Of a stretch of 60,271 nucleotides of DNA, positions 1-60,271 are shown piece by piece; position 1 is the stretch's first letter; the number at the start of each line of letters is the position of its first letter. The position numbers and the translations under genes were made by a program. The stretch lies in contig JACPZB010000066.1 of assembly GCA_016195725.1 (NCBI GenBank), positions 1 to 60,271 of the forward strand, read 5' to 3'. The notes beneath the pieces are model-generated. The model saw nothing but the letters and a program-made list of their open reading frames with translations, was not told the origin of the DNA and did no database searches. The DNA comes from Deltaproteobacteria bacterium (GTDB taxonomy: Bacteria > Desulfobacterota > GWC2-55-46 > UBA9637).

Positions 1-143
1 GGAAGGAAGCGCAATTTTTACCGTTGCCGGTGAAAAAAAAGAGATTAAGGCCGGTTCTGTTGTAATTGCGCCTCATGGCGTTGAACGAGGAATAGAGGCA
101 AAGGAAAGGCTGGTAGTGATAGCCTTTCATGCAGGATAAAATA

Positions 144-217
144 GGCTAAAGGCTATAGGCTGAAGGCTGAAGAAAGAGCAAAAACCTTTAGCCTTACGCC
201 TTAAGCCTTCAGCCTTT
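144..217. repeat. Imperfect hairpin built from 7-nt words (GGCTAAA GGCTATA GGCTGAA GGCTGAA facing TTAGCC/TTACGCC/TTAAGCC/TTCAGCC)
   Basis: Read directly. Heptamer periodicity at 144-171 faces a complementary arm at 186-217, just upstream of the GTG start at 221. Confidence 0.6.
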
Positions 218-220
218 AAA

Positions 221-1300
221 GTGGAGGATTCTTTGGCAAAGGCAGCAAAAAATATAACCCAAGCCTCCGTATTAGAGGCATTAAGCAAGGTAATGGATCC
301 GGAACTGGGCAAAGATCTTGTTACCCTGAATATGATAAAAGACATACGGATTGAGGGGGCAAAGGTTACATTCCGGCTTGTTCTAACCACGCCTGCATGT
401 CCGTTAAGAAAGGAGTTGACTGATAATTCCAGAAATGCAGTTGCATCAATTCCTGGTGTAAAAGAGGTTGTTGTTGAAACAACTGCTGAAGTTCCTCAAG
501 CAAAAAAACTTCCTGAAAAAGAACCCATACCAAAAGTTAAAAACACAATCGCTGTGGCAAGCGGCAAGGGCGGCGTTGGAAAATCCACAGTGGCAGTGAA
601 TCTTGCTCTGGCTCTGGGGAAGAGCGGCGCAAAGGTAGGGCTTCTGGATACTGACATATACGGCCCCAGCATTCCCATGATGATGGGGATCCATAAACAG
701 CTTCAGTCAACACCTGACGAGAAGATATTGCCCGTAAGCAACTACGGGATAAAACTGATGTCCGTCGGCTTCATGCTGGACGAAGAAACCCCTTTAATCT
801 GGCGCGGGCCAATGGTTATGCAGATTGTAAAACAGTTTTTAACAGGCGTTGCATGGGGCGATCTGGATTATCTGGTGATAGACCTTCCGCCAGGCACAGG
901 CGATGCCCAGCTTACCCTTGTTCAGACAATCCCGTTAACAGGCGCAGTTGTTGTGACAACGCCGCAGGATGTTGCCTTGATTGATGCGCGCCGCGCAATA
1001 AAGATGTTCCATGAGGTAAAGGTGCCTATCCTCGGTATTATAGAAAACATGAGCTATTTCCAATGCCCGCATTGCGGAGAAAAAACCGAGATATTCAGCC
1101 ACGGCGGCGGTGAAAAGACAAGTGAGAGATACAATGTCCCGCTCCTTGGCAAGATTCCCATAGACCCGCACATCAGAGAAGGCGGAGACAGCGGCAAACC
1201 TATTGTTGTTGCAGACCCCTCCTCACCGCAGACAGAGGCATTTATAAAAATATCGGAAACAGTAGCAGCAAAGATAAGTATGCTGGATATGTGTGAATAA
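221..1300 (+). CDS. apbC: Mrp/ApbC-type Fe-S cluster carrier ATPase with N-terminal DUF59-like domain
   Basis: 359-aa ORF with deviant Walker A GKGGVGKST, a DLPPGTGD switch region and a C-terminal CPHC pair. The N-terminal MDPELGKDLV segment is typical of the family. Confidence 0.9.
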   Translation: MEDSLAKAAKNITQASVLEALSKVMDPELGKDLVTLNMIKDIRIEGAKVTFRLVLTTPACPLRKELTDNSRNAVASIPGVKEVVVETTAEVPQAKKLPEKEPIPKVKNTIAVASGKGGVGKSTVAVNLALALGKSGAKVGLLDTDIYGPSIPMMMGIHKQLQSTPDEKILPVSNYGIKLMSVGFMLDEETPLIWRGPMVMQIVKQFLTGVAWGDLDYLVIDLPPGTGDAQLTLVQTIPLTGAVVVTTPQDVALIDARRAIKMFHEVKVPILGIIENMSYFQCPHCGEKTEIFSHGGGEKTSERYNVPLLGKIPIDPHIREGGDSGKPIVVADPSSPQTEAFIKISETVAAKISMLDMCE

Positions 1301-1337
1301 ATTTTCGGTTCTTTCGTATTTTAGTTGAAAAGCAGCC

Positions 1338-1554
1338 TAAAAGCGGCATGTGGATTTTTCAGTCAAAACAAGGTTTTTCCGCGCATCTTTGAGACCCCAG
1401 TGGCTTCGTATTTTGTTTTGGGCAGGCAGATTTCCAGAACCTTTGTTCAGGCAAGTGCAGCGGGGTCTGATTTTTACTGATTTTATTTTGCCCTGCCGTT
1501 CTATCGGCAATATACGAATAATGTTTTGGCTGAAAAATCCACATGCCGCTTTTA
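1338..1554. repeat. MITE-like element of about 217 bp with 33-bp terminal inverted repeats
   Basis: TAAAAGCGGCATGTGGATTTTTCAGTCAAAACA (1338-1370) is the reverse complement of 1522-1554 with one mismatch. Only short overlapping ORFs lie inside. Confidence 0.6.
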
Positions 1555-1680
1555 AATAGAGTTTTTTAAATAAAAGCAACTTTTTTACGAAAGAACCAAA
1601 TTTTTTTCACTACAGTTATAGGAAAGGATGTTTATGCTCAAAGATGTCCCAGATGCGCGGAAGGACAAGGGGTTGTACCA

Positions 1681-2295
1681 ATGAAACCCAAAGAATCTCT
1701 CAAAATAGCCCCTCCGCCAACCCCTGAAGAAAAGGCTGTTTCTCCTTATGATATAGTTATCTGCAGGGCAGGCACTACAGGCTGTCCCCATGTCATAATA
1801 AATCCAAAACCGATAGCTGATAAGATAGAGAAGCTGCTGGATGAACTCGGCCTCGGCGAGCATATAAAGGCAAAGGCCAAAGGCAAGCTGCTCTATCACA
1901 TGAAGTTCAAGGTTGCATTGGCAGGGTGTCCTAATGCCTGCCCTCAACCGCAAATAAAAACCTTTGGCATAAGCGGCCAGGCAAGGCCTGTTGCAACAAA
2001 TAGCCCCTGCGTTGAGTGCATGAAATGCGTTGAGATATGCAAGGAAGAAGGCGCTGTAAAGATAATAGACGCAAAGCCTGTATTTGATTATACCCTCTGC
2101 GTGCTGTGCGATGACTGCGCTGAGGTCTGTCCCACCGAATCAATTGTCATTGAGAAAAAAGGCGTCAAGGTTATGGCGAATGGTAAACTGGGCAGGCATC
2201 CAAAACTTGCGGATGTCATCAAGGAACTCGCCACAGAGGATGAGATTTATGAGGTTTTAAAAAAAGTTGTGGAAGGGCATATGATAAATCCCTAA
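1681..2295 (+). CDS. 4Fe-4S dicluster (ferredoxin-type) domain protein
   Basis: 204-aa ORF with two CxxCxxCxxxCP-type motifs: CVECMKCVEICK and CVLCDDCAEVCP. Confidence 0.75.
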   Translation: MKPKESLKIAPPPTPEEKAVSPYDIVICRAGTTGCPHVIINPKPIADKIEKLLDELGLGEHIKAKAKGKLLYHMKFKVALAGCPNACPQPQIKTFGISGQARPVATNSPCVECMKCVEICKEEGAVKIIDAKPVFDYTLCVLCDDCAEVCPTESIVIEKKGVKVMANGKLGRHPKLADVIKELATEDEIYEVLKKVVEGHMINP

Positions 2296-2383
2296 ACTAC
2301 ACATCTGGCAAAGAGAGCGAGAACTCTCCTCATAAATTATAGCCTTGATATTCTATCTTCTGAAAATCGCCTGCATTCTCCTA

Positions 2384-3682
2384 CTAAATACGGATGATAG
2401 GGTCAGCTCTTGCTTTTTGACACCCAAAAAAGCTCAATAATAAAAAGATATTCAGAAAAACAACTATGCCCCCGCAGAGATATAATAAAAGATTCTCAAA
2501 CCGGCCGTTGGCATATTCGCCCATAACCTTGCGGCTGCGGGTAAGTAATATGAGCGGTATAATCGTAAGCGGCAGCTGCATAGAAAGTATAACCTGGCTC
2601 CATATGAGCGCTTTATAGGTGTCGGTTAATACTATGATGAATGCAATTGCAGGCACGGCAGTGATAAGCACGCCGAGGCGGAACCACGAGTTCGTGGGGC
2701 TTATTTCTTTACCCAAAAACCCGGTAAATACCGTGCCACCCGCAAGGCATGCGGTAACGGAAGACGAAAATCCTGCGCAGATGAGCGCTACCGCAAAGAG
2801 GAATTCTGCAAGTTTTCCTGCGAGGGGTTTTAAGGTCTCGGCCGCCTGCATTACATCATTTACCGCTACGCCGTTTCTGAAGAATACAGCGGCTGCAACA
2901 ATGACCATGGCGCAATTAATCATCCAGCCGGCGCCCATAGCAAGGAGCGTATCAAGAAATTCATACCTGAGGAGCTGTCTTTTCCGCTCGGGTGTGGAGG
3001 CATACCAGTTCCGCTTCTGGATAACCTCGGAGTGGAGGTAAAGATTATGGGGCATGACAACAGCGCCGAGCATGCCCATTGCTATAAATATACTTGATGA
3101 ATCTATTTTCGGAATAACGCTTGCCTGCATTGCCTCGCCCCAGTCAGGTTTGACAAGGAAAAGCTCCATGAGGTAGCAGAAACCTATAATAGACACGAAT
3201 GATATAATAAGATGTTCAGTCTGCTCGTATTTCTGTATAGTTGCCAGCATCAATACAATGCCGCCTGAAATCAGGGCAGAGAGTGCAAGCGGAAATCTGA
3301 AGAGTATGGTTAAACCGATTGATGCTCCGAGAAATTCTGCAAGGGCTGTGGCAATACAGGCCAGCATGATTGAGCCGCCGAAGATGTAATTAGCCCATGC
3401 CGGGAAACATCGCCTGCATGATTCAGCCATGCATGTGCCTGTTACTATGCCGAGGTGCGCGGACATGTGCTGAAGAAATATGAGCATCAGGGTTGAAAGC
3501 GTTATTACCCATAAGAGAGAATAGTTGAAGGAAGAACCAGCGGCTATGTTCGTTGCCCAATTGCCCGGGTCTATAAACCCTACCGTTACCAGAAAACCGG
3601 GGCCCAGGTACCTCAAAAGTTCAAGGTTTAAGGTAAACCTTGCAGACAGGCCGAGTTTTTTAATAGGCTCAATAAAATTCAT
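2384..3682 (-). CDS. mntH: NRAMP-family divalent metal (Mn2+/Fe2+) transporter
   Basis: 432-aa polytopic ORF with the N-terminal GPGFLVTVGFIDPGNWATNIAAGS signature and an MPHNLYLHS motif typical of Nramp/MntH. Confidence 0.9.
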   Translation of the reverse strand: MNFIEPIKKLGLSARFTLNLELLRYLGPGFLVTVGFIDPGNWATNIAAGSSFNYSLLWVITLSTLMLIFLQHMSAHLGIVTGTCMAESCRRCFPAWANYIFGGSIMLACIATALAEFLGASIGLTILFRFPLALSALISGGIVLMLATIQKYEQTEHLIISFVSIIGFCYLMELFLVKPDWGEAMQASVIPKIDSSSIFIAMGMLGAVVMPHNLYLHSEVIQKRNWYASTPERKRQLLRYEFLDTLLAMGAGWMINCAMVIVAAAVFFRNGVAVNDVMQAAETLKPLAGKLAEFLFAVALICAGFSSSVTACLAGGTVFTGFLGKEISPTNSWFRLGVLITAVPAIAFIIVLTDTYKALIWSQVILSMQLPLTIIPLILLTRSRKVMGEYANGRFENLLLYLCGGIVVFLNIFLLLSFFGCQKARADPIIRI

Positions 3683-3727
3683 AAGCGCAGTTGTTGTTTT
3701 GCCGCCATGTTATGCTAGATGTATATT

Positions 3728-4966
3728 TTATCTTTCCGTTGCCGCCATTACCCCTGCAACCCATCCGGTTGAAAATGCAGCCTGAAGATTGTAGCCGCCT
3801 GTCTTTGCGTCCACATCTATAACCTCTCCGCAGATATAAAGATTTTTTATTATCTTTGATTCCATTGTTCTGGGGTCTATCTCTTTTGTTGATACGCCGC
3901 CTGCCGTAACAATGGCTTCATCCAACGGCCTCGCCCGTGTTATGGCAAACCTCATGTCCTTCAGCAGCGCGATTAAATCCATCCTCTGTTTTTGTGTAAT
4001 CTGATGAACTTTTTTATCATGCGGTATACCGATAAGTTTTACAAAGACAGGTATCATGCTTTGCGGCAAAAGATTTTTCAGCAGGTTATCAAGATTTTTA
4101 TTGCTGTGATCTTTTATCTCGCGCAAAAATCTCAAATCCAGCTTTTCCTTTGAGAGCGCAGGTTTAAGGTCAATGGAAATCTCAACTTTGCCTTTTGCAA
4201 GGCTGTCTACAACGGTCTTGCTCAGGGTGAGGATTATAGGCCCTGAAAGGCCGAAATGCGTGAACAGCATTTCGCCGAACGCCTCGGCAATCTTTTTCCC
4301 ATCAAGATATACAGACGCATTTACATGGTTGAGGGCAAGGCCCTGAAGGTCTTTAACATGGTTTTCCTGAACCTCCAGGGGCACCAGCGCCGGCCGTATG
4401 GAAATAATCGTATGCCCCAGTTTTTTCGCCATATCATAACCGTCGCCTGTCGAGCCTGTCTCAGGATATGATGCGCCGCCGGTAGCAAGGATTACCGCAT
4501 CTGCATGAAAGATACCTTTATTTGTATCAACGCCAATGGCTTTATTATCTTGCATGAGTATTTTTCCTACCGTTGTATCGGCAATTATCTTTACGCCATG
4601 CTTATTCAGATATATTACCAGCGCTTTCACCACATCCTTTGCGCTCCCCGATAAAGGGAATACACGCTTGCCCCTTTCCAGCATGGTCTTTACGCCGATG
4701 GATTCAAAGAAGCCGATAAGGTCGTCGCTGAAAAATTTCGCAAATGCGTTTATAAGAAATTTTCCCGTAGGACCGAATGCCTCCATAAACCTATCCATAT
4801 CTTCGCCGCTGGTTAAGTTGCATCGCCCTTTGCCGGAGATTGAAATCTTTATGCCTAGGCGCGGCATCTTTTCAAGCAAAGTAACATCTGCGCCAAGCTC
4901 CGCAGCTCTTCCTGCCGCCATGATGCCGGCGGCGCCGCCGCCTATTACAATAAGCTTTTTAGCCAT
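3728..4966 (-). CDS. HI0933/BaiN-like NAD(P)/FAD-dependent oxidoreductase
   Basis: 412-aa ORF with N-terminal dinucleotide fold VIGGGAAGIMAA. The C-terminal GEVIDVDAKTGGYNLQAAFSTG is typical of the HI0933 flavoprotein family. Confidence 0.8.
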   Translation of the reverse strand: MAKKLIVIGGGAAGIMAAGRAAELGADVTLLEKMPRLGIKISISGKGRCNLTSGEDMDRFMEAFGPTGKFLINAFAKFFSDDLIGFFESIGVKTMLERGKRVFPLSGSAKDVVKALVIYLNKHGVKIIADTTVGKILMQDNKAIGVDTNKGIFHADAVILATGGASYPETGSTGDGYDMAKKLGHTIISIRPALVPLEVQENHVKDLQGLALNHVNASVYLDGKKIAEAFGEMLFTHFGLSGPIILTLSKTVVDSLAKGKVEISIDLKPALSKEKLDLRFLREIKDHSNKNLDNLLKNLLPQSMIPVFVKLIGIPHDKKVHQITQKQRMDLIALLKDMRFAITRARPLDEAIVTAGGVSTKEIDPRTMESKIIKNLYICGEVIDVDAKTGGYNLQAAFSTGWVAGVMAATER

Positions 4967-5033
4967 TTTTGCGACATTTTTTTATATACTCATAAGCTCA
5001 TTAAGTAAGATAACATGACGGCCATTCCCGCGG

Positions 5034-5090
5034 AAGCGGGAATCCAGAGTTCATGCTGAATTCCTGCTCAAACCAGGAATGACAAGGCGG
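5034..5090. repeat. REP-like pair of short hairpins (ATTCCCGCGGAAGCGGGAAT; TTCCTG-N7-CAGGAA)
   Basis: Palindromes read directly in the intergenic DNA between the flavoprotein gene and tRNA-Ala. Confidence 0.5.
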
Positions 5091-5245
5091 TAACAACGAT
5101 GTCTTCATACTTATGGCCTTCTTAGCAACTCCGTTAACCGTTGATAAATTATCTGCAAAGTTTTTCTAAAAAACAATGAGAGTTTATGCAGCCTGCGAGA
5201 AGGTAATCATAGGTGTACATGGCGAGAGGGGTTATTTTTATATGA

Positions 5246-5321
5246 TGGTGGAGCTGAGGGGGATCGAACCCCTGACCTCAAGACTGCCAGCCTTGCGCTC
5301 TCCCAACTGAGCTACAGCCCC
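5246..5321 (-). tRNA. tRNA-Ala (anticodon GGC), CCA encoded
   Basis: The reverse complement is GGGGCTGTAGCTCAGTTGGGAGAGCGCAAGGCTGGCAGTCTTGAGGTCAGGGGTTCGATCCCCCTCAGCTCCACCA. It folds as a cloverleaf with a G3:U70 pair, anticodon loop CTGGCAG and a GTTCGATCC T-arm. Confidence 0.95.
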
Positions 5322-5809
5322 ATTCTTCTGTTTGACTTTGCCAAAATAACATCCTGCTTTTTTTTTTGTCAATCTATTTTGTTTGTTCAAATCTGCAGAA
5401 AATGCGCCCCTGTTAGGGAAACCTGTTTTGTGTCCTTGTGAGAGTCCCTGATATAAAATCTACTACCACTTCAGGCGAGTCGGCAGCATCAAGGAAGAGA
5501 TAATGGGCGCCTAAAACCAGTTGTTCCCTCTTTGTCTCACCTTAATTATGTTTCTGCCGGATATGAGATTTACCTATCTAACCTAAATCTACCTTTATTG
5601 TTCGTAGACACTGCGCCTATAAGTTCATTATTTCTGGGGAATATCAGCACAAGGCTTAGCACTATATTGACTCCATAAAAAGAATAGAAGCCGCAGAGAA
5701 ATATTGATATATTAAAGTGAGGTGAGCGGCTATAGGCTATAGATGAGAGGCGATATACAAATTCATATTCTCTCCCATAACCTATTGCCCATGGCCTGTT
5801 TATTTTTAT

Positions 5810-6835
5810 ATGCAGAATATAAAAGACCTTACCTTAACAGAGATTGAACAACACCTGACCTCCTCAGGAGAAAAACCTTACAAGGCATTGCAGGTTTTTG
5901 TATGGGTGTTTCATAGAGGTGTCGGTTCTTTTGATGAGATGACAGACCTATCAAAGGAATTAAGGGAAAGGCTCAAAGAGAATTTTTACATAAGCCGGCC
6001 CAAAATCCTTGCATCGGAAAAATCAAAAGACGGAACAACAAAACTTCTTTTAGAATTGGAGGATAAAAACTGCATTGAATGCGTGCTCATACCTGAAGAA
6101 GAGAGGCTTACGCTCTGCATCTCCAGCCAGGCGGGGTGCCCCCTTGATTGCGGTTTTTGCATGACAGGAAAGGGCGGATTTGTCAGAGATTTAAAATTAT
6201 CTGAAATGGTTGACCAGGTATTTGCGGCAAAAACGCTGCTCTCTGCAAATCAGAATATCACAAATCTTGTACTTATGGGTATAGGAGAACCTCTTTTGAA
6301 CTATGATGGGGTTGTAAAGTTTCTGAATATCGCCGTTCATCAAAAGGGCCTCGGTTTTGCGCCGAGAAGGGTAACGGTATCAACTTCCGGCATCGTTCCA
6401 ATGATAGAAAGGCTTGGCAAGGAAACAAAGGTAAATCTTGCCATATCACTGAATGCAACAACAGATGAGATGAGAAGCCGTTTAATGCCGATAAACAAAA
6501 AATATCCGTTAAAAGCCCTGCTTGATGTCTGCAGAAAATATCCTGCGGCCAGAAACAGGCACATAACTTTTGAATACATCCTGATGCAAGGCATTAATGA
6601 TTCCATGGAAGACGCAAAAAGACTTACTAAACTGCTTGAAGGCATAAGATGCAAGATAAATCTTATACCCTTTAATCCATTCCCCGGTTCTGAGTTTACA
6701 AGGCCGTCTGAAAAGACAATATTGAGTTTTCAGAAAATTCTTTTAGATAACAAATATGCCGCTATAATAAGGGCAAGTAAAGGGCAGGATATCTCGGCAG
6801 CATGTGGTCAGTTGAAGGGGAAACTAAAAAAATAA
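5810..6835 (+). CDS. rlmN: 23S rRNA/tRNA adenine-C2 methyltransferase, radical SAM (RlmN)
   Basis: 341-aa ORF with radical-SAM motif CPLDCGFCMTGK, GIGEPLLNY, and a C-terminal DISAACGQL with the conserved Cys. Confidence 0.9.
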   Translation: MQNIKDLTLTEIEQHLTSSGEKPYKALQVFVWVFHRGVGSFDEMTDLSKELRERLKENFYISRPKILASEKSKDGTTKLLLELEDKNCIECVLIPEEERLTLCISSQAGCPLDCGFCMTGKGGFVRDLKLSEMVDQVFAAKTLLSANQNITNLVLMGIGEPLLNYDGVVKFLNIAVHQKGLGFAPRRVTVSTSGIVPMIERLGKETKVNLAISLNATTDEMRSRLMPINKKYPLKALLDVCRKYPAARNRHITFEYILMQGINDSMEDAKRLTKLLEGIRCKINLIPFNPFPGSEFTRPSEKTILSFQKILLDNKYAAIIRASKGQDISAACGQLKGKLKK

Positions 6836-7015
6836 GGACTGAAAAATGCAAATGTCATATATCTACATACAGCTACGAAATGTCACCCAAAATCCTCCTC
6901 CCTTGACGGCAGGGGACAAAAGGAAGGGTGAAAAAAATCAAATTCCACCCCCACCCTTGCCCTCTCCCATAAAGGGGGAGGGGAAAAAGGAAATGGCCAT
7001 CACAGGAGAAAACAA

Positions 7016-7207
7016 ATGACAAAGACAAAACACGAAGAAAAAGAGGAACTCATACGCTGCACAATTTTTTTGGAGGAAGAGCATATAGATGCCATTGACG
7101 AATTAGCAAAGGAATTCAGTAAAAACCTTGATCAGAGATGGACGCGGAGCGCAGTCGTAAGACTTGCGGTAGGCAATTTTTTAACAAATATGAAAAAGAT
7201 GGTGTAG
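7016..7207 (+). CDS. Small ribbon-helix-helix-like (CopG-type) protein, tentative
   Basis: 63-aa ORF. The pattern of a beta-strand (IRCTIFLEEEH) followed by two helices (IDAIDELA; RSAVVRLAVGNFL) fits an RHH fold. No partner gene is recognised. Confidence 0.35.
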   Translation: MTKTKHEEKEELIRCTIFLEEEHIDAIDELAKEFSKNLDQRWTRSAVVRLAVGNFLTNMKKMV

Positions 7208-7215
7208 CTGATTCT

Positions 7216-7300
7216 TGGCGGAGGGTGAGGGACTCGAACCCCCAAGGGCGTTAGCCCGCTGGTTTTCAAGACCAGTGACTTACCATTAGCCTAACCCTCC
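7216..7300 (-). tRNA. tRNA-Ser (anticodon UGA), long variable arm, CCA encoded
   Basis: The reverse complement is GGAGGGTTAGGCTAATGGTAAGTCACTGGTCTTGAAAACCAGCGGGCTAACGCCCTTGGGGGTTCGAGTCCCTCACCCTCCGCCA. The anticodon loop is CTTGAAA and the variable arm has a stem. Confidence 0.9.
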
Positions 7301-7386
7301 GTAACGGCAACTATGGAAACTTTAGCAAAAACAATGCCCTTCTGTCAACCTTCTGCAATTAAAAACAGTTAAAGCCCAAAAAAATC

Positions 7387-7415
7387 TTGACAAGAGACGC
7401 AAAATTAATTAAAGT
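7387..7415 (+). promoter_or_regulatory. Candidate sigma70-type promoter for rplM-rpsI
   Basis: TTGACA (7387-7392), a 17-nt spacer, then TAAAGT (7410-7415), about 40 nt upstream of the rplM ATG. Confidence 0.4.
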
Positions 7416-7455
7416 AGATTGTTAAAAATTCTGGTTAAGAAGATTAGGGGTAATT

Positions 7456-7881
7456 ATGAAGACCGCATTTGTAAGACAGCAAGACAAAGCAAAGTGGTAT
7501 ATTGTGGATGCAAAAGATAAAATACTTGGCAGGCTGGCTACACGTATAGCCACTATGCTTAAGGGAAAACATAAACCCACCTACACTCCTTTTATGGATT
7601 CAGGAGATTTTGTCGTGGTGGTAAATGCTGAAAAGATAGCGGTAACAGGCAAAAAACTTACCGACAAAATATATTATCATCATACCATGTATCCAGAAGG
7701 GCTGAGGACTGAGGCCATGGGAAAACGTTTGGCCAGAAAACCGGAAGATGTAATACATCATGCAGTGTGGGGTATGCTTCCAAAGGGCAGCCTTGGAAGG
7801 GATATGATAAAAAAGCTTAAGGTCTACACTGGTGAAAACCATCCGCATCAGGCACAAAGGCCGGAAAAACTTGCAATTTAA
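7456..7881 (+). CDS. rplM: 50S ribosomal protein L13
   Basis: 141-aa ORF with [16 protein letters not shown] and GKHKPTYTP signatures, followed by rpsI as in the conserved operon. Confidence 0.95.
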
Positions 7882-7896
7882 AAGGAGCGTTCATTT

Positions 7897-8289
7897 ATGG
7901 CAGTAACAACTTACCAGGCAGTAGGCAGAAGAAAGACATCGGTAGCACGGGTTCGACTGATAAAGGGCAGTGGCAAGATAACAATTAATGACAAGCCAAT
8001 AGATAACTACTTTGGCAGCGAAACCTTAAAGATGATTATTAAGCAGCCTCTGGGGGCAGTAAAGAGTTTGAATCAATTTGATGTCTATGCAAATGTATAC
8101 GGCGGCGGCAGTGCCGGTCAGGCAGGCGCAATCAGACACGGCATCACCAGGGCGCTTTTAGAGGTAAATTCCGACATGAGGCCGACCTTGAAAAAGGCAG
8201 GCTTTGTTACCAGAGACCCAAGGATGAAAGAAAGGAAGAAATACGGACAGAAAGGTGCAAGAAAGCGCTTCCAGTTCTCAAAGAGATAA
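7897..8289 (+). CDS. rpsI: 30S ribosomal protein S9
   Basis: 130-aa ORF with [29 protein letters not shown] and the C-terminal [17 protein letters not shown]. Confidence 0.95.
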
Positions 8290-8315
8290 GATTGAATTTG
8301 ATACCAATTACAGAA

Positions 8316-8349
8316 GGGGAAGGTCTCTTGGCCTTCCCTTTTTTATTTT
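8316..8349 (+). terminator. Intrinsic terminator after rpsI
   Basis: GGGAAGG-loop-CCTTCCC stem followed by TTTTTTATTTT. Confidence 0.7.
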
Positions 8350-8369
8350 CATCTAACTGAGGAAGCATT

Positions 8370-9410
8370 ATGATAAAAACAGCAATACTTGGCGGAAGCG
8401 GTTATACAGGATTAGAACTCCTGAGGATTTTAGAAAGCCACCCTAAAGCAGAGGTTATTGCCGTAACCTCACGGCAATACAAAGGATGCAAGCTTGAAGA
8501 GGTATTCCCAAGTCTGAACGGATTTTCAAAACTCAAATTTGGAGACCCTGCAAATTTTAATGTGCTTTCAAAGGCAGATCTCATATTTTCAGCCCTGCCT
8601 CATCATACTTCCATGGAGATAGTGCCTGAGCTATTAAAGAAGGGCAAAAAGGTTATAGACTTAAGCGCAGATTTTCGGTTGAAGGATGCAAAGACATATG
8701 AAGCATGGTATGGAAAGCACATAGCCAAAAATTTATTAAAAAAAGCCGCATACGGCCTGCCAGAGCTTCACAGAGGCAAGATAAAAAATGCGGAGTTGGT
8801 TGCAAATCCAGGGTGTTATCCAACAGGCGCCATCCTTGGCCTCGCGCCTGCAATAGCCGCAGGCATCATAGATGTCAACACGATTGTCATAGACTCAAAG
8901 AGCGGCGTATCAGGCGCTGGAAGGTCAGCTTCTCTGGATACATCATTTGCAGAGGTAAATGAAGGGTTCAAGGCATATAAGGTTGGCGAGCATCGCCATA
9001 CCCCTGAGATTGAACAGGAGATTAGCCTCATTGCTGGAAAAATTATCACGGTAACATTCACACCACACCTCTTGTCTGTAAACAGGGGCATATTAAGCAC
9101 CATGTATGCGAGCTTAAACAGTAAAGGTGTAACTTACAGCAAGGCTGTTGACATCTACAAAAAATATTACAATAATGAATTCTTTATCCGCATGATGCCG
9201 GAAGATGTTTTCCCAAATACGGCCCAGGTAAAGGGCTCTAATTTTTGCGATATAGGATTAAAGATAGATAAGCGAACTGGCCGCTTAATTGTCATTACAG
9301 CAATTGACAATCTCGTAAAAGGCGCATCTGGCCAAGCTGTTCAGAATATGAATATTGTGTTTGGCCTTCCTGAAACAACAGGTCTTGGCACGCCCCCCTT
9401 ATCTATATAA
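8370..9410 (+). CDS. argC: N-acetyl-gamma-glutamyl-phosphate reductase
   Basis: 346-aa ORF with N-terminal ILGGSGYTGLELLRIL and the active-site region ANPGCYPTG. Confidence 0.9.
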   Translation: MIKTAILGGSGYTGLELLRILESHPKAEVIAVTSRQYKGCKLEEVFPSLNGFSKLKFGDPANFNVLSKADLIFSALPHHTSMEIVPELLKKGKKVIDLSADFRLKDAKTYEAWYGKHIAKNLLKKAAYGLPELHRGKIKNAELVANPGCYPTGAILGLAPAIAAGIIDVNTIVIDSKSGVSGAGRSASLDTSFAEVNEGFKAYKVGEHRHTPEIEQEISLIAGKIITVTFTPHLLSVNRGILSTMYASLNSKGVTYSKAVDIYKKYYNNEFFIRMMPEDVFPNTAQVKGSNFCDIGLKIDKRTGRLIVITAIDNLVKGASGQAVQNMNIVFGLPETTGLGTPPLSI

Positions 9411-9875
9411 AAAGAAGCACAGCAAAACATTGTTTGCAAATATATATCCAATACGCTACATACCTTCAAGATTATAAAAAAGGAGGTGAGGCGGCCAAAC
9501 TATAGAGATTTCAGTAATCATTGAGTAAGCTCTTCTTGACAGCCTCATTTATAAAGGGATATCGACTATTTAAGATATCCATATCCCTTTATATTTTTAC
9601 CCTCTTGGAAGTTTTTTATAGGAAAACAAAATTCATGAGAGAAATGAATTACCCGCCAGCAAGCTGGCGGGTGTTCAACAGCCATTTTTTATCAAGAGCG
9701 ATTTTTTGTCTTGGGGCAAAGTCTTGGAGGGGCCGATGCCGTTTATACCGCAGCTACTTCACAACATAAAAGTCGTCTAAAGGCTGTTATTACAGTTGTT
9801 GGACGTTTTCAGGGCTCTCAAACTAATGCGTAACAGTTGCAAACCCAAAACCTTTCTGTTAGAATTGTAAAAATT

Positions 9876-11000
9876 ATGGGGCGGGGCATAAAATTATTTA
9901 AAATCTTAGGCATCCAGATTTCTCTGGACTATACCTGGTTTATTGTATTTGGCCTGGTAGCGTGGAGTCTTGCCCAGGGCTACTTTCCACTTACTCTTCC
10001 GGGATTAAGTATTATGAGCTATGTGCTCATCGGAATTACCTCTGCAATCCTGCTGTTTGCCTGCGTATTAATCCATGAGCTTTCCCATTCATACACATCT
10101 AACAAACTGGGACTAGACATAAAGGAGATAAAGCTTTTTATCTTTGGGGGTGTTGCTCAGCTAACAAAGGAGCCTGATGATCCGACAACCGAGTTAAAGA
10201 TTGCCGTCGCAGGGCCTGCTGCGAGCATTGCGCTTGCCGGGATATTTTGGATTCTGACACAGTTGGTAAAAACCTTTTACCTCTATCCGATTGCGGCTGC
10301 AATCTTTGAATATCTTACCACTATCAATATTGTCCTCGTCATCTTCAATATGATACCTGGTTTTCCCTTAGACGGCGGAAGGGTTTTAAGGGCCCTCTGG
10401 TGGAAAAAAACCGGAGATATTCATAAGGCAACCCGGGTCGCAAGCCTGGCTGGCAAAGGCTTTTCAATGCTCCTCATCCTTTTCGGTTTTATGCAGATAT
10501 TCTTCGGCAACTTTGTCGGCGGCCTATGGATGGTCTTTATCGGCATGTTTCTCCAGCAGGCAGCAGAAAGCAGTTACAGCCAGCTTTTAGTAAAGAAGGC
10601 CCTTGAACAAATAAAGATTGGTGATGCAATGACAAGAAATGTTGTTGTTGTGACAGAGGATTCTACCCTTGCGACTGTAGTTGAGAAATATTTTTTTGGC
10701 TACCACTTTGTCGGCTTCCCTGTTGCATCTGATGGGCGCATTGTTGGGATGATAACATTAAATAATGTACGGACTATCCCCAAGGAACTGTGGGCTACAA
10801 CCCTTGTAAGGGATGTACTGAATAGAATTACGCCTGATATCATCTTAAGCCCAGAAGATAATGCAATGGATGCCCTTTCAAGGATGATAAGCCTTGATGT
10901 CGGAAGGATTCTGATTATGGAGAACGGCAAACTCGTGGGCATAATCACCAGAAGGGATATCATGAAACTCATGGAATTCAAGGTAGACCTTGGTGTGTGA
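9876..11000 (+). CDS. M50 (site-2 protease family) zinc metalloprotease with C-terminal CBS pair
   Basis: HELSHS zinc motif in a TM segment and an FPLDGGRV motif. The C-terminal 130 aa look like tandem CBS domains. The ORF is open from 9837 (TTG), but the ATG at 9876 is preferred. Confidence 0.8.
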
Positions 11001-11128
11001 TAGGAATGAAACATTTATGAACCTTCGGTTCATAAAGGAGAACAGCTTCATATCCATTATCGGCAGCTATTATTTTTGGCTAAATTGGCGGCTTGAGAAG
11101 AAGAGAGAAGGTGAAATGCGGTATAAGG

Positions 11129-11875
11129 CTATCTATTTCTCTGATTCAGCATCTTCCGGTATTTTCGCGGTGAAACTCCATATTTTTCTTTAAATACCCG
11201 CTCAAAATGCACAATACTTCCATAGCCTACAAAATAAGCTATCTCTGTTATGTTTAAATCAGGGTTCTTTAAAAGTTCAGCGGCCCTTTTGATTCTCATG
11301 TGGTTTAAATAAGATGTAAACGTCTGTCCAAACCTCTTTTTAAAGGCTGAGCAAAATTTATTCCTGTTCATATTTGCCATTTCAGCAATTTTTTCAAGCG
11401 TTAACTCTTCAGTATACTTATCTTCTATGTATGCTGCTATGCCATCCATGACACATTCATCCCTGTTCTTTACTGCTTCGAATACCCTTTCTCTCCCTTT
11501 ATAACCGATATTAATCCCCTCTCCCAGTATCTCTGAAACCTTCTTCATAAGATGGCGAAGGTTGAACGGTTTTTTCACATAGTCTGTCACCCCGGTCCTG
11601 ATTGCCTTTATTGCCACTGCCTCGTCGCTATAGCCTGTCATCATTATTGCGGGAAGCAACGGCCTTTCTGTCCTGATTGTTTTTAATAACTCCAGTCCGT
11701 CGCTGTCAGGTAATTTATAATCAAGAAGCGCAAGATCTATATGATTCTTGAGTTGATTGACAGCCTCCGCATATGTTGATGCTGTCAATACCTTGCATTG
11801 CCCCTCGAGGGCGTCCTTAATTAAATCCCTGAGCACTATATCATCATCTACCAGAAGGATATTTTTCCTCTTCAT
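11129..11875 (-). CDS. Response regulator with AraC-type HTH output domain
   Basis: 248-aa ORF. It has a receiver domain (ILLVDDD, phospho-acceptor context LALLDYKLPDSDG, KPF) and a C-terminal AraC-like helix-turn-helix (IAYFVGYGSIVHFERVFKEKYGVSP). Confidence 0.85.
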   Translation of the reverse strand: MKRKNILLVDDDIVLRDLIKDALEGQCKVLTASTYAEAVNQLKNHIDLALLDYKLPDSDGLELLKTIRTERPLLPAIMMTGYSDEAVAIKAIRTGVTDYVKKPFNLRHLMKKVSEILGEGINIGYKGRERVFEAVKNRDECVMDGIAAYIEDKYTEELTLEKIAEMANMNRNKFCSAFKKRFGQTFTSYLNHMRIKRAAELLKNPDLNITEIAYFVGYGSIVHFERVFKEKYGVSPRKYRKMLNQRNR

Positions 11876-12092
11876 TTCGCTTATTCCCTGATTTTCCGGA
11901 GGCTATAGTTTTATCTGTCTCTATCCTTACATCTAAATAGTATTCTCAAATATTTATTGACATACATGTCTCTATATGAACCATTGAAGCATTATAACCC
12001 CGCTATAGGTCCGCTTCATTGAATGGTGAACTGATACCTGTTCTGGTTTTTTTACTGCTCATAGGCTGCAGTTCGCCGCTTATAGTCTAACC

Positions 12093-12722
12093 CTATATTT
12101 TAAAGATAATCCTAAAGAGTATTTGAAGAATCAGGAATACAGCGTCTTTTGTCAATGCAGCGCTCTCCTGTTTTCTATCTTCTGCATAGACTATATTCGC
12201 GTCTTGCTCGGGCCGCGCCTTGAGGACAGCTGCAAGGCGGCTGATTGTTTCCCATTTTGCCATTTGCCTGTCAACTGCAATGGCATTCTTAACACCTTCT
12301 GATCCTTCAGCTTCTTCAAGTCTGCTGCGCCGCTTACCCTTATTCTCGTCATACTTAGTCAGCTCTCCCCTATTCAACCATAAACCATTGCATTTTGGAC
12401 ACCTGTTTATCTTTGAGTCAGCAGGCAGATTAGGGTCCTTGAAATGCTCCAGAGACACAGTATTACATTTTGGACAAAGGCCGCTGCCCTGTTGCGAGGG
12501 GGGAGCGGCTAAAAGACTATTGATACCTATGGTATCAAGCCTCTTCGCCTCAGCATCCTTAAGATGATAAAGCTCCCAGCAATCGAACCATATCCCGCCG
12601 CATCTCTCGCACTGATCCAGAAGCAGCACCCTCCCGTAGTTTGCCCCTGCATAGACCTCTTTGAGACTGTTGCCGCATTCAGGGCACGCAATTTTTTTAT
12701 CAGGTTGTTCTGGCATAAGCAT
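12093..12722 (-). CDS. Zinc-ribbon (TFIIB-type zf) domain protein, two copies
   Basis: Two CPxCG...C..CGG(I/L)W(F/L) modules (CPECG..CERCGGIWFD; CPKCN..CPKCNGLWLN) and a C-terminal hydrophobic tail. Confidence 0.6.
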   Translation of the reverse strand: MLMPEQPDKKIACPECGNSLKEVYAGANYGRVLLLDQCERCGGIWFDCWELYHLKDAEAKRLDTIGINSLLAAPPSQQGSGLCPKCNTVSLEHFKDPNLPADSKINRCPKCNGLWLNRGELTKYDENKGKRRSRLEEAEGSEGVKNAIAVDRQMAKWETISRLAAVLKARPEQDANIVYAEDRKQESAALTKDAVFLILQILFRIIFKI

Positions 12723-13659
12723 AGGACATTTGTTTTAATCTTTCTATCCGCTTTTCTATTGGCGGATGAGTAGACATGATATCTGCAAAAAGACCTTCTT
12801 TGTCATCAATCTCTCTTTGCAGGGGATTGCTGATAAACAGATGCGCAGTGCCTTTATGCGCCGTCATTACAGGAGATGATGCCTTGCTTATCTTTTCCAG
12901 CGCGCTGGCAAGGCTGAGCGGATTTCTGGTAAATTCTGCTGAAGAGGCGTCTGCCAAATATTCCCTCTGCCGAGATACGGACATTGCGATGATTCTGGAA
13001 AAAAGCGGGGCAAAGAGCGCAAGCAAAACGATAAGAAGAAGGATTACAGGATTCTGCCCTTTATCCCTGGAATCTCGCCTTGGTCTCATGCCTCCGTATT
13101 TCCATGCCCTTAAAGCCCAGTCAGACAAGAGAACTATCGTCCCAACCAGCACTGTCACTACTGTCATTAAGAGGATATCCTGATTTTTTATATGGCCCAT
13201 CTCATGCGCTATAACTGCCTGAAGCTCCTCCCTGTTCATTGTCTCCAGAAGCCCTTCAGTGACGCCAACTATAGCATGGCGCGGGTCTCTGCCTGTTGCA
13301 AAGGCGTTCGGAGCAGGGTCGGGGATAATGTATATCTTTGGCATGGGAAGACCGCTTGCCAGGGCCATCTCTGTTACAATATTATGGAGTTTCTTGTGCA
13401 GGGGATTTTCAAACTCTAACGGCCGGGCATGAAGGGAGAAAACAACAACGTTATCGCCGTAGAAGTAGGCTACAAATCCATTGATGCTTGCCAATAAAAC
13501 AGCAATAATGGTGGCAATCGGAAGGCCAGCGGCCTTAATCGTCCTAAATGTGTAGCTGTCAATTGCATAACCAAGAATGCCGAGGATAATAAAAAAGGCT
13601 GCTATGAGAAGAATAGTCAGTCTGCGGTTTCGTCTTTGCTGGGAATAGATATCGGTCAT
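12700..13659 (-). CDS. M48-family (HtpX-like) membrane zinc protease
   Basis: 319-aa ORF with N-terminal TM helices, an HEMGHI zinc motif and a downstream EYLAD glutamate region. It sits next to lemA, a common pairing. Confidence 0.85.
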   Translation of the reverse strand: MTDIYSQQRRNRRLTILLIAAFFIILGILGYAIDSYTFRTIKAAGLPIATIIAVLLASINGFVAYFYGDNVVVFSLHARPLEFENPLHKKLHNIVTEMALASGLPMPKIYIIPDPAPNAFATGRDPRHAIVGVTEGLLETMNREELQAVIAHEMGHIKNQDILLMTVVTVLVGTIVLLSDWALRAWKYGGMRPRRDSRDKGQNPVILLLIVLLALFAPLFSRIIAMSVSRQREYLADASSAEFTRNPLSLASALEKISKASSPVMTAHKGTAHLFISNPLQREIDDKEGLFADIMSTHPPIEKRIERLKQMSYAYARTT

Positions 13660-13735
13660 AATTGCAGAGAGCGGGGAACAGTGACCATGGTCAGGAGAAC
13701 ATATCCCTCATCTCTGTCTTTTTGCATTTACGCCA

Positions 13736-14296
13736 TTATTTCTTCAAACTTAAATCAACCTGTGGCGTTTCTTTGGCGGCAGCTTCTGCCTGGAAGTATT
13801 CGCCCCGCTTAAAACCAAATAGCGCTGCAACAATATTAGAAGGAAATGCCTCCTGTTTTATATTGAATTGGGCGACTATGTCGTTATAGAACTGGCGGCT
13901 AAAGCCTATACGGTTTTCCGTGGATGTAAGCTCCTCCTGAAACTGGAGGATATTTTGATTGCTTTTTAAATCAGGATAGTTTTCTACAAGGGCAAACAAT
14001 TTACCGAGCGCCTGGGTAAGCATATTCTCCGCCTCTCCCTTTCCTGAAACAGTTGTGGCGCCAACTGCCCTGGCCCTTGCCTCAATAACCCTTGAAAGGG
14101 TATCTCTTTCAAACTCCATAGCGCCCTTTACTGTATTTAAGAGATTCGGAATAAGGTCGTGTCTCCTCTTAAGCTGCACATCAATCTGTTGCCATGCATT
14201 CTGCACTTGATTTTTCAATGTTACGAGGTTATTGTACATTACAACAACCCAAACAATAAGAAGCACCAAAACAGCTAAAACTACCCATCCAATCAT
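13736..14296 (-). CDS. lemA: LemA family protein
   Basis: 186-aa ORF with an N-terminal TM helix followed by YNNLVTLKNQVQNAWQQIDVQLKRRHDLIPNL, typical of LemA. Confidence 0.85.
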   Translation of the reverse strand: MIGWVVLAVLVLLIVWVVVMYNNLVTLKNQVQNAWQQIDVQLKRRHDLIPNLLNTVKGAMEFERDTLSRVIEARARAVGATTVSGKGEAENMLTQALGKLFALVENYPDLKSNQNILQFQEELTSTENRIGFSRQFYNDIVAQFNIKQEAFPSNIVAALFGFKRGEYFQAEAAAKETPQVDLSLKK

Positions 14297-14307
14297 ATAT
14301 TGACCTC

Positions 14308-14781
14308 CTATTTAAAAAAACCTTCTCTCTTATAAACTATTGGCTCTTCATCTTTCAGAACACCGCCGTCTAATACCTCGCCTATAAAAAGCGTATGGTC
14401 GCCTGCGTCATGGTGTGATACCACCTTGCAATCCAACCAGGCAATGGCGTCTTTTAGAATCGGCGAACCAGTAGCTTTTATATCATATGACACATCGCTG
14501 AATTTATCTACCTTGCTCCCTGTTGTGAGACCGAAGTGCTTTCCCGTAGAAATTGCATCTCTGCCTAAGATATTTATAGCAAATACACCGCCGTCTTGTA
14601 TAAGGTCGTGAGAATACCTCATCTTCCCTATGGCTACAGTAACAAGAGGCGGAACAAACGACGCCCTCGCTACCCAGGCCGCTGTCATGGCATTTACCTT
14701 TTTGCCATGCTTTGTGCTTATAACATATACGCCGTGGGTTATCCTGTGTAATGCCTCAGAGATTTCCTTTTTTACTGCCAT
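14308..14781 (-). CDS. Flavin reductase-like (FMN-binding split barrel) protein
   Basis: 157-aa ORF. GVYVIST..G..NAMTAAWV and a DHTLFIGEV motif are typical of the flavin reductase domain. Confidence 0.75.
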   Translation of the reverse strand: MAVKKEISEALHRITHGVYVISTKHGKKVNAMTAAWVARASFVPPLVTVAIGKMRYSHDLIQDGGVFAINILGRDAISTGKHFGLTTGSKVDKFSDVSYDIKATGSPILKDAIAWLDCKVVSHHDAGDHTLFIGEVLDGGVLKDEEPIVYKREGFFK

Positions 14782-14857
14782 ACAATTGGAGGCAGGATGC
14801 GGGGAGCGGGAAGCAGGAAAATCCCCCCCCTATAACCTACCTCCTATTCTCCGCTTC

Positions 14858-15361
14858 CTATTTCGAATGCCTGTCTGCCACCTTACTTGCCCCATAGGCG
14901 TTTGGTTTTGTAACGGCTGCATAACCTGAACCGGTAACCATGCCAACCACTTCTCTTACAATCTCTTTCGTATCGCCGTTGTCGCCAACATCAAGATGAA
15001 TCTCAACAGGCAGTTTTGCAAAACCATTTTCCGACAGCTTATTCTTTAAAATAGCCGCCATTTCAAGACTGAGGGATGTTTCATAAAAGATCCTCTGCCG
15101 CAGATTTTCAAGCTTCCTGTGTCTGATTTTTTTGTAAAAATAACGGCCGCCATGACCTATCCTATGGATGATGATGGCGCTTATGAAGATGGTCTCTGCC
15201 GCCAGAAAAGAGTCGGTTCCGACAATGATGCTGTATCTATAGCTTGTATCTTCCTCTATATACTCTACAAGTTTACTAAATACATCTTCAAAAGAAAGAT
15301 TTCCGAAGGTAGGGCTGAAGAATTCCTTTTTTTGATGTTTGACAGGTTGCTCGGACTCCAT
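14858..15361 (-). CDS. DUF458/YkuK-like RNase H-fold protein (tentative)
   Basis: 167-aa ORF. The IVGTDS ... HLDVG pattern resembles the YkuK family. Assigned by eye only. Confidence 0.45.
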   Translation of the reverse strand: MESEQPVKHQKKEFFSPTFGNLSFEDVFSKLVEYIEEDTSYRYSIIVGTDSFLAAETIFISAIIIHRIGHGGRYFYKKIRHRKLENLRQRIFYETSLSLEMAAILKNKLSENGFAKLPVEIHLDVGDNGDTKEIVREVVGMVTGSGYAAVTKPNAYGASKVADRHSK

Positions 15362-15530
15362 GTTGCCAAATTCTACAATAATTGAATGGAAAAAGGAAGA
15401 AAAAATAGCTTCAACTTTATTGTTTGGCCATTGACAAATCTGTGGCTTGCCACAGGCAAGCCATTGGCCTTTGCCAAGGACAGCTTTGTCAATGGTTGAC
15501 TAATGTAAACTACTCCTATAGAATTAGCAG

Positions 15531-16292
15531 ATGATTTCTCAAGGCATTAGAACCTTTTTCTGGAAGGTCTATATTTTCAAAGATACCATCTTAAAGAAAA
15601 GGCTTTATACTGAACTGCACAATATAGCAAAATCCCTGGAAGAGGATATATTTTTAAAACTGCAGAAACACGGGATCACAGGGCTATCCATTGAGATAAC
15701 TGAACCAGCGATAAAGATTGATCCCTTAGGACAGACTATCTTGATTTCCAAAGATGCGGCAGACTTTTTCAAAGGGCTTAACATTTCAAAGATGGAAATG
15801 GATGCCTTTCTTGAATCTAATCAGATTATGGATATATGGAGGGATGTTTACGCAATGGAAACAACATCTCCCATGCTGCTTGGCGGGTATAAGGCATACT
15901 GCGCCATAACCAGATTTACGCCTGAATCAGGGCTTTTATCCATGAGATATAACTATTGCGAGTTGGATTATTCAAAGGCTGTACGGGGCATTAAGGAAAA
16001 AAGCACGATTAAGGACCACAGGGTATTTTTTCGGAAGGCCCCGCGATATGGTTTGATAAGCGGCCTCCTCGTTATAATACTGGGGCTGATATATCCACAT
16101 CTGCCGAAACAATTATCCATAGCATTGTCTATCATAATAGGCCTTGGAACAGGCATTCTTGTATTTCTCTCATTGCAGATATTGGGGTCTCTGGAGTATG
16201 ACAAGGAATATCTTGAAAAAAGACTGAAAACCTCTCCTCTGCCCATCCCCCCACAGGTGGAGGAGGAGAAATTATTACAGGAGAAAAAATGA
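15531..16292 (+). CDS. Hypothetical protein with two C-terminal TM helices
   Basis: 253-aa ORF whose stop overlaps the MATE gene start (ATGA at 16289). No recognisable motif. Confidence 0.5.
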   Translation: MISQGIRTFFWKVYIFKDTILKKRLYTELHNIAKSLEEDIFLKLQKHGITGLSIEITEPAIKIDPLGQTILISKDAADFFKGLNISKMEMDAFLESNQIMDIWRDVYAMETTSPMLLGGYKAYCAITRFTPESGLLSMRYNYCELDYSKAVRGIKEKSTIKDHRVFFRKAPRYGLISGLLVIILGLIYPHLPKQLSIALSIIIGLGTGILVFLSLQILGSLEYDKEYLEKRLKTSPLPIPPQVEEEKLLQEKK

Positions 16293-17632
16293 GGGGTATA
16301 CTCTCACCCCCTTTATACGGAAATATTCTTAAACTTGCCTCTCCTGTATTTTTTGGCACGCTCTCTCAGACCATATTTTATGCGGTTGACACAGCCATGC
16401 TGGGCAGAGTCGGAGTGGAGGCCCTTGCAGCGGCAGGCCTCGGATGGTTTGTCGTATGGCTGTTTGGAAGCAGTCTCATGGCCGTAGAGGTTGGCACTCA
16501 GAGCCTTGTTGCACGGCGGTTTGGAGAAGGAGATTGGGAGGCATGCAGCGGGTTTCTTGATAATACGCTTGCCTTTGCCATACTGTCTGGTTTTTTATTT
16601 GCCATTGGCGGCTCTCTGCTTGCCCCTCATATATTCCCCTATCTGTCTGACAATATAAAAATCGTTGAATACGGGATTGATTATCTTAAATACAGCTTTT
16701 TATCTCTATTCTTTTTTCTTATAATAACCGCATTCCGGAGCTTTTTTGACGGTCTTGGCCAAACACACCAATTCATGAAGATTGCTATTGCAATGAACAT
16801 TGCGAACATTATATTCGACTATATTCTTATCTTTGGAAAATTCGGCTTCCCAAGACTTGAGGTAAAGGGCGCCGCCATTGCATCGCTTCTTTCGTCCATG
16901 ATAGGCGCCGGCTACTGCTTTTATCTCAGCCTGACGAATAGATTTATCAGAAGGTTTAGATATCTCAGCATCTTCTCTCTTAATCTTTCTACTTTAAATA
17001 CCATCCTCAAACTTGCCTTACCAGCCATGGTCAGGGTGTTTTTTATAATGTCGGGCCTTACCGTCTTTCTCTGGATAGTGGGACGGATAGGCGCTATAGA
17101 ACTTGCGGTGAGCAATATACTCATGACCCTCTCCACCCTTACATTTCTTGCCGGTTATGGATTTGCCATTGCAGCCGCCACCATAGTAAGCCAGCAACTC
17201 GGCAAAGAAGATGCAGAAACAGCAGAGGTGTATGTATGGAAGTCCCTTTGGTTGGGAATGATGGGCATGGGGCTTTTAGGGCTTATATTCATCCTGTTTC
17301 CCAAAATTATTTTTGAGATATTTACTGATCAGAATACCGTCATAGATAAAGGGAGGAATATATTAATACTCTTTGGAATAATACAGTTCTTCGATGCCAT
17401 AAGCCTTATCCTTTCCCACGCCCTCCAAGGCGCAGGTTATACATGGTGGGTTATGAAGATAGAAATAGTCGCTGTAGTGTTTTTGTTTTTGCCTGCAGCG
17501 TATTTGTTAGGTTTGACATTCAGCTTCGGTCTTTACGGGGCGTGGGTGAGCATGCTTGCCTACAGCTTTACCTTCGGGGCAGCTATGCTGTGGAAATTCA
17601 AAGCTGGAAAATGGAAAGAGATTGAAATATAA
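16289..17632 (+). CDS. MATE family efflux transporter
   Basis: 447-aa ORF with about 12 TM helices and an N-terminal LASPVFFGTLSQTIFYAVDTAMLGRVG signature. Confidence 0.85.
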   Translation: MRGILSPPLYGNILKLASPVFFGTLSQTIFYAVDTAMLGRVGVEALAAAGLGWFVVWLFGSSLMAVEVGTQSLVARRFGEGDWEACSGFLDNTLAFAILSGFLFAIGGSLLAPHIFPYLSDNIKIVEYGIDYLKYSFLSLFFFLIITAFRSFFDGLGQTHQFMKIAIAMNIANIIFDYILIFGKFGFPRLEVKGAAIASLLSSMIGAGYCFYLSLTNRFIRRFRYLSIFSLNLSTLNTILKLALPAMVRVFFIMSGLTVFLWIVGRIGAIELAVSNILMTLSTLTFLAGYGFAIAAATIVSQQLGKEDAETAEVYVWKSLWLGMMGMGLLGLIFILFPKIIFEIFTDQNTVIDKGRNILILFGIIQFFDAISLILSHALQGAGYTWWVMKIEIVAVVFLFLPAAYLLGLTFSFGLYGAWVSMLAYSFTFGAAMLWKFKAGKWKEIEI

Positions 17633-17731
17633 ATACAGCCTACAAGTCGCCAGGCTGCAAGTTTAAAGGTCTTAAAAACTTGTAGGCCATTAGACTTGCA
17701 GGCTTTTAGACTATATTATAGGAGATTTTGT

Positions 17732-18232
17732 ATGGAAATTGTTATAACCAGGGGAAGCCTTTTGGAGGCTGATGCAGATGTAATTGTAAATGCAGCAAAC
17801 AGCCTTGGCGTTATGGGCGGCGGCGTGGCAGAGGCTATTAAAAAGACTGGCGGCGATATAGTGGAAGAAGAGGCAAAAACCCTTGCCCCTATAGCTGTTG
17901 GCAAGGCTGTGCTGACAACTGCAGGCAATCTAAAATTTAAAGGCGTTATCCATGCCCCTACCATGGAGATACCCGGCATCCGCATCCCATTAGTGAGCAT
18001 TGGCAAGGCGACAAAGGCAGTCCTAAAACTGGCAGATGAAAAAGGTTTTTCTATCATAGCATTCCCAGGCATGGGTACGGGTATAGGGGGTGTAAGAAAA
18101 GAGGCTTCAGCCCATGCAATGATTGAGGCTATACAAGATTTTAAAGCCCAGAATCTAAAAAAGATTATACTGATTGATGTAGATGAAGATATGGTGGATG
18201 CATGGAGAAGGGCAATGGCAGATAAAAAATAG
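17732..18232 (+). CDS. Macro domain (ADP-ribose binding/hydrolase) protein
   Basis: IVNAANSLGVMGGGVA and FPGMGTGIGG motifs. The ATG at 17732 follows GGAG, and the ORF is open from 17696. Confidence 0.8.
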   Translation: MEIVITRGSLLEADADVIVNAANSLGVMGGGVAEAIKKTGGDIVEEEAKTLAPIAVGKAVLTTAGNLKFKGVIHAPTMEIPGIRIPLVSIGKATKAVLKLADEKGFSIIAFPGMGTGIGGVRKEASAHAMIEAIQDFKAQNLKKIILIDVDEDMVDAWRRAMADKK

Positions 18233-18234
18233 AG

Positions 18235-19026
18235 ATGAAAATAATCGCCCTCATAAAACAGGTGTCTGATACAGCAATCTCTTTAAAGATAAATGCAGAC
18301 GCTACTGATATTGAATATCAGAATATACCGTGGGTTATAAATCCATACGATGAATATGCCGTAGAGGAGGCATTGCGCATAAAGGAAAAGCATGGCGGCA
18401 GTGTAACAGTAATTTCTATTGGGCCTGATAGAATTGTAGATATTCTGAGAAGCTCCCTTGCAATGGACGCTGATGAGGGAGTTCATGTAAAGGATAGTGT
18501 CTTTGACGGCTCCGATGCATATTCAACAGGGCTTATTCTAAGCAAGGCTGTCAGCATTTCAGGCTATGACATTATCCTTTGCGGCAGGCAGGCTGTGGAT
18601 GACGGCTGGGGTCAGGTTGGATCTGCCTTAGCAGAGATATTGAATATCCCTTCTGTCTCTTCAATCCTTAAGCTTGAAATATCAGAAGATAAAAAGACTG
18701 CAGTAGCAGCAAGAGAGATTGATGAAGGCCTTGAGATAGTTGAGGTTCCTTTGCCAGCTCTCTTTACAATCCAGCAGGGCATTAACAAACCACGATATGC
18801 ATCACTCCCGGGTATCATGAAGGCAAAGAAAAAGAAAATAAAGGTATTTGACGCAGGCGCATTGGGTATTTCTCCACATGAAGTTGGAAGAAACGCCTCA
18901 CGCATACATATAAAAAAACTATCCTATCCGCCTGAAAGGAAAAAGGGAAAGGTTCTGCGAGGCGATTCGAAGGCTATGGCTAAAGAACTGGCAAATCTTT
19001 TAAAAAATGAGGCAAAGGTTATTTGA
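18235..19026 (+). CDS. etfB: Electron transfer flavoprotein beta subunit
   Basis: 263-aa ORF with KQVSD..., INPYDEYAVEEALRIKE and ILCGRQAVDDGWGQVG, followed by etfA with a 4-nt overlap. Confidence 0.9.
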   Translation: MKIIALIKQVSDTAISLKINADATDIEYQNIPWVINPYDEYAVEEALRIKEKHGGSVTVISIGPDRIVDILRSSLAMDADEGVHVKDSVFDGSDAYSTGLILSKAVSISGYDIILCGRQAVDDGWGQVGSALAEILNIPSVSSILKLEISEDKKTAVAAREIDEGLEIVEVPLPALFTIQQGINKPRYASLPGIMKAKKKKIKVFDAGALGISPHEVGRNASRIHIKKLSYPPERKKGKVLRGDSKAMAKELANLLKNEAKVI

Positions 19027-19988
19027 TGAATGTCTGGATAATCGCCGAACACAAGGCAGACATTATAACTGACGGCACATTAGAGGCCATTGGCACAGGC
19101 CGGCTTATCTCAAATAAATTAAATGCAAAATTGTTTATTGTTGTTTTAGGCTATGAGTTATTTGTGTTATCCAAAAACCTCTCAAATGCCGGCGCAGACA
19201 ATGTTTATCTATTAGAAACTCCGCTTCTATCACAATACACGTCTGATGCGTATATCGGCAGCCTTTTTCCCTTAATCAAGCAGCATCAGCCATCAGTCAT
19301 ACTCATCCCATCAACCTGCAATGGCAGAGACTTGGCCCCAAAACTTGCAGCAAAGCTCAAGACAGCCTATGCATCTGATGCAAGTAAAATAGATATTGAC
19401 AGAGAAATCTTCTTTACCAGGCCTGCATACGGAGGGAGGCTTTTATCCACTGTTACCTGCCGCGGTGAAAAACCGTGGATTATAACACTCAGACCAAGGG
19501 CTTTTGGAAAATTCGCCGGCGCTTCAAAAATTGCAAAAATAGAAAAACATGCTATAGATATATCTTCCTCATCCATAAGGACAATGATAAAAGGATTTGA
19601 ACGGACACAAAAGGGCGTTGGTTTAACAGAGGCGGATATTATCATCTCCGGCGGCAGGGGCATGAAGAAGGCTGAAAATTTTAAAATGTTAGAGGAACTG
19701 GCAAAAATTTTGGGCGGGGTTGTAGGCGCATCAGGGGCTGCCGTGGATGCGGGATGGATGCCGCATTCAGCGCAGGTTGGACAGACCGGAAAGGTTGTGT
19801 CGCCAAAACTTTACATTGCCTGCGGCATATCAGGCGCGCCCCAGCACCTGGCAGGCATGTCAACATCCAAATGTATCGTTGCCATAAACAAAGACCCGGA
19901 TGCGCCAATATTTAAAGTGGCTGACTATGGAATAGCAGGCGATTTGTTTGAAGTTTTGCCGATATTGATTGAGGAGCTGAAAAGGTGA
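19023..19988 (+). CDS. etfA: Electron transfer flavoprotein alpha subunit
   Basis: 321-aa ORF with the FAD-binding C-terminal half ([45 protein letters not shown]). Confidence 0.9.
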
Positions 19989-20031
19989 TATAGATACCTG
20001 CAACATTGTGTGGAGGACAGGCGGATAAAAC

Positions 20032-20985
20032 ATGAAACGAATATTAGTTACCGGCGCCACCGGACAGATAGGGTCTGAACTAATCCCGGCTTTGCGGAAG
20101 AGATATGGATCTGAGAACGTTATTGCCGCAGGACATAAAACCCAGCCTGACAAAGAGTTGAGCGAAGGCGGGCCATTTTTATCCCTTGATGTAAGGAATT
20201 TTGCTGCTGTTGAAAAAATCGTAAAGGAGCATCGCATTGATACCATCTATCATATGGCAGCGCTTCTCTCAGCCTTTGCTGAAAAAGACCCTCTTCTTGC
20301 TTGGGATGTAAACATAAACGGGCTAAGGAACATACTTGAGACCGGCAGAAAATTTCAATGCTCTGTATTCTTTCCAAGCTCCATCGGCGCATTCGGCCCG
20401 TCCACCCCTGCCGATGATACGCCGCAGGATACTATCCAGCGGCCTACAACTATATACGGAATAACGAAATTAACAGGCGAACTCCTTTGCGATTATTATT
20501 TTCACAGATTCGGCATTGATGCGAGAGGCCTTCGGTTTCCCGGCCTCATCTCATATAAAACCATGCCCAGCGGCGGCACTACTGATTATGCAGTTGAAAT
20601 CTTTTACGCTGCTGTCAGAGGAAAAAGATATGAATGCTTCCTGAAGCAGGGGACCCGTCTTGATATGATGTATATGCCGGATGCCGTAAGAGCGGCAATC
20701 CAATTGATGGAGGCTGACCCGGCAAAACTCATCCATAGAAACGCCTTTAATGTTACAGCCATGAGCCTTGCCCCAGAAGATTTATATAGAGAGATAAAAA
20801 AGCATATCCCTGAATTCACGATGACCTATAAGATAGACCCTATGAGGCAGGCCATTGCAGATTCATGGCCGCACAGTATGGATGACAGCGCAGCGCGCAA
20901 AGAATGGGGTTGGAAACCTGAATACGATTTGGCCGCAATGACGCAGGAGATGATAGAAAGGCTTTCTGAAAGGTTTGAACAATAA
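20032..20985 (+). CDS. tdh: Extended-SDR NAD-dependent epimerase/dehydratase family protein, probably L-threonine 3-dehydrogenase
   Basis: 317-aa ORF with a GATGQIGSEL Rossmann motif and a YGITK catalytic motif. Its overall look and the kbl gene 4 kb downstream suggest the SDR-type TDH. Confidence 0.6.
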   Translation: MKRILVTGATGQIGSELIPALRKRYGSENVIAAGHKTQPDKELSEGGPFLSLDVRNFAAVEKIVKEHRIDTIYHMAALLSAFAEKDPLLAWDVNINGLRNILETGRKFQCSVFFPSSIGAFGPSTPADDTPQDTIQRPTTIYGITKLTGELLCDYYFHRFGIDARGLRFPGLISYKTMPSGGTTDYAVEIFYAAVRGKRYECFLKQGTRLDMMYMPDAVRAAIQLMEADPAKLIHRNAFNVTAMSLAPEDLYREIKKHIPEFTMTYKIDPMRQAIADSWPHSMDDSAARKEWGWKPEYDLAAMTQEMIERLSERFEQ

Positions 20986-21210
20986 CACGACGAAGACTTT
21001 TTCAACACGCCTAATGTTTATATATTTCCAGTTTTTTACTTTATATAAATCCATGATCGTGATAGTATTTCCTATACTAAAAGGATATGTAAGAGGTGGC
21101 AACAGCTATTCCTATTTATTCATCTTATTGAAATGAAAGGTTGGTTTCTGTATTAAAATGATATTCTCTAACTTATTCTCTAACTCTGATAAATGTTAAC
21201 AGGAGGACAC

Positions 21211-21546
21211 ATGGCAACCCCATGGGAAGTGACCTCACAAAAGGTCAGCGCGGTTGTTGAGAAAATTATAGAGATCAGTAAACCCCGAAAGGTCATCCTC
21301 TTTGGCTCCTATGTACGCGGGGATATGAGTGTGAACAGCGACCTTGACGTGCTAATTGTCACTGACAGAAATATTGAAAATCCTCGAAAGGAAAGTGTCA
21401 GGATACGCCGCGCTTTGAGGGGGATATTGATGCCAATGGATATCCTTGTAGTTCAAGAGAATGATTTGGAGGCAATGGCAGATACCCCAGGCCTGATTTA
21501 CAGAGAAGCCATCAGGAACGGGAAGGTGGTCTATGAATCCGCCTAA
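21211..21546 (+). CDS. MNT-type nucleotidyltransferase (partner of HEPN protein)
   Basis: LFGSYVRGD ... DLDVLIV is a minimal nucleotidyltransferase signature. AGGAGG precedes the ATG at 21211. Confidence 0.8.
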   Translation: MATPWEVTSQKVSAVVEKIIEISKPRKVILFGSYVRGDMSVNSDLDVLIVTDRNIENPRKESVRIRRALRGILMPMDILVVQENDLEAMADTPGLIYREAIRNGKVVYESA

Positions 21547-21940
21547 GAAGCGAATGCCTGTTTCCCCGGACGAATGGCTAATCCATGCCAGGAGCGATTT
21601 GAGGCTGGCTAAGCTTGGAATTGCTCAGGATATTTTGCGAGAACAGATATGCTTCCATGCCCAACAAGCTGTTGAAAAGTCATTAAAGGCAGTTTTGTTG
21701 CATTTCAAGGTTGACTTTCCCTTCACCCATGATCTGGAAGAACTTCTTGATACCTTAAAAATTGCTGGCATTTCAATCCCTTTGAATTTAAATGAAATCG
21801 GTGTCTTAACACCTTATGCAGTGGAAACCCGTTATCCCGGATATTGGGGCGAGATATCTGAAAGCGAAGTGATTGAAGCTCTGGAATTTGCAGAAAGTGC
21901 TATCAAATGGGCTGAGGAGACTACCAAAAAATCTAAGTAA
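21533..21940 (+). CDS. HEPN domain protein
   Basis: 135-aa ORF overlapping the MNT gene by 14 nt. It is helical, with an R..Y-type motif (VETRYPG) in the position of the HEPN Rx4-6H-like region. Confidence 0.7.
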   Translation: MNPPKKRMPVSPDEWLIHARSDLRLAKLGIAQDILREQICFHAQQAVEKSLKAVLLHFKVDFPFTHDLEELLDTLKIAGISIPLNLNEIGVLTPYAVETRYPGYWGEISESEVIEALEFAESAIKWAEETTKKSK

Positions 21941-22126
21941 GCCCAAATCAACGGCATGGGAAATTAGGAAACACGGGATACGGGTGGAAATTGAGTGATG
22001 CAGAAAGTATTTCACAGCTATTGTCTGACGCTAATCCCTTTGTAAAAGAAATTTTGAAGGAAGGGATAGAGGTTCGGTAAAAAATTGGGATTATTAGCTT
22101 GAGTAAAGGGGTAATCCGGGAAGTGT

Positions 22127-22158
22127 CCCTCTATTTTCCCTCTATTTTCCTCTATTTT
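22127..22158. repeat. Tandem 11-nt repeat (CCCTCTATTTT, about 3 copies)
   Basis: Read directly in non-coding DNA of the tdh-kbl insertion. Confidence 0.8.
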
Positions 22159-22220
22159 CACGATATTCTAGGGGGTCTGTTTCTTTAACAAGTCTGCCTT
22201 TATCTGTTTTAGATAAGAGA

Positions 22221-22258
22221 TAAGCAAGGCGCTGCAGAATAAGCAAGGCGCTGCAGAA
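22221..22258. repeat. Perfect tandem duplication of a 19-nt unit (TAAGCAAGGCGCTGCAGAA x2)
   Basis: Read directly. It contains the CTGCAG palindrome in each unit. Confidence 0.85.
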
Positions 22259-22450
22259 TAATAATCGTCAAGAAAATCCTTTGTGCGAGAAGATGTTGAT
22301 GTAAAGCCGATTTCATCATGCTGATTTTAAAGGCACCTCGTCCAATTCCCGAGGTGGCGGAAATTAAATACGGGAAGCGTCCCCCGATTTCCCAACCGAA
22401 TAGAAATCTTGGGAATATAAATATTGTCATCAAAAAAATAGGAGGGATAA

Positions 22451-22708
22451 ATGACTATTAAAAAAATAAACTCAGGCTCTTTTGCAAAATTATCGGGGGT
22501 TTTGTTCATACTTCTTGGAATAATCGTATGCATCCCGGCTGGTCTATATTTCATTATAACCGGGAACTTTCTTGAAGGAATAATGATTGCGGTATTCGGC
22601 CCTGCTGTTTTAGGGCTTGACGGCCTGATATCAGGGTTTGTTTTTGCCCTGTGCTTCAATATCGCTTCAAGATTTGCGGGAGGCATTAAACTTGAAATAG
22701 AGCAATAG
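22451..22708 (+). CDS. Small membrane protein (two or three TM helices)
   Basis: 85-aa hydrophobic ORF preceded by GGAGGG 5 nt upstream of the ATG. Confidence 0.55.
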   Translation: MTIKKINSGSFAKLSGVLFILLGIIVCIPAGLYFIITGNFLEGIMIAVFGPAVLGLDGLISGFVFALCFNIASRFAGGIKLEIEQ

Positions 22709-23012
22709 CACTTTTCAAAATCCTCTCTCATCTGGGATTACTCTATCCACCAAATCGTTCCCCACCGCCTCTGATTACAACTCCATGGGAGAAAGAGTCA
22801 ACCTGCTTTTCAGACTATATCCCGAACATAGAGGTCTATTGCAGAGATATTTAGGAATACCAAAAATCTCTCACAGGAGAGTTCTGTCTTGAATTTACTG
22901 ATTTTTATACCCTCTACAGCCATTTTAAATCTCATGCCTTACTATCCCTTCTTTACCTTCCAGACTCTTCAAAATTCTCCCAAAAATTACCTTCCAAAGT
23001 CAAAAAAATTGA

Positions 23013-23972
23013 TTGACAGCCATTTTAAGTCATGTTTATAACCATACCGTGAAAAGCAACCTCCTATCGCATGTTGCACTTCTTGTGGCGTTGTTGGCGT
23101 TTTCTGGGTGTGCCTCCCTGGGCATCGCAGTAGGGGCGCCCCCAGGCGAAGAAGCCGTGCAGGTAAAGTCCTATATCAAGGTCCAAAGGCCGGCCGTGTC
23201 TTCTTTGACGGTGGAGGTCGCCAAATCCAGCTACACCGAGATGCTTAACAAGGGATACGCACGAATGGGGACAATCCAATGCGATACCTACATCGGCACG
23301 CACGATAGCGCCAAGCAGTACCTGCTGCGAGAATCTCAGAAAAACGGCGCTGAGGTAGCTTGGATAGTTATGTACGACAATCAAAAAAGCGTGAAAGTCG
23401 GTGAGGCAGGAAGCGGAACCGGTTGGTCCGGAGGGTCGTTTGGCCAAGGCCATATGTACTCTTACAGTTATAAGGAGAAGTATCTAGATTACAAGTACAT
23501 AACAGGGATCGCAACCTTGTTTGTACGCGACCCCGCACTTGCCGCAAGACAACTGAAAGAGGGGAAAGCGTTGTGGGAGGCGGTAGCAGCAGGCAGAAAA
23601 GAGGAGCAACAGATCCTGATCGGCAAACTTTCCAAAATGGAAGATACGATACGTGGATATGATGATTCCTTGTTTGGAGAAGATTTAGGAAATGAAAGAC
23701 AAGATGTCCTAGATAGGCTAACAGGGCTCAAGACATGGCTCGTGACTGGCAAAAGTCCAAGTCAATATAACTATGGGCGTCTGACATATGAGAAATGGTG
23801 GATGGCGTTGAGCAATTCCCTTCCCTACAGTTGGCGCTATGGTAAGCATATTAAGCAGGCAAAGCAGGCAGTCCAGCTCATGATGGATGTCGAGCAGTAT
23901 GCTAAAGATAATCGGACACTGTTTGACTACTACAAGTTGCTGGAGTCGACCGATAAAATACTTTTGTACTGA
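23013..23972 (+). CDS. Hypothetical lipoprotein
   Basis: Lipobox LLAFSGC about 20 aa after a candidate GTG start at 23049. The ORF lies in a visibly G+C-richer segment. No family is recognised. Confidence 0.6.
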   Translation: MTAILSHVYNHTVKSNLLSHVALLVALLAFSGCASLGIAVGAPPGEEAVQVKSYIKVQRPAVSSLTVEVAKSSYTEMLNKGYARMGTIQCDTYIGTHDSAKQYLLRESQKNGAEVAWIVMYDNQKSVKVGEAGSGTGWSGGSFGQGHMYSYSYKEKYLDYKYITGIATLFVRDPALAARQLKEGKALWEAVAAGRKEEQQILIGKLSKMEDTIRGYDDSLFGEDLGNERQDVLDRLTGLKTWLVTGKSPSQYNYGRLTYEKWWMALSNSLPYSWRYGKHIKQAKQAVQLMMDVEQYAKDNRTLFDYYKLLESTDKILLY

Positions 23973-24229
23973 CGTAGCATCACATGATGCCGATTTCTCG
24001 CACCGGCGATTTGCTGGGAGCCTGTTCGGGCTGCCCTTGTCGGATGCGACGGTGCTGGCGATCAACGAGGAAGCCAGGACGCTTCTGGCTCCGACCGCGG
24101 CTAATTCATTTCTGTTCGACTACGGCGTGCTGTGGGATCCGGGAAAATTCATTTTTAATTAGTGGTTCTTGAGCCTCTCTTCCGGCGCAAGTATTGGCTT
24201 GATGAAGAGGGAGCAGAGGGGGGTCGTAT

Positions 24230-24568
24230 ATGCCGGCGCGCTCCGAGCGGATCTATATTTGTCCGGACAAGAGCGGCGATCCCGGCCGGATCATGGTTTT
24301 TCCTGCCTGGTGGGATCGCAGCGCGTTTTTGGAAAGGTACCGCAATCGCGAGATCGATCCCGGGAATCCGATCGACGTCAACGTTGCGTATTTGCTGAGT
24401 TCCGCTGAAGCCATCGCGTGGAACGAACAGTGCGCTAAACGTTACTCCAAGGATTTCCCGGGCGGCATGCCGAACGTCACAGGAGCGGCCCGCGAACTGG
24501 AGTCTGTCCTTATGAATGCATCGTGGGTTATCGTGGAATCCTACGAATGGGAATCCGGCATGGACTGA
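24230..24568 (+). CDS. Hypothetical protein
   Basis: 112-aa ORF preceded by GAGGGGGG. It is the most protein-like of several overlapping ORFs in a G+C-rich block. Confidence 0.4.
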   Translation: MPARSERIYICPDKSGDPGRIMVFPAWWDRSAFLERYRNREIDPGNPIDVNVAYLLSSAEAIAWNEQCAKRYSKDFPGGMPNVTGAARELESVLMNASWVIVESYEWESGMD

Positions 24569-24718
24569 AAAGGGGACTCCCATTAAAAGGCACCCATTAA
24601 AAGGCACCCTGTCAAGAGAAAAAACTAACCCGTAGCAAGAAAAAAAGGTTTTTCTTGTTCATGTTTCAGCGCTGGGAGAAATAAGGGGGACAACACATCC
24701 CAATTCTTTTCTTTGGCA

Positions 24719-24964
24719 TTATCTTCCTTCAAAGACCAGCCGCTCTATCTCTTTTTCTGTAATTTTCATTTCCCGCGCCTTTTTTACTCCATATCTCTGC
24801 AGCAGCCGAAACTCTTTTGTTAGCTTTTCCTGCTTATAAAATGAAAACATCTCCCTGAAAAACTCGCTTATTGTCTCTCCCTTTTCTTTTGCTATTTCTT
24901 TACATTCCTCAGCAGTTTTGGGCGGCAGGGAAACGGTCATTACTACTCTTTGGCGTGACGACAT
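24719..24964 (-). CDS. Ribbon-helix-helix (CopG-type) antitoxin-like protein, orphan
   Basis: 81-aa ORF with an N-terminal strand VVMTVSLPPKTAEECKEIAKEKGETISEFFREM typical of RHH antitoxins. No intact toxin gene follows it. Confidence 0.55.
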   Translation of the reverse strand: MSSRQRVVMTVSLPPKTAEECKEIAKEKGETISEFFREMFSFYKQEKLTKEFRLLQRYGVKKAREMKITEKEIERLVFEGR

Positions 24965-25151
24965 TTTTAACCTCCATGGTATGATTTTGTATTACCATAT
25001 CAAAATATTCTTTTATTTTCAAGCATGCTTTAAACCCCTTGTCAATCCTTATAAAAACCTGCTATTATGGCAGTAAAATTTGGTATGTAGAAAATTTACG
25101 AATACAAAACACATCAAGTCAAAGCCCAATAACTGTTTCCCAAAGGCAGCC

Positions 25152-26378
25152 ATGTCTCTTAAACAAATAGAAAAAATACTTTCTGAAAAACTCAATGACC
25201 TTAAGGTAAAAGGAGCTTTAAAAGGCAAGGAAAAGGTCATCACAGATATTCTTCCGGCAAAGAACGGCTGCGGCCCCCGCTATCTTCTTGCCGGTCATGG
25301 AGACAAAGAATTTTTGCGCATGAACTCCAACTCATACCTGGGCCTCTCCTTAAATAAAGATGTTATACAGGCTGAGGAAGAGACTTGCAGAAGATTCGGC
25401 GCAGGCCCCGGCGCTGTCCGTTTTATAAGCGGTACATACGAACCTCATGTGGAATTAGAAAAAAAACTGGCGCATTTTCACAGCAGAGAGGCGGCCATGA
25501 TTTTCAACTCTGCCTATTCAACTGTTATGGGGGTACTTCCACAGTTTATTACTGAAGAGACTCTCGTAGTAAGCGACGAGTTAAATCATAATTGCATTAT
25601 CAATGCAATCAGGCTTTCCAAGCCTGCAAACAAGGCTATATACCGCCATCTTGATATGAGAGAGCTTGAGCGCATTCTTAAAGAGAATACTGGCCATGCA
25701 AAAAGGGCTGTGGTGGTAACAGACGGCATATTTAGCATGAGGGGCGATTATGCGCCTTTAGATAAAATTGTAGAAATCTGTAAAACCTACGAATCAGAAT
25801 ATGAGGAAGGCATTATCACAGTCCTTGATGATTCTCACGGTGTCGGTGCATTCGGTAAGACAGGCAGGGGAACAGAAGAGCATACCAATACACGGGTGGA
25901 TATTCTCGTGGCAACCCTGGGAAAGGCGCTGGGGGTGAATGGCGGTTATGTGGTGTCAAGCAGAACGGTTATCAACTATCTCAGGGAGACAGCGCCCTTT
26001 TATATCTATTCAAACCCCATTACCCCTCCTGAGGCAGCGGCAGCGCTCAAGTCTCTTGAAATCCTTGACAGCTCTGAGGGAATAAAGCTCCTTGAAAGGA
26101 TGAAAAAACTTGCAGTGCACTTAAGGGAAGGGTTTAAGCAAATGGGATATGAAACAATTCCCGGCGAGCATCCTATTGTCCCGCTTATGGTGAGGGATAC
26201 ACAAAAGACTTCTGAAATGGTTAAGTATCTTTTTGACAACGGCATTCTGGCTACAGGACTTAATTTCCCCGTTGTCCCGAAAGGAGATGAAGAGATAAGG
26301 TTCCAGATTTCTGCCAGCCATACTGAAAGGGATATTGATTATCTGCTGGGATGTTTGAGAAAAATAAAAACAGCCTGA
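25152..26378 (+). CDS. kbl: Glycine C-acetyltransferase (2-amino-3-ketobutyrate CoA ligase); BioF-like alternative not excluded
   Basis: Alpha-oxoamine synthase family. It has NSNSYLGL, a DDSHGVGAFGKTGRG motif and the PLP-lysine context TLGKALG. The ATG at 25152 is preferred over the ORF start at 25080. Confidence 0.75.
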   Translation: MSLKQIEKILSEKLNDLKVKGALKGKEKVITDILPAKNGCGPRYLLAGHGDKEFLRMNSNSYLGLSLNKDVIQAEEETCRRFGAGPGAVRFISGTYEPHVELEKKLAHFHSREAAMIFNSAYSTVMGVLPQFITEETLVVSDELNHNCIINAIRLSKPANKAIYRHLDMRELERILKENTGHAKRAVVVTDGIFSMRGDYAPLDKIVEICKTYESEYEEGIITVLDDSHGVGAFGKTGRGTEEHTNTRVDILVATLGKALGVNGGYVVSSRTVINYLRETAPFYIYSNPITPPEAAAALKSLEILDSSEGIKLLERMKKLAVHLREGFKQMGYETIPGEHPIVPLMVRDTQKTSEMVKYLFDNGILATGLNFPVVPKGDEEIRFQISASHTERDIDYLLGCLRKIKTA

Positions 26379-27094
26379 GAGATAACGCCGGCCCCACGTT
26401 TATGTGTTTTTAATCCAGACAAACCTGAAATTTACACAATCTACTTTATACCATCAGGGCCTTCTTCTGTATTCTGAATGCTGACTCATGGATTCCATTA
26501 TTTCCACCCCTTTTATTAGCTGCAGGTTCATGGGTGTTTCTTTCCATTCCTCTAAGTACGACTTCCTCGAAAGATGTTTATTTTATAATCACCGATGGTC
26601 AAAAATCAGGCAGCTTTTTCGATGAGCAACATATTTTCAGTGTAATATGTTGATTTTTTACTGATAGTGAACGATGGCATTAAATTTGCATTGTTTTATG
26701 TTGGAAATTACTTGATTCACTTTTGAGAGTTGCAGACCGGTTGCGAGTCAAGACATAAACATTTTTGGGAATTTTTTCTTTGTCCGGGACCGGCCTTGCG
26801 ATGTTAGCAAGCATGGGATTGTTTTGCTGTTGTTTGTAAAGGGACAACAGCACCTATAGTCAGCGACATAAATTTGTAGTCTGCCGATCCCGTTTAAATA
26901 CATAACGGGACAAATTTATCGGTGATTTTAAAATACGTCCATAAATGGGCACACTATATCTACTTATTTTTATCGTTCACTATAAAGGGCAGTGCAACAA
27001 AATTTAGATCGTTTGCCCTTGCTCCACTCTTTTCACTACAGCAGATATGGCGAGGGTGATGGGGTAAAATGTAACGATTGTTTTTTCGTCTGTA

Positions 27095-27130
27095 TTAACC
27101 CAAAAAATGCATTTGCATTTTTTGGCAAAA
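27095..27130. repeat. 36-nt hairpin element, copy 1 (TTAACCCAAAAAATGC-ATTT-GCATTTTTTGGCAAAA)
   Basis: 11-bp perfect stem CCAAAAAATGC/GCATTTTTTGG with a 4-nt loop. It is near-identical to 31037-31072. Confidence 0.85.
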
Positions 27131-27215
27131 GGTGATTAGTCCAGTACGACGGTTACAACGCAGTAATCGTGAAAGTGTTTGAATAAGGTAATGACGCCTT
27201 ATTCCCTATAACGCG

Positions 27216-27235
27216 GAAAATGCGGATGCATTTTC
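27216..27235. promoter_or_regulatory. Palindrome GAAAATGC-GGAT-GCATTTTC, a candidate operator
   Basis: 8-bp perfect inverted repeat sharing the AAAATGC/GCATTTT core with the hairpin element. It lies about 215 nt upstream of the HAO-like gene. Confidence 0.4.
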
Positions 27236-27448
27236 TGACAAATGCAAGTCACTGACAGATATCTCTCGGACATCTTTTGAGAGCGCTTATGTCAGGAAGC
27301 TACTCAGAAGCAGGCTTCTGCTCTGATCTTGCTTTTGCCCCGAAAAATATTAATTCGGGTTTAAAGGGAATGGGCGTTTTTTTTTGCCGACATACTGTCT
27401 GTGTGAAGAGGTTTTTTCATATTGATGTTGTGTATAGAAAGGAGTTGT

Positions 27449-28777
27449 ATGAAGAAGAATTTTACGTACGCGCTTATCTTTTTGCTCTTATGCGCTGTTT
27501 ACTCCAGCAGTTTTGCCGCGGATGAAGGGCTGCCGCTTCCACTGAAGAGTTATCATAAAAGGAATACGTCTGTTACCGAGAAGTGGAAGGAGGCGGGGAG
27601 GGGGTACTTCAATCCATACGAGTATAAACCTCCCAAGGTTGAGGGAGCCGGTACTGACTGCTTAAAGTGCCACAAGGTTTTGACTCCTACGGTGGTAAAG
27701 GACTGGGAGGACAGCAAGCATTTCAAGAAAGACGTGGGCTGCACGAATTGTCATAACGACCATTCAAACCTCATCATGCCGACTCCTGATACTTGCGGAA
27801 AGTGCCATGCCGCGAGGACAATGCAGCACAGGGGAGGGAAACATGGTGTAGGCTGGAAAAATGTAATTGCGGCTGGAGGCAAAGGGGGCGCGGCAGGCCG
27901 ATACCTTGCCCAGTATTCCGAGATGCAGGAAGGCGGCTGTGGGACATGTCACAGCATTGAGACTAAATGCGATTCATGCCATACAAGACACGCCTTCAAA
28001 CCGAAAGAGGCGAGGGAGCCCGATGCGTGCGGCACATGTCACATGGGTCCCGACCATGCCCAAATTGAGTATTACGAATCCTCAAAACACGGTGTCATCT
28101 TTAAGGTTGAAGGCAAAGGTTTTGAAGACGGCGGCAGGGCGCCGACATGTGTGACATGCCACATGTCCGGAGGCAATCATGATGTGAGCCAGGGCATTTC
28201 CATAGGCGGGGCATCTCAAGGCAAATTCATCGGCCAGACAAACAGCGGGAACAGTCAGAGAAAAAACCCCAACGGGATATCGATGAATGAGATTACAGGC
28301 GAGGATTTCACGCGGGAGAGGGACAAGATGCTGCGTGTTTGCATTAACTGCCACTCAAAGAGATTTGCGGAGCATAAGCTTTCAATCGCGGACGGTGTAA
28401 AAATAGCGAGTGATGCCGTTGCCGGCGAGGCTATAAAGGAGATTGTTGACCTCTATAACTCAGGGCTTCTTAACCCGATGCCGGATGACCGGCCTGAGAA
28501 CCCATTCGCTGGTTTTAACTTAGTGCTTACATCGCACCAGCTTTATGAGCAGACATCCGGCATAGAGGCGTTGTACTTTGAGATGTACAAGTTTGACCTT
28601 GTGCATGCATGGAAGGGCGCTTATCACTTCAGTCCTGACTGGACACACTGGTTCGGCAACGCGCCGATGAAATTGAAACTGGCAAGGATAAAAGACATGG
28701 CAAACCAGTTAAGACGCCTTAATAAATTGGAGCTCAAACTCAACGTCAAACCGGAAAAGGTTGAGTTCGGAGAATAG
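27449..28777 (+). CDS. Octahaem cytochrome c of the hydroxylamine oxidoreductase (HAO) family, probably without the cross-link tyrosine
   Basis: Signal peptide MKKNFTYALIFLLLCAVYSSSFA follows a GGAG site. There are 8 CXXCH motifs. Collinear blocks resemble Nitrosomonas HAO (YKPP; MPTPDTCGKCH; CGTCHSIETKCDSCHTRHAF..REPDACGTCHMGPDH..YESSKHG; APTCVTCHM; CINCHSKRFA). Confidence 0.85.
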   Translation: MKKNFTYALIFLLLCAVYSSSFAADEGLPLPLKSYHKRNTSVTEKWKEAGRGYFNPYEYKPPKVEGAGTDCLKCHKVLTPTVVKDWEDSKHFKKDVGCTNCHNDHSNLIMPTPDTCGKCHAARTMQHRGGKHGVGWKNVIAAGGKGGAAGRYLAQYSEMQEGGCGTCHSIETKCDSCHTRHAFKPKEAREPDACGTCHMGPDHAQIEYYESSKHGVIFKVEGKGFEDGGRAPTCVTCHMSGGNHDVSQGISIGGASQGKFIGQTNSGNSQRKNPNGISMNEITGEDFTRERDKMLRVCINCHSKRFAEHKLSIADGVKIASDAVAGEAIKEIVDLYNSGLLNPMPDDRPENPFAGFNLVLTSHQLYEQTSGIEALYFEMYKFDLVHAWKGAYHFSPDWTHWFGNAPMKLKLARIKDMANQLRRLNKLELKLNVKPEKVEFGE

Positions 28778-28782
28778 CGGCG

Positions 28783-29406
28783 ATGAGACATTTATTGCCA
28801 TTCATGATTATATTGATAACGCTCTCATCCGCGGGGGCGGCTGTGCTGCCGCGCGCCGGCGCATGCGGAAGCTGTCATGTTGATAACTTCCGTGAATGGG
28901 AATCTTCCGCGCATTCACGCTCAATACTGGGGGAGCGATTTCGCAAAGCGCTGAAAGAGCATCTCCTCAGGGATGGCACGGACGAGGGTAGTTTTTGTTT
29001 CAGATGCCATGCGCCTGAGTTGATTATCTCCGGGGATGTCTTTGAAGCTACGAAGATGGCGCTGAACGGGAAGGCGCCGGCCGAAGGGGTTACATGCGTT
29101 GCCTGCCACAGTGTGGAATCCGTTAAAGGGGGGAAGCCTGTATACGACCCAGGCGATTTTCCCGGCTATCACAGGGTGAAAGACCTGAGGTCTCTTGACA
29201 GGGCCGGGCTCTGCACGACCTGCCACAGCGTTTATAAGCAGAAGAATATTGTCAGGGAAGAGAAGAGCGGTTTTTTAATGCGCAATGTTTCATGGGTCAC
29301 GGAATTATTCCACGCAAGAAGAAGCAAGAAGAGCGACCACGGTTTTTCTGACACCATTATTGTGGAAAAGGAAGGGGAAGGATGTCCGGGCGTCAAGAGA
29401 GATTAA
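28783..29406 (+). CDS. Membrane-anchored or secreted tetrahaem cytochrome c (NapC/NrfH- or c554-like)
   Basis: N-terminal hydrophobic helix and 4 CXXCH motifs (CGSCH, CFRCH, CVACH, CTTCH). The first motif context, CGSCHVDNFREWESSAHS, resembles NrfH/c554-type haem 1. Confidence 0.75.
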   Translation: MRHLLPFMIILITLSSAGAAVLPRAGACGSCHVDNFREWESSAHSRSILGERFRKALKEHLLRDGTDEGSFCFRCHAPELIISGDVFEATKMALNGKAPAEGVTCVACHSVESVKGGKPVYDPGDFPGYHRVKDLRSLDRAGLCTTCHSVYKQKNIVREEKSGFLMRNVSWVTELFHARRSKKSDHGFSDTIIVEKEGEGCPGVKRD

Positions 29407-31040
29407 ATATTATCTTATTGCGTGGACTATCAGCGTTAGGGGCATTTCTTTTACTGATATCAGCCGCTATGGCTCGGTCCGGCAATTTCAGTGAGGGAGA
29501 AGGGAGCAGGGAGTGCAGGAACTGCCATCAGGAAAATAAGAGACCGGACAGATATGATGCCGTCAGACCCTGGCTCAAGAGCCGGCATGCCGAGGCAGGT
29601 GTTGCGTGTGTCGACTGTCATCTTAAAAAAGAGATAGAGAAAGAGGATTTTTATAAGGCCGTTACCGCAACGACGAAGGAGAGCGCCCACGCCTTTATGG
29701 TGGAGAGGCCGGCCGCGAAAGAGACAAAGATGTATTTTGTCGGCGTATGCGGCGGGTGCCACAAAGAAAGGCTTGACGAGTTCAATGCGAGTGTGCACGG
29801 CATGGCAAATCAGAAAGGGAAAAGCGTAAGCTGTATTGACTGTCACGATCCGCATAGTGTCTCTGCGGCATCCAGCAGGGATTCACGGCTGTACAAGGGG
29901 AATGACCTGAAAACCTGCGGGAGATGCCACAAGGATATGCTGGACTCATACATGAGCACATTTCACGGCAAACAGTTTGTCCTCGGCAATACCCTTGTGC
30001 CGACATGCGTATACTGTCACATGGGGCATGAATTGCCGCCGGATGCGCCGGGATCGGCCATCAATGCTAAGAATGTAGGCAATATCTGCGCGGGCTGCCA
30101 CGGCGAGGCAGTCGCGCTGGGACCGGATGCGGACGAGATGATGATACACTCTCTCAGCAGGGATTCTACAAGAAAGGTCATCCACTTCAGGGACCCTGTC
30201 TCGTTCGGGCCGTTCTCCATCGCCTCTGTAATAAACTCATCGTATATCGCGATGATCATAGGGGTCGTAGGTTTCTTTACCCTTATGTCAACCCGTGACT
30301 TTGTAAAAAAGACAAGGATGGCGCATACCCACAAACATGATAACGGCAGCGAAGAAAAGACGATAAAGCGTTTTTCTCTCGCATGGAGGTTTCAGCACTT
30401 TTTCTGGGCAATCTCATTTATCGTTCTTGCTGCAACAGGCCTGTCCCTCAAGTTTCCGGATTCGATATTCTCGAGGGCTATCGTGTGGGTTGCAGGAGGA
30501 CCCGCGATGAGGTCTGTTGTCCACCGCATCGCAGCGGTTGTTTTTATAGGAACGGCGCTGGCGCATCTGAGCCCGTATATTTTGTTCCGCAGGCTGCCTG
30601 GAAAGGTCATTCTTGCAAAAAAAGATTTCCTCGACGCACTGCTGCATCTCAGCTACTTGTTCGACAGAACCGAAAATATGCCGCTCATGGGGAGATATAC
30701 GTGGTATCAGAAGCTGGAATATTGGGCCACGGTTGTGGGCGCCTGCATAGTCATATCAACCGGTTTCCTTATGTGGGGCTTTGCCCCCCTGATCAAGAAG
30801 ATACCCATTTCGCTCTTATATTACGCGCAGATGATGCATGGGTGGGAGGCCATACTCGCGGTTCTCGTTATCTTTGTGCAGCATATATATCAGACTGTTT
30901 TAAACCCGCTTGTTTTCCCGATGGATTTCTCATGGCTTACCGGAAGGACGAAATACGCGGTGATGGAACATGAACATCCCCTTGAGTTGATGGAGATTGA
31001 GTCTAAGAAGGGAGGCGGAGATCGTGAAGGCGCATCTTAA
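29382..31040 (+). CDS. Fusion of a periplasmic heptahaem cytochrome c domain with a FdnI/HydC-type dihaem cytochrome b membrane domain (CbcL-like)
   Basis: 7 CXXCH motifs in residues 45-240, then about 5 TM helices. Conserved His sit in TM segments (RFQHFFW; HRIAAVVF; MHGWEAILAVLVIFVQH), as in formate dehydrogenase gamma or NiFe-hydrogenase cytochrome b. Confidence 0.75.
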   Translation: MSGRQERLNIILLRGLSALGAFLLLISAAMARSGNFSEGEGSRECRNCHQENKRPDRYDAVRPWLKSRHAEAGVACVDCHLKKEIEKEDFYKAVTATTKESAHAFMVERPAAKETKMYFVGVCGGCHKERLDEFNASVHGMANQKGKSVSCIDCHDPHSVSAASSRDSRLYKGNDLKTCGRCHKDMLDSYMSTFHGKQFVLGNTLVPTCVYCHMGHELPPDAPGSAINAKNVGNICAGCHGEAVALGPDADEMMIHSLSRDSTRKVIHFRDPVSFGPFSIASVINSSYIAMIIGVVGFFTLMSTRDFVKKTRMAHTHKHDNGSEEKTIKRFSLAWRFQHFFWAISFIVLAATGLSLKFPDSIFSRAIVWVAGGPAMRSVVHRIAAVVFIGTALAHLSPYILFRRLPGKVILAKKDFLDALLHLSYLFDRTENMPLMGRYTWYQKLEYWATVVGACIVISTGFLMWGFAPLIKKIPISLLYYAQMMHGWEAILAVLVIFVQHIYQTVLNPLVFPMDFSWLTGRTKYAVMEHEHPLELMEIESKKGGGDREGAS

Positions 31041-31572
31041 CCCAAAAAATGCGGTTGCATTTTTTGGCAAAACAGTGCTGATAATCGCGGCGATTCTATT
31101 GACATTGCCTGTTCATACATGGAGCGATTCCTGCGACGAGTGCCATCTTCACAGGTCGCTTGTCAGGGAATCTGACGGGGAATCTGTAACAGATGCGGAC
31201 GCGCCGGGAACGCTTGCCGGATTCCATATTATGGAATTCAAAGGCGAGGAACGGACATCGGCATGCCGCAGGTGTCATGGAAATTTGCAGGAGTCCAATA
31301 AACTTCCGCGTTCGGAGGCATGCCTCAAGTGCCATACGAGGGGCAAGGCAGCGCAGGGGGATCGGCGCATGGTATTCCATGCGGAAAAGAATCACTGGCC
31401 TCTGGAAAAGGTGTCGTGCGCTGACTGTCACAGGGCGCACATAAAGGGCAACCCTGCCGTAAAGTTTCTTACGACAAATGTGGTCAGCGTATGCAGCGGA
31501 TGCCATGAAAAAACTTTTAATTTGAAAGAAACTGCGTTGAAGGAGAGCGCTTTGCCTGATTCAGGCCAGTAG
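31024..31572 (+). CDS. Pentahaem cytochrome c
   Basis: 5 CXXCH motifs (CDECH, CRRCH, CLKCH, CADCH, CSGCH). The GTG at 31024 lies 8 nt after GGAGG, and the alternative GTG at 31075 lies after the hairpin element. Hydrophobic signal LIIAAILLTLPVHTWS. Confidence 0.7.
   Translation: MKAHLNPKNAVAFFGKTVLIIAAILLTLPVHTWSDSCDECHLHRSLVRESDGESVTDADAPGTLAGFHIMEFKGEERTSACRRCHGNLQESNKLPRSEACLKCHTRGKAAQGDRRMVFHAEKNHWPLEKVSCADCHRAHIKGNPAVKFLTTNVVSVCSGCHEKTFNLKETALKESALPDSGQ
31037..31072. repeat. 36-nt hairpin element, copy 2 (TTAACCCAAAAAATGC-GGTT-GCATTTTTTGGCAAAA)
   Basis: 34 of 36 nt are identical to copy 1, and both differences are in the loop. It starts at the stop codon of the preceding gene. Confidence 0.85.
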
Positions 31573-31595
31573 ATTAATAAAGGAGGCTAACTGTA

Positions 31596-32909
31596 ATGTC
31601 TTCAATTGAGCAGATAGGGGAAATCAGGGTTGCAATCGATACCGTATGGGTAATACTCTCGGCCGTTCTTGTTTTCGTAATGAACGCCGGTTTTGGAATG
31701 CTTGAGTCGGGCCTGTGCAGGTCAAAAAATACCGTGAATATATTTTCAAAGAACATAGTCATCTTTGCCATAGCAGGCCTTACTTTCTGGCTTGTCGGAT
31801 TCGGCCTCATGTTCAGCGATGGCTCGTTTTTCATCGGCTCGACAGGATGGATGCTCACGGGTGAGGATAACAGTCCCGCCGTGGCCGGGCAGTATTCCGG
31901 TATTTTCAGCTCGCTGGGCTGGACTGCCGTTCCCCTCTACGCAAAGTTTCTTTTCCAGATGGTATTTGTAGCCGCCTCGGCGCACATTGTGTCCGGCGCG
32001 GTGTCAGAGAGGATAAAGTATTTTTCATTTATTGCCTTTTCCGTTGTGCTGGTCGCCATCATCTATCCCATAACAGGTCACTGGATATGGGGCGGAGGAT
32101 GGCTGGATTCGATGGGTTTTGTTGATTTCGCCGGCTCCACGGTGGTCCATTCGGTAGGAGGATGGGCAGCGCTTACCGGCACGATCGTGCTTGGCCCGCG
32201 TATGAACAAGTTTACCAGGGACGGGAGAATAAACCCCATTCCCGGCCATAACCAGACAATGGCTGCGCTTGGTATGTTTCTGCTCTGGCTCGGATGGTTC
32301 GGTTTCAACGCCGGAAGTGCAATGGCCGCAAAACCGGAGACGATAGCGCTGGTTGCCGTCAATACCACACTGGCGGCCGCAGCCGGCGTTTTAAGCGCGA
32401 CAATCGTATCAGAGATACTCATAGGCAAACCGGACCTGAGCATGATGGTTAATGGCGCGCTTGCCGGCCTTGTCGCAATTACTGCCGGCTGTTCAGCGGT
32501 AAACATAGGCGGCGCTGTGATAACAGGCCTTGTGGCCGGCATACTTGTGGTCTACTTCATAATATTCCTTGACAGGCGCAGGATAGACGACCCTGTAGGG
32601 GCAATACCCGTGCATCTGATAAACGGCATCTGGGGCACTGCGGCCGTGGGGCTGCTTGACCGGGAGGCGGGGCTCTTCTATGGAGGCGGCATATCGCTTT
32701 TTATTACGCAGCTTATCGGGATTGCGGCTGTCGGCGTTTTTGTCGGCGGAGGCACGTATGTTCTCTGGCGCCTTATCGGTCTTGTTATGGGACTGCGGGT
32801 AAGCCAGGAAGAAGAGTATGTCGGACTCGACATAAGCGAGCACGGCATGGAGGCATATCCTGATGCATCCGGACCCAGGGGTTTATACGGAAAACCGGGA
32901 AAGTTCTAA
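31596..32909 (+). CDS. amt: Ammonium transporter (Amt family)
   Basis: 437-aa ORF with about 11 TM helices. It has AGFGMLESGLCRSKN, FAGSTVVHSVGGWAAL and WGTAAVGL signatures. AGGAGG precedes the ATG, 23 nt after the pentahaem gene. Confidence 0.9.
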   Translation: MSSIEQIGEIRVAIDTVWVILSAVLVFVMNAGFGMLESGLCRSKNTVNIFSKNIVIFAIAGLTFWLVGFGLMFSDGSFFIGSTGWMLTGEDNSPAVAGQYSGIFSSLGWTAVPLYAKFLFQMVFVAASAHIVSGAVSERIKYFSFIAFSVVLVAIIYPITGHWIWGGGWLDSMGFVDFAGSTVVHSVGGWAALTGTIVLGPRMNKFTRDGRINPIPGHNQTMAALGMFLLWLGWFGFNAGSAMAAKPETIALVAVNTTLAAAAGVLSATIVSEILIGKPDLSMMVNGALAGLVAITAGCSAVNIGGAVITGLVAGILVVYFIIFLDRRRIDDPVGAIPVHLINGIWGTAAVGLLDREAGLFYGGGISLFITQLIGIAAVGVFVGGGTYVLWRLIGLVMGLRVSQEEEYVGLDISEHGMEAYPDASGPRGLYGKPGKF

Positions 32910-32930
32910 CCGCGGCGGGAGGCGGAAAGC

Positions 32931-32957
32931 GGGGACAGATTTGAAATCTGTCCCCAA
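32931..32957 (+). repeat. 27-nt hairpin repeat, copy 1 (GGGGACAGATTTGAAATCTGTCCCCAA)
   Basis: 10-bp perfect stem with no T-tract, between amt and the next gene. The second copy at 35155-35181 has 3 mismatches. Confidence 0.7.
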
Positions 32958-32972
32958 CTATCGGAGGACGAA

Positions 32973-33650
32973 ATGGCCTGGCTAATATTCTTTGTTTTTT
33001 GGATTGTCTTTCTCTGGCTCTATAAATACAGCGAGCGGCACAAGCAGCACAGGATTCTGGAGATGCAGAAGGACAGGCATTCGGACTACGGCCAGATGAA
33101 AAAAGAGTTCGACGAGAGCATGGAGCTTTTCAATACCACTGCTGATTTCAAAGCCAGGCTTGCGCATATTGATAAGGCCATAGAATGTCTTAAGTGGATG
33201 GAAGAGATGATCCCCGGCAAAGAACATTCCTCTGAAAAGCTTCCGCAGATAATGTCGCTCAAGCAGGCGCTGATATATTCCGGCATAAAGGCGCAGTTCG
33301 AAAACGCAATGAATAACGCGAAAGAGGGAAAGCTCCTCGTGGCAAAGGTCAATCATGCAACCGCCGCTCAATCCATCCTCAACAAAGGGCTGAGCCTCGG
33401 CATTGACAGAAAGACCCTTGCGAGGGAGATTGAAGAGGCCAACAGTTTTATCAACAGGATTCAATACGATGAATACTTTTCAAAGGCAAAAAAAGAAGAG
33501 GAAAAAGGGAATATAAAGACAGCCATAGATCAGTATCAGGTGGCGCTTTACTTTTTAAAAATGACCAGCATGGGGGGCGAAGACCATGAATCGCTGGTAA
33601 AAGAGATGGAAGGGAGGATACAGAAACTTTATGAAAGAGGCATTGTTTAA
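32973..33650 (+). CDS. Hypothetical membrane-anchored helical protein
   Basis: 225-aa ORF with an N-terminal TM helix (WLIFFVFWIVFLWLY); the rest is predicted helical. GGAGG precedes the ATG. Confidence 0.55.
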   Translation: MAWLIFFVFWIVFLWLYKYSERHKQHRILEMQKDRHSDYGQMKKEFDESMELFNTTADFKARLAHIDKAIECLKWMEEMIPGKEHSSEKLPQIMSLKQALIYSGIKAQFENAMNNAKEGKLLVAKVNHATAAQSILNKGLSLGIDRKTLAREIEEANSFINRIQYDEYFSKAKKEEEKGNIKTAIDQYQVALYFLKMTSMGGEDHESLVKEMEGRIQKLYERGIV

Positions 33651-33670
33651 AGCGATCACAGGAGGTAATT

Positions 33671-35113
33671 ATGGAAACATCTGACATGCAGGAAAGGATG
33701 AAAGGTTTCGGGGAGGCCATAAAAAAAACGGAATTTCCGTGGAAGGCAGTCCTGTTTGTTTTGATTACAGGGTTTATTGTCGTAGGCGGCCTGTTCGGTC
33801 TCCTGGAAATCAATGAGGCCGGCTACATTACGGTCAAGCAGTCCCTGTTGACAGGCAAGGTTACAATCGTTTCAGAGCCAGGTATGTTCTGTCAGTGTTT
33901 CGGAACGATAACAAAATACAGGGAGGCGGGAACCTTCAAATTCGCTCAGACCGAAGAAGCAGCCGGAGGCAAGGAAAAGGCGAGGCCTAAAAAGGGCAGG
34001 GGGAGCGACCCGGAGGTATCCGATGAGATAGAGGTGCGATTCAACGATGGTTCCATTGGGTGGATATCCGGAATGGCGCTTTTCGATCTTCCCAAGGATG
34101 ATGAAAAACTCGGGCTTCTCCATATGAAATTCAGAGGCTTCAGGAATCTCATTGAGGCCGGAATAATGCCCACTATTAAAGAGTCGGTTGTGCTCACGGC
34201 CGCGCTCATGAGCTCCGGAGAGTCATATACGACAAAAAGGGCCATATTCTCGGAGTGGTCAAGGGATCAGATTGAGAAGGGCACATATATGACCGAGGAA
34301 TTGGTAAAAGAGGAAAAGGACCAGAGGACCGGAGATGTTACCAGAAAGAGCTTTGTCAAGATAAAGACCGATAACAGCAGGCTCCTGAGAAATGAAAACC
34401 CCCTTGAGAGGTACGGCATAAAGTTCAGACAGTTCCAGGTAACGGAGATCCGCTATGAGCCTGAGACGGAAAATCTTATAAAGACAAAAATGGAGGCGAT
34501 GCAGAAAACCATCGCAGCCAAGATTTCCGCAGAGAGGGCAATACAGGAAAGGCTTGCGGCAGAAGAGCTCGGCAAAAAGAACGTTACAGTCGCCGAATAT
34601 GAGGCCATGATAAAGAAGAAGAAATCTGAGGTCGAGGCAGAAGAGGCAAAGGCAGTGGCCGTCATTGAGGCGAATAAGAAACTTGAGGTGGGAAAACTGG
34701 AGAGGGAAAAGGAGACCAATGCCGCCTCAAAAAAAGTTGAGATTGAAAAACTTGAGAAGGCCAGGGCGGTTATAGAGGCGCAGAAGGCGCTTGACGTGGC
34801 GAGAATAAACGCACAGAGCGCTGAAAGCAAGAAAAGGGCGGACGTCCTCGAAGGGGAAGGGCTTGCTGAAAAGAAAAAGCTTATTTACAAAGCCGATGGA
34901 GCGTTACAGCAGAAACTTGATGCTTATGTCAATGTTATGACAGTTCTCGCAAAGGAGCTTGGCAAACAGAAGTGGGTGCCTGATATCACCATGAACGGCG
35001 GGCCGCATGGAACCGCGGACGGGAACGCGGCAATGGGCTTTATGAATCTGTGGATGATGAAGACCGCCAAAGAGCTTGGAGTTGAACTGGTGAATGAGAA
35101 AAAGAATCAGTAA
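33671..35113 (+). CDS. Membrane-anchored SPFH/flotillin-like protein with long coiled coil (tentative)
   Basis: 480-aa ORF with an N-terminal TM helix, then a band-7-like beta region (GYITVKQSLLTGKVTIVSEPGMF) and an A/E/K-rich coiled coil of about 150 aa. Confidence 0.45.
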   Translation: METSDMQERMKGFGEAIKKTEFPWKAVLFVLITGFIVVGGLFGLLEINEAGYITVKQSLLTGKVTIVSEPGMFCQCFGTITKYREAGTFKFAQTEEAAGGKEKARPKKGRGSDPEVSDEIEVRFNDGSIGWISGMALFDLPKDDEKLGLLHMKFRGFRNLIEAGIMPTIKESVVLTAALMSSGESYTTKRAIFSEWSRDQIEKGTYMTEELVKEEKDQRTGDVTRKSFVKIKTDNSRLLRNENPLERYGIKFRQFQVTEIRYEPETENLIKTKMEAMQKTIAAKISAERAIQERLAAEELGKKNVTVAEYEAMIKKKKSEVEAEEAKAVAVIEANKKLEVGKLEREKETNAASKKVEIEKLEKARAVIEAQKALDVARINAQSAESKKRADVLEGEGLAEKKKLIYKADGALQQKLDAYVNVMTVLAKELGKQKWVPDITMNGGPHGTADGNAAMGFMNLWMMKTAKELGVELVNEKKNQ

Positions 35114-35148
35114 CCGGGATAGAATGCTCGCGTTGAGTATCGTGGACA

Positions 35149-35198
35149 GAAATTGGGGACAGATTTCAAATCCATCCCCAATTTCTTTTTGATTTTTT
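35149..35198 (+). terminator. Intrinsic terminator after the SPFH-like gene
   Basis: GAAATTGGGGA-15 nt-TCCCCAATTTC followed by TTTTTGATTTTTT. It embeds copy 2 of the 27-nt repeat. Confidence 0.75.
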
Positions 35199-35211
35199 AC
35201 GGTTTTTACTT

Positions 35212-35330
35212 CTATCTAACCTTCACCCTCACGCCATCCTTTATCGAATCATCGGGGTGGGCTATGACAAACTTGCTTTCACTGAGCCCTGAAATAATCT
35301 CTCCAGTTTTTTCTTGTCTTTGGCCTGCCT
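35212..35330 (-). pseudogene. 3'-terminal remnant of an RND/ABC efflux periplasmic adaptor (HlyD/MFP family) gene
   Basis: The minus-strand frame reads ...GQRQEKTGEIISGLSESKFVIAHPDDSIKDGVRVKVR*, a typical MFP C-terminus. There is no start codon and no upstream body. Confidence 0.55.
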
Positions 35331-35386
35331 GTGTGCCTGTCTGTGCGTTGCACGCAGACAGGCTCAAATCCTGCGTTTGCCCCAAA

Positions 35387-35428
35387 AAATAAAAACTAAG
35401 TGCATTTTTTGGGTTAGATGAAAATATT
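35387..35428. repeat. Hairpin element, copy 3, inverted orientation with a longer loop (TTTGCCCCAAAAAAT-13 nt-ATTTTTTGGGTTAG)
   Basis: The flanks match the reverse complement of copies 1 and 2 (TTTTGCCAAAAAATGC...GCATTTTTTGGGTTAA). A 10-bp stem is retained. Confidence 0.65.
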
Positions 35429-35529
35429 TACCATGAAGGATAAAAAAGAGACAATAAAGCATGAAAAATATTTTTAGACCATGCTCTTATTTTCACCAAC
35501 AACTATACAGGGCAGTATGATGGCTGGGA

Positions 35530-36402
35530 CTATTTTTTCAGCCCCTCATTCATGCTTCCTGTTCTATACCCTTGAAGGTCAAGGGTAATGTAGATAAAAC
35601 CCTGCTGTTTAAATTTTTCGACAATCACATTCCGCACGCTTTCATCCATGAACCTATTTATCTCAGATGAAGGCACTTCAATCCTTGCTATTTCATTGTG
35701 ATACCTTACCCTGAACTGGGAAAAGCCAAGATTGCGGAGGATCTCCTCGCATTTTTCCACTTTATCCAACCTTTCCTCGGTTATCTTTGTCCCATAAGGA
35801 AATCTGGATGATAAACAGGCAAAGGAAGGCTTTTGCCATGTCTCAAGACCAATCTGGCGGCTTATCTGTCGTATCTCGAGTTTTGACAACCCCGCTTCTA
35901 CAAGCGGACTTCTTACGCCAAGGCCTTTTGCAGCTTCTCTTCCCGGTCTGTAATCATTTATATCATCAATATTGCTTCCGTCTGCCACAAATGCAAATCC
36001 GAGTTCTTTTGCCTTTTCAGTGCATATTTCAAAAAGCTCGCTCTTGCAGTAAAAACACCTCTTATCAGTATTGTCTGCAAAATTGGGTATGAGGAGTTCA
36101 TTTGATTCTATAATAATATGCCTTGCGCCAATCTCTCTTGCCAGCCTCTTAGCATCCTGAAATTCCCTGTCAGGATAGGTTGGAGAGGTGGCTGTAAGCG
36201 CCACAGCCTTATCGCCCAAAACATCAAAGGCAATCTTTAAGAGGAATGTGGAATCCACCCCGCCTGAAAAGGCTACAAGCACAGAGCCCATGTCTCGGAG
36301 AATAGTTTTAAGGTGTTCAAATTTTTCCTGAGTAATGGCCGTTACGTATTGTATTTGTTCCTCTGCCCCTTGCCACTTGCCCCCTGCCCCCTGTATCTTC
36401 AT
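35530..36402 (-). CDS. LarE-like ATP-dependent sulfur transferase / PP-loop ATP pyrophosphatase
   Basis: VAFSGGVDSTFLLKIA PP-loop, a CFYCK motif, and a C-terminal RVRYHNEIARIEV typical of the TIGR00268/LarE family. The start overlaps the upstream stop (ATGA). Confidence 0.75.
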   Translation of the reverse strand: MKIQGAGGKWQGAEEQIQYVTAITQEKFEHLKTILRDMGSVLVAFSGGVDSTFLLKIAFDVLGDKAVALTATSPTYPDREFQDAKRLAREIGARHIIIESNELLIPNFADNTDKRCFYCKSELFEICTEKAKELGFAFVADGSNIDDINDYRPGREAAKGLGVRSPLVEAGLSKLEIRQISRQIGLETWQKPSFACLSSRFPYGTKITEERLDKVEKCEEILRNLGFSQFRVRYHNEIARIEVPSSEINRFMDESVRNVIVEKFKQQGFIYITLDLQGYRTGSMNEGLKK

Positions 36403-37403
36403 ATCATCATTCCTTTTAAAATCTCATCATCAGCTGGCGAGTCGGCCTCAAATGTGGATGTCTCCCCATTCATTGAAAGTTTTAGCAGTTTTTTTCCGGC
36501 AGCCTTTTCTCCGGCATATCTTAAAACCATCTTGCCTGCGAGGGTATGAGTTCCGTTTTTGGATATGCCGCAAATAAGACCTGTTGGACCAATGAAATCC
36601 AAAGGCTCTATTAAGGTATCGTCTGCCTGAGCAAGATTTTTGATTTGTTTGTTATCGGCCTCGTCTCTTCCGATAATAATCTTAACATCTTTATTCAGCC
36701 TGAAATGTCTGCCTGCCTTCAAAAGCTGAAGGTCTTTCATGGTTACATCCTTTTTATTTTCCAGCAAATCCTTTACCCTTTTTGAAAATATCTTGTCTGT
36801 TAAAAGGCACCCCCCTGATGGACACGGATAGTTCTGAATATCAAGCTCTTCTGCAAGGGCTATCTGCGGTTTTCTTGAGCGACCAATCACATCAAGAAGT
36901 TTTTCTCTGTCTATTATTTTTAACTTTTCCGGAATGGTCGGCTCAAGGTGCTTTGCACAAAGTGGCCTTACAATAAGCCCATCCAGATTGCTTTCCCTTT
37001 CTATGGTCTTGAATGCGTCCCTTCTCTGGCTCATGGGCCTCTGGCCCAAAACCTCGCCGGTTACGACAAATGATGCGCCAATCTTCTCCATATATTTCTT
37101 TGCAAGTTTATGCATGTATATGCGACAGTCTACGCATGGATTTATACCCTGTCCATAGCCATACTTTGGGTTTCTCACAACCTCTATATAGTCCAGACCT
37201 TTCTGAAGAACTTTTATTGGAACACCAAATTCCTTTGCAACCCTTGCAGCCTCGTTACTGCACACGCTTCCCCTGCAACTGCAGGTGCAGAATGTAGATG
37301 TAAAGTTAAGGGCAACTATCTCAACCCCCTGTTCCAGTATTACCTTGACCGCCAGAGTTGAATCCAGTCCGCCGGAAAGGAGTGCAACAGCCTTTCTATT
37401 CAC
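36399..37403 (-). CDS. PP-loop ATPase of the ThiI/MnmA-like tRNA thiolation superfamily
   Basis: ALLSGGLDSTLAV PP-loop, NPCVDCRIYM, TGEVLGQRPMSQ and RPL motifs. There is no THUMP domain. Confidence 0.6.
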   Translation of the reverse strand: MNRKAVALLSGGLDSTLAVKVILEQGVEIVALNFTSTFCTCSCRGSVCSNEAARVAKEFGVPIKVLQKGLDYIEVVRNPKYGYGQGINPCVDCRIYMHKLAKKYMEKIGASFVVTGEVLGQRPMSQRRDAFKTIERESNLDGLIVRPLCAKHLEPTIPEKLKIIDREKLLDVIGRSRKPQIALAEELDIQNYPCPSGGCLLTDKIFSKRVKDLLENKKDVTMKDLQLLKAGRHFRLNKDVKIIIGRDEADNKQIKNLAQADDTLIEPLDFIGPTGLICGISKNGTHTLAGKMVLRYAGEKAAGKKLLKLSMNGETSTFEADSPADDEILKGMMI

Positions 37404-37546
37404 CTCGTTAGACCTCCTTTAACTTCCTCTGCAGTCAATAAGCCCCGCTTATTGACAATTCCTTAACCATAAATTAAAAATGAAGTCCCCATTAACCATG
37501 TTTTTGCATAAGAAGGCACAGGGCTAATTGGGTTTATAGATTTATC

Positions 37547-38410
37547 TTAAATGCCATACTTCCCCAGTATGATGCGGAGGTCTTTCTTTACCTTTGCAGG
37601 TATCTTCTTCCTATCTGTAACAACCGCATATTTTATGGCAGTTGCGCACTTGCACCCACGCCCACTCATGATTCGGGGGACCGCCTCTTTTATAATTGCC
37701 TTTGCTGTGGCAACATTCTTTTTCAGGGTATCAAGTATCATCTCCACGGTAACCGATTCTTCGGTTTCGTGCCAACAGTCATAGTCTGTAGAAAGCGCCA
37801 GTGTTGCATAGCACATCTCTGCCTCTCTGGCAAGCTTTGCCTCTGGGATATTCGTCATGCCTATGACATCCACGCCCCATTTTCGGTAAATCTTTGATTC
37901 TGCCCTTGTGGAAAACTGCGGTCCTTCAATGCATATATATGTTCCACCTTTATGGATAGTAGCCCCAACAGCCTTTCCAGCTTCGTAAAGGATGCTGCTC
38001 AGATGAGGACAGACTGGTTCTGCGAACTCCACATGGCCAACGATGCCGCTGCCAAAAAAGGTGCACGGCCTACCCTTTGTTCTGTCAAAAAACTGGTCAA
38101 CTACAACAATGTGGCCTGGCTGAATATCCTCCCTCATGCTGCCGACTGCAGAAACCGATATTATCCATTCCACGCCAAGCTTTTTCATGCCATAGATATT
38201 TGCCCTGTAATTCAGTTCAGATGGCAATATCCTGTGGCCCCTGCCGTGCCTCGGCAAAAAGACCATCTTTACATCCCCAAGTCTGCCGACTATATAGGCA
38301 TCGGACGGGTTCCCGAACGGCGTCTTTACCTTAACCTCTTTTACATTTTTCAATCCCTCCATCTCATAGAGGCCGCTCCCTCCAATAACACCAACAACCA
38401 GTTCAGACAT
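37547..38410 (-). CDS. mtnP: S-methyl-5'-thioadenosine phosphorylase
   Basis: 287-aa ORF with GVIGGSGLY, FLPRHGRGH, VGSMRE and MTNIPEAKLAREAE motifs. Confidence 0.9.
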   Translation of the reverse strand: MSELVVGVIGGSGLYEMEGLKNVKEVKVKTPFGNPSDAYIVGRLGDVKMVFLPRHGRGHRILPSELNYRANIYGMKKLGVEWIISVSAVGSMREDIQPGHIVVVDQFFDRTKGRPCTFFGSGIVGHVEFAEPVCPHLSSILYEAGKAVGATIHKGGTYICIEGPQFSTRAESKIYRKWGVDVIGMTNIPEAKLAREAEMCYATLALSTDYDCWHETEESVTVEMILDTLKKNVATAKAIIKEAVPRIMSGRGCKCATAIKYAVVTDRKKIPAKVKKDLRIILGKYGI

Positions 38411-38437
38411 TTAAATACCTCCTCTTAACAAAGGTTG

Positions 38438-40300
38438 CTATTCCTTTTCTATCACCATCAACGTCTCATCAGGATTTACAGAATCTCCAACCTTGACATA
38501 TATCTTTTTTACAATGCCGTCCATGGGTGTATGCACCTCGTTTTCCATTTTCATTGCCTCAACCGTGAGGAGCGTATCTCCGGCAGAAACCTTATTGCCC
38601 TCGGATACTTTTATGCTTGTAACCTTTCCCGGGATAGGCGCTGTAACATCCCCCTTCTTTGTTGCTTTCGGCCTTACTGAGGTGGTTGTCGGCTTTGCCT
38701 CTATCTCGCCTGCTGTAGCTGGAATAACCTCTGTAAGAGACTCCAGCATAACCTCTTCGAGACGCTCGTCTATCTTTAAGAAGAACGGCCTCTTTCCTTC
38801 AACCTTGTGGCCTGTGCCTGCCACCTTCACCCTGTAGGATTCGCCATGAACAGTGATAATAAATTCACTCGGCGCAAGGGATGGTATGTGAGGCACCTGG
38901 GGGGGCTGAGTTTCTTTAACCTCTTCCAGCAGCTCTGGTTCAAGCTTGCCGCTCTCCCTCTGTTCAAAATATTCCAGAGCCACATTGGGAAAAAGCGCAT
39001 AGGATAAGATATCATCGGTACTCTTTGCCCTCCCCCCAAGCTCCCTTGTAAGTTTGTCAAGTTCAGGCTCAAGCAAATCCGCAGGCCGACAGGTAATTGG
39101 TTCCTCATCACCTATCGCCTTCTTTTGCACCTTTTTCTCTATCTTGCCAGGCGGGGTGCCGTAAAGGCCTTTAAAATAATTTCTTGTCTCAGTGGTTATA
39201 ACCTTATACCTCTCTCCACTAAGGATATTCAATGTGGCCTGCGTTCCGACAACCTGGCTGGCTGGCGTAACAAGCGGCGGATATCCCATATCCTTTCTTA
39301 CCCTCGGAATCTCCTCTAAAACCTCATCCATTTTTTCAATGGCATTCTGTTCCTTTAATTGGACTGCCAGATTTGAGATCATACCGCCTGGTATCTGGAC
39401 AACGAGCGTCTTTGTATTTATGCCGGTATATTCACTTTCAAATCTTTTGTATTTCTTGCGGAGATTTCTAAAATATTCTGCTATGTCTGCCAAAAGTGCA
39501 ATGTCAAGGCCTGTATCATATACTGTGCCTTGCAGTGCCTCCACAAGGCTTTCCGTGGGCGGCTGCGCTGTGCCAGACGCAATGGATGAGATGGCGGTGT
39601 CAATCATCTCCGCGCCTGCCTCTATTGCCTTGAGATAGCTCATGGATGCAAGGCCGCTGGAATCGTGGGTGTGGATATGTATGGGAAGTTTTATTTTCTC
39701 CTTCAACATCTTTACAAGGTCATAGGCGGCATACGGCGTGAGAAGCCCTGCCATATCTTTTATACAGATAGTATCAGCGCCCATGTCCTCCAGTTGGAGT
39801 GCCATCTCCGCAAAACCCTCATGCGTATGCACAGGACTTGTTGTGTAGCATACGCAGGCCTCTACAATAGCCTTGTTTGATTTTACCGCCTTAACAGCAA
39901 CCTCAACATTTCTTATGTCATTCAGGGCGTCAAATATGCGGAATATGTCCATGCCGTTTTTTACAGAACGTTCAACAAACTTCTTCACCACATCGTCTGA
40001 GTAATGGCGATAGCCCACAAGGTTCTGTCCCCGAAGCAGCATCTGGAGCTTTGTCTTGGGCAGGGCCTTTTTTAAATCCCGAAGCCTCTGCCACGGGTCT
40101 TCTCTCAAGAAACGAAGGCATGTGTCAAATGTTGCGCCGCCCCAAACTTCAAGACTAAAGTAACCCACCTTGTCCAGCTTTTCTGCAATAGGCAGCATAT
40201 CCTCTGTCCGCATCCTTGTTGCAAGAAGAGACTGATGGGCATCACGCAATACCGTATCGGTGATTTTCACTCTCTGGTTTTTGGTTTTGTTTTTGGGCAT
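38438..40300 (-). CDS. pycB: Pyruvate carboxylase subunit B (carboxyltransferase plus biotinyl carrier); oxaloacetate decarboxylase alpha-like
   Basis: 620-aa ORF with ITDTVLRDAHQSL, HTHDSSGLA and a C-terminal biotinyl domain with EAMKMENE. It is adjacent to the biotin carboxylase subunit. Confidence 0.85.
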   Translation of the reverse strand: MPKNKTKNQRVKITDTVLRDAHQSLLATRMRTEDMLPIAEKLDKVGYFSLEVWGGATFDTCLRFLREDPWQRLRDLKKALPKTKLQMLLRGQNLVGYRHYSDDVVKKFVERSVKNGMDIFRIFDALNDIRNVEVAVKAVKSNKAIVEACVCYTTSPVHTHEGFAEMALQLEDMGADTICIKDMAGLLTPYAAYDLVKMLKEKIKLPIHIHTHDSSGLASMSYLKAIEAGAEMIDTAISSIASGTAQPPTESLVEALQGTVYDTGLDIALLADIAEYFRNLRKKYKRFESEYTGINTKTLVVQIPGGMISNLAVQLKEQNAIEKMDEVLEEIPRVRKDMGYPPLVTPASQVVGTQATLNILSGERYKVITTETRNYFKGLYGTPPGKIEKKVQKKAIGDEEPITCRPADLLEPELDKLTRELGGRAKSTDDILSYALFPNVALEYFEQRESGKLEPELLEEVKETQPPQVPHIPSLAPSEFIITVHGESYRVKVAGTGHKVEGKRPFFLKIDERLEEVMLESLTEVIPATAGEIEAKPTTTSVRPKATKKGDVTAPIPGKVTSIKVSEGNKVSAGDTLLTVEAMKMENEVHTPMDGIVKKIYVKVGDSVNPDETLMVIEKE

Positions 40301-40353
40301 GGTCTCTCCCGCAGGTGGTTTTTCGATTGTCGAATTTTGATATTCTATTTAAT

Positions 40354-40381
40354 TCGTAAATCGTAAATCGCAAATCGTAAT
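40354..40381. repeat. Tandem heptamer repeat (TCGTAAA TCGTAAA TCGCAAA TCGTAAT)
   Basis: Read directly between pycA and pycB. Confidence 0.85.
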
Positions 40382-40387
40382 TATCCT

Positions 40388-41806
40388 TCAAAACCTATGA
40401 TATGCCGCTATTGCCGCAGAAATGGCCGCCACCTTGTCAATCGGGTCTTCAAACTCGGCATAATTCAACAATTCCGGCTTTCTGTCTATATATCCAGTAT
40501 CAAAGTTGCCGTTTATAAAATCAGGGTCGTTCATTATCTTTCTTAAAAAGGGAATTGTGGTTTTTACCCCGCGGATTACAAACTCATCCAAAGACCTGTG
40601 CATCCTGCTGACAACTTCATTCCAGTCTCTTCCGCGTACCACCAGCTTTGCAACCATGGAGTCATAAAAACCAGGTATGACATAATCCTTATAAATAGCG
40701 CCGTCTATCCTTACACCGATGCCGCCCGGCGAGTAATATGCCGTAACCCTTCCACTATTGGGTCTAAAACTATTCTTAGGGTCTTCTGCACAAATGCGGC
40801 ATTCCATTGCAAAACCCCTTGCCTTAACCTTATCCTGCCCCATGTTGAGAGGCTTGCCTGCAGCAATCTCTATCTGTTTTTTTACAAGGTCAATGCCTGT
40901 AACTTCTTCTGTTATGGTATGCTCAACCTGTATCCTCGTATTCATCTCGAGAAAATAAAAATTCTTTTTGTCATCAACAAGAAACTCTACTGTCCCTGCA
41001 TTTACATAGTTTGCGGCCTTGGCAGCCTTTACAGCGGCCATGCCCATCTTATCCCTTAAATCTGCATCAAGGATGAGAGAAGGGGAAATCTCTATAATCT
41101 TTTGATGCCTCCTCTGGATTGAGCAGTCCCTTTCTCCAAGATGAATGACATTTCCATGCTTGTCTGCCAGAATCTGGAATTCAATATGATGAGGCCTCTC
41201 AATATATTTTTCTAAAAACACCTCTGATATTCCAAATGCTGCCCTTGATTCAGACTGGGCAATATCCATGTTTTTAACAAGCTCCTTTTCACCCCTTGCA
41301 ACCCTCAGCCCTCTGCCTCCTCCTCCCCCTGATGCCTTTATCATAACCGGATAGCCAATCTCCTTCGCAAACACCGCTGCCTCATCTGTATTCTTGAGGC
41401 TGCCTTCACTCCCTGGAACAATAGGCACACCTGCCTTTTTCATCATCTCCCTTGCCCTTACCTTGTCGCCCATATCAGCAATAGCCTGGCTGGTTGGGCC
41501 GATAAAGGTTATGCCCTTTTTTTCGCATAACTCTGCAAAGCTGGGCTTTTCTGAAAGAAAGCCGTAGCCAGGGTGTATAGCATCCACGCCAACTTTCAGC
41601 GCAAGGTCGACTATTCTATGGATGTTCAGATAGCCCTCAATAGGACCAGGACCGACAAGATAAGACTCGTCAGCCTTTTTAACATAAAGAGATGTGGCGT
41701 CAGCCTCTGAATAGATTGCAACGGTTGCTATGCCAAGCTCCTTGCATGCCCTGATTAGCCGTGTGGCTATCTCGCCTCTGTTTGCTACAAGCACCTTCTT
41801 AAACAT
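40388..41806 (-). CDS. pycA: Pyruvate carboxylase subunit A (biotin carboxylase)
   Basis: MFKKVLVANRGEIA N-terminus and an ATP-grasp domain (GGGGRGLRV; EMNTRIQVEH). The ORF is open to the TTG at 41824. Confidence 0.9.
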   Translation of the reverse strand: MFKKVLVANRGEIATRLIRACKELGIATVAIYSEADATSLYVKKADESYLVGPGPIEGYLNIHRIVDLALKVGVDAIHPGYGFLSEKPSFAELCEKKGITFIGPTSQAIADMGDKVRAREMMKKAGVPIVPGSEGSLKNTDEAAVFAKEIGYPVMIKASGGGGGRGLRVARGEKELVKNMDIAQSESRAAFGISEVFLEKYIERPHHIEFQILADKHGNVIHLGERDCSIQRRHQKIIEISPSLILDADLRDKMGMAAVKAAKAANYVNAGTVEFLVDDKKNFYFLEMNTRIQVEHTITEEVTGIDLVKKQIEIAAGKPLNMGQDKVKARGFAMECRICAEDPKNSFRPNSGRVTAYYSPGGIGVRIDGAIYKDYVIPGFYDSMVAKLVVRGRDWNEVVSRMHRSLDEFVIRGVKTTIPFLRKIMNDPDFINGNFDTGYIDRKPELLNYAEFEDPIDKVAAISAAIAAYHRF

Positions 41807-41904
41807 AATATTGCTTTGGGTCAAGGCGACCGTGTCGCCGTTTTTACGCCAATATAGTTGGTTCGCTCCGTAATTGTTGCATAAGAATTCCCTTATAGAA
41901 AATA

Positions 41905-41995
41905 AGTTTACCCCGTTAGAAGGATTTACTATGCTATTGGAGTCTGCCAGAAGAATTTGACCCTTTTGGAGAGAACCTTCTAACGGGGTTTAAAA
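41905..41995. repeat. REP/MITE-like inverted repeat with ACCCCGTTAGAAGG arms
   Basis: ACCCCGTTAGAAGG (41910-41923) and CCTTCTAACGGGGT (41976-41989) are perfect 14-nt inverted arms. The same core occurs at 49509, 49886 and 50444-50535. Confidence 0.75.
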
Positions 41996-42168
41996 TTAGC
42001 CTATTTAATCCTTTTCTGTCAAGACTAATTGTGAATGCGTTTATAGATTTTTATATATATTTTGGATACAATCAAAACACCTCATGAGAACCCTGAATCA
42101 ACCCTGGCCTAGTGCTATGCCAGGGTTCAGGGCGACTCAATTTTTAGCTGCCGATTTTAAAACAAACT

Positions 42169-44706
42169 ATGTCTCAAAAACCCTTCATAGATGTCGCAGT
42201 TGGGCTTCCAATGGACAAGCTGTTTACCTACAGGGTTCCTCATGTTTTATCGGATCAGGTTGCCATAGGCAAGCGCGTGCTTGTGCCGTTTGGAAAAAGG
42301 ATTGTAACAGGCTTCTGCGTCGGATTGAAGGAAAAACCGAATGTAAACCCAGTGAGAAGTCTAAATAGGGAAGATGATAAAAAAATAACCCAGTTAGGCA
42401 GCTCCGATAGAGGAACCTCCAATGGGGTAAAGGGCATAAAAGATACTATAGATGTATTAGATGATGCGCCTATATTTGATGAAAAGGGGTTAAGGCTTTT
42501 CCAATGGATGGCATATTACTATTTTGCCCCTCTTGGAGAGGTGTTAAGCCTTATATGCCCTGGTGGGGTCAATATAAAAAGCCAGAGACACTTTTCCGTA
42601 ACAGAAAAAGGAAGGTATTGCAAAGAAGATATTAACACTCTATCGAAGAGCATACTTGAGGCAGTAATCAAAAGAGACGGCAATTCTCTCGCCTCTTTAC
42701 TAAAAACTTTTAAAGGCAAGTCAATCTACAGCGCCATAAATAGGCTAAAACAGGCAGGCCTTATAAAGGAAGAGTTAAAGATTAAAGGAAGGGCAGGAGA
42801 AAGATTGGAAATCTTTGTATCTCTTCTCATGAAGGCTTCTCCAGAAAATTTCGCAAGAAAGGCTCCGATTCAAGCAAAGATTCTTGGCTATCTTCATGAG
42901 AAAGGGGAGGCCTCGGTAAAACTCTTGAGAAAAGAGCTCGGAAGTATAGACTCAGCGGTCAAAAAATTAAAAGAAAAAGGGTTCGTATCATTAACCCAAA
43001 AAAAGATTCAACGAGATCCATTTGATGATACAGTGCCGCAAACCGTTTCTCATAAACCTACTGATGAACAAAAAACGGCTATCCAAGCTATTTCGCAAGG
43101 TTTGGAAACCAACGCCTTTTCACCATTTCTTCTCTACGGCGTTACAGGGAGCGGAAAAACCTTTGTCTATTTAAAGGCGCTGGAACAAGCCATCGGTCTC
43201 GGCAAACAGGCCATTTTCTTGGTGCCAGAGATATCTCTAACCCCTTGGCCTATCAGATATCTAACAGCCATGTTTCCTAACAGAGTTGCCGTACTTCACA
43301 GTGGTCTTTCCGACGGCGAAAGATACGATGAGTGGCATAAGATAAAAGAAGGAAAAGTGGATGTGGTTGTGGGTGCAAGATCTGCCCTTTTTGCGCCCTT
43401 AAAAAATCTCGGACTTATCATTGTTGATGAAGAACATGAACCCTCTTATAAGCAGGAAGAAGGAGTAAGATACAATGCAAGGGATGTAAGTCTTATGATG
43501 GGCAAGATGTTTAATATGGCTGTTATTCTCGGTTCAGCTACTCCTTCTCTTGAGACGTTTTATAATGCAAAGAACGGCAAGATTGCACTCCTACGCCTGA
43601 TGAGAAGAGTTGAAGACAGGCAAATGCCAAAGGTAGAACTGGTGGATATGAGAAAAAATAAGGGCCAGAGGCCAACGGCTATGGATCAAGAGAATAAAAA
43701 AGAAATTATATCAGAAAGACTCAAAAACCTCATGAATAACAATCACGACCGAGGCAATCAGACCATCCTTTTTCTGAATCGCAGGGGATTTTCAAGTTTT
43801 CTAATATGCAATGACTGCGGATATACCTCTACATGTTTGAACTGCAGTGTGTCTCTTACCATGCACAAGGGCGCCGGGCTTTTAAAATGCCACTACTGTG
43901 ACGCGTCTATCCCAATCCCTGAGGTATGTCCCAAGTGTCAGAGTCAGCAGATAAGGCCGGTCGGGCTTGGTACAGAGCAGCTGGAAGCAGAGACAAGAAA
44001 GATACTCCATAAAGCAAGGGTCGCCCGCATGGACAGAGATACTACCAGAAAAAAGAGGTCTCATCAAAAAATACTGGACGCAGTTGAAAAGGGCGTTGTG
44101 GATGTGCTTGTCGGCACCCAGATGGTTGCAAAGGGGCACCACTTCCCAAATGTTACACTCGTTGGAATTGTGCTGGCAGATACCTCTCTCAATATCCCTG
44201 ATTTCAGAAGCTCTGAACGAACATTTCAGCTTATAAGCCAGGCGGCAGGAAGGGCCGGCAGAGGAAATATTGCCGGTGAGGTTGTTGTCCAGACACTCCA
44301 TCCAGATCATTTCTGTCTCAAGTGGGCTGTAGAACAGAACTATGATGGTTTTTTTGAAGAGGAGCTTAATAACAGAAAAGAACTTCTATACCCTCCTCTT
44401 TCAAGGCTTGCAAATTTAAGGTTTGAGGGAAATAAAGAATGGGAAGTGGAAGGAGCCGCAAAAAAGGCTAAAAGATTTGCAGATATTCTCCTGGAAAGCG
44501 GTTTCAAAAGGGATATAACGCTCCTGGGACCGGCTCCTGCTTTCCTTTCAAAGCTTCAGGGAAAATACCGATGGCAGATGCTATTAAAAGGAAAAGGGGC
44601 AAAATCTCTGAACCAGTTTATAAGAAATCTTTTGAACGGTTTTGAAGGAAAAAGAAACAGCAAGGTTAAACTTGTCGTGGATGTTGACCCCATAACTACA
44701 CTATAG
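42169..44706 (+). CDS. priA: Primosomal protein N' (replication restart helicase PriA)
   Basis: 845-aa ORF with Walker A GVTGSGKT, DEEHE, GSATPSLE and a Cys-rich zinc region (CNDCG..CLNC..CHYC..CPKC). Confidence 0.9.
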   Translation: MSQKPFIDVAVGLPMDKLFTYRVPHVLSDQVAIGKRVLVPFGKRIVTGFCVGLKEKPNVNPVRSLNREDDKKITQLGSSDRGTSNGVKGIKDTIDVLDDAPIFDEKGLRLFQWMAYYYFAPLGEVLSLICPGGVNIKSQRHFSVTEKGRYCKEDINTLSKSILEAVIKRDGNSLASLLKTFKGKSIYSAINRLKQAGLIKEELKIKGRAGERLEIFVSLLMKASPENFARKAPIQAKILGYLHEKGEASVKLLRKELGSIDSAVKKLKEKGFVSLTQKKIQRDPFDDTVPQTVSHKPTDEQKTAIQAISQGLETNAFSPFLLYGVTGSGKTFVYLKALEQAIGLGKQAIFLVPEISLTPWPIRYLTAMFPNRVAVLHSGLSDGERYDEWHKIKEGKVDVVVGARSALFAPLKNLGLIIVDEEHEPSYKQEEGVRYNARDVSLMMGKMFNMAVILGSATPSLETFYNAKNGKIALLRLMRRVEDRQMPKVELVDMRKNKGQRPTAMDQENKKEIISERLKNLMNNNHDRGNQTILFLNRRGFSSFLICNDCGYTSTCLNCSVSLTMHKGAGLLKCHYCDASIPIPEVCPKCQSQQIRPVGLGTEQLEAETRKILHKARVARMDRDTTRKKRSHQKILDAVEKGVVDVLVGTQMVAKGHHFPNVTLVGIVLADTSLNIPDFRSSERTFQLISQAAGRAGRGNIAGEVVVQTLHPDHFCLKWAVEQNYDGFFEEELNNRKELLYPPLSRLANLRFEGNKEWEVEGAAKKAKRFADILLESGFKRDITLLGPAPAFLSKLQGKYRWQMLLKGKGAKSLNQFIRNLLNGFEGKRNSKVKLVVDVDPITTL

Positions 44707-44803
44707 CTACCCCCCGCCAAAAGTTTTGGTGTGTGTGTGTGGTAAAAGCATACGTAAGCCCCAAAACCTTTGACCTTTATTTTTTTTATTGTATAATAAT
44801 TCT

Positions 44804-45331
44804 ATGTCTATTTTAGATATACTTAAATACCCTGACCCGTTTCTTAAAACAAAGGCCAAACCTGTATCAAGGGTGGATGAGGAAATAAAGAGACTTATCT
44901 CCGATATGGCAGAAACCATGTATTTTGCCAAAGGGATAGGCCTTGCCGCAACCCAGGCAGGCGTTAATAAAAGGGTAGCAGTGCTGGATGTCCCTAAAGG
45001 CGATAGTTATAAAAAGGGAGAAAATCTTATTGCCTTGATAAACCCTGAAATAATCGCACATGGGGGAGAAACAAAATATGAGGAAGGTTGTTTGAGTGTC
45101 CCTGGTTTTACAGCAGAGGTGAAGAGATTTACACAGGTGGTTGTAAAGGCAATTGACAAAGATAGAAATAATATAGAAATAAAGGCAGACGGTCTTTTTG
45201 CTATTGCCCTGCAGCACGAGGTAGACCATCTGAACGGCATATTATTTATAGACAGGCTGAGTAAATTAAAAAGGGATATTATCAAGCGAAAGATTAAAAA
45301 GGCTATTGAGAATGAAAAAAAGATGTTGTAA
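44804..45331 (+). CDS. def: Peptide deformylase
   Basis: GIGLAATQ, EGCLS and HEVDHLNG motifs. The ATG at 44804 is preferred; the ORF is open from 44789. Confidence 0.9.
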   Translation: MSILDILKYPDPFLKTKAKPVSRVDEEIKRLISDMAETMYFAKGIGLAATQAGVNKRVAVLDVPKGDSYKKGENLIALINPEIIAHGGETKYEEGCLSVPGFTAEVKRFTQVVVKAIDKDRNNIEIKADGLFAIALQHEVDHLNGILFIDRLSKLKRDIIKRKIKKAIENEKKML

Positions 45332-45421
45332 ATATCCATAAATTAAGTTAACATTTTAACTTCCCATGCTATTTTTAATAGTTTGGGGTGTCATAATAAG
45401 TATGATGAAAATATAACAGGT

Positions 45422-47470
45422 ATGGAAGATAGCCGCTCAATCGCACCTTTTGAATATATAGACCTGTCCTTCTGGAATGAATTTCAAAGCAGTTTTTCTA
45501 CACTTCTGGGCGTCCCTATAGCCATTCATAGCTACGACGGTGCAGTCCTTGCACCACCCAGCAGAGAAGATAGCGTAGCTGAGCTTATCAAAAAGCAGAG
45601 TGGAAAAGGGCTCGAACTGTATAGAGATTCATACAAAAAGGCTATTACAAAGGCCATACAGAGGGCAGAGCCGTATGTTTATAAATGCTACACGAATCAA
45701 TATATCTTTGTCATTCCCGTAATCTTGGACAGGAATGTATCTGTTGCTATCATCGGCGGTCATATATATCTGTCAGAAGATGATTTTAAGGATTTTATAG
45801 AAAGGGCCGTTGATTTTGGCCTGGATGAAGTTGCAATCCATGAACTTGAAAAAGGATTCAAGATAATCTCACCTCAAAACTTCTTTACAAAGCCTGCCAT
45901 AGTCAAGGAAACGGCCGTGCCTTTTTTAAGAAGCCTTTATCTCAAAGGGTTCTATGAAAAGAGGTATTATCAGATGCAGAGCGTTATGGAGATTACTATG
46001 CCCAGCTTCCTGCACGAGGGGCAGGAAGACCTGTACAGGTACGTCTTTAATGCAATGGCTGTGCTCTTTGATGTAGATACTACATGTGTGCTGGAAAGAT
46101 ATGACAAGCATTCTTACCGTACCACCGCCGCATTCGGACGCAAAAAGAATGCAGTGGCTGGTTGGATGGTTTCAGATTCGCTCGACATCATTAAGCGGGT
46201 TGTAGCAGCCAAAAAACCTGAGGGTTGCAATAACATTGTTGATATAAAGAAAATAGGGCTGCCAGAAGACATAGTATCGGTTTGCATTATCCCCATGGCT
46301 ATAGGGGATAATGTCTTTGGCTTACTCTGCATATTCAATACAAAAATATCTACAGGCTCCATGAGACTTTTGACCCTTTTAGCAAATCAGCTTTCCTTTG
46401 TGGTGGAAGGCAGACGGGCCGACCAGAATATAAAGAAAAAGGTTAAAGGGCTTAATGCCTTAGAAGAGGTGTATAAGACGATTGCCCCAGTATTAGACCA
46501 GGAAGAACTACATGACGCTATATTAAACAAGGCCGCAGAATTGGTTGACGCAGAACAGGGTTCTCTTATGCTCTTAGGCGGTGAAGATAGAAATTTAACT
46601 ATTAAGGCAACAAAGGGTATAGAGAGAAGCATCCTTGAAAACATAAAGATCAAGATCGGCGAAGGCATCTCAGGGACAGTGGCAGAGAAGGGGATACCGA
46701 TTGTTGTTAAGGATATCGAATCAGAATCAGAGGCCTTTACCAGGGAAAACCGACCCAGGTACAGGACAAAATCCTTTGTCAGTATTCCGTTAAAGATTGG
46801 ATCCCGCAGCGTCGGAGTCATTAACATATCCGACAAGATAAGCGGCGAGGTTTTCTCAGAAGAAGATTTGCAACTTTTGCTCTCATTTGCCTCGTACGCC
46901 TCTATAGCCCTTGAATGCGGAGCGTACTATAGAATGACAGAAGACCTTAAAAAGGTTTCCATAACTGATTCGCTCACAGAACTCTTCAACCGGAGGTATT
47001 TCCAGGAGAGGCTGCTTGAAGAAATAGGACGTTCTAAACGTCATAATGAACCATTCACACTCTTTATAATAGACATAGACGACTTCAAGGCATTTAACGA
47101 TAGATACGGCCATCTGGCGGGAGATGAAGTATTAAAGAAGGTGACTTATGCCATCAGGGATGGAATACGCTCAATTGATGTGGCAGCACGCTTCGGAGGG
47201 GAGGAATTCAGTATCATACTTCCCTACACCACTAAGGAAAATTCGTATGTCACCGCAGAAAGGATACGGAGAAGCGTTGAGGATATCAGATTTATAGGCA
47301 ATAAAATTCCCCCGAACCAGTCTCTCACAGTAAGTATTGGCATTGCTGAATTCCCGTCCGATGCAACAAGCATAGAAGAACTCATAGATAGGGCAGACAA
47401 GGCTATGTATGTGGCTAAGGCCAGAGGTAAAAATAAGATCGTTGGTTACGAACAAGAGTATTATAGCTGA
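45422..47470 (+). CDS. Diguanylate cyclase with N-terminal sensor region and GAF domains
   Basis: C-terminal GGDEF domain (RFGGEEF, DDFKAFNDRYGH) and a central GAF-like segment (SLMLL..ISGTVAEKG..SFVSIPL). The N-terminus is faintly PocR-like. Confidence 0.8.
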   Translation: MEDSRSIAPFEYIDLSFWNEFQSSFSTLLGVPIAIHSYDGAVLAPPSREDSVAELIKKQSGKGLELYRDSYKKAITKAIQRAEPYVYKCYTNQYIFVIPVILDRNVSVAIIGGHIYLSEDDFKDFIERAVDFGLDEVAIHELEKGFKIISPQNFFTKPAIVKETAVPFLRSLYLKGFYEKRYYQMQSVMEITMPSFLHEGQEDLYRYVFNAMAVLFDVDTTCVLERYDKHSYRTTAAFGRKKNAVAGWMVSDSLDIIKRVVAAKKPEGCNNIVDIKKIGLPEDIVSVCIIPMAIGDNVFGLLCIFNTKISTGSMRLLTLLANQLSFVVEGRRADQNIKKKVKGLNALEEVYKTIAPVLDQEELHDAILNKAAELVDAEQGSLMLLGGEDRNLTIKATKGIERSILENIKIKIGEGISGTVAEKGIPIVVKDIESESEAFTRENRPRYRTKSFVSIPLKIGSRSVGVINISDKISGEVFSEEDLQLLLSFASYASIALECGAYYRMTEDLKKVSITDSLTELFNRRYFQERLLEEIGRSKRHNEPFTLFIIDIDDFKAFNDRYGHLAGDEVLKKVTYAIRDGIRSIDVAARFGGEEFSIILPYTTKENSYVTAERIRRSVEDIRFIGNKIPPNQSLTVSIGIAEFPSDATSIEELIDRADKAMYVAKARGKNKIVGYEQEYYS

Positions 47471-47514
47471 AATGCAACAACGCATTGTGCAGAGTATATC
47501 TATGAAGGAGTAGT

Positions 47515-48471
47515 TTGGAGAAAAGATTCAGGATTGTTTTTATGGGTACGCCGGAGTTTGCGGTTCCGCCTCTCAAGGCATTGATTGAAGCAGGTGAAGA
47601 TATTGCAGCAGTTATAACCCGGCCTGATAAAGCAAAGGGAAGAGGTAAAAAATTGACCCCTCCGCCTGTAAAAGAGCACGCACTTCAGTATAGTATACCT
47701 GTACTTCAACCTGAAAAGATCAGAGACGAGGCATTTATCAACACTATCAAGAGGCTTTGCCCTGATCTTATAGTTGTCATTGCCTATGGAAAGATACTGC
47801 CAAAGGCTATTTTAGATATACCGCCGTATGGTTGTATCAATGTCCATGCCTCGCTCCTGCCAAAATATCGCGGCGCGGCCCCTATAAACCGGGCAATTAT
47901 AAACGGAGAAAAAGAGACCGGCATAACAACGATGCTCATGGATGAAGGCATGGATAAAGGCGACATGCTCCTAACTGGAAAAGTTGAAATAAGAGATGAT
48001 GAAACAGCAGCGGATTTACATGATAAACTTAAGCATATTGGCGCTGCCCTCCTCATACAAACAATGAAAGGTCTTAAAACAGAAACAATAAAGCCAATCC
48101 CTCAGGACAATTCACAGGCAAGCTATGCGCCGATGCTCAAAAAGGAAGATGGGCGTATAGACTGGACTATGAAGCCAGACGCGATAAGAAACCTTATACG
48201 AGGTTTGAATCCGTGGCCAGGGGCATATACCAAATGGGAGGGTAAACAGATAAAGATATTCAGGGCAGAGGTTGTAACTTCGGAGTTCGGAGTTGGGAGT
48301 CTGGAGAAAGAGCCGGGAACTGTAATAGATGTCTCTGCAGAAGGAATCTGTGTTGCAACAGGCAAAGGCAAAGTGCTGATTACAGAATTACAGCCAGAAA
48401 ATAGAAACAAGATGAGCGTATCTGAATTCATAAAGGGGTATAGGATTTGCAAAGGACAAATCTTTGATTAA
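47515..48471 (+). CDS. fmt: Methionyl-tRNA formyltransferase
   Basis: IVFMGTPEFAV, NVHASLLPKYRGAAPI and GITTMLMDEGMDKGD motifs. Confidence 0.9.
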   Translation: MEKRFRIVFMGTPEFAVPPLKALIEAGEDIAAVITRPDKAKGRGKKLTPPPVKEHALQYSIPVLQPEKIRDEAFINTIKRLCPDLIVVIAYGKILPKAILDIPPYGCINVHASLLPKYRGAAPINRAIINGEKETGITTMLMDEGMDKGDMLLTGKVEIRDDETAADLHDKLKHIGAALLIQTMKGLKTETIKPIPQDNSQASYAPMLKKEDGRIDWTMKPDAIRNLIRGLNPWPGAYTKWEGKQIKIFRAEVVTSEFGVGSLEKEPGTVIDVSAEGICVATGKGKVLITELQPENRNKMSVSEFIKGYRICKGQIFD

Positions 48472-48660
48472 CGGCTTCGCAAAAAACCGCCCCAGCCTTT
48501 GGCTGGGTGCACGCGACGTTGCGCTCTGCGCTCTCTTGTGCAGCACAGCGTATATACAACCATACGTCTCCGCTGCGTGCCGCTTTTCGGGTGCCCATTG
48601 CGAAACAATAGGTCCGGGGGCTTTTTGCTTTGTTGTCCTTTTTCATAGAGGGGTGTTAAA

Positions 48661-49473
48661 TTGACGAAGGGTAAATCATTAATTGAAAGAGAAGCAGAAT
48701 GGACAGGCAGTTCTGAGAGCATTTCCTATCAACCTACAAAAGGGATATTTATTGGGCTTCTCTCTTTCTGTGCCTTTATTATTATTGTGGCAGGATTTTT
48801 CTTCTGGTATATACCTTCGGTAGGTCTTGTGAATATCCATCCTGCACTTCCTGTAATATTTGGCGCAGCACTTGCCGCAACAAGCATTGCCATACTCATT
48901 GGCGCTGTTGGCTTAAGCTTTGCCATTGTAAAAGGTAGGGATATGTTTCTCTCGTATAAATTCAGGGGCGTACTGATAAAATTCTTTTTGCCTCTCATAA
49001 TGATGATAGGCGGTCTTTTAAGGATACAAAAGATAAAGATTGAGCAGGCATTTATAGAGATAAACAATCAGCTTGTCAAAGGGATGGGGAAGAAATTTAA
49101 ACCAGAGAGAATCCTCATACTTATGCCGCACTGCATCCAGTATATTGACTGCAAGATAAAGGTGACACAGAATGTAAGAAACTGTGTTGGGTGCGGCAAA
49201 TGCGAGATAGGGGAATTAGTCGGACTCTCCGATGAGTTCACCATAGACCTCTTTATATCTACCGGCGGAACCATAGCCAGGAGAAAGGTCTATGAAAAAA
49301 GACCCAATGTTATTGTGGCGGTTGCGTGTGAAAGAGACCTGACATCTGGTATTCAGGATGCATATCCTCTTCCAGTCCTTGCCGTTGTAAATAAAAGGCC
49401 CCAAGGCTACTGTATTGGTACCGGTGTTGATGTGGCATCTGTCAGGAATGCGATAAGAGAACTTCTGAGATAG
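48661..49473 (+). CDS. DUF116 family membrane protein
   Basis: N-terminal TM helices followed by LILMPHCIQ...C...CVGCGKCEIG and VAVACERDL, typical of DUF116. The start codon is uncertain (TTG). Confidence 0.65.
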   Translation: MTKGKSLIEREAEWTGSSESISYQPTKGIFIGLLSFCAFIIIVAGFFFWYIPSVGLVNIHPALPVIFGAALAATSIAILIGAVGLSFAIVKGRDMFLSYKFRGVLIKFFLPLIMMIGGLLRIQKIKIEQAFIEINNQLVKGMGKKFKPERILILMPHCIQYIDCKIKVTQNVRNCVGCGKCEIGELVGLSDEFTIDLFISTGGTIARRKVYEKRPNVIVAVACERDLTSGIQDAYPLPVLAVVNKRPQGYCIGTGVDVASVRNAIRELLR

Positions 49474-49602
49474 CTGGACACACAGGAGGCAAAGGTATAA
49501 TTCTATGAACCCCGTTAGACCTAAACAAATTCAACCCTTTCCTCATAGGGGAAAGAAATCTAAGATGAGGCTTAATGTGGAAATAAGAGGGGATATAACG
49601 GC

Positions 49603-49905
49603 GTGAAAGATGAATTAGTCCTGCCTCTTCTTGAAGAGGCTGCGGAAAAACTCTCGGTCAAGGTTTCTTATGAAGACCTGAGAAAGGGTGAGGTAAACAC
49701 ACCCGGCGGCTCTTGCGTGCTAAAGGGTGAAAGACGCATCATTATCCATAAGAAATTACACACCAGAGAAAAGGTTGATGTTTTAATGGAGATTTTGGCA
49801 GAAATGGATTTTGAAAACATTCATCTGCCAACAGAGATAAGGGCAAGACTGGATAAAATAAAATCCAAGCAGCAACCTCTGGAGGCTTTTCATGAACCCC
49901 GTTAG
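49603..49905 (+). CDS. Hypothetical small protein
   Basis: 100-aa ORF with a GTG start. Its stop codon lies inside a repeat copy (CATGAACCCCGTTAGACC). Confidence 0.45.
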   Translation: MKDELVLPLLEEAAEKLSVKVSYEDLRKGEVNTPGGSCVLKGERRIIIHKKLHTREKVDVLMEILAEMDFENIHLPTEIRARLDKIKSKQQPLEAFHEPR

Positions 49906-49983
49906 ACCTTTCTGTTTTCACATATATATTCTTATAATTCGGAATGATGGAAGATATTACTGTTTAAAAAAAGGTTTAGCAGC

Positions 49984-50448
49984 GTGAAGGGTATTAAAAA
50001 AATATTGGTACCCTTAGATTTTTCCGAATGTTCAAAACACGCCTTGTATTATGCGCTGGATATTGCTGCCGGCGGGGCAGAGCTTTTTATCTTGCATGTA
50101 ATAGACATAGACTTGCTTGATACTATTTCCAACCTCAACCTTTGCTCAAAGGAAAAGGCTAAAAAGCTTATGGAAAAACATGCCAGAAGTGAGTTTGGCA
50201 AATTGAGGAAAGAGTCTGCAAAAAAGATTAGCAAGACAATATCCAAAGAAATTATAGAGGACGGCATCCCATTCCTCCATATATTGCGTAAGGCAAGAGA
50301 CTTAAATGTTGATTTGATTATTATGGGCAGTTTTGGCACTTCCTCGCCAATGAAGAGGCTTTTCTTCGGGAGTACAACAGAAAAGGTCTTACGGGGCTCT
50401 CAAATCCCTGTTTTATGTATTCCTTTACCACAAGTCATTGAAGGATGA
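49984..50448 (+). CDS. Universal stress protein (UspA family)
   Basis: KKILVPLDFSE, DLIIMGSFG and a C-terminal GSTTEKVLRGSQIPVL motif. Confidence 0.85.
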   Translation: MKGIKKILVPLDFSECSKHALYYALDIAAGGAELFILHVIDIDLLDTISNLNLCSKEKAKKLMEKHARSEFGKLRKESAKKISKTISKEIIEDGIPFLHILRKARDLNVDLIIMGSFGTSSPMKRLFFGSTTEKVLRGSQIPVLCIPLPQVIEG

Positions 50449-50535
50449 ACCCTGTTAGAAGCTTACATATCAGGAAACGCTTTGCTTATACAGGGGATTT
50501 CCTTCTGATGTAAGAGGCTTCTACCGGGGTGAACG
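50444..50535. repeat. REP/MITE-like long hairpin of the ACCC(C/T)GTTAGA family
   Basis: ATGAACCCTGTTAGAAGCTTACAT ... ATGTAAGAGGCTTCTACCGGGGTGAAC form imperfect inverted arms of about 25 nt. They fill the whole usp to SAM-hydrolase intergenic space. Confidence 0.7.
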
Positions 50536-51318
50536 ATGGCAGGGATAATAACCCTCCTCACAGACTTTGGAATAGAAGATAGTTATGTCGGGGCAATGAA
50601 GGGGGTAATCCTCTCCCTTCACCCCGGTGTAACCATAGTAGATATCACTCATCAGATTCCATCTCAAGATATAACATCAGGCGCATTTGTTTTATCAGAA
50701 GCCATTCCTTTCTTCCCAAAGGGCACAATCCATATAGCAGTTGTTGATCCCGGAGTAGGAGGGAAAAGAAAACCGATACTCATTGAAACAGACAAATATT
50801 TTTTCGTTGGACCGGATAATGGTATATGCAGCATTGCCATGCAGAGAGAAAAGGTTAAGCAGAAGATTCACCTTACCAATAAAAGCTATTTCCTCGGACG
50901 CATCAGTCCTACATTCCATGGCAGAGATATATTTTCGCCTGTGGGGGCATACTTATCCCTGGGAGTTGACCCAAGTCTCTTTGGAAAAAGGATAGGAACA
51001 ATAAACGGGCTGAATTTTAAAAAACCTTTTGCAATGAATGGAAAAATAACAGGCCAGATTATCTATCTTGACAAATTTGGAAATATTATCACAAATATAG
51101 ATCAAGAATTATTGAAGCAAGTTTTTCATGCAAAGTCATTTGAGATAATGATTGGCAACAATATAATTAAAAAGCTTGTTCCTTCATATGCCTATGCAAA
51201 ACGCAACAAAGCAGTCGGCCTCATAGGCAGCAGCGGACTCTTAGAGATTGCAATAAGAGAAAAGAAAGCAAATATAGAGCTTGGAGCAAAGAGAGGAGAT
51301 ACCATAGTATTAGTTTAG
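50536..51318 (+). CDS. SAM hydrolase / SAM-dependent halogenase family protein (DUF62)
   Basis: ITLLTDFGIEDSYVGAMKGVI, VVDPGVG, VGPDNG and FHGRDIF motifs. Confidence 0.85.
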   Translation: MAGIITLLTDFGIEDSYVGAMKGVILSLHPGVTIVDITHQIPSQDITSGAFVLSEAIPFFPKGTIHIAVVDPGVGGKRKPILIETDKYFFVGPDNGICSIAMQREKVKQKIHLTNKSYFLGRISPTFHGRDIFSPVGAYLSLGVDPSLFGKRIGTINGLNFKKPFAMNGKITGQIIYLDKFGNIITNIDQELLKQVFHAKSFEIMIGNNIIKKLVPSYAYAKRNKAVGLIGSSGLLEIAIREKKANIELGAKRGDTIVLV

Positions 51319-51484
51319 CTTGAAAATGATTAAAATATCCTTGCCTCAAAAAGCGCAAATGATAATAAAATGTCATTGCAGGGAGCGATAGCGGTTGCTT
51401 CGCCCCTGATAGATTCAAATCAGGGACGAAATAAATTTAAAGATTCCTCGCTCCGCTCGGAATGACAGCTGTGGATATTTTCAG

Positions 51485-52486
51485 ATGAAAAGAATAGAAT
51501 TGGTCTGCCCAGCAGGAAACCTTCCATCATTGAAGGCCGCAATTGATAACGGCGCTGATGTGGTCTATACAGGTTTTAACGACGCCACAAACGCCCGCAA
51601 TTTTGAAGGTCTGAACTTCACCCCTGATGAATTAAGAAAGGGCATTGAATACACCCGCAAGAGAGGGAAAAAGGTCTACCTTGCCGTCAATACATTTCCG
51701 CAGATGGATACATATCACCAGTGGTATAAATCAGTAGACAATGCAGTCAAGCTCAATAGTGATGCCATAATTTTGGCTAATCTTGGAATTTTAAAATATA
51801 CAAGAGACAAATACCCTGATGTGAGTACACATCTCAGCGTTCAGGCAAGCTCATCAAACTATGAGTCTATAAATTTTTATAAAAAGCACTTTGGCATCAA
51901 AAGGGTAGTTCTGCCGAGGGTCTTAACCGTGGACGAGATGAAGGATTTAAAGAGCAAAACGGATATAGAACTGGAGGTTTTTGCACTGGGCGGACTTTGC
52001 ATCAATATAGAGGGAAGATGTTATCTTTCCAGCTTTGTCACAGGCGCATCAACAAATACAGAAGGCGCATGCTCTCCGTCAAGGTTTGTGAAGTTCATAA
52101 ATGAAGATGGAAAACTTAAGATTACTTTAAATAATGTTGTTTTAAATGAACTTGGACCAGGTGAAACATCACCATATCCCACCTGCTGTAAAGGCCGATA
52201 TATCAATGAAGATGACGAATATGTCTACGCCTTTGAAGAACCTGAATCTCTGAATGTCCTTGAGATAATTCCAAAGGTAATAGATGCAGGCATTGATGCC
52301 TTAAAGATTGAAGGCCGACAGAGGACAAAGGCATATGTGGCTACCATGACCAGTGTTTTGAGAGAGGCAGTTGATTCATACTATGCAAATCCGCATAACT
52401 TCAAGGTTAAAGAGGATTGGCTTGAAAAGACAAATTCCACATTTGAGGGAAGCAAACCAACGCTGGGGTGTTATGTGGCAAAGTGA
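51485..52486 (+). CDS. Peptidase U32 family protein (UbiU/RlhA-like)
   Basis: ELVCPAGNLPSLKAAIDNGADVVY N-terminus, a Cys cluster (C..C...C) and KIEGRQRT. Confidence 0.8.
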   Translation: MKRIELVCPAGNLPSLKAAIDNGADVVYTGFNDATNARNFEGLNFTPDELRKGIEYTRKRGKKVYLAVNTFPQMDTYHQWYKSVDNAVKLNSDAIILANLGILKYTRDKYPDVSTHLSVQASSSNYESINFYKKHFGIKRVVLPRVLTVDEMKDLKSKTDIELEVFALGGLCINIEGRCYLSSFVTGASTNTEGACSPSRFVKFINEDGKLKITLNNVVLNELGPGETSPYPTCCKGRYINEDDEYVYAFEEPESLNVLEIIPKVIDAGIDALKIEGRQRTKAYVATMTSVLREAVDSYYANPHNFKVKEDWLEKTNSTFEGSKPTLGCYVAK

Positions 52487-52622
52487 AACATTACAAAATT
52501 ATCCAGATTTGGCAAAGATACAAGAAAAGACAGGCTTTAAAATTGGTAACAATCCTGATGTATTATGCGTTCACAAACAACACAGTAGCATGAAAATAAA
52601 TGTTGGGGGATAAGGGAGAAAG

Positions 52623-53420
52623 ATGACTGAGCAACGACAGCAGTTTGTTTTCAAGAACTTCACAGTGCCATTACCCCGATGAGGGGATAATGCACGGAAT
52701 GCGACGCATCTCATTGGGAAAGAATTCGGAAGAGGCTCTTTTGGTGTGGTCGATGAATGCACAGACTCGTGGGGCAACAAGTTGGCTGCCAAGGTGTTGG
52801 TGCCAAAACAGCAACCGTACGAGGCGGTTCGGAGTAATTGGAGTCATGAATTTAAGGTATTGGTCACCTTCTACCTTATAACAGAGCGGTGTCATTCAAC
52901 ACTCAGCAATCTGTTTCAAATTCCAAACTACAACGGATTGACTTGGATTATGCCTGCAGCACGGTGCCTTCTTCAATCTGGGCACTTCCTGCACAGAGCC
53001 GATGTTGTTCACAAAGATATTTATCCCGGCAACATTTTCACGTCCATCATCAAAGATGAAATCCTTCCCGGCCAGTATAACGCTATACGATTCAAACTGG
53101 GTGACTGCGGGATATCTATGGTGGTCAACGAAATAGCTATGTTCAACACCATTGTTGCCGAGTGGATGTTGCCCCCAGAATTTTGAAGCCCGACTGAATT
53201 CGGAAACATAGATTACCGCATAGATATCTATCACTGTGGCTTACTTATCCTGCAGGTCTTGTAAGGCAGATATTTATCGCTCACGAAACAACAGGTTGTT
53301 GACGGTCTACCTCGCCAGATGGCAGAAGCGTTATCAATGCCTTTCACTTTTGCGCTTTCCAAGGCATTGCGTCGTCACGTTGCCCATAGGACTGCTTCCG
53401 CAAATCTTTGCGAAGCCCGC
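52623..53420 (+). pseudogene. Ser/Thr protein kinase-like gene with three in-frame stop codons
   Basis: A single frame reads GRGSFGVV, LAAKVL, HKDIYPGNIF, KLGDCGIS, WMLPPEF and DIYHCGLLILQVL. It is interrupted by TGA (52680), TGA (53184) and TAA (53262). Confidence 0.7.
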
Positions 53421-53975
53421 CGCATAAGCGCTAAAGAGCTTCGTCACTATTATACGCAATGGATAGAAGGGAACAAAACAGATGAATCCCTTTTGCATAA
53501 GAAACAGGACGCTCATCCAGGCTCAAGACGAACCCCTAAAGAAGCAGAACGAAATATCATAAAGGCTTATAGAAGATTCGGCTCCAACAGATATAAGCTT
53601 GTTCTTCTTTTTAAGCCTTGCTGCTTGGATAAGACGCCTTCACCTGCCGCAATGAATTTACGGGAGCTCTTGAAAAAGAGCATCCCTTCAAAACCATGCG
53701 CAGTGAATTGGGCATAAGGCACATATACACAAAGCCTTACAGGCCCCAGACCAACGGAAAGATAGAGGCCTTCTAAAAGATATTTAAAAACGAATTCTTT
53801 TATCCCAAGTCGTTAGAATCAGAGCAGGATATGATTCTAAACCTTGGGCGTTTTCTCTTTGAATATAACCGCTTGAGAAAGCGCGGCGGCTTGAACTATG
53901 AAACACCTTTTGATAAACTTCAAAAAGTTGCCGAATTGGCGAGCTATCACAAGCGTCCTTTTATCCCATATTAAT
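53421..53975 (+). mobile_element. IS481-family transposase remnant (internally deleted and frameshifted)
   Basis: It has an N-terminal HTH-like piece (ISAKELRHYYTQW...) and a C-terminal integrase-core piece (GIRHIYTKPYRPQTNGKIEAF*...FEYNRLRKRGGLNYETPFDKL), with stops and frame changes. The catalytic core N-half is absent. Confidence 0.65.
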
Positions 53976-54082
53976 CTCAGCATCAGAGAGGTGATGCTAA
54001 TCTATTTAATTTGGTTTTTTCTGATAAATTAGTTTAATCGAGTTGCTTATTTACTTCAACATTTAAAGGGAGAGGCTCGTTA

Positions 54083-55636
54083 TTACTTGATCCTCTCCAG
54101 GAAGAATTTTACCTGTTTATCATTAGATTTTAATGCCAGAGCATTTTTAAATGCTAATTTTGCCTTCTGCTCATCTCCAATTTCATAATAACCCATACCG
54201 AGAGCCTTCCAGAGAGGAAAATCTTCTCCAAATTTCTGAACGCCCTCTTCCAGACGTGTTATTGCCGTCTTTTTATCCTGTAAAAGCTGATAGCAAAGCG
54301 CCAGATAGTAGTAGGCAACCGGTGTGGGTAATACCTGAATTGATTGCTCAAAAAACTGTGCGGCATTCTGGTAATCATTCTGTTTAAAGTGACCGTATGC
54401 CTGAGTCATCAAGTTTCCTGCCTTGCCAAAATCATTCTGCTGATTGACTTTACTTGCAACGGTTGGTTGCTGTTGTTGAGGGGTCCCCTGGGAAGGTGCC
54501 TCAGATATCTCCGTCCCTCCGCCGCTACCCATCGCCTGTACCCTAGCATACACATTTTCATTTATCGGAACGGTGAAGTAAATTTTAAGGAAGGTGTCCG
54601 CATTCAGCGAACCCCCCGCCAGATTAGTCTTTGACTTAAAATCTGAGAAGGCTGCTTTTGTTTTTTCATCTACCTTTCCGTTTATATCAATATCGTAGCC
54701 GTGTAAGTACAGTTTCTCCTGCATCATACTAATTCTACTGGTATCATCCAGCTTCGGGAATCCGCGCATCCAGCTTTTAATCACTATTTCATCAGACACG
54801 GCGTCTTCGCCAAACACCCTCCAGTACGGAATAGCTGCGTATCTTCCCATAAGCTGTATCATGCCTGACTGAACAAGAAGACGGACAGCATCATGTCTTC
54901 CCTGAACTATTTTTTTGCTCCCTTTTGAACCAAAAGTTGGACCGAAAAGTGTAATTCCGAATTCCTGTTTCCTCTGTCCTTTTTGCACTTCCATGCTGTT
55001 TACAACATTCATGCCTGGAATGCCTGAAAGCGTCCTGAAATCTTTTAAATTGAAATCTACTGTAATACGGGCTTTTGTAGCCATAGAAGCATCGCTATGT
55101 TCTATGCTTAGGGTCTGTGATGGCATAACTTTCTTTACTTGAGAGAATTCTGCCTCAGCTCCTACATCTATACCCTTGTCCCATGATTCAAGTGCCCTGT
55201 CAAATTCGGTTATTGCACCAGTTACCACAATATCAGGTATTAACTTATTGCTGAAATCTGAATAACCGGTCTGCTGCATGGACTGAACGAATTCAGGGTC
55301 ATATTCAATGAAAACAACATTTTCGCCCATAGAGTTGAGCGCGCTTTTGACAATCTCTGTTATATTCTGCTGTATTTCACTTCCGGTTGCAACAGACGCG
55401 CCTGTTTTATCAACAATATCTTTCACCATAACCTTTAGCGGTTGCGCCCTGTGAATTTCCATCATCAGGCCAAAAGTCTTTAAATTATCTGTGAAGGCGG
55501 TGACCTTCTGTACAGGGGCAGTCGTCTCCACCGGCACTTCCATACGCTTCGGCTCCATTGTGGCGCAAGACAGTAACAACAATGGTAATGCCAATGAGAG
55601 TAAAACATAGGTAAATCCTCTTGCAACACCTTTCAT
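54083..55636 (-). CDS. Lipoprotein with CsgG-like secretion-channel domain, PG-binding-like segment and C-terminal TPR repeats
   Basis: Lipobox LLLLSC. The block LKVMVKDIVDKTG..TEIVKSALNS, then IVVTGAITEF, ITVDFNLKDFRT and AVRLLVQSGMIQL, is collinear with E. coli CsgG as I recall it. YGHFKQNDYQNAAQFFEQ and related segments are TPR-like. Confidence 0.5.
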   Translation of the reverse strand: MKGVARGFTYVLLSLALPLLLLSCATMEPKRMEVPVETTAPVQKVTAFTDNLKTFGLMMEIHRAQPLKVMVKDIVDKTGASVATGSEIQQNITEIVKSALNSMGENVVFIEYDPEFVQSMQQTGYSDFSNKLIPDIVVTGAITEFDRALESWDKGIDVGAEAEFSQVKKVMPSQTLSIEHSDASMATKARITVDFNLKDFRTLSGIPGMNVVNSMEVQKGQRKQEFGITLFGPTFGSKGSKKIVQGRHDAVRLLVQSGMIQLMGRYAAIPYWRVFGEDAVSDEIVIKSWMRGFPKLDDTSRISMMQEKLYLHGYDIDINGKVDEKTKAAFSDFKSKTNLAGGSLNADTFLKIYFTVPINENVYARVQAMGSGGGTEISEAPSQGTPQQQQPTVASKVNQQNDFGKAGNLMTQAYGHFKQNDYQNAAQFFEQSIQVLPTPVAYYYLALCYQLLQDKKTAITRLEEGVQKFGEDFPLWKALGMGYYEIGDEQKAKLAFKNALALKSNDKQVKFFLERIK

Positions 55637-55748
55637 ATCTATCTCCTCTCTTGAAATGTTTATTTAAATATATCCCAATGCCTTCTTATCAGGCAGATTC
55701 TTTTCGCATCTGATTATAAATCTGAAACAGAATAATCCAAACACCACA

Positions 55749-56815
55749 TTCAATGAGCAATTGCAACACAATGAGATAAGACCTCAAAAGGCATCTGAAA
55801 GTCAAGACACTTTTTGGGTCGGTCGTTGATTAAGATATTCTATACGGTTGAGTTGATGTTGGGTGATTTTAACAGAATCCGTCTTCTTTGACAAAAAGCG
55901 GCGAACTAATCCAACAGCATTCTCAACAGAGCCTTTTCCCAGGCTATGACAAGGATTGCAAAAATAGGCCTGCCCCCGAATGCATCTATCGGGGGACTGT
56001 GTTCCAAGACTTTTATTGGTCTTTAGATGCTCTACATTCTCTGAACCGTTGTCATAGGTTATAGTCCGCCTCATGAAAGGCGGATACGATTGAAGGCTGT
56101 TTTCAATTGCCTGAGATAATAAGGCAGACGACTTTTGTTTGATCTTTTTAAGATGAATGATTTGACTTGTGCGTTCCAGCATAACAGCCACAGCTGCCTG
56201 ACTTTGACGTGATATTATCGTATCGGTTTCCCAATGGCCAGGCTGTTTGCGTTCTTCGACTGATTTTGCTATGTGCTCAATTGACCTTCGCACCGGAATA
56301 TGGCTTGTACACTGTTTACGAGGATTCCCACGTGGCAGTCGTTTCCTGTGGGCATGTGGCAAATAAACTGTTAAATCTTCTTCGTATTGTTTTTTGTTAT
56401 AGATAAACCGGTATATGGCCTCATGACCGATGGATACATTCGGATGATCCTTAGACCATCGTCCTGAGATGAGTTTTGGCGACCAGCCAAGTTTTAGTTT
56501 TTCAACCACATAGGCCATAAGCTTTTGGTCTTTGAGTCTCGGCCGCTGACCCAGGACTTGCATTGTCGCTCTTTTGCGCCTTTATCTGCTTTATGAGGCA
56601 GATAGCAATCATAGACTGGTGATTTGTTGCGTTTCGGTTCCCGTGAGATTGCGCTTTTGTCCCGGTTTATGATTTTCGCTATTTCAGTTATTTTGAAGCC
56701 TTGAGCGCGAAGAACAGCTATCTTCTCTCTCAACGCTTGCGAAGTATTTATAATTTTGCTTGTGCATTCACTTTAGGATACCGTCCTTTCCTAAGTGTTG
56801 CGCTTCCTTATTGAA
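55749..56815 (-). mobile_element. IS30-family insertion sequence (1067 bp) with frameshifted transposase
   Basis: Terminal inverted repeats TTCAATGAGCAATTGCAACAC (55749-55769) and GTGTTGCGCTTCCTTATTGAA (56795-56815) match at 17 of 21 positions. The transposase is split into ORFs 56733-56494 and 56563-55802 (WSPKLISGRW, HWETDTII, TYDNGSEN, GSVENAVGLVRRFL). Confidence 0.8.
55802..56733 (-). pseudogene. IS30 transposase, interrupted by one frameshift near 56560-56580
   Basis: The N-terminal HTH part and the DDE part lie in different frames with a 70-nt overlap of the two ORFs. Confidence 0.75.
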
Positions 56816-56845
56816 CTGGGGAACAAATAAAACGCAAGCAATAGC

Positions 56846-57226
56846 CTATTTGTCCACTATTTGAGTCTTTGGCCCTTTGCTCTCATCAATGATAATGATA
56901 TCGCCTTTTACACTGCCGCCAGGCCCCAGCACCACGCTGTTCATATTTCCTGAGGCATCAGTTTTGCCGCCAGACTTGCTGGATGAACTGCTATCATTGC
57001 TTTGGTCGCTCTTTTTTTGTCTTACCTTTACCTTGCTCTTTGCATCCATCTTCTTGAATTTTATGTTTGGTGAGAATTCACCCATCTCGTGGTCAGACTG
57101 AATATCATCGTCGGTGTATTTTCCAATCTTATCGTCCAGATCGCCTGCAATAGATGGGGTAGAGAGAGATAACGCTATGAATATGGTAAATATGAATATT
57201 ATTGTGCATAGATAAACTCTTCTCAT
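56846..57226 (-). CDS. Small secreted Ser/Asp/Lys-rich protein ending in one unit related to the neighbouring 36-aa repeat
   Basis: Signal peptide MRRVYLCTIIFIFTIFIALSLSTPSIAG. The C-terminal GNMNSVVLGPGGSVKGDIIII parallels ANMGSVGIKGSDVKGAVIN of the repeat protein. Confidence 0.6.
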   Translation of the reverse strand: MRRVYLCTIIFIFTIFIALSLSTPSIAGDLDDKIGKYTDDDIQSDHEMGEFSPNIKFKKMDAKSKVKVRQKKSDQSNDSSSSSKSGGKTDASGNMNSVVLGPGGSVKGDIIIIDESKGPKTQIVDK

Positions 57227-57303
57227 TGTAGTCGCCCCTCTTGTGCTTTTACAGGGATGGGAGTATTCACTCCATCCCACCCCCGTAAAAAACACTAATC
57301 ACC

Positions 57304-57813
57304 TTACTTTACGTTTACTGAACCCATATTGGCTTCGTTGCCTTTGCCGATTGCAATGTTTGCTGAGCCCTTAACATCTGACTTGTTGATAATTGCGCCT
57401 TTAACCTTTGAGCTCTTGATGTTTACTGAACCCATATTGGCTTTGTTGCCTTCACCAATTGCAATGTTTGCTGAGCCCTTTACATCTGACTGATTGATAA
57501 CTGCGCCTTTAACATCAGAACCCTTGATGCCTACTGACCCCATGTTAGCTTCATTGCCTTTGCCGATTGCAATGTTTGCTGAGCCCTTAACATCTGACTT
57601 ATTGATAACTGCGCCTTTAACCTTTGAGCCCTCGATGCCTACTGCTCCCACATTGGCTTTATTGCCTTCGCCGATTGCAATGTTTGCTGAGCCCTTAACA
57701 TCTGACTTGTTGATTACTGCGCCTTTGATGTCTGACCCTGCAAAGGCCATTGCTGCTGTCAAAAACACACCCATACATCCCATAGCTATAATTTTTTTAA
57801 ACATTGGTAACAC
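57304..57813 (-). CDS. Secreted repeat protein; the mature part is exactly four 36-aa repeats (candidate beta-solenoid or functional-amyloid subunit)
   Basis: 25-aa signal peptide ending AFA, then 4 copies of GS(D/K)VKGAVINKSDVKGSANIAIG(E/K)GN(K/E)AN(M/V)GSV(G/N)I(K/E). GGAGG precedes the ATG. Confidence 0.8.
   Translation of the reverse strand: MLPMFKKIIAMGCMGVFLTAAMAFAGSDIKGAVINKSDVKGSANIAIGEGNKANVGAVGIEGSKVKGAVINKSDVKGSANIAIGKGNEANMGSVGIKGSDVKGAVINQSDVKGSANIAIGEGNKANMGSVNIKSSKVKGAIINKSDVKGSANIAIGKGNEANMGSVNVK
57313..57744. repeat. Four tandem 108-bp repeats (coding)
   Basis: Units start at 57313, 57421, 57529 and 57637. High nucleotide identity was read directly. Confidence 0.9.
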
Positions 57814-58078
57814 CTCCTCTTCAGTTTTTTACGAAATTTGCTATAAAGAACTCTATTTTATGATAAAATATTCCTGCTCCACCTCCTTTCGTCATTTAAA
57901 TTATAGTTTACTAGTGTCATAATAATACAATTATAAGATATAAATGTCAATGGAAAATGTGAAACCGTTATTTTTAAGGAGGTAAATGGCCGTGAAGGCC
58001 GCAACTAAAAAAATTCCTTAAATCATCTTAAAGGGCGGCAGGATGTAACCCCTGCCGCCACTAAAACAACTTGAGAAT

Positions 58079-58810
58079 ATGGGAAATGCCCGTTCACATG
58101 CCATAGGATTTCAGATTATTGTCTTTACCATGTTATTACTCGCAGGATGCGCATCTGCTCCGCCGCAGGGTTATTATTCAAAGCAAGGCACGCAAAGGGC
58201 TTATCAAATTGACGGCAAATGGTATTCTCCGGTTGATTCATCAAATGGATATGAAGAGGAGGGGATTGCATCGTGGTATGGCAGAGACTTTCACGGCAAC
58301 AAAACCTCCAATGGAGAAACCTATAACATGCATGCCATGACCGCTGCACACAAGACCCTTCCCCTTGGCACTTATGTAAAGGTTACAAGGCTTGATAACG
58401 GGAAAGAGACTGTTGTAAGGATCAATGACCGTGGGCCTTTTGTGAAAGGGAGGATTATTGACCTTTCTTACAAAGCGGCCTCGGAAGTGGGCATTGCAGA
58501 CAGCGGCACTGCTAAAGTTAAGATAGCGGCTCTGGGAGATGCTGTCGGCGATAAACTTGTAGCAAGGGATTATCAACATGGAAATTTCATGGTGCAGGCG
58601 GGCGCATTCACGGTAAACTCCAATGCGGCAAAATTAAGGGACAACCTCTTGCAACGATATAGTAATGTTTCAATAACTACATACGACAGAGGCGATACGG
58701 TTTTTTACAGAGTCAGGGTTGGCGGCACAGTTAGTTTGAAGGAAGCCGAAAGGCTTAAAAGCAGGTTAGAGGCAGAAGGGGTGGAATCACCGTTTGTGGT
58801 TGCGGATTAA
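58079..58810 (+). CDS. rlpA: Septal ring lytic transglycosylase RlpA (DPBB plus SPOR domains), lipoprotein
   Basis: Lipobox [40 protein letters not shown]......[10 protein letters not shown], and a C-terminal SPOR-like [14 protein letters not shown]. Confidence 0.9.
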
Positions 58811-58811
58811 A
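58776..58811. repeat. 36-bp direct repeat, copy 1 (last 11 codons plus stop of rlpA)
   Basis: AAGGGGTGGAATCACCGTTTGTGGTTGCGGATTAAA matches 59536-59571 with 2 mismatches. Confidence 0.9.
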
Positions 58812-58822
58812 GGGGGAGATTC

Positions 58823-59221
58823 TCACATCCATTCAACATGAACTTCATCTCTCAGCTTCTTAAATTCCTTGTCGCCGGTAACCAGCGGATAATCCATGCG
58901 CAGCGCAAGGGCAGCGGCAAAACAATCGCCAAAGGCTATGGAATGGTTTGCCTTGAATTGCGCCGCCTGATAAGTGATGTCTCTGTCTATATCAACCAGC
59001 TCGATGGGCAATTGCTCCATGATAAGCAAAGCCTCCTCTGCCTTTTCTTTTCCCTTAGAGCGATACATTGAATAATAGACCTCGCCCCAGTTGATAATGC
59101 TCATCGCAAGGCGGATTCTGCCGTTTTCAGCCTGCTCCAGAATCCGCTCCACCTTTGCCGCCCCGGCTTCATCCTCAAAATAGGCGATGACGGCATAGCT
59201 GTCCAGAATAAATCCCTTCAA
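58823..59221 (-). CDS. vapC: PIN-domain toxin (VapC family)
   Basis: 132-aa ORF with an N-terminal ILDSYAVIAY (Asp), a central E, and a C-terminal FGDCFAAALA..PLVTGD.EF pattern typical of PIN. Confidence 0.8.
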   Translation of the reverse strand: MKGFILDSYAVIAYFEDEAGAAKVERILEQAENGRIRLAMSIINWGEVYYSMYRSKGKEKAEEALLIMEQLPIELVDIDRDITYQAAQFKANHSIAFGDCFAAALALRMDYPLVTGDKEFKKLRDEVHVEWM

Positions 59222-59448
59222 TGTTTTGCCTCTTCCTTTCTGTCTTCAACAAGGGCTTTCAGCGCCGAAGCCCCTGTTCTGAATCTTCCCCGCGCTTCTT
59301 TAACCGGCTCTTTGAGCAATGGTTTCAGGATGATATCCCCGTCCTTATCAAGAACAATCACCCTTGTCCCTTTTGAGATATGATATTTTTTGCGAATCTC
59401 GGCAGGGATAACCACCTGGCCTTTTATGGTTGTCCTTACTATGGTCAT
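59218..59448 (-). CDS. vapB: AbrB/SpoVT-type antitoxin (VapB)
   Basis: 76-aa ORF with a GQVVIPAEIRKKYHISKGTRV swapped-hairpin motif. It overlaps vapC by 4 nt. Confidence 0.8.
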   Translation of the reverse strand: MTIVRTTIKGQVVIPAEIRKKYHISKGTRVIVLDKDGDIILKPLLKEPVKEARGRFRTGASALKALVEDRKEEAKH

Positions 59449-59535
59449 GATATACCTCTTTTGTGTAAGTATTACTTTACAACAATATGTTATAACTATT
59501 TTGCCGGTGTGTCAATGCGATTCTTTAGGCAGGTA

Positions 59536-59571
59536 AAGGGGTGGAGTCTCCGTTTGTGGTTGCGGATTAAA
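59536..59571. repeat. 36-bp direct repeat, copy 2 (non-coding)
   Basis: AAGGGGTGGAGTCTCCGTTTGTGGTTGCGGATTAAA. Confidence 0.9.
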
Positions 59572-59619
59572 AATGCTGGCAATACAGACAGAAAGAACGT
59601 AGACAATCAGATATAGATA

Positions 59620-59657
59620 TTGACAAATGCGCCTTGCTTGTATATATTTAATATATA
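59620..59657 (+). promoter_or_regulatory. Candidate brnTA promoter with an overlapping 17-nt perfect palindrome (possible operator)
   Basis: TTGACA (59620-59625), a 17-nt spacer, then TATATT (59643-59648). TATATATTTAATATATA (59641-57) is an 8+1+8 palindrome that ends 6 nt before the ATG. Confidence 0.45.
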
Positions 59658-59663
59658 CATTTT

Positions 59664-60024
59664 ATGGAAGAACGAGATACGAAAGACCTGTTGTCATATA
59701 TTGAAGGTTTTGATTGGGACAAAGGAAACATTACCAAAAACTGGGAAAAGCATAAGGTCAGCCATAGTGAATGTGAAGAGGTGTTTTTCACCACCCCGTT
59801 TGTTGTAAAGGATGATGAGCCTCATTCTTCCGTTGAAGACCGTTATTATGTGTTAGGCAAGACTGATAAAGACTGTGTTAGGCAAGACTGATAAAGACAG
59901 ACTGCTTTTTATCGTTTTTACTATAAGGAAAAATAAAATAAGGGTCATATCAGCAAGGGATATGAACAGAAAGGAGATAAAGATTTATGAGCAAATTGAA
60001 AAAGATGCCAAAATTCAAGAGTGA
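59664..60024 (+). pseudogene. brnT: BrnT-type (DUF497) toxin gene disrupted by a 25-bp tandem duplication
   Basis: FDWDKGNITKNWEKHKVSHSECEEVFF...RYYVLGKTDKD, then a frameshift. The +1 frame continues RLLFIVFTIRKNKIRVISARDMNRKEIKIYE, the normal BrnT C-terminus. Confidence 0.75.
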
Positions 60025-60265
60025 AAAAGAAGAGACTGAATTCTGGGCCACCCATGATTCAACGGAATATATTGATTATTCTAAAGCAAGGAGGGTTATG
60101 TTTCCGAATTTAAAACCATCTACCAGAACCATATCAATCCGGCTGCCCGAATCGCTTTACGAGCATCTGAAAGTGTTGGCAAACAAGAGGGATGTTCCTT
60201 ATCAATCGTTGCTCAAGATGTTTCTGGCAGAGAAGGTGGAAGACGAACTGCATGCTGTAAAATAA
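59987..60265 (+). CDS. brnA: BrnA-type (RHH/CopG-like) antitoxin
   Basis: 92-aa ORF with FKSEKEETEFWATHDSTEY and ISIRLPESLYEHLKVLANKRDVPYQSLLKMFLAE motifs. It overlaps the brnT 3' end. Confidence 0.8.
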   Translation: MSKLKKMPKFKSEKEETEFWATHDSTEYIDYSKARRVMFPNLKPSTRTISIRLPESLYEHLKVLANKRDVPYQSLLKMFLAEKVEDELHAVK

Positions 60266-60271
60266 AGAGGG

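Follow-up and report, generated by a model that had tools for sequence, protein, structure and literature searches.

The palindromic hairpins found around an HAO-like cytochrome/ammonium-transporter (Amt) operon are ordinary mobile-DNA debris, and neither sites of a regulator nor borders of a transferred block. The stretch analysed, referred to below as the window, comprises the 60,271 nucleotides of a deltaproteobacterial contig, and the hairpin that recurs in it is very probably the left terminal structure of a 185-bp MITE family that has spread in uncultured groundwater Deltaproteobacteria/Thermodesulfobacteriota. All copies in the window matched the profile of this element (nhmmer, E 7e-13 to 4e-04) and all are fragments (Table 1). 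With the family-A profile, four relics were found within 8.3 kb around this one operon and none in the remaining 52 kb; all four are oriented as the operon, and the window contains no intact element.

Table 1. Element relics in the window and the inserted segments that hold them.
Feature	Coordinates	Strand	Description	nhmmer match
Copy 1	27095..27131	+	Solo left-end (LE) hairpin, TTAA before	Family-A model 1-33, E 1.4e-06
Copy 2	31037..31072	+	LE hairpin within coding sequence	Model 1-31, E 1.8e-06
Copy 3	35303..35413	+	Right-end (RE) half of family-A element	Model 114-185, E 7e-13
Copy 4	27208..27365	+	Degenerate, internally diverged whole element; LE 27212-27261, RE 27315-27362	Model 6-50, E 7e-05, and 129-164, E 4e-04
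Segment of ~142 nt around copy 1	27004..27145	+	Missing from the homologous L005 upstream region (window-L005 alignment)	
Segment of ~318 nt with copy 3	35201..35518	+	From operon terminator to stop of convergent PP-loop gene; missing in L001	

Structure of the hairpin copies

Copies 1 (27095-27130) and 2 (31037-31072) have the sequence TTAACCCAAAAAATGC-ATTT/GGTT-GCATTTTTTGGCAAAA and are identical at 34/36 bases. As the original prediction had stated, both hairpins are real and the stem is kept, the sole differences being two loop bases; each copy is a perfect 11-4-11 palindrome, and folding gave the same 11-bp stem of -13.1 kcal/mol for the two. The 26-nt palindrome CCAAAAAATGC-N4-GCATTTTTTGG occurs twice in the window compared with 0.00 expected (100 shuffles, up to 3 mismatches allowed). 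The flanks of the copies (TAAC...CAAA) are asymmetric and common to the copies, and beyond them lies non-palindromic MITE sequence. Exact cores of the form AAAATGC-N4-GCATTTT were found three times, all in the operon region and none elsewhere in the 60 kb, and two of them lie 113 nt apart within the 1070-nt upstream region. Only three copies had been counted originally and a fourth, weaker one was overlooked; its hairpin part (27208-27243) shows 72% identity, with the exact core intact.

Copy 3 had been described as the same unit in reverse orientation at 35387-35428. The hairpin exists and has the longer loop that was reported (13 nt, closed by a 10-bp stem, CCCAAAAAAT/ATTTTTTGGG), but it extends from about 35375 to 35417 and corresponds to the right terminus of the element family, opposite to that of copies 1 and 2, with a likeness that runs over 111 nt (35303-35413). 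The exact 15-mer TAACCCAAAAAATGC is present in it on the minus strand (35402-35416), the copy itself lies in operon orientation with TTAG directly after it, and a 39-nt palindromic insert is nested at 35323-35361. In pairwise alignment, one metagenome element (L076) resembled copy 3 in having a similar nested hairpin and TTAG after it.

A family of 185-nt elements in metagenomes

The metagenome scan for the 36-mer gave at least 120 loci, the element being present in at least 24 datasets, and showed that a 185-nt non-coding element, which occurs in many different gene contexts, has the 36-mer as its left end. Among the matches listed, a 32-36-mer is nearly identical in about 60 loci, including the flanks TTAACCC...GGCAAAC, and in these loci one side of the hairpin is locus-specific while the other runs into one of two conserved bodies. 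The two families so defined, A and B, are each exactly 185 nt long from the CCC to the GGG end and have the LE hairpin alone in common; the mean pairwise identity within family A is 90%. Copy 1 is confined to the first 33 nt of the element, and its identity to the LE of many of the metagenome copies is 97% over 35 nt.

The terminal sequence of the family is CCCAAAAAATGC..., and a full element consists of a 4-5 bp target duplication and the LE hairpin CCC-AAAAAATGC-AGTT-GCATTTTTT-GG on the left, an imperfect foldback GGCAAACGCAA...TTGCGTTTGCC in the centre, and the RE hairpin CCCCGAAAAAT...ATTTTTCGGG followed by the duplication on the right. The LE and the reverse-complemented RE align over about 50 nt as imperfect terminal inverted repeats (TIRs), the alignment being interrupted by two short gaps in family A and similar in family B, and the family-A consensus is predicted to fold as hairpin-foldback-hairpin (z = -9.1; -44.2 kcal/mol for DNA). 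An exact 4-bp direct repeat was found in 11/19 unique family-A loci; seven of these 11 repeats are non-palindromic (TAAA, TTAT, ATAA, TTTA, TCTA) and the repeats are therefore direct, not inverted. For family B, five of the 10 loci have an exact 5-bp repeat. Some element copies are without matching duplications, which may be due to decay, recombination between copies or chimeric assembly.

Host genes flanking the elements are unrelated between loci (dozens of contigs), and family A is multi-copy within a single dataset, with copies in five Ga0209642 contigs that each have a different context. Rarity of the motif had been set beforehand as a test of the original prediction, and the motif turned out to be a common multi-copy repeat in related genomes. 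Thus small size without a transposase gene, TIRs, direct target duplications, varied contexts, a stable fold and the empty sites described below are all found for this element, and size, TIRs, target duplications, foldback and truncated copies are defining features of MITEs (PMC3184786, PMC10969869). No match was obtained in Rfam for the window or four full-element loci (elsewhere only tRNAs and a cobalamin riboswitch were reported), and a literature search for the element sequence found nothing. A CRISPR repeat was rejected on the basis of the single match per locus.

All identified hosts are uncultured Deltaproteobacteria/Thermodesulfobacteriota: family A adjoins DnaB of Deltaproteobacteria bacterium RIFCSPLOWO2_02_44_9 and family B adjoins S12/S7 of Deltaproteobacteria bacterium CG07_land_8_20_14_0_80_38_7. 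The biotin carboxylase encoded in the window has its nearest homologues in Deltaproteobacteria/Thermodesulfobacteriota MAGs, and a 91% relative comes from metagenome Ga0209324, which is also the source of the MITE loci L024 and L030. The biotin carboxylase loci of the relatives (L131-L135) themselves gave only a weak family-B-like match, in L132/L133.

With room for at most 61 codons the element is too small to encode a transposase. The ORFs near all matches were clustered, and an LE together with a matching duplication was sought at a distance of 0.3-4 kb; neither a transposase gene nor an autonomous insertion sequence with the element ends turned up in the at least 120 loci listed, and no autonomous element was found in viral contigs (scan) or plasmids (BLAST). 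The search for an LE plus duplication yielded two candidates, one an aldehyde dehydrogenase and the other a PAS sensor, and both were discarded. Mobilisation by the transposase of a putative parent family is inferred: supplied in trans, this enzyme would recognise the TIRs of about 50 nt, cut at the CCC/GGG ends and insert the element at A/T-rich TTAA-like sites with a staggered cut of 4-5 bp. The relics in the window represent two solo LE hairpins, one decayed whole element and one RE half.

Empty sites in relatives

Sites without the element were found in relatives for copy 2 (see below), for copies 1 and 4, and for copy 3. The upstream region of L005 is without copies 1 and 4, though otherwise homologous to that of the window. 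The other 91 nt of the segment around copy 1 have no match elsewhere. According to folding, copy 4 occupies the loop of a terminator-like hairpin (arms 27193-27207 / 27366-27378, then a T-run), and in L005 a 20-nt remnant alone is present at this site, in the same hairpin loop but in flipped orientation. Downstream of the genes, the real operon terminator (35155-35200) is a GGGGACAG...CCCC hairpin with a T-run and is conserved in L001 as well. There, GGGACTATTTT, the stop region of the orthologous PP-loop gene, follows about 15 nt or less after the terminator hairpin; in the window the two are about 318 nt apart. The roughly 207 nt beside copy 3 that are also missing from relatives gave no match to anything, and no further likeness was found among the inserted segments of copies 1, 3 and 4.

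Copy 2 lies in frame in the pentahaem cytochrome gene

Translation placed copy 2 at codons 5-16 (LNPKNAVAFFGK) of the signal peptide of the pentahaem cytochrome. The caveat of the original prediction that this copy might be coding in the 5' region of the gene was correct, and the pentahaem homologues P0006-P0009 are without the 10 residues contributed by copy 2. The empty site in L130 has CATCTTAAT joined directly to ATTGCA, and the indel is exactly 30 nt. The upstream cytochrome gene (29382-31040) has the TAA within the TTAA of copy 2 as its stop codon. Copy 2 is inserted after this TTAA, within the start of the overlapping pentahaem gene, and persists in frame, lengthening the N-terminal region of the signal peptide by 30 nt (10 residues). 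A full family-A element with its duplication has 189 nt (63 codons) and is stop-free in the copy 2-type frame.

The palindrome of copy 2 is perfect in the window and has 2-3 stem mismatches in the sister clade, a difference that could hint at selection on the hairpin. Gene conversion as a source of the perfect copy is superfluous, because L005, L001 and L002 form one clade (91-93% mutual identity, 75-78% to the window) and the mismatches that they share can be decay in a single lineage. A sigma-54 promoter at TGGCAAAACAGTGCT after copy 2 was also considered, for which the spacing fits but the -12 element is missing in the other copies; this reading was dropped when the MITE homology became clear.

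Alternative explanations

The original prediction held that copies 1 and 3 are the borders of the 8.3-kb cytochrome/Amt block and possibly the terminal repeats of a mobilised unit. The kind of sequence was recognised correctly, but the unit is the 185-bp MITE and not the block. The enclosed genes are indeed richer in G+C (46-55% versus 40-45% around them), but the hairpins are not at synteny breakpoints, and because copies 1, 3 and 4 are missing from relatives (L005; L001) that have the operon in the same flanking synteny, the copies are not the borders of a transferred block. Relatives carrying the genes but no element at the borders had been named beforehand as a second finding that would speak against the original prediction. 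It is therefore very unlikely that copy 1 (LE) and copy 3 (RE) form the ends of a composite unit which moves the operon now or did so once, even if the LE type is on the left and the RE type on the right in an orientation fitting one element, the outer flanks TTAA / TTAG match at 3/4 positions, homologues of the operon occur in Gammaproteobacteria MAGs and there is a precedent in IMU, in which a MITE-like pair mobilises an integron (PMC3184786). The copy 1 segment is bordered left and right by upstream sequence that L005 has in common with the window, and both neighbours of the copy 3 segment, the terminator on one side and the downstream PP-loop gene on the other, are present in L001. Given that this synteny outside both copies is present in relatives lacking them, the operon was presumably in place before the insertions. 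In addition, the outer 4-mers do not match exactly, synteny is not lost beyond the ends, and copies 2 and 4 lie inside, so that a composite unit as a past event is largely refuted. Co-option of the relics after insertion is unlikely; the hairpins could act as control points at the RNA or DNA level, or the ends at 27095 (LE) and 35413 (RE) could allow the transposase of the family to mobilise the operon as a single unit. Points of control in such a case would be the perfect 11-bp hairpin at the pentahaem/Amt start and the hairpins of the 5' leader. If true, the co-opted hairpins would tune expression within the HAO-cytochrome-Amt operon, and a mobilisable operon would help to explain its spread between Delta- and Gammaproteobacteria. 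The relics are probably neutral in function at present.

Coordination of the operon by a shared regulator, be it a transcription factor at operator sites or a factor that binds RNA hairpins, would agree with the arrangement of the copies (a pair upstream of the operon, one ahead of the pentahaem/Amt genes and one further downstream), with the confinement of the three exact cores to the operon region and the close spacing of two of them, and with the stability of the hairpins, the palindrome of copy 2 being perfect in the window lineage only. No such site is present upstream of the orthologous operons in L005, L007 and L008, which leaves the operator option of the original prediction unsupported and applies equally to an NsrR/Rrf2-like or any other operator. 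The asymmetric flanks and the MITE extension indicate shared ancestry and not convergence on a binding motif, unrelated genes lie beside this 36-mer in dozens of contigs, and simple promoter and terminator scans called none of the copies, so that an intrinsic terminator was rejected as well; a regulatory origin is highly improbable. Short intergenic hairpin repeats with solo copies are also typical of REP/REPIN palindromes moved by a RAYT (an IS200/IS605-like tyrosine transposase) via single-stranded hairpins, and truncated MITEs can resemble REPs (PMC10969869). The present element differs from these in the direct 4-5 bp duplications and long TIRs of its full copies and in its stem, which is A/T-rich and not G+C-rich, and no RAYT-like or recurrent gene was found near any copy among the matches listed. 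REP/RAYT and IS200/IS605 transposition is not known to yield target duplications or terminal inverted repeats, and an origin of this type is extremely unlikely. Finally, the original prediction had offered as an alternative that the copies are left over from a duplication of the 5' end of the pentahaem gene, given that peptides resembling the N-terminus encoded by copy 2 can be read from copies 1 and 3. This likeness follows trivially from the shared palindrome (the MITE consensus in that frame reads PKNAVAFFGK), and in the alignment copies 1 and 2 are similar over exactly 36 nt and no further, so that the start codon, the ribosome-binding site and the next signal-peptide codons are excluded, which reduces this possibility to practically nil.

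Relation to known elements

As MITE fragments, the copies can be compared with several known systems. The Correia, ERIC, Nezha and Chunjie (Geobacter uraniireducens) MITEs are, like the element, small and transposase-free, with TIRs, direct duplications and a foldback, and bacterial MITEs likewise have many intergenic copies, of which many are truncated and resemble simple palindromes. Chunjie has 21-bp TIRs and 9-bp duplications (PMC3184786), unlike the element with its TIRs of about 50 nt, a hairpin at each end and 4-5 bp duplications. In IMU, the MITE-like pair has a 5-bp duplication (PMC3184786) and, as in the window, LE-type and RE-type ends flank a gene block in the right orientation; unlike in IMU, the ends in the window are fragments of separate insertions with differing outer 4-mers, and the block was not delivered by them. 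The in-frame position of copy 2 is reminiscent of the Rickettsia palindromic elements (RPE), which are also found as palindromic fragments in frame in protein-coding genes, and in-frame MITE insertions in genes have been described (PMC10969869). Unlike RPE, copy 2 has retained only 30 nt, which lie not in a folded domain but near the N-terminus of a signal peptide, a region that is tolerant, and it is a single case rather than a genome-wide habit.

Insertion sequences of the IS1380 family have ends that begin with CC, and those of the IS5 group make 4-bp duplications at YTAR-like sites. Insertion sequences of the IS1380/IS5 types share duplications of 4-5 bp with the element, and a 5-bp repeat has been described for IS1247 of the IS1380 family (PMC3281130). 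We regard an IS1380 or IS5-type parent as a lead and not as an assignment. A MITE family with at least two 185-bp sub-families that have one common terminal hairpin is apparently undescribed.

These findings remove a tempting misreading, in which the hairpins are operators or island borders of the HAO-like cytochrome/ammonium-transporter operon, and for annotators they indicate that solo MITE ends can mimic regulatory palindromes. The element family is a useful marker of lineage and of assembly chimeras, and copy 2 provides a clean example of a MITE fragment that has been fixed in frame within a signal peptide.

Hairpin copies and the repeat family

The two forward hairpins of the original prediction, copy 1 (27095-27130) and copy 2 (31037-31072), both read TTAACCCAAAAAATGC-NNNN-GCATTTTTTGGCAAAA and differ at two loop bases and nowhere else. 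This 11-4-11 palindrome was found 2 times in the window compared with 0.00 expected from shuffles (even with three mismatches allowed), and the folding energy of each copy is -13.1 kcal/mol. The third predicted piece, copy 3, is genuine as well, since the exact 15-mer TAACCCAAAAAATGC is present on the minus strand at 35402-35416; its stem has 10 bp around a 13-nt loop. A weaker fourth copy, with an unchanged AAAATGC-N4-GCATTTT core, was overlooked in the original prediction; it is at 27208-27243, a distance of 113 nt downstream from copy 1. Simple scans called no terminator or promoter on the copies, and the genuine operon terminator is a GGGGACAG...CCCC hairpin with a T-run at 35155-35200, which is kept in the relative L001.

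A metagenome scan with the pattern CMRAAAATGC-N4-GCATYTTTTG gave at least 120 matches, and the full asymmetric 32-36-mer TTAACCCAAAAAATGCAGTTGCATTTTTTGGCAAAC was present in about 60 loci among the matches listed. In the aligned matches the left flank is different at every locus and the right side runs into one of two conserved bodies, each closed 185 nt on by a second hairpin, beyond which the sequence is again locus-specific. Host genes without relation to each other flank the loci, with no recurrent gene family beside the repeat among the matches listed. Families A and B, the two sub-families, are both exactly 185 nt long, and what they have in common is confined to the hairpin of the left end and the outermost right-end bases; the mean pairwise identity of family A is 90%, and its profile was built from 15 distinct copies. 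Identical 4-nt sequences were found on both sides in 11/19 unique family A loci and identical 5-nt sequences in 5/10 unique family B loci. Given that 7/11 of the family A duplications are non-palindromic (TAAA, TTAT, ATAA, TTTA, TCTA), these are direct duplications outside the inverted repeat. About 50 nt of the left end can be aligned with the reverse-complemented right end, and the consensus folds into a terminal hairpin, a long central foldback and a terminal hairpin (-44 kcal/mol, z = -9). Target duplications, terminal inverted repeats and fold are defining features of MITEs (PMC3184786, PMC10969869). The element is an apparently undescribed family of this well-known kind, with no match in Rfam, plasmids or the searchable literature.

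Neither an autonomous element nor a transposase was found among the matches listed, in viral contigs or in plasmids. The IS1380 type, known for 5-bp duplications (PMC3281130), is only a lead to the parent family.

Copies were found in at least 16 metagenome datasets for family A and at least 8 for family B, and the dataset Ga0209642 alone has five contigs with family A copies in different contexts. Based on adjoining marker genes, the host of family A is a relative of Deltaproteobacteria bacterium RIFCSPLOWO2_02_44_9 and that of family B is Deltaproteobacteria bacterium CG07_land_8_20_14_0_80_38_7. The window and the element hosts are of one broad group: the biotin carboxylase of the window is nearest to those of Deltaproteobacteria/Thermodesulfobacteriota MAGs, and its 91%-identical relative comes from metagenome Ga0209324, also the source of two MITE loci (L024 and L030). 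Two contig pairs (L022/L121 and L025/L111) have a family B MITE with one flank in common and the other different, the mark of copies that have recombined or of contigs wrongly joined (chimeric assembly) at the repeat.

Element fragments around the operon

All four window sites were matched by the family A profile. At copies 1 and 2 a left end stands alone, whereas copy 4 is a whole element in decay (27208-27365) and copy 3, oriented like the operon, corresponds to an element's right half. Copy 3 had been predicted to be inverted relative to copy 1; the opposite orientation is indeed seen, but it is simply that of a right end against a left end, because the element is built with its two ends as inverted repeats of one another. 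Within copy 3 there is a nested 39-nt palindrome at 35323-35361 (CCTGCCTGTG...CAGACAGG), of a kind also nested in other MITE copies (L076 and L112) and present elsewhere as well (L117), suggesting one more small palindrome that is mobile.

Operon genes and matches of the family A profile in the window
Feature	Position	Strand	Profile positions	E
HAO-family octahaem cytochrome gene	27449-28777	plus
Multihaem cytochrome gene	28783-29406	plus
Multihaem/cytochrome b fusion gene	29382-31040	plus
Pentahaem cytochrome gene	31024-31572	plus
Amt ammonium transporter gene	31596-32909	plus
Gene for 225-residue protein	32973-33650	plus
SPFH/Band-7 protein gene	33671-35113	plus
Copy 1	27099-27131		1-33	1.4e-06
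Copy 2	31041-31071		1-31	1.8e-06
Copy 3	35303-35413		114-185	7e-13
Copy 4, left part	27217-27261		6-50	7e-05
Copy 4, right part	27315-27350		129-164	4e-04

Empty sites in relatives and other readings of the hairpins

The operon is kept in the relatives L001, L002, L004 and L005 and in the gammaproteobacterial MAGs L006-L008. In L005 the leader is homologous to that of the window up to the copy 1 segment and again beyond it, but lacks the 142 nt holding copy 1, and the copy 4 site has only a 20-nt remnant within the same terminator-like hairpin. In L001 the orthologous convergent PP-loop gene has its stop almost directly behind the same operon terminator; the window has about 318 nt between the two, and this extra DNA contains copy 3. 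For copy 2, locus L130 (pentahaem homologue P0006) reads CATCTTAAT|ATTGCA and the window CATCTTAAC-[30 nt]-ACAGTG, an exact in-frame indel directly after TTAA, and the homologues P0006-P0009 are without the ten copy 2 residues. Neither the 91 nt next to copy 1 nor the approximately 207 nt next to copy 3 gave a match in a similarity search.

The terminator-like hairpin before the HAO gene (27193-27207/27366-27390, with a T-run) is strong, lies about 60 nt upstream of the start codon and is also present in L005 (112-178). Its loop is enlarged to 158 nt by the MITE in the window, and the remnants in the two loops have opposite orientations, which looks like a small hairpin-loop inversion.

It had been proposed that copies 1 and 3 are the borders of a mobilised 8.3-kb block. 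Their orientation, with a left end at the left and a right end at the right, is suggestive, and an IMU (an integron mobilised by a pair of MITE-like elements) is a precedent; however, synteny runs past both ends of the block in relatives without the copies, and the outer 4-mers are unequal (TTAA vs TTAG). The alternative of duplicated 5' gene ends fails given that the similarity between copies 1 and 2 stops at 36 nt. Operator sites are very unlikely, as the orthologous operons compared (L005, L007 and L008) have no such palindrome upstream and the copies have asymmetric, non-palindromic MITE sequence in common, and so was a REP/RAYT system (an extragenic palindrome with its cognate transposase), based on the target duplications and terminal inverted repeats of the element.

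Other repeats

A second repeated palindrome, GGGGACAGATTT(G/C)AAATCTGTCCCC, is located after the Amt gene (32925-32957) and again behind the final gene of the operon (35149-35185), where a T-run follows it. It is found at the same places in relatives (L001 7412, L002 2490) and in unrelated contexts of MITE-bearing contigs (L034, L056, L070, L088 and L099), and looks like a REP-like element working as terminator. The 40-53-nt sequence ...ATCGGTGATTTTAAAATACGTCCATAAATGGGCA... at 26913-26966 recurs with 85-87% identity at L024 7036-7085, nested inside a MITE copy, and at L105 4183-4221; these genomes thus have one more family of short repeats. The intergenic segment 1295-1610, about 315 nt bounded by an inverted-repeat pair of about 70-90 nt (97% complementarity over 33 nt), is MITE-like, with no match among the loci compared. 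Three tandem 108-nt units, 86-87% identical, are present at 57307-57738 inside a minus-strand ORF (57304-57813). At L123 8984-9015 a 28-nt hairpin-only form, TTAA|CCCAAAAAATGCAGTTGCATTTTTTGGG|TTAA, has nothing but the two element ends with a TTAA repeat around them; recombination between the left- and right-end arms may have produced it as a minimal derivative.

Copy 2 within the pentahaem gene

As had been suspected, copy 2 is coding: in the pentahaem signal peptide it accounts for codons 5-16 (LNPKNAVAFFGK), and the TAA within its TTAA serves the gene upstream as stop codon. A full element would have been inserted in frame at this site and afterwards trimmed to 30 nt, an origin that is plausible given that a family A element plus duplication spans 189 nt (63 codons) and is stop-free in the reading frame of copy 2. 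Sequences of the sister clade (L005, L001 and L002) show 2-3 mismatches in the copy 2 stem. These common changes can be the decay of one lineage, since the pentahaem proteins of the three have 91-93% identity among themselves and only 75-78% with that of the window. Neither gene conversion nor selection need be invoked for the perfect copy 2, although, with so few sequences compared, selection on the hairpin may also have acted.

The seven-gene operon is conserved (window 27449-35113; L001, L004, L005 and L008) and common to Deltaproteobacteria MAGs and Chromatiales/Acidiferrobacteraceae MAGs at 60-75% identity. Around it lie the four relics, with none in the other 52 kb; across the window as a whole the element is debris only, plus one in-frame exaptation. 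The Amt gene inside an HAO/cytochrome operon of non-nitrifiers may merit separate study.

Follow-up and report, generated by a model that had tools for sequence, protein, structure and literature searches.

A conserved seven-gene cluster with an HAO-family octahaem cytochrome and an ammonium transporter, and its possible role in periplasmic ammonium production

In this study we describe a gene cluster in a window of 60,271 nt, i.e. the whole stretch of DNA that was analysed (contig JACPZB010000066.1, assembly GCA_016195725.1, Deltaproteobacteria bacterium, forward strand). A sequence-only reading had seen here an operon of five genes, in which an HAO-family cytochrome and its partners are followed by an ammonium transporter gene. 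The five genes and their coordinates were confirmed, but this view was too narrow: the unit, which is rare, comprises seven genes, g1-g2-g3-g4-amt-g6-g7, and an upstream leader (26675-27448).

26675..26690, + strand: sigma-54 (-24/-12) promoter-like element TGGCATTAAATTTGCA, one mismatch to TGGCAC-N5-TTGCW
27149..27204, + strand: ANTAR-type dual hexaloop hairpins (P1 27149-27170, P2 27181-27204)
27193..27385, + strand: leader terminator (5' arm 27193-27207, overlapping P2; 3' arm 27365-27376; T9 27377-27385)
27449..28777, + strand: g1, predicted periplasmic HAO-family octahaem cytochrome c of reductive type; 442 aa, 8 CXXCH
28783..29406, + strand: g2, periplasmic tetrahaem cytochrome with cytochrome c554-type domain; 4 CXXCH
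29382..31040, + strand: g3, membrane quinol dehydrogenase candidate, heptahaem c plus FdnI/HydC-type dihaem cytochrome b
31024..31572 (alternative TTG start 30997), + strand: g4, membrane-anchored or secreted pentahaem cytochrome c
31596..32909, + strand: amt, Amt-family ammonium transporter (PF00909, E 7e-119)
32931..32955, + strand: hairpin GGGGACAGATTTGAAATCTGTCCCC between amt and g6, no T-run
32973..33650, + strand: g6, orphan 225-aa protein with N-terminal TM helix and all-helical soluble domain
33671..35113, + strand: g7, 480-aa SPFH/Band-7 membrane protein with long coiled-coil tail
35155..35200, + strand: terminator-like hairpin with T-rich tail 3' of g7 (sequence inspection); the next gene lies on the opposite strand

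Layout and conservation of the locus

The junctions are as reported before: g1 and g2 are separated by 5 nt, g2 and g3 overlap by 25 nt, and a 23-nt gap with AGGAGG lies between g4 and the amt ATG. Only the g3/g4 junction, given previously as an overlap or a 35-nt gap, had to be decided. Here a 17-nt overlap is the best reading, in which g4 starts at the GTG at 31024, 8 nt after a GGAGG. A recount of the CXXCH motifs in g1-g4 again gave 8+4+7+5, a total of 24 c-haem sites. The hairpin between amt and g6 is present only in the window lineage (the window and L004), with a related copy 3' of g7; it is probably a small repeat and not a conserved terminator, and the hairpin 3' of g7 probably marks the end of the operon. 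In the 60-kb window we found no CXXCK motif, no further multihaem ORF and no P-II/glnK gene, and Pfam annotation of 46 ORFs, among them every independent ORF of at least 150 aa, returned none of the genes amo, nir, nap and hcp, in agreement with the earlier statement that amoCAB, CXXCK haems, nirK/nirS and glnK are missing. Neither an ANTAR protein nor an enhancer-binding protein is encoded in the window.

The complete gene order was present in 13/13 contigs that carry an HAO at least 68% identical and are long enough to be counted, all of them MAGs of Desulfobacterota and Gammaproteobacteria, and in 0/75 loci with more distant HAO homologues. The genes flanking the operon in these MAGs are unrelated. 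Linkage of HAO and amt recurs in every sufficiently long related locus. Of the eight relatives with gene calls, seven have g4 and amt at most 41 nt apart, the closest spacing being a 4-nt overlap; in L091 the distance is 144 nt. With 23 nt in the window and similarly little in seven of the eight relatives, neither a promoter nor a terminator fits between the cytochromes and amt.

The cytochromes and the direction of the reaction

The g1 protein carries a Sec-type signal peptide and matches PF13447 (E 2e-32, Pfam search). Among solved structures it comes closest to N. europaea HAO and to HAO-like proteins of anammox bacteria (E 7e-46 to 2e-35), the latter including 6t5e, 4n4j and 6h5l (E 7e-46 to 2e-41); no tetrathionate-reductase or ONR chain among the solved structures was matched at E <= 0.01. 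The proposed HAO-family membership is thus borne out. By its matches to PF13447 and to HAO structures, g1 groups with HAO-family enzymes and not with tetrathionate reductases. His400 of g1 aligns with the haem-crosslinking tyrosines NeHAO Tyr467 and kustc1061 Tyr451 and stays unchanged across 20 homologues with identities as low as 42%. Because this histidine takes the place of the crosslinking tyrosine of oxidative HAOs, g1 is by its sequence a reductive-type HAO. Histidine at the crosslink position has been termed 'reductive' in a 2025 HAO phylogeny (PMC12758564), and Tyr-less HAOs are reductases, as seen in Kuenenia HAOr and in the reduction of NO2- and NH2OH by four epsilon-Hao enzymes (PMC8042395). 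However, the missing tyrosine does not fix the product of g1, since the Tyr-less Kuenenia HAOr yields NO and not ammonium in vivo (PMC8042395).

The other cytochromes would form a path from the quinol pool. In g2 the whole PF13435 profile is covered (E 1e-9), and the match to the c554 structure 1bvb is weak. The g3 protein combines seven CXXCH motifs with a cytochrome b domain (PF01292, residues 330-510); it also matches TIGR01583, and its residues 324-505 match FdnI (1kqf_C, E 5e-5), so that the FdnI/HydC-type b-haem membrane domain noted earlier can be placed in this gene. It has five TM segments at its C-terminus, and His339, His381, His486 and His501 are placed in the FdnI pattern. The Geobacter quinol oxidase CbcL is built in the same way, with an N-terminal multihaem c part joined to a HydC/FdnI-like b domain (PMC6295460). 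Following the redox-loop model of FdnGHI, an FdnI-type b domain that oxidises quinol would consume, not build, proton-motive force. The g4 protein has five CXXCH motifs, a PF14537 match and an N-terminal hydrophobic segment.

In ammonia oxidisers, hao-cycA-cycB shows the same order of hao, a c554-like gene and a gene for a quinone-reactive membrane cytochrome, and one could imagine that Amt supplies or exchanges ammonia/ammonium while g1 oxidises hydroxylamine or a related nitrogen compound and feeds the quinone pool, like the HURM of nitrifiers. We consider such oxidative operation scarcely credible, as an invariant histidine replaces the crosslinking tyrosine, Tyr-less HAOs tested to date do not oxidise NH2OH or N2H4 (PMC8042395), the window holds no amo or other hydroxylamine-generating genes, and the nitrogen-starvation-type regulation described below argues against burning fixed nitrogen.

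Nitrogen-control signals, Amt and the two accessory genes

The sigma-54 element was found upstream of g1 in 13/13 distinct loci with upstream DNA, i.e. the window and 12 relatives (L001, L002, L003, L007, L008, L009, L085, L088-L092). Its distance to the g1 ATG is 759 nt in the window, owing to three insertions in the leader, compared with 195 nt in the closest relative L003. A 126-nt insertion (27212-27337) breaks the loop of the leader terminator in the window, where the arms pair in RNAfold; the same arms form a compact hairpin in L003, followed by T8. Because of the long promoter distance and the three insertions that split the terminator, regulation in the window strain may be altered. 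Both hairpins that precede or overlap the terminator, P1 (ACGGTTAC-AACGCA-GTAATCGT) and P2 (GAATAAGGT-AATGAC-GCCTTATTC), carry A as the first and G as the fourth loop nucleotide, and they are the sole such pair on either strand of the 60-kb window (0.05 expected from shuffles). A dual-hexaloop ANTAR motif that overlaps a leader terminator is shared by the window, L003 and L092. This motif has been defined before and is known in nitrogen regulons (PMC3369931), and in Geobacter RpoN/GnfM plus GnfR control nif, glnK and amtB (PMC2995071). P2 resembles the Geobacter GnfR site CAGGCAANGGCGCC, with three mismatches to the GnfR consensus, a likeness that is not significant as sequence alone. In 7/8 gamma-type loci (not in L085) a site of the NtrC consensus TGCACC-N5-GGTGCA precedes the -24 GG by about 63 nt, and six have a second NtrC-type site about 104 nt upstream (about 82 nt in L008), at a background of 0.016 per 300 nt for up to two mismatches; the upstream DNA of the window and of L002 showed no NtrC-type site. 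These predicted sigma-54/NtrC and ANTAR-type signals independently support an assimilatory reading.

It might also be possible that the cytochromes are a respiratory (DNRA) or nitrosative-stress nitrite/NO reductase with amt as an uncoupled passenger. Nitrite reductases with eight or five haems mostly serve respiration, a DNRA role has been suggested for HAO-like genes of NrfA-less sulfur-metabolising Desulfobacterota (PMC5276818), and the labels of the host MAGs (Desulfocapsa, Acidiferrobacteraceae, Chromatiales) point to bacteria of the sulfur cycle. Nevertheless we judge this reading unlikely: amt, g6 and g7 are strictly co-inherited with the cytochromes over two phyla and absent beside all other HAO clades, the sister HAO clade is monocistronic, nap or nar genes are not found nearby, and the promoters and leaders are of nitrogen-control type, without recognisable anaerobic or NO-responsive sites.

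The Amt protein has every canonical pore residue (twin-His, Phe gate, Trp/Ser site, Asp). HAO-linked Amts are 73-94% identical, the next relatives at most 64%, and by sequence the former appear as a separate clade found only in this operon. Beside the pore this clade carries the invariant substitutions V125, A127 and H130, absent from all 109 nearest generic Amts. They could reflect a changed substrate, as would be expected if g1 stopped at hydroxylamine, Amt imported NH2OH/NH3OH+ and reduction to ammonium were completed in the cytoplasm by a hybrid-cluster protein with its gene elsewhere. Such a reverse-HURM pathway, including hydroxylamine passage via AmtB homologues, has been proposed for Nautilia profundicola, where hao, napC, amtB and hcp transcripts increase on nitrate (PMC3701875). 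A variant of it here seems quite unlikely to us, given that no hcp occurs in the window or the flanks of any related locus, that free NH2OH is not the expected product, since recombinant epsilon-Hao enzymes reduce hydroxylamine as well as nitrite (PMC8042395), and that the selectivity residues of Amt are canonical.

The g6 gene belongs exclusively to this operon in all genomic contexts examined. Its homologues amount to 28 clusters among 5.8 billion, each at least 58% identical, and its AF2 model (pLDDT 87.5, seven helices) gave no significant fold match; by the positive-inside rule the soluble domain is probably cytoplasmic. The g7 protein matches PF01145 (E 4e-8), has one TM segment (residues 20-48) and is 59-90% identical across all complete loci. 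Helical, anchored in the membrane and confined to this operon, g6 would suit an Amt that acts mainly as ammonium sensor or regulator, possibly with g6/g7 in place of GlnK, and tunes the cytochromes to periplasmic ammonium. The best solved relatives of Amt are indeed the ammonium receptors Sd-Amt1 and Ks-Amt5, with which it has Phe25/Glu29/Asn45 and the exit-narrowing Asn269 in common, and no glnK adjoins amt, unlike the two next-closest Amts with loci examined, which are amt-glnK pairs. Still, a sensor is very improbable: only 4/7 positions of the published N1/N2 receptor signature agree (Asp48 is Ile, Thr104 is His, Gln22 is Asn), a fused transducer domain is missing, and nearly the same residues occur in generic relatives, including those two GlnK-coupled transporters.

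On balance we lean, with little more than even confidence, towards a seven-gene operon induced by nitrogen limitation that makes ammonium in the periplasm and takes it up immediately. We infer its substrate, product, electron path and direction as follows. With its FdnI-type dihaem b domain and seven c haems, g3 would oxidise quinol, and the electrons would flow through g4 with its five haems and the c554-like g2 with its four to the octahaem g1. As it lacks the Tyr-haem crosslink, g1 would work as a reductase and convert nitrite to ammonium, and probably NH2OH and NO too. The genes are presumably co-transcribed, and the co-translated, operon-specific Amt would bring the ammonium in for assimilation by GS/GOGAT, while g6 and the SPFH protein g7 may organise or regulate this assembly in the membrane. 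The sequence-only reading had proposed quinol-driven reduction of nitrite, hydroxylamine or NO to ammonium with uptake through Amt; His400, the nitrogen-control signals and the conserved linkage support it, with nitrite as the putative substrate and ammonium as the putative product. Several observations count against our preferred explanation, namely the NO product of the Tyr-less Kuenenia HAOr, the distant promoter and split leader terminator in the window, the missing NtrC-type site in the window and L002, the lack of genes for an ANTAR or enhancer-binding protein in the window, the insignificant sequence match of P2 to the GnfR consensus, the expected cost in proton-motive force, the unexplained invariant His130 near the pore and the sensor Amts as best solved relatives. 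If true, it would be a new bacterial route for making and taking up ammonium.

Comparison with known systems

In the nitrifier HURM (hao-orf2-cycA-cycB) an HAO is likewise followed by a c554-type tetrahaem cytochrome and a quinone-linked membrane cytochrome. However, the nitrifier enzyme has the Tyr467 crosslink and is oxidative, and its partner cM552 is of NapC/NrfH type and not an FdnI-type b/c fusion. Kuenenia stuttgartiensis HAOr (Kustc0458/0457) also lacks the crosslink, as Kustc0458, a nitrite reductase, has Trp in place of the crosslinking Tyr, but it differs in its dihaem cytochrome partner, its place in the anammoxosome, the use of NO for hydrazine synthesis, the lack of Amt linkage or nitrogen-starvation control and an identity to g1 that is low by eye in alignments. 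Geobacter sulfurreducens CbcL resembles g3 in domain architecture (multihaem c plus HydC/FdnI-like dihaem b; PMC6295460) but carries nine haems, against seven in g3, and works in extracellular electron transfer, whereas g3 lies in an HAO operon.

With respect to regulation, the gamma-type loci with sigma-54 and NtrC-type sites, and the window, L003 and L092, where a sigma-54 element precedes an ANTAR-overlapped leader terminator, are reminiscent of nitrogen-controlled assimilatory operons such as Klebsiella nasF (NtrC/sigma-54 plus NasR antitermination) and those under Geobacter RpoN/GnfM plus GnfR. The targets of those systems, however, are cytoplasmic sirohaem nitrite reductases, nitrogenase or amtB-glnK. 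To our knowledge, no periplasmic HAO-type multihaem module has previously been placed under such nitrogen control.

In the literature we found no description of this HAO-cytochrome-amt cluster, as had been stated before; a functional link from Hao to Amt, however, had already been proposed for Nautilia, with unlinked genes. This reverse-HURM pathway of Nautilia profundicola (Campbell 2009; Hanson 2013; PMC3701875) is the nearest described idea: a quinol-fed periplasmic Tyr-less HAO works reductively, and uptake of the nitrogen product for assimilation is ascribed to Amt-family proteins. The epsilon-Hao enzymes (Haase 2017), as they are cited in PMC8042395, are of the same Tyr-less reductive HAO-family type. 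Whereas Nautilia relies on a tetrahaem donor of NapC/NrfH type, the operon described here has no Hcp nearby, uses a CbcL-like seven-haem/cytochrome-b fusion with two extra cytochromes, and encodes its Amt in the same operon together with two further conserved genes.

Gene content and the HAO-type enzyme

The sequence-only reading of this DNA had proposed a five-gene operon, made up of an HAO-family octahaem cytochrome gene (g1), three further multihaem cytochrome genes (g2, g3 and g4) and an ammonium transporter gene (amt). All five genes and their coordinates held up, as did the 24 c-type haem sites, with CXXCH counts of 8, 4, 7 and 5 in g1 to g4. The extent of the operon did not, since two more same-strand genes, g6 and g7, follow amt.

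Genes of the cluster, by position in the window
27449-28777, g1, HAO-family octahaem cytochrome
31596-32909, amt, ammonium transporter (PF00909, E 7e-119)
32973-33650, g6, same strand as amt, 225 aa with one N-terminal TM helix
33671-35113, g7, same strand as amt, 480-aa SPFH/Band-7 membrane protein

The likeliest start of g4 is the GTG at 31024, with GGAGG 8 nt before it; started there, g4 overlaps g3 by 17 nt. As had been claimed, the window has no CXXCK haem and no glnK: inspection of motifs and ORFs found neither a CXXCK motif nor a further multihaem ORF within it, and tblastn detected no P-II gene in the window; the HAO-linked loci have none either. When 46 window ORFs (all independent ORFs of at least 150 aa included) were annotated with Pfam, only housekeeping functions appeared. 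An Rfam scan of the window gave nothing but two tRNAs at the gathering threshold, and the leader upstream of g1 had no matches at E <= 1.

The public record of this MAG labels g1 merely a 'cytochrome c3 family protein'. Profile and structure searches agree with its assignment to the HAO type: its match to PF13447 (E 2.4e-32) spans the whole profile, positions 1-269 of 269, and its eight CXXCH motifs stand in the conserved order of the HAO family. It also matches solved anammox HAO-like proteins (6t5e, E 7e-46; 4n4j, 3e-44; 6h5l, 2e-41) as well as hydrazine dehydrogenase (HDH) and Nitrosomonas HAO (NeHAO; E about 1e-35 each), and no tetrathionate-reductase or ONR chain among the solved structures matched at E <= 0.01. 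The best 120 homologues come from Desulfobacterota, Gammaproteobacteria, Methanoperedens, Nitrospirota and others. D202 and H203 in the segment CHMGPDH, which aligns with CHMGIDH of kustc1061, are invariant across 20 homologues down to 42% identity; we take this Asp-His pair of CHMGxDH to be the catalytic Asp/His of the HAO and kustc1061 structures. The AF2 model of g1 was of low confidence (pLDDT 64.9, haems not modelled) and was left unused.

In NeHAO the catalytic haem of each subunit is crosslinked to Tyr467 of its neighbour. This position (counted along chain 4fas_A) and the equivalent Tyr of kustc1061 both align with His400 of g1, which is invariant in 20 homologues (lowest identity 42%), and g1 is without the haem-crosslinking Tyr of oxidative HAO, HDH and HOX (P460 enzymes). 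Kustc0458 (HAOr) has a Trp here; HAOr reduces nitrite, NO and NH2OH and is unable to oxidise NH2OH or N2H4 (PMC8042395). Nitrite and NH2OH are also reduced by four epsilon-Hao enzymes (PMC8042395), and a 2025 HAO phylogeny takes His as the reductive state (PMC12758564). Since the Tyr-less HAOs assayed are reductases and His is taken as the reductive state, the reductive direction originally proposed for g1 is supported by His400, a residue that does not tell NH4+ from NO as the product. Oxidative operation of the module is extremely improbable with His400 in place.

As to electron supply, g2 carries a cytochrome c554 domain (PF13435, E 1e-9). In g3, seven CXXCH motifs within residues 45-240 are followed by a C-terminal cytochrome b domain (PF01292 at 330-510; TIGR01583, E 1e-14; E. 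coli FdnI 1kqf_C, E 5e-5) with five C-terminal transmembrane segments, and His339, His381, His486 and His501 lie in TM segments in the FdnI pattern. This is the CbcL-type combination of a multihaem c domain with a HydC/FdnI-like dihaem b domain that has four haem-ligand His. Against NapC/NrfH, g2 and g3 gave sub-threshold matches only. Besides its five CXXCH motifs g4 has an N-terminal hydrophobic segment. All four cytochromes carry signal or anchor sequences, and therefore the chemistry is placed in the periplasm.

Some observations concern other parts of the window. A gene at 1681-2295 (+), 25 kb from the operon, encodes a small protein of 204 aa in which ferredoxin motifs accompany a nitrite/sulfite-reductase 4Fe-4S domain. 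A small CopG/RHH protein lies at 24719-24964 (-), and an ORF at 55802-56563 (-) has a weak match to the integrase core (rve). The stretch 23700-24600, which holds many overlapping ORFs without a family match, may be degraded mobile DNA.

The ammonium transporter and conservation of the cluster

The Amt protein scores 406 bits against TIGR00836 (cut-off 343), and its motifs FAGSTVVHSV, IPVHLING, FQMVF, GWFGFNAGS, HWIWGGG and VDFAG align with Sd-Amt1 residues; the canonical pore set, with the twin-His pair, the Phe gate, the Trp/Ser site and the conserved Asp, is complete. HAO-linked Amts form a tight clade (73-94% identity) with 18 diagnostic invariant positions; beyond the clade, identity drops to 64% or less. 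The two next-closest Amts with loci examined belong to amt-glnK pairs, and the HAO-linked amt stands without glnK pairing. In TM3 of the HAO-linked Amts V125, A127 and H130 are invariant, where 109 of 109 nearest generic relatives have A, T and T. H130 is a third His near the twin-His pore, and its counterpart in Sd-Amt1, Thr-104, is one of the ligands of the N1/N2 sensing site; this clade-specific residue may show a retuning of Amt specificity or gating without GlnK.

Along the receptor signature QX6EX15NX2D[F/T]X54-60TX2[S/T] the Amt reads N30, E37, N53, I56, F57, H130 and S133, a match at 4 of 7 positions, and the 437-aa protein has no fused transducer domain. It was therefore not filed as an ammonium receptor (AmR) like Ks-Amt5 and Sd-Amt1. 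A sensing role of the Amt, against which the incomplete signature and the missing transducer domain speak, is very unlikely.

The HAO-amt linkage recurs in related genomes: of the loci whose g1 is at least 68% identical, all 13 that extend far enough downstream have amt directly after g4. The order g1-g2-g3-g4-amt-g6-g7 is complete in the related loci L001, L002, L004, L085, L088, L089, L090, L091 and L092, in an Acidiferrobacteraceae MAG (L009) and in a Gammaproteobacteria MAG (L014), and in L008 it could be followed as far as the contig end inside amt. A metagenome scan with g1 added just four loci and no new complete instance. Of the eight relatives for which genes are called, seven have g4 and amt anywhere between overlapping by 4 nt and lying 41 nt apart (144 nt in L091), and the genes flanking the cluster vary between loci. 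More distant HAO homologues, from Methanoperedens, Nitrospirota, Desulfuromonadales, Thermoleophilia and others, were found at 75 loci, none of which has an amt within 10 kb. A respiratory or detoxifying role of the cytochromes, with amt as a passenger, is unlikely given the constant place of amt behind g4 among close relatives.

The closest relative of the window locus, L003, was considered as a counter-example without amt and discarded: gene calls had misled, and tblastn finds an amt that is 93% identical. In the L003 sequence g6 is deleted and the rest of the cluster order is kept. At L003/L005 4336-7025 the sequence of one Hainich groundwater strain lacks the amt 3' end, the whole of g6 and the g7 5' end, and the downstream genes are rearranged compared with the window and with the co-occurring strain L004; the gap reflects a deletion or else an artefact of the assembly. 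Members of the sister HAO clade (58-62% identity) are monocistronic. One of them, in a Syntrophorhabdales MAG (L011, 61% identical; 424-2607 adjoins 2870-4228), has as neighbour a 727-aa haem peroxidase-family protein (PF00141), KatG-like by length, a hint that this clade may belong to stress response or detoxification.

The gap between amt and g6 is 23-63 nt across loci and contains a Shine-Dalgarno sequence. A hairpin 3' of amt was rejected as a terminator parting amt from g6 and g7, as it has no T-run and occurs only in the window's lineage; in the other loci the gap is 23-54 nt and holds a Shine-Dalgarno sequence but no hairpin. Behind g7 there is a hairpin with a T-rich tail. The related hairpins GGGGACAGATTTsAAATC..TCCCCAA after amt (32931-32955) and after g7 (35155-35180) look like a small REP-like repeat that is not kept in other lineages. 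A sigma-70 promoter and terminator scan of 26300-35400 gave counts not above shuffles and no convincing internal signal. The g6 protein has just 28 homologue clusters among 5.8 billion, each at least 58% identical; its AF2 model is confident and all-helical, and a fold search with this model returned no match at E <= 0.001. For g7 a sequence search against the PDB gave zero matches.

Regulatory elements upstream of g1

A sigma-54 -24/-12 element is found upstream of g1 in the window and in 12 of 12 related loci with upstream DNA.

Elements upstream of g1, by position in the window
26675, sigma-54 element, TGGCATTAAATTTGCA
27149-27170, P1 hairpin with ANTAR-type hexaloop
27181-27204, P2 hairpin with ANTAR-type hexaloop; 27193-27204 is common to the terminator 5' arm

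When the NtrC consensus TGCACC-N5-GGTGCA was searched with at most two mismatches (background 0.016 per 300 nt), a site appeared ~63 nt upstream of the -24 GG in seven of eight gamma-type loci (L001, L007, L008, L009, L088, L089 and L090); the eighth, L085, shows nothing but a weaker site at ~104 nt. Six of the loci have a second site ~104 nt upstream, and in L008 the second site is ~82 nt upstream. No NtrC-type site was found upstream of g1 in the window, L002, L003 or L092. Instead of such sites the window, L003 and the more distant L092 have a leader with two hexaloop hairpins, the second of which overlaps the 5' arm of a terminator with a T-run behind it. The hexaloops of P1 and P2 begin with A and have G as their fourth base, and two hairpins with A1/G4 hexaloops are the ANTAR recognition motif (PMC3369931). 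Such a pair occurs once in the 60-kb window, where shuffles expect 0.05, and no ANTAR-domain regulator is encoded there.

In Geobacter, RpoN/GnfM promoters together with GnfR (ANTAR) antitermination leaders control nif, glnK and amtB, and the GnfR site is CAGGCAANGGCGCC, a GGC-hexaloop-GCC hairpin (PMC2995071). P2 of L092 and of L003 closely resembles this site; P2 of the window as a match to the GnfR consensus was not significant on sequence alone, and only the structural motif was kept. In two phyla, then, two unlike regulatory designs converge on nitrogen-limitation control as the putative regime of the operon.

Compared with the 89%-identical L003, the leader of the window holds three insertions (26695-26962, 27003-27144 and 27212-27337; ~536 nt in total). 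They shift the sigma-54 element to 759 nt from the ATG, against 195 nt in L003, and the terminator loop is split by an insertion, so the regulation of the window strain may be modified. The palindrome AAAATGC-N4-GCATTTT, with three exact copies in the window (27104, 27217 and 31046), was rejected as an operator, an NtrC site or any conserved regulatory site. It is absent upstream of the operon in all related loci, its leader copies sit in insertions missing from L003, and the copy at 31046 is native g4 coding sequence, also in L004. The palindrome lies, perfect, inside a ~36-nt sequence, TAACCCAAAAAATGC-N4-GCATTTTTTGGCAAAA (window 27098-27133, 27212-27250 and 31040-31078), which is native at the g3 stop and g4 start, in L004 too; of the leader insertions, one holds a near-identical copy and another a copy that has diverged further.

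Proposed function and known systems

Reductive HAO-type enzymes are widespread in genomes, and outside anammox bacteria and a few Campylobacterota their physiological roles are mostly guesswork. The operon gives one reductive-HAO clade an unusually explicit context, with a fixed ammonium-transporter partnership, nitrogen-starvation-type control in two regulatory designs and a complete quinol-to-enzyme electron path. We lean towards the reading that under nitrogen limitation a quinol-driven periplasmic reductase is induced that would convert nitrite, NH2OH or NO to ammonium, which the dedicated Amt would import; for g6 and g7 an accessory or scaffolding part would be expected. If this is true, periplasmic multihaem chemistry serves nitrogen assimilation besides respiration, and surveys for nirBD, nirA or nrfA only would then miss nitrite- or hydroxylamine-scavenging capacity.

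More tentatively, and in our view rather doubtful as a whole, the operon might stand for a new, membrane-organised class of assimilatory nitrite/hydroxylamine reductase. In such a metabolon the SPFH scaffold g7 and the orphan g6 would hold together the reductive HAO, the 16-haem/cytochrome-b quinol module and the specialised Amt, and the nitrogen product, ammonium or even hydroxylamine, might be channelled straight into the cell. Some sulfur-cycling Desulfobacterota and Gammaproteobacteria would then use the system in place of sirohaem NirBD/NirA-type enzymes, and horizontal transfer would be its means of spread.

The coupling of HAO and Amt had been put forward as apparently undescribed. This stands for the genetic coupling, of which no account was found; the functional idea is older, as the reverse-HURM proposal already has Hao feeding Amt (PMC2628731; PMC3701875). 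A full-text literature search found no description of this operon, and one beyond the literature covered is possible. For the long-standing, unproven idea of the reverse-HURM model that Amt proteins work with Hao, the operon offers a compact genetic system.

Among known systems, the nitrifier hao-cycA-cycB cluster is echoed in the gene order of g1, the c554-like g2 and g3, but the membrane partner differs. Geobacter CbcL, which joins a multihaem c domain to a dihaem b domain of HydC/FdnI-like type (PMC6295460), is alike in architecture to g3, with nine haems as against seven. The Hao of epsilon-Hao / reverse-HURM is Tyr-less, likewise g1. However, its partner is a NapC/NrfH-type tetrahaem quinol dehydrogenase, here replaced by an FdnI-type b/7-haem fusion, and it includes a cytoplasmic Hcp, whereas Pfam annotation of the window ORFs found no hcp gene. 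A reverse-HURM-type route with hydroxylamine import is distinctly improbable. In reverse-HURM the genes are unlinked and have other partners, whereas here HAO and amt share one operon. We classified the operon as a reductive HAO module whose partner set, genetic coupling and regulatory wiring are all new.

Follow-up and report, generated by a model that had tools for sequence, protein, structure and literature searches.

The gene at positions 27449–28777 (plus strand) of the window, by which the whole analyzed stretch of 60,271 nucleotides is meant, encodes a periplasmic octahaem cytochrome c of the HAO family, in which a histidine, His400, occupies the column of the haem-cross-linking tyrosine of the oxidative HAO, HOX and HDH enzymes. 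By analogy with the characterized tyrosine-less members of the family, this protein is probably (at a rough probability of 0.6) a quinol-fed octahaem reductase of a nitrogen oxyanion or intermediate, the ammonium product of which would be taken up by an Amt transporter. Whether an HAO-family enzyme works oxidatively or reductively is judged from its sequence by the presence of the cross-linking tyrosine, the accepted marker, and a correct call therefore decides whether the MAG is read as that of a nitrifier-like oxidizer or as that of a nitrite/hydroxylamine reducer. Judged by this marker, the protein would be called a reducer.

The 442-aa product was 100% identical to P0270, the NCBI entry MBI3398838.1. 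In the Pfam profile search it matched PF13447 with 112.7 bits against a cut-off of 21.9, and its N-terminal hydrophobic segment carried a Sec signal peptide (MKKNFTYALIFLLLCAVYSSSFA|AD). Eight CxxCH motifs were found (C71, C98, C116, C164, C174, C194, C234 and C298), all of them invariant in 52 relatives and aligned, in the order of the family, with the motifs of NeHAO, HOX and kustc0458. When the protein was compared with the PDB by phmmer, HAO-family chains were the sole matches (6t5e, 4n4j, 6h5l, 6hif and 4fas, E 7e-46 to 1e-35); these chains were also at the top when the family profile was used (E 8e-73 to 9e-57), kustc0458 being the best (E 8e-73). The identity to the solved HAO-family structures was 24–28%, and the protein belongs to a separate clade. 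The score against the NCBIfam hydrazine dehydrogenase equivalog, NF052343, was 133.1 bits, far from its cut-off of 900, and the protein was not assigned to the hydrazine dehydrogenases.

The AlphaFold2 monomer reached a global pLDDT of 79.7, with values below 55 in the haem core (residues ~176–245) and high values in the C-terminal helices 371–392 and 396–431. Every Foldseek match of this model at E <= 0.001 was an HAO-family entry. The TM-scores to the HAOs of the PDB were 0.33–0.41, only about 0.4 because the model was built without haems. Since the haem core was poorly modeled, the monomer was used only to confirm the family of the fold and the presence of the C-terminal helices, and for no geometry. 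The protein is presumably a homotrimer assembled on these helices.

His400 is encoded by the codon CAC at 28646–28648 (27449+399*3=28646, plus strand), and the segment G390–M407 around it (28616–28669, plus strand), which includes the invariant residues H393, D397, H400, W401 and G403, reads in frame as GAYHFSPDWTHWFGNAPM. A preliminary description of this DNA had aligned the region 28631–28663, which encodes SPDWTHWFGNA, with a Nitrosomonas segment, and had placed the histidine of 28646–28648 where the cross-linking tyrosine sits. The quoted segment was accurate, as PDB 4fas carries GLAHVNPGGWTYTEGWGPM, and the placement was borne out by pairwise phmmer, by the tyrosine-type relatives and by MAFFT. 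In the pairwise phmmer alignments, H400 stood opposite the tyrosine of NeHAO (wtY), of HDH (atY) and of KsHOX and the 6t5e chain (qtY); in kustc0458 its counterpart was the first tryptophan of the SWWWG motif. Tyrosine-type relatives such as P0253 (FHVNPDYAYWYGWA) aligned without gaps with the His-type members (YHMNPDYAHWYGWA). Furthermore, the multiple alignment that had been proposed as a check, run by MAFFT L-INS-i with the solved HAO/HOX/HDH chains and kustc0458, united the tyrosines of NeHAO, KsHOX and HDH, the tryptophan of kustc0458 and H400 in one column.

The family-profile alignment also set the histidine opposite the tyrosine of NeHAO and displaced KsHOX by two residues. The resulting placement of the cross-linking tyrosine of KsHOX and 6t5e on column 402, where tyrosine is the family consensus and this protein has phenylalanine, was put down to a spurious local match at YGN and rejected, since it needed four indel positions against two for the H400 column, and since the gapless tyrosine-type relatives and MAFFT fix the tyrosine at the latter. 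Another cross-linking tyrosine at position 392, 398 or 402 (Tyr, Trp and Phe in this protein) was likewise discarded, as these positions exchange tyrosine with phenylalanine or tryptophan among the relatives. The tyrosine of GAYH (Y392), which the preliminary description had named as the residue that could overturn its reading, was excluded as the cross-linker: position 392 is Tyr in 41 and Phe in 11 clade members, and Ala in all four solved-structure types. Besides Y392, no tyrosine is present between residues 381 and 420. Where the P460-type HAO, HOX and HDH enzymes have tyrosine in the cross-link column, this protein has His400. Because this histidine is invariant in the column and no tyrosine lies within reach, a P460 tyrosine–haem cross-link should be impossible here.

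The histidine was conserved in 52 of the 52 clade members (39–89% identity), the mean column identity being 32%, so that its presence in this column is not due to chance. In the wider HAO family (n = 234) the same column held His in 161 sequences, Asn in 14, Tyr in 12 and Trp in 9. Other key residues were retained as well. H393, which is also histidine in all four solved-structure types, is probably a haem axial ligand. In NeHAO, the haem-4 binding motif C164-G-T-C-H168 (27938–27952, plus strand) had as its counterpart CTMCH, the motif of the catalytic haem. The clade-invariant D202-H203 (28052–28057, plus strand) aligned with the Asp-His of NeHAO (VDH), KsHOX (IDH) and kustc0458 (PDH); the NeHAO counterpart of this pair is the distal catalytic pair. 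Nine conserved histidines were found outside the CxxCH motifs, namely H91 (His or Met), H105, H132, H181, H203, H214, H244, H393 and H400. By the haem count and the NeHAO structure, we assume that seven axial histidines and one catalytic histidine are required. The idea that His400 is a missing axial ligand was dropped on this count of nine against seven plus one, which suggests that H400 is surplus to the axial-ligand need, the alignment being fuzzy around H132.

The view in the preliminary description that the lack of the tyrosine indicates a reductive-type enzyme agrees with the published rule, by which all characterized tyrosine-less HAOs are reductases (PMC8042395). In the work of Ferousi et al. 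(2021), a tyrosine-less HAO reduced nitrite, NO and NH2OH and oxidized neither NH2OH nor N2H4 (PMC8042395), and that article summarizes four epsilon-Haos, characterized as recombinant proteins, as nitrite/NH2OH reductases in vitro. A 2025 paper described "His at the key site" as the common reductive state. Desulfobacterota and other prokaryotes outside the anammox group have 'His-type' HAO-like proteins, which, according to PMC12758564, carry histidine at the key site and are predicted to be reductive, the class being founded there on phylogeny and ancestral reconstruction alone. The protein of the window is a member of this already-described class. The His-type makes up the majority of the HAO family sampled (161/234), yet no characterized enzyme with histidine in the cross-link column was identified in the literature found. 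The papers on the octahaem protein of orange Beggiatoaceae make no mention of the cross-link site, and a preprint on cable bacteria holds no residue information.

The HAO-family gene was followed on the same strand by closely packed or overlapping genes, a layout that counts in favor of the reductase reading. Five nucleotides past its stop codon starts the gene of a tetrahaem cytochrome c554-like protein (28783–29406; 207 aa, signal peptide, four CxxCH; PF13435, 39.7 bits against a cut-off of 20.8). The next gene (29382–31040) encodes a 552-aa fusion of a periplasmic domain with seven CxxCH and a cytochrome b membrane domain (PF03264 and PF01292, both above their cut-offs). The haem domain of this fusion is NapC/NirT- and NrfH-like, and the membrane domain has about five transmembrane helices of the b561/FdnI-gamma type; the matches to TIGR01583 and to NrfH-like models were all below the cut-offs. 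The fusion is presumed to be a quinol/quinone-reactive anchor. A pentahaem c3-like cytochrome with an N-terminal hydrophobic segment (30997–31572; 191 aa from an uncertain TTG start) comes next and, 23 nt downstream of it, an Amt-family ammonium transporter of 437 aa (31596–32909; PF00909, E 6.6e-119; TIGR00836, 406.2 bits against a cut-off of 343.3), which scored below the cut-offs of both the AmtB equivalog and the 'marine subtype' models and has no adjacent glnK. Two further syntenic genes, also on the plus strand (32973–35113), encode a protein of 225 aa with weak MIT-like similarity and an SPFH/Band-7 protein of 480 aa. A promoter and terminator scan and an Rfam search around the operon gave nothing above background. 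The 60-kb window contains no nap, nar, nrf, hcp or nir gene that would supply or consume substrates, which counts against the reductase reading, and no amo, hzs or further nitrogen-cycle gene.

The adjacency of the Amt gene, also remarked on in the preliminary description, proved to be real and conserved, being found in the window and at four other loci. These four (L001, L003, L004 and L006) belong to MAGs of Deltaproteobacteria and Gammaproteobacteria and one metagenome contig, with 68–89% identity, and carry the same module of HAO, c554-like, multihaem/cytochrome b, c3-like and Amt genes. The MIT-like and Band-7 genes followed in the same order in L004 and L006, and in L001 the Band-7 gene stood directly after Amt. 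The clade of the protein comprised MAGs of Deltaproteobacteria, Gammaproteobacteria and Methanoperedens. The gene of the Methanoperedens homologue (46% identical) directly follows a hybrid-cluster (Prismane/Hcp) gene, as in the reverse-HURM proposal (PMC2628731), and this neighbor is counted as support. A 58%-identical homologue had cytochrome b and c genes alongside and no Amt gene, and this counts against the reductase reading. Overall, the gene context supports a nitrogen chemistry for the protein, and the Amt linkage fits an ammonium product. The Amt channel could equally carry ammonium into the periplasm or serve as a sensor, either of which would speak against the preferred reading.

By analogy with the characterized tyrosine-less HAOs, we infer in which direction the enzyme works, on which substrate and to which product, and by what path its electrons arrive. 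A five-coordinate haem 4, together with Asp202 and His203, would reduce nitrite, NO or hydroxylamine. Electrons from the quinol pool would enter through the 7-haem/cytochrome b membrane protein, which is presumably co-transcribed, and may reach the enzyme via the pentahaem cytochrome and the c554-like tetrahaem one, and the whole chain would resemble a 'reverse HURM' module. In the reverse-HURM proposal for Nautilia profundicola, electrons come from quinol via a NapC/NrfH/cM552-type cytochrome (PMC2628731), a donor that the NapC/NirT-like multihaem domain of the window resembles. The c554-like and NapC/NirT-type genes that follow hao recall HURM; the architecture differs by the seven haems fused to cytochrome b and by the extra pentahaem cytochrome. 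The product would most likely be ammonium, which the presumably co-transcribed Amt would import after its formation in the periplasm.

The module was also compared with the characterized systems. Like the protein of the window, epsilon-Hao lacks the tyrosine, and it reduces nitrite and NH2OH in vitro, as summarized in PMC8042395. Nevertheless, the epsilon-Hao module has a tetrahaem NrfH-type anchor in place of the 7-haem/cytochrome b fusion and is linked to nap, whereas the 60-kb window has no nap operon. An Amt linkage of epsilon-Hao or reverse HURM did not come up in the papers found, and the passages of PMC12758564 that were consulted do not mention an Amt-linked operon for the His-type class. 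The oxidative enzymes (N. europaea 4fas/1fgj; Kuenenia 4n4j and 6hif; Brocadia 6t5e) share with the protein the fold, including the C-terminal helices, the haem count with its eight-CxxCH pattern, and the Asp-His pair, and in ammonia oxidizers a c554-like gene likewise adjoins hao. In contrast, they contain one extra residue shortly before the site, and the cross-linking tyrosine instead of the histidine. HAOr (kustc0458) of Kuenenia stuttgartiensis (6h5l) is also an octahaem protein of the HAO fold without tyrosine in the cross-link column. The two proteins, ~26% identical, aligned without gaps from the conserved histidine to the RRL motif and have in common the Asp-His pair and the pattern D-x-x-[H/W]-W-x-G-x-A-P-M, the site being Trp in kustc0458 and His here. 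HAOr is an anammoxosome enzyme with a dihaem (His/Met) partner, Kustc0457. Unlike HAOr, the protein of the window has c554-like tetrahaem, 7-haem/cytochrome b and pentahaem partners followed by Amt; with histidine at the site and a tetrahaem c554-like gene, not a dihaem one, adjacent, it was not assigned to the HAOr type.

This likeness to HAOr raises the alternative that the enzyme is reductive and tyrosine-less but makes NO, as a one-electron nitrite reductase, or detoxifies NO or hydroxylamine, with a regulatory or unrelated Amt. The in vivo product of kustc0458 is proposed to be NO and not ammonium (PMC8042395), which counts against the ammonium product; kustc0458 was moreover the best PDB match of the family profile, with a gap-free alignment around the site and the common G-x-A-P-M, and Hcp, the neighbor in Methanoperedens, has been tied to hydroxylamine metabolism in the literature. 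An Amt gene after the module at five loci, the window included, is hard to explain in this way, and the kustc0457-type dihaem partner and the tryptophan at the site are both missing. Moreover, HAOr itself forms ammonium when the reductant is strong (PMC8042395), as do the epsilon-Haos. We regard an NO former or detoxifier as unlikely. A role outside nitrogen metabolism, in an electron-transfer, extracellular or sulfur-compound reductase complex with Amt, MIT-like and Band-7 genes as chance neighbors, would accord with the window being devoid of other nitrogen-cycle genes and with the 58%-identical homologue that lacks Amt. Multihaem cytochromes are promiscuous in vitro, a point against the preferred reading, and the HAO, NrfA, OTR and OcwA relatives show catalytic promiscuity and diverse roles (PMC9250108). 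However, the invariance of the Asp-His pair, the Amt synteny retained across bacterial classes and the Hcp gene adjoining the archaeal homologue make such a role quite improbable.

An oxidative enzyme despite the missing tyrosine would use Amt to bring in ammonium/ammonia and pass, for example, hydroxylamine electrons to the quinone pool, as in forward HURM. The order of hao, c554-like and membrane quinone-reactive cytochrome genes does recall the HAO-c554-cM552 of ammonia oxidizers (PMC2628731), and the Amt linkage is also compatible with substrate import. Nevertheless, tyrosine-less enzymes show no or negligible oxidation of NH2OH and N2H4 (PMC8042395), amo and hzs are absent from the window, and the score of 133 bits against the HDH equivalog cut-off of 900 points the same way, so that oxidation is very unlikely. 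Even less credence is given to His400 as the sixth iron ligand of the neighboring subunit's haem 4, in a purely electron-transferring cytochrome with eight bis-His haems and no catalytic site. Its invariance and its apparent surplus over seven axial and one catalytic histidine would suit such a ligand, but in the solved structures the Tyr or Trp of this column lies at the haem edge and not above the iron (PMC8042395; bioRxiv 10.64898/2026.07.28.741245), and an invariant Asp-His pair would be needless without a catalytic site.

The preferred reading of a tyrosine-less reductase has a more far-reaching version, which is put forward only tentatively as a speculation. The invariant His400 might be a selected catalytic element at the edge of the neighbor's haem 4 and define a distinct His-type HAO class which, with its own quinol-oxidizing cytochrome chain and a dedicated Amt, would form a periplasmic module for assimilating nitrite or hydroxylamine to ammonium in NrfA-less bacteria of vents and groundwater. 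His400 could then donate a hydrogen bond, relay protons or tune the haem potential and, at the extreme, might form a new covalent histidine–haem link. The wider significance of finding a His-type HAO-like protein is modest, the type being common and already described; the conserved private cytochrome chain with Amt is a concrete, testable candidate for a system by which bacteria of sediments, vents and groundwater might produce ammonium without NrfA. Additionally, the deposited record of the protein is annotated merely as "cytochrome c3 family protein", and a likely nitrogen-cycle enzyme is therefore under-described there.

The forward strand carries an open reading frame at 27422/27449-28777 that encodes 442 aa when counted from the ATG at 27449, which is also the start used in the 100% identical public record MBI3398838.1. 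The product has a Sec-type signal at its N-terminus (…SSSFA/AD) and eight CxxCH motifs, and it was matched by Pfam PF13447 with 112.7 bits (cut-off 21.9). When the PDB was searched with phmmer, only HAO-family chains were matched (Brocadia HOX 6t5e, Kuenenia HOX 4n4j, kustc0458 6h5l, HDH 6hif and Nitrosomonas HAO 4fas/1fgj/6m0p), with a weak match to IhOCC 4qo5. In a family-profile search the HAO-family chains also ranked at the top, and other multihaem cytochromes matched far more weakly. The AlphaFold2 model (pLDDT 79.7) retrieved HAO-family structures only at E <= 0.001, with TM-scores of about 0.4 and identities of 24-28% to the HAO, HOX, HDH and kustc0458 entries; being haem-free and poor in the haem core, it served for fold recognition only. 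Judged by its eight motifs, its Pfam match and its PDB matches, the protein falls within the HAO family, an identity missed by the standard annotation of the record, 'MAG: cytochrome c3 family protein [Deltaproteobacteria bacterium]'. No NCBIfam model claimed it; the best match, the HDH equivalog, reached 133 bits, far short of its cut-off of 900.

The preliminary description had placed a histidine, encoded by the CAC codon at 28646-28648, where oxidative HAOs carry the tyrosine that is cross-linked to the catalytic haem, by comparison with a Nitrosomonas segment. The codon does encode His400, in the frame G390-A-Y-H-F-S-P-D-W-T-H400-W-F-G-N-A-P-M407, and the quoted segment was accurate, since PDB 4fas reads GLAHVNPGGWTYTEGWGPM. 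In pairwise phmmer alignments the partner of His400 was the Tyr in N. europaea HAO (NeHAO), HDH, Kuenenia HOX (KsHOX) and the 6t5e chain; in the Tyr-less Kuenenia reductase kustc0458 it was the first Trp of 'SWWWG'. With a profile made from 52 relatives the His-Tyr pairing was obtained again for NeHAO, but KsHOX and 6t5e came out displaced by two residues, so that their Tyr fell on column 402, where the family consensus has Tyr and this protein Phe. This conflict was settled by two further alignments. When 234 family sequences were aligned by HMM, the database relatives carrying Tyr sat without gaps in column 400, as in P0253, which has FHVNPDYAYWYGWA in the place where YHMNPDYAHWYGWA is found in His-type members. 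Furthermore, an independent MAFFT L-INS-i alignment of the C-terminal segments gave one column for His400, the kustc0458 Trp and the Tyr of each of NeHAO, KsHOX and HDH; just upstream of the site these three oxidative enzymes each have one inserted residue. The distances from His400 to the P-M and the I-K/Q motif that follow it were the same as in NeHAO, and no gap was needed to align the protein with kustc0458 between the conserved His393 and the RRL motif. What is published agrees with the kustc0458 Trp as the structural counterpart of the cross-link residue. These results confirm the observation, and it is practically certain that a His stands in place of the Tyr and that the cross-link is missing.

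A different tyrosine, for example the Y of GAYH, had been named as the one that could overturn this reading. Within the clade this residue, at position 392, was Y in 41 and F in 11 (wider set: Y149/F61/A15), and each of the four types of solved structure has Ala there. Position 398 (Y33/W16/H3) is Trp and position 402 (Y38/F12) is Phe in this protein, and residues 381-420 contain no Tyr besides Y392. Such free swapping with Phe excludes an obligatory phenol cross-linker; hence, there is no alternative cross-link Tyr.

His400 was invariant in 52/52 relatives (39-89% identity), as were H393, D397, W401 and G403, compared with a mean column identity of 32%; judging from this alignment, it is selected and not accidental. 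The set of 234 sequences combined the 120 closest with superfamily representatives taken at 50% identity; here the column held His in 161, Asn in 14, Tyr in 12, Trp in 9, Gln in 8, Leu in 6, Phe in 5 and Gly in 4. Nine non-motif histidines are conserved in the clade: H91 (His or Met), H105, H132, H181, H203, H214, H244, H393 and H400. D202-H203 is kept in this protein and aligns with the Asp-His pair of solved HAOs, which we take to be the catalytic distal pair, following the NeHAO literature. Seven haems with bis-His ligation account for seven axial ligands; if H203 is the catalytic His, His400 would be the sole conserved His with no assigned ligand role, a count that we infer from an alignment uncertain near H132. 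The alternative that this conserved His serves as a sixth haem ligand is less likely. The boldest reading, a separate His-type mechanism in which His400 itself takes part in catalysis or tunes the haem, has a low probability. H91 (27719-27721), the 'SKH' His after haem motif 1, was Met in 11 of the 52 relatives, which suggests that the ligation of one electron-transfer haem alternates between His/His and His/Met among members of the clade.

The HAO gene is followed on the forward strand, after a 5-nt gap, by that of a 207-aa tetrahaem c554-like cytochrome (PF13435, 39.7 bits vs cut-off 20.8). A gene overlapping the latter by 25 nt encodes a 552-aa fusion of seven CxxCH motifs (NapC/NirT-, NrfH-like) to a cytochrome b domain with about five TM helices (PF01292; FdnI-gamma-like). 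Next come a 191-aa pentahaem c3-like cytochrome and, 23 nt later, an Amt ammonium transporter (PF00909, E 6.6e-119; TIGR00836 above cut-off), then a 225-aa protein (weak MIT-like match, no NCBIfam match) and an SPFH/Band-7 protein, all on the same strand, the Amt to Band-7 genes spanning 31596-35113. The HAO gene thus shares its module with genes for Amt, for a membrane-bound cytochrome b/multihaem protein and for two multihaem cytochromes that are soluble or anchored. This module was found again in four other loci: L001 of a Deltaproteobacteria MAG (89% identity), L003 of a Gammaproteobacteria MAG (69%), which stops inside the Amt gene, L004 of an Acidiferrobacteraceae MAG of the 'HyVt' series (68%) and L006 on a 192-kb JGI metagenome contig (71%). 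Partial members of the 90% cluster of the L004 protein carry the label 'hydrothermal vent metagenome'. A Band-7 gene (~480 aa, SPFH) follows Amt in L001, L004 and L006, directly in L001 and after a gene of ~220 aa in the other two.

Oxidative HAOs are trimers in which a Tyr is cross-linked to haem 4 (P460) of the adjoining subunit (Ferousi et al., 2021, PMC8042395). The Tyr-less kustc0458/7 complex reduced nitrite to NO and, with methyl viologen, nitrite, NO and NH2OH to ammonium, and was unable to oxidise NH2OH or N2H4; four Tyr-less epsilon-Haos reduced nitrite and NH2OH with negligible oxidation (PMC8042395). A 2025 phylogenomic study assigns the reductive version to most non-anammox bacteria (PMC12758564), and metagenomic surveys routinely call environmental hao genes reductive from the missing Tyr (PMC8940962). 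The reading of the preliminary description, no Tyr and hence reductive type, thus follows an established pattern, as do its observations, and His at the key site is already published. The finding is correct and ordinary for the field, and adds an uncharacterised member to a His-type HAO group that is published yet biochemically unexplored.

The protein is an HAO-fold octahaem cytochrome, exported to the periplasm, that keeps the Asp-His pair and lacks the P460 Tyr, the defining feature of the oxidative enzymes. An oxidative role is less likely. A reductive N-oxide enzyme is the reading we favour, with a probability of roughly 0.6-0.65. It would act as a trimer and reduce nitrite, NO or hydroxylamine, receiving electrons from quinol through the cytochrome b/7-haem anchor and the small cytochromes, as in the 'reverse HURM' arrangement proposed for Nautilia (PMC2628731). 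The periplasmic product, for which ammonium would be the leading though still tentative candidate, could be imported by the dedicated Amt. The main rival keeps the same reductive chemistry and, by analogy with HAOr (kustc0458), would have NO as product or a role in detoxification. This protein is not a kustc0458 orthologue, because identity is ~26%, the site holds His and not Trp, and there is no dihaem partner. A function outside nitrogen metabolism is less likely for a protein encoded with Amt. Its invariant His and conserved HAO-cytochrome-Amt operon make it a testable candidate for an uncharacterised ammonium-linked module in NrfA-independent bacteria; some residual value also lies in correcting the public annotation.

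Outside the module the window holds housekeeping genes, with no nap, nar, nrf, nir, hcp, amo or hzs genes, and scans of it for promoters, terminators and Rfam families added nothing informative. Between a class I/II aminotransferase gene and the HAO start lie ~1.07 kb with no convincing gene (26379-27448), unusually long for this compact contig, with one weak promoter-like site (26907-26934) and no Rfam match. About 4-7 kb downstream of the module come biotin carboxylase and carboxyltransferase/biotin-carrier genes, of the two-subunit pyruvate- or oxaloacetate-carboxylase type (38438-41824, reverse strand); L001 again has a biotin carboxylase gene downstream (7813-9231), so synteny with this Deltaproteobacteria MAG reaches beyond the operon. 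Two further features have no connection with the HAO finding: an rve-type integrase-core ORF near the contig end (55802-56563, reverse strand), whose weak match of 28.5 bits falls short of the 32.6 required by Pfam, and a pair of tRNA genes close to the window start (5249-5321 and 7219-7300, both reverse strand).

More distant homologues were found in other settings. In L007 (449-4027), which has no Amt gene, the 58% identical P0020 (571 aa) is fused at its N-terminus to a monohaem cytochrome c and has a TM helix at its C-terminus; its gene comes next after those of cytochrome b and cytochrome b_C/c, a position that suggests coupling to a bc-type complex in place of the cytochrome b/7-haem anchor. 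In Candidatus Methanoperedens (L008, L009; 7031-10275) a 46% identical His-type homologue lies immediately downstream of an Hcp gene, a pairing that resembles the reverse-HURM proposal; the hybrid-cluster (Prismane/Hcp) gene encodes 625 aa, and the HAO homologue is a few kb from the mtr operon. P0053 and P0122 (750-790 aa size class) are tandem 'double HAO-like' proteins, with Gly in the cross-link column and no PDYxHW motif in the first half, and the canonical His-type 'AHVNPDY[A/T]HWYGNA' at the C-terminal end; P0057, of similar length, also has Gly in its first half. Asn marks a distinct long HAO-like subfamily (P0154, P0156, P0168, P0173, P0180-P0182 and P0206; ~630-710 aa) with a C-terminal HAO domain and the motif 'KGAYH[NQS]SPS[VI][AT]N...S'. 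Other minor states of the column were Gln, Leu and Phe.

Follow-up and report, generated by a model that had tools for sequence, protein, structure and literature searches.

CbcL of Geobacter sulfurreducens (GSU0274) joins nine CXXCH motifs to a HydC/FdnI-like cytochrome b domain, and the CbcL/MtrH/MtoC family spans 15 phyla, 3-23 haem motifs and 416-1034 aa, with identity in the published set of 28.6% or more (PMC6295460). The quinone chemistry of CbcL was inferred to take place at the cytoplasmic face, and the protein has been interpreted as a menaquinol oxidase that releases protons in the cytoplasm (bioRxiv 10.1101/2022.08.31.506072). In the anammox bacterium Kuenenia stuttgartiensis, a heptahaem protein (kuste2855), an FdoI-like b556 (kuste2856) and a small multihaem protein share a cluster with a sigma-54 regulator gene, and the heptahaem protein together with the FdoI-like cytochrome b is the proposed route from the quinone pool to hydrazine synthase (PMC6423088, PMC8862662).

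For HAO-like enzymes without the cross-linking tyrosine (Tyr-less), the proposals published for a link to the respiratory chain include NapC-type cytochromes, Rieske/b complexes, ACIII and anchored decahaems, and Hao-based ammonification has been proposed where organisms are without NrfA (PMC5317091, PMC6896113). A reverse hydroxylamine:ubiquinone redox module for ammonification was proposed in Nautilia (PMC5276818). The respiratory-chain connection of Tyr-less HAO-like enzymes is mostly guesswork, and the operon presented here names one complete candidate chain. It was found in a 60,271-nt stretch of DNA (contig JACPZB010000066.1 of a "Deltaproteobacteria" assembly), called the window below. 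The architecture of its central protein is already known from CbcL/MtrH/MtoC; the HAO-operon context is described in no paper of the literature searched, which included few subscription journals.

A heptahaem c domain fused to a dihaem cytochrome b

The fusion ORF encodes 552 aa, from ATG 29382 (after GGAAGGGGAAGG) to the TAA at 31038-31040. We confirmed that it encodes a genuine membrane protein with seven c-type haems and a two-haem FdnI-type cytochrome b in one chain, as the preliminary description had it: there are exactly seven CXXCH motifs (residues 45, 76, 123, 151, 179, 209 and 236; about 0.003 expected by chance per protein of this size, a rough estimate from typical Cys/His frequencies), a PF01292 match, histidines at the four ligand positions of the b domain and a matching fold. 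All seven motifs are invariant in 16 close homologues along with His 69, 103, 139, 158, 195, 216 and 268, and across 60 homologues, with identity down to ~27%, these motifs and histidines all keep a conservation of at least 90%. Given that seven non-motif histidines are conserved beside seven motifs, all seven haems are read as bis-His wire haems and not as a catalytic site.

Hydropathy and the K/R pattern bear out the proposed order, in which a signal sequence, a single TM helix and a basic loop precede the last four helices (Table 1). Since K/R-rich and K/R-poor loops alternate, the c domain is placed outside the cell membrane, and this positive-inside pattern makes it periplasmic and not cytoplasmic. 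The AxA-type sites of the orthologues are followed by a linker of variable length in which model confidence is low. At the other end of the c domain, H268 is the last distal histidine and the TM helix begins 15 residues later; in split relatives the same helix is the C-terminal anchor of a separate c subunit (L034:5806-6369). Within the cytoplasmic tail, conservation across the 60 homologues reaches at least 90% at M528, E531, H532, P533 and E535.

Table 1. Features of the fusion protein and its operon (positions in the window; residues are those of the fusion).
Feature	Residues	Position	Strand	Basis
Candidate sigma-54 (-24/-12) promoter element of the operon, TGGCATTAAATTTGCA		26675..26690	+	motif match, conserved upstream in orthologous loci
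HAO-like octahaem cytochrome c, Tyr-less, Sec signal peptide		27449..28777	+	8 CXXCH; PF13447 112.9 bits
Tetrahaem cytochrome c, c554 family, 207 aa		28783..29406	+	4 CXXCH; PF13435 39.7 bits (cut-off 20.8)
Fusion: signal peptide (AMA/RS)	1-30	29382..29471	+	hydrophobic segment 10-30; AxA-type sites in orthologues
Fusion: periplasmic heptahaem c domain	31-278	29472..30215	+	7 CXXCH + 7 distal His
Fusion: single TM helix, chain into cytoplasm	279-303	30216..30290	+	hydropathy ~283-303; model helix 280-317
Fusion: basic cytoplasmic loop	304-337	30291..30392	+	9 K/R in 36 residues (302-337)
Fusion: FdnI-type dihaem cytochrome b, four helices	338-507	30393..30902	+	profile, PDB and fold matches; conserved His
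Fusion: cytoplasmic tail with MEHEHPLEL family motif, and stop codon	508-552	30903..31040	+	homologue conservation
Pentahaem cytochrome c with signal peptide, probably soluble		31024..31572	+	5 CXXCH; PF14537, PF09699
AmtB-type ammonium transporter		31596..32909	+	PF00909 397.6 bits
TM-anchored helical protein, 225 aa		32973..33650	+	~60% identity in L002, L003, L083, L084; absent in L001
TM-anchored SPFH/band-7 protein, long coiled coil, 480 aa		33671..35113	+	PF01145 34 bits; L001, L002, L003, L083, L084

An NrfH-like anchor with a second quinol site was considered for the N-terminus and rejected, given the AxA-type sites and the variable, low-confidence linker before the first haem motif. 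The fusion does score 39.1 bits against PF03264, yet over profile positions 38-80 of 174 only, and 41 bits against TIGR03153, for which the cut-off is 134; judged by an uncleaved TM helix, a tetrahaem domain and the family cut-offs, it falls outside NapC/NirT/NrfH.

The likeness to CbcL, suggested earlier, is one of architecture (c motifs and a dihaem b, set beside the published description) and agrees with the nine CXXCH and HydC/FdnI-like b reported there (PMC6295460): in both proteins a single chain begins with a periplasmic multihaem c domain and ends with a dihaem b domain of the HydC/FdnI-like type, and as in the rest of the CbcL/MtrH/MtoC family there are no FeS, flavin or molybdopterin subunits. 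The fusion differs in having seven haems against nine, five TM helices predicted beyond the signal peptide against six, and a nitrogen-cycle operon around it, with no extracellular electron-transfer genes (mtrAB/mtoAB, outer cytochromes) adjoining. Hundreds of homologues of the same architecture, at 26-38% identity, occur in phyla also named in the published survey (PMC6295460). In the b-domain tree most of the sampled fusions gather in one clade of 128 rows; the present protein lies outside it, in a small clade.

The cytochrome b domain

Profile searches place the C-terminal half with the FdnI/HydC-type cytochromes b, as claimed in the preliminary description: PF01292 matches residues 330-510 with 37.6 bits (cut-off 30.1) and TIGR01583 (FdnI) matches at 1.2e-14, its 54.7 bits lying under the cut-off of 115.85. 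Four hydrophobic helices are seen at about 340-358, 380-400, 447-467 and 486-506. Among solved structures FdnI is the best match in both sequence (phmmer, 1kqf_C, 4.9e-5) and fold. The AF2 model has a pLDDT of 85-95 across the b domain. Its Foldseek alignment to 1kqf_C gives a target-normalised TM-score of 0.83 at E 1.7e-6, with an rmsd of 3.3 Å; the second match, HyaC, reaches a TM-score of just 0.54.

In the phmmer alignment H339, H381, H486 and H501 stand opposite FdnI residues 18, 57, 155 and 169, which we take to be the haem ligands in the Fdn-N structure, and all four are invariant in 60 homologues. We read H339/H501 as holding the cytoplasmic-side haem and H381/H486 the periplasmic-side haem. 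Q443-K444 aligns to FdnI Q113-K114, presumably adjoining the pocket residues for HQNO/menaquinone; two residues that we take to belong to the pocket itself, N110 and G112, are replaced by T440 and Y442. Invariant polar positions (R330, R336, D415, R438, K444, E446, Y447, Y503 and the EHPLE tail) lie mostly on the cytoplasmic side according to the topology reading, and an additional conserved histidine, His395, lies on that side as well.

The fusion thus resembles FdnI (1kqf chain C) in its four-helix dihaem b, in where its four ligand histidines stand and in the Q-K motif that precedes helix 3, and departs from it in sequence (~20% identity), in the lack of FdnG/FdnH and in having the conserved His395 and MEHEHPLEL tail, which are without FdnI counterpart. 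In the Fdn-N structure a TM helix is supplied by FdnH, whereas here it is within the fusion's own chain. With a sub-cut-off score and no FdnG/FdnH partners, the protein stands outside the FdnI/FdoI equivalog (TIGR01583). No molybdopterin or FeS subunit is found among the genes of the operon, and the four molybdopterin enzymes of the genome are all on other contigs.

The operon and its conservation

The operon genes lie on one strand with gaps or overlaps of -25 to +63 nt. The HAO-like gene probably starts at ATG 27449, after GAAAGGAG (the listed ORF runs from TTG 27422), and its product matches HAO, HOX and HDH in the PDB (1e-46 to 1e-35). Its WTHW aligns to WTYT of N. europaea HAO, with His in place of the Tyr that we take to be the cross-linking one. 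The pentahaem gene probably starts at GTG 31024, after AAGGGAGG (listed ORF from TTG 30997), and its orthologues carry VVA/ADES-type sites resembling cleavage sites.

The preliminary description also saw the 207-aa tetrahaem protein as a possible second quinol link, which would make the quinone connection redundant or branched. We reject this role. The protein belongs to the c554 family, in the PDB it comes closest to the N-terminal part of 5ze8_A (cytochrome c552), and its scores as a NapC/NrfH-type quinol dehydrogenase stay below cut-off for both NapC/NirT (PF03264, 19.9 against 24.1) and NrfH (TIGR03153, 19.4 against 134). Its orthologues, only about seven in number, show AxA-type sites (AIQA/KELPRAESCGSCH) directly ahead of LPRAxxCGSCH; read as signal-peptidase cleavage, these sites make the protein most likely soluble and periplasmic. 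The fusion is then the sole membrane-integral redox protein encoded in the operon, and by profile scores and across the orthologous loci no NapC/NrfH/cM552-type protein is encoded there. We consider the fusion the only plausible link in the operon between the quinone pool and the HAO-like enzyme.

Its placement in an HAO-type module is a shared feature. Wherever the flank is long enough, orthologues of the fusion (at least 59% identity) stand without exception in this operon, in the order Tyr-less HAO-like octahaem, c554-like tetrahaem, fusion, pentahaem and AmtB, usually followed by the TM coiled-coil and SPFH proteins. Haem counts of 8-4-7-5, with Amt where the flank reaches, recur in loci L001/L082/L162, L002, L003/L084, L004, L005, L083, L151 and L163, and AmtB holds the same place in every orthologous operon with enough flank (identity 73-95%). 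The hosts are "Deltaproteobacteria" and Gammaproteobacteria MAGs. We regard the conserved operon as mobile. Among relatives it is patchy, and its G+C is higher than that of its flanks. The fusions of this clade form a single isolated cluster at 50% identity, whose representative scores 1167 bits and the next one 258 bits.

Of the known modules, that of HAO/c554/cM552 in ammonia oxidisers is similar in co-encoding an octahaem HAO-family protein, a c554-family tetrahaem and a membrane cytochrome that would reach the quinone pool. It differs in that cM552 is a NapC/NirT-type tetrahaem with an outer-face site, whereas the quinone link here is a CbcL-type bc fusion with an inferred inner-face site; the HAO-like protein here is also Tyr-less, and the pentahaem, Amt and SPFH proteins are extra. 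By its published annotation, the anammox module kuste2854-2856 agrees in composition, with seven c haems and an FdoI-like b next to a multihaem enzyme of nitrogen conversion. It differs in that its c and b parts are annotated as individual genes and that it would serve hydrazine synthase in place of an HAO-like enzyme. The operon may be regarded as a bacterial, possibly more tractable, counterpart of that electron transfer module. An anammox origin, suggested by the pairing of HAO with heptahaem and b, was rejected: the nearest loci belong to MAGs of "Deltaproteobacteria" and Gammaproteobacteria, and NirS, NarG and oxidase-family genes are all encoded in the genome. The b-domain search returned no match named as an anammox protein among those listed.

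Proposed electron path and its direction

Quinone reactivity of the fusion is our inference, as are the direction of transfer, the side of the quinone site, the partners and the substrate. The account that we consider probable, with some reserve, is that of a CbcL-like bc cytochrome in the inner membrane passing quinol electrons to the HAO-like enzyme, with the ammonium then taken up by Amt. After export and probable cleavage of the signal peptide, the heptahaem c domain would reside in the periplasm; one TM helix would bring the chain back to the cytoplasm and four more would form the FdnI-type bundle, with its two b haems stacked across the membrane. The analogy with FdnI would put the site for quinone and protons on the cytoplasmic side. 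Quinol oxidised at this inner face would feed the two b haems and then the seven c haems, from which electrons would pass through the two soluble cytochromes to the HAO-like enzyme. In the periplasm this enzyme would form ammonium from nitrite, NO or hydroxylamine, for import by the co-encoded Amt. As the protons from quinol oxidation would be released inside the cell, the step would be aided by the membrane potential and conserve no energy, and the geometry of the fusion should make it potential-sensitive.

The reductive direction is suggested by the His found for the WTYT Tyr, the missing NrfA, the producers of nitrite and NO, the fixed Amt and the sigma-54-type element. It has precedents in CbcL read as a menaquinol oxidase, in the proposed anammox route to hydrazine synthase and in the Hao-based ammonification proposed for organisms without NrfA. 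NrfA was not found in this genome or in five other host genomes, which is weak evidence because most genomes are without it. With NarG, NirS and a Nas/NirB-like pair in this genome, nitrite and NO should be produced. Against this direction, the reversed FdnI geometry would waste membrane potential, seemingly without need for an acceptor as oxidising as nitrite; such geometry is best known from energy-conserving donor:quinone redox loops. The NirS and assimilatory Nas/NirB-like system already encoded may also speak against a role in ammonification. As a model of how sediment and groundwater bacteria may carry out Hao-based ammonification, or the reverse process, the operon can be tested; it also brings the CbcL-type bc-cytochromes, known from metal respiration, into the nitrogen cycle.

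The opposite direction is the strongest competitor, although we think it unlikely. Here the HAO-like enzyme would oxidise a nitrogen compound of the periplasm such as hydroxylamine, hydrazine or NO, and electrons would run from the soluble cytochromes through the seven c haems and two b haems to quinone, reduced at the cytoplasmic face with energy conserved. This would be a redox-loop half like formate dehydrogenase-N, a hydroxylamine:quinone module in which charge separation is built in. The b domain resembles FdnI in particular (TM-score 0.83; HyaC 0.54), the order of HAO-like, c554-like (PF13435 match) and quinone-reactive cytochrome parallels haoA-cycA-cycB, the gene order in ammonia oxidisers, and several haem-copper oxidase family genes in the host are possible electron sinks. 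Fdn-N itself combines periplasmic oxidation with cytoplasmic quinone reduction (10.1101/2022.08.31.506072), and CbcL/MtoC homologues occur in both Fe(II) oxidisers and Fe(III) reducers and are thus thought to be bidirectional (PMC6295460). However, the HAO-like protein does not have the cross-link Tyr, the mark of the oxidising enzymes. AMO was not found in this or five other host genomes, in a search without positive control, and no source of hydroxylamine or hydrazine is evident. The ammonium importer, too, suits the product of a periplasmic enzyme better than its substrate.

We find it very improbable that the fusion is a general quinol oxidase for periplasmic or extracellular acceptors, CbcL-like in function, with its HAO-like neighbour acquired by co-transfer. 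Characterised family members do serve extracellular electron transfer (PMC6295460), and distant homologues (26-33% identity; Methanoperedens, Anaeromyxobacter, Ignavibacteria) are mostly without an HAO-like neighbour. In the orthologous clade, by contrast, co-occurrence is complete across two bacterial classes, the genes overlap or nearly abut, porin-cytochrome and outer-membrane cytochrome genes are absent from the operon, and the clade stands apart as the isolated cluster described above. Least credible of all is that the b domain has no quinone chemistry and is only a TM anchor or a relay that links the periplasmic haems to some partner in the cytoplasm. In its favour, FdnI N110 and G112 are not conserved, and the MEHEHPLEL tail and His395 could make a docking or ligand site; against it, the operon encodes no cytoplasmic redox partner, the Q-K motif and His501 are conserved and, to our knowledge, all characterised PF01292 members with this His pattern are quinone-reactive.

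Quinol-driven reduction by the HAO-like enzyme stays our preferred account. A broader view, which we hold doubtful, is that the operon could be a self-contained nitrogen module that moves horizontally, its HAO-family enzyme joined to the quinone pool by an FdnI-type transmembrane dihaem relay and the chemistry of that enzyme coupled directly to the membrane potential. If true, it would take one of two forms: an as yet undescribed pathway that works without AMO and conserves energy by oxidising a nitrogen intermediate, or a potential-driven ammonification whose product goes straight to a co-assembled Amt, perhaps SPFH-organised.

The upstream region

Ahead of the HAO-like gene, TGGCATTAAATTTGCA is the only strict match to TGGCA[CT]-N5-[TA]TGC[AT] on either strand of the window. 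Sigma-54-type promoters are typical of nitrogen- or NO-regulated genes. The same element is found 5′ of the HAO-like gene in L001 (position 16), L003 (828), L005 (3848) and L084 (5856). Generic sigma-70 promoter and terminator scans gave counts no different from shuffles. NsrR-like ATGCATTT palindromes were considered as a conserved operator and rejected, the motif being absent upstream of the orthologous operons; we take them to be part of a window-specific hairpin repeat. The distance from the sigma-54-type element to the HAO-like gene is ~770 nt in the window against ~190 nt in L001, which we read as extra window-specific sequence.

A heptahaem c domain joined to an FdnI-type cytochrome b

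The open reading frame of the 552-aa fusion protein has the bounds originally claimed for it: its ATG follows a purine-rich ribosome-binding site, its first 25 nt are shared with the upstream gene, and a TAA at 31038-31040 closes it. A script scan returned exactly the seven CXXCH motifs first counted (residues 45, 76, 123, 151, 179, 209 and 236); neither CX3-4CH nor CXXCK variants occur.

In its C-terminal half the protein is a cytochrome b of the FdnI type. Residues 330-510 match PF01292 with 37.6 bits against a gathering cut-off of 30.1, and the NCBIfam formate-dehydrogenase gamma models match at 1e-14 to 1e-9, all well under their equivalog cut-offs. The closest solved structure by sequence is FdnI, the gamma subunit of E. 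coli formate dehydrogenase-N (Fdn-N; PDB 1kqf chain C, E 4.9e-5). Histidines are placed as in FdnI, as the preliminary description had it: H339, H381, H486 and H501, invariant in 60/60 homologues, align with FdnI residues 18, 57, 155 and 169, which we take to be the haem ligands of the Fdn-N structure, 18 and 169 presumably on the cytoplasmic-side haem and 57 and 155 on the periplasmic-side one. Likewise, Q443-K444 aligns with FdnI Q113-K114, and we assume that residues 110-113 line the menaquinone/HQNO site of FdnI together with His169. In the AlphaFold2 model of the fusion (mean pLDDT 75.9) the b domain reaches 85-95, and Foldseek superposes the model on 1kqf_C (E 1.7e-6, probability 1.00) at rmsd 3.3 A with a target TM-score of 0.83; the runner-up, hydrogenase-1 cytochrome b, has a TM-score of only 0.54.

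Hydrophobic segments lie at residues 10-30, about 283-303, 340-358, 380-400, 447-467 and 486-506. Loops 302-337 and 401-446 are basic (9 and 8 K/R, respectively), whereas loops 359-379 and 468-485 hold 2 K/R each, which places the haem c domain in the periplasm according to the positive-inside rule. Profile and structure matches together with this topology thus speak against both outcomes named beforehand as fatal to the proposal, a C-terminal half unmatched to cytochrome b and a cytoplasmic c domain. In the same topology reading, the invariant polar residues of the b domain fall mostly on the cytoplasmic side, in agreement with a putative functional site there.

All seven CXXCH, and exactly seven further histidines of the c domain (69, 103, 139, 158, 195, 216 and 268), are invariant across 16 aligned close homologues (59-90% identity); both sets remain ≥90% conserved in a 60-sequence alignment reaching about 27% identity. 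Seven distal histidines for seven haems fit bis-His electron-transfer haems, and on this conservation pattern the c domain would be a wire and not a catalyst. Since H268, the last distal histidine, stands only 15 residues ahead of the TM helix, the last c haem is expected at the membrane surface. In every orthologue an AxA-type site (AMA|RS, AEA|KP, AIA|QT) closes the N-terminal segment, and a linker of variable length with pLDDT <50 comes after it; the segment is therefore read, from sequence features, as a putative cleaved signal peptide; an NrfH-like N-terminal anchor was considered and rejected on the same features. Partial matches of the fusion to NapC/NirT and NrfH profiles probably reflect common haem-packing motifs.

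Two family-conserved features are without FdnI counterpart: His395, 14 residues past the periplasmic-side ligand His381 (30564-30566) and located in the second b helix on its cytoplasmic side, and the cytoplasmic C-terminal motif MEHEHPLEL (residues 528-536; 30963-30989). They may form a quinone or proton site, serve for docking or supply an additional ligand.

A conserved operon with a single candidate quinol link

Genes of the operon carrying the fusion
Product	Position	Strand	Features
HAO-like octahaem	27449-28777		8 CXXCH; PF13447; PDB matches HOX, HAO and HDH at 1e-46 to 1e-35
Tetrahaem	28783-29406		PF13435 (c554 family), 39.7 vs 20.8 bits; under NapC and NrfH cut-offs
Fusion	29382-31040	+	7 CXXCH and FdnI-type cytochrome b
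Pentahaem	31024 (GTG, probable start) to 31572		Signal peptide, site of cleavable appearance
AmtB	31596-32909		398 bits
TM-anchored helical protein	32973-33650		Conserved in most orthologous loci
TM-anchored SPFH protein	33671-35113		PF01145

Intergenic spacing in the operon runs from -25 to +63 nt. The tie to an HAO-type module holds beyond the window: all orthologous loci with enough flank share genes, order and haem counts (8-4-7-5), with Amt next where the flank reaches and usually the helical and SPFH proteins too. In the HAO-like protein WTHW aligns with WTYT of N. europaea HAO, with His in place of what we take to be the cross-link Tyr.

The preliminary interpretation is supported, except for its second, redundant quinol link, assigned to the tetrahaem protein. 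This protein belongs to the c554 family, among PDB entries it best matches cytochrome c552 5ze8_A (N-terminal part), and its orthologues show AxA-type sites ahead of LPRAxxCGSCH. Because the fusion is the sole membrane-integral redox protein of the set, no second link is supported.

For the pentahaem gene, GTG 31024 behind AAGGGAGG is a more probable start than TTG 30997, and a hairpin, AAAAAATGC-GGTT-GCATTTTTT, lies at 31045-31066 within the signal-peptide coding region. The gene of the 225-aa helical protein is missing between amt and the SPFH gene in L001, the closest relative's locus (89% identity; L001:5577-5706), and is retained in the window and in the gammaproteobacterial operons.

Upstream of the HAO-like gene we found a sigma-54-type -24/-12 element, TGGCAT-N5-TTGCA (26675-26690), the single strict match within the 60-kb window. 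Equivalents (TGGCAT-N5-[TA]TGC[AT]) precede the HAO-like gene in the orthologous loci L001:16-31, L003:828-843, L005:3848-3863 and L084:5856-5871, so the element is conserved across delta- and gammaproteobacterial operons. Its distance to the gene is about 770 nt in the window vs about 190 nt in L001; the extra distance apparently consists of window-specific sequence. Sigma-54 activators give nine strong matches in the genome, none of them in the window.

Host physiology and direction of electron flow

The genome of the window (2.07 Mb, 90.5% complete) encodes NarG (1367 bits, over cut-off), a NapA/NasA-like molybdoenzyme adjoining a large NIR_SIR protein (an assimilatory Nas/NirB-like pair), an arsenite-oxidase-like enzyme, a QrcB/ActB-like protein, a probable NirS with two further cytochrome d1-domain proteins, six haem-copper oxidase family matches and a Prismane-family (Hcp-like) protein. 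This profile is unlike that of a classical sulfate-reducing deltaproteobacterium. The genes behind this profile are spread over contigs C15, C85, C105, C108 and C3. There is one HAO-like gene; NrfA was not found in this or five other host genomes, nor was AMO in a search of the same genomes run without a positive control.

Given the Tyr-less enzyme, the failure to find NrfA, the fixed Amt gene and the putative sigma-54-type promoter, we lean towards a reductive, ammonium-forming role, which could serve nitrogen salvage or NO/hydroxylamine detoxification. The opposite direction, with electrons passing from the periplasm to quinone, has in its favour that FdnI-type geometry conserves energy only with that flow; we regard it as improbable. 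The Bond laboratory places the quinone chemistry of this b type on the side opposite the periplasmic reaction, and holds that CbcL would free protons in the cytoplasm, conserving no energy (10.1101/2022.08.31.506072). Hao-based ammonification without NrfA has been proposed several times, each time with a different, unproven quinol link (PMC5317091, PMC5276818, PMC6896113).

Known systems, distribution and probable transfer

The fusion is a bc-cytochrome of a known kind. Its likeness in architecture to Geobacter CbcL, suggested at the outset, is borne out by comparison with the published description: CbcL joins nine CXXCH, here seven, to a HydC/FdnI-like dihaem b, and the CbcL/MtrH/MtoC homologues, with 3-23 haem motifs and 416-1034 aa, cover 15 phyla and are known from iron reducers as well as iron oxidisers (PMC6295460). 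In the Kuenenia hydrazine synthase cluster, compared in the same way, heptahaem kuste2855 and FdoI-like cytochrome b556 kuste2856 are listed as separate genes, accompanied by trihaem kuste2854 and a sigma-54 regulator; heptahaem and b are termed the "electron transfer module" that would link the quinone pool with hydrazine synthase (PMC6423088, PMC8862662). In literature mostly outside subscription journals we found no account of a CbcL-type fusion linked with an HAO-like gene and Amt, nor of a mobile operon that combines this fixed HAO-like/c554-like/Amt partnership with a conserved sigma-54-type element.

Close orthologues turned up in only a few records when species genomes and metagenomes were scanned. 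The closest (89-90% identity) are a groundwater "Deltaproteobacteria" MAG and a groundwater metagenome contig, both labelled H14; others (about 59-60%) come from Gammaproteobacteria, Acidiferrobacteraceae and Chromatiales MAGs, some labelled as HyVt isolates, and from a single marine sediment metagenome contig. In a library of 1.84 billion protein representatives (clusters at 50% identity), a single one stands for the entire orthologous group (1167 bits) and the next protein scores 258 bits (34% identity); 257 representatives reach E ≤1e-30 and 1476 reach ≤1e-10. The architecture is thus common, the HAO-linked subfamily rare and discrete.

In a survey of 40 relatives of the window genome, an orthologue occurs in 2/9 same-family genomes, a third has a distant homologue only, and none was found in the one same-genus genome. 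This patchiness, the G+C of the operon block (51% vs about 44% in the flanks) and the spread over two classes indicate horizontal transfer.

Wider family of the b domain

In a quick-method tree of 144 b-domain rows, rooted on the very long branch of FdnI, the HAO-linked clade (8 rows, SH-aLRT 94) falls outside a 128-row clade (support 97) of long fusions from Methanoperedens, Anaeromyxobacter, Nitrospira, Ignavibacteria and others. Two small groups lie likewise outside, 4-haem fusions and a split form of Hydrothermarchaeales archaea, whose separate cytochrome b is 44-49% identical to the window b domain. In the latter (L034:4264-7045; also L043 and L048) a 504-aa octahaem protein is followed by a 187-aa c-type subunit ending in a TM helix and a 243-aa cytochrome b (49%); a stomatin-like SPFH gene (L034:3244-4014) lies just upstream.

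Periplasmic partner cytochromes differ among the other relatives of this b subfamily. The 4-haem/b fusions stand behind a 450-aa c552-like pentahaem (L085:4506-7168); further split forms are an 11-haem 942-aa protein with separate b (L154:6063-9595) and, in a genome of the window's class (L164, G015:C111), a split 5-haem subunit and b adjoining a 439-aa c552-like pentahaem. Identity to the b domain of the fusion is 35-44% both for stand-alone b proteins and for those with a C-terminal PSCyt1 domain. From these split, stand-alone and fused relatives we conclude that the TM helix following the c domain corresponds to the anchor of a separate subunit; fusion and fission apparently took place repeatedly.

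Distant homologues seldom have an HAO-like neighbour. The exceptions, a Methylomirabilota MAG (L006:97-10073) and a metagenome contig (L089:4562-17132), have an HAO-like octahaem 5-6 kb off in large multihaem clusters and may represent an independent association of such enzymes with the fusion family. These clusters also hold a 9-haem protein, a CbcL-like fusion with 13-17 haems and a protein of about 360 aa that looks, by its N-terminal sequence, like a bc-complex-type cytochrome b.
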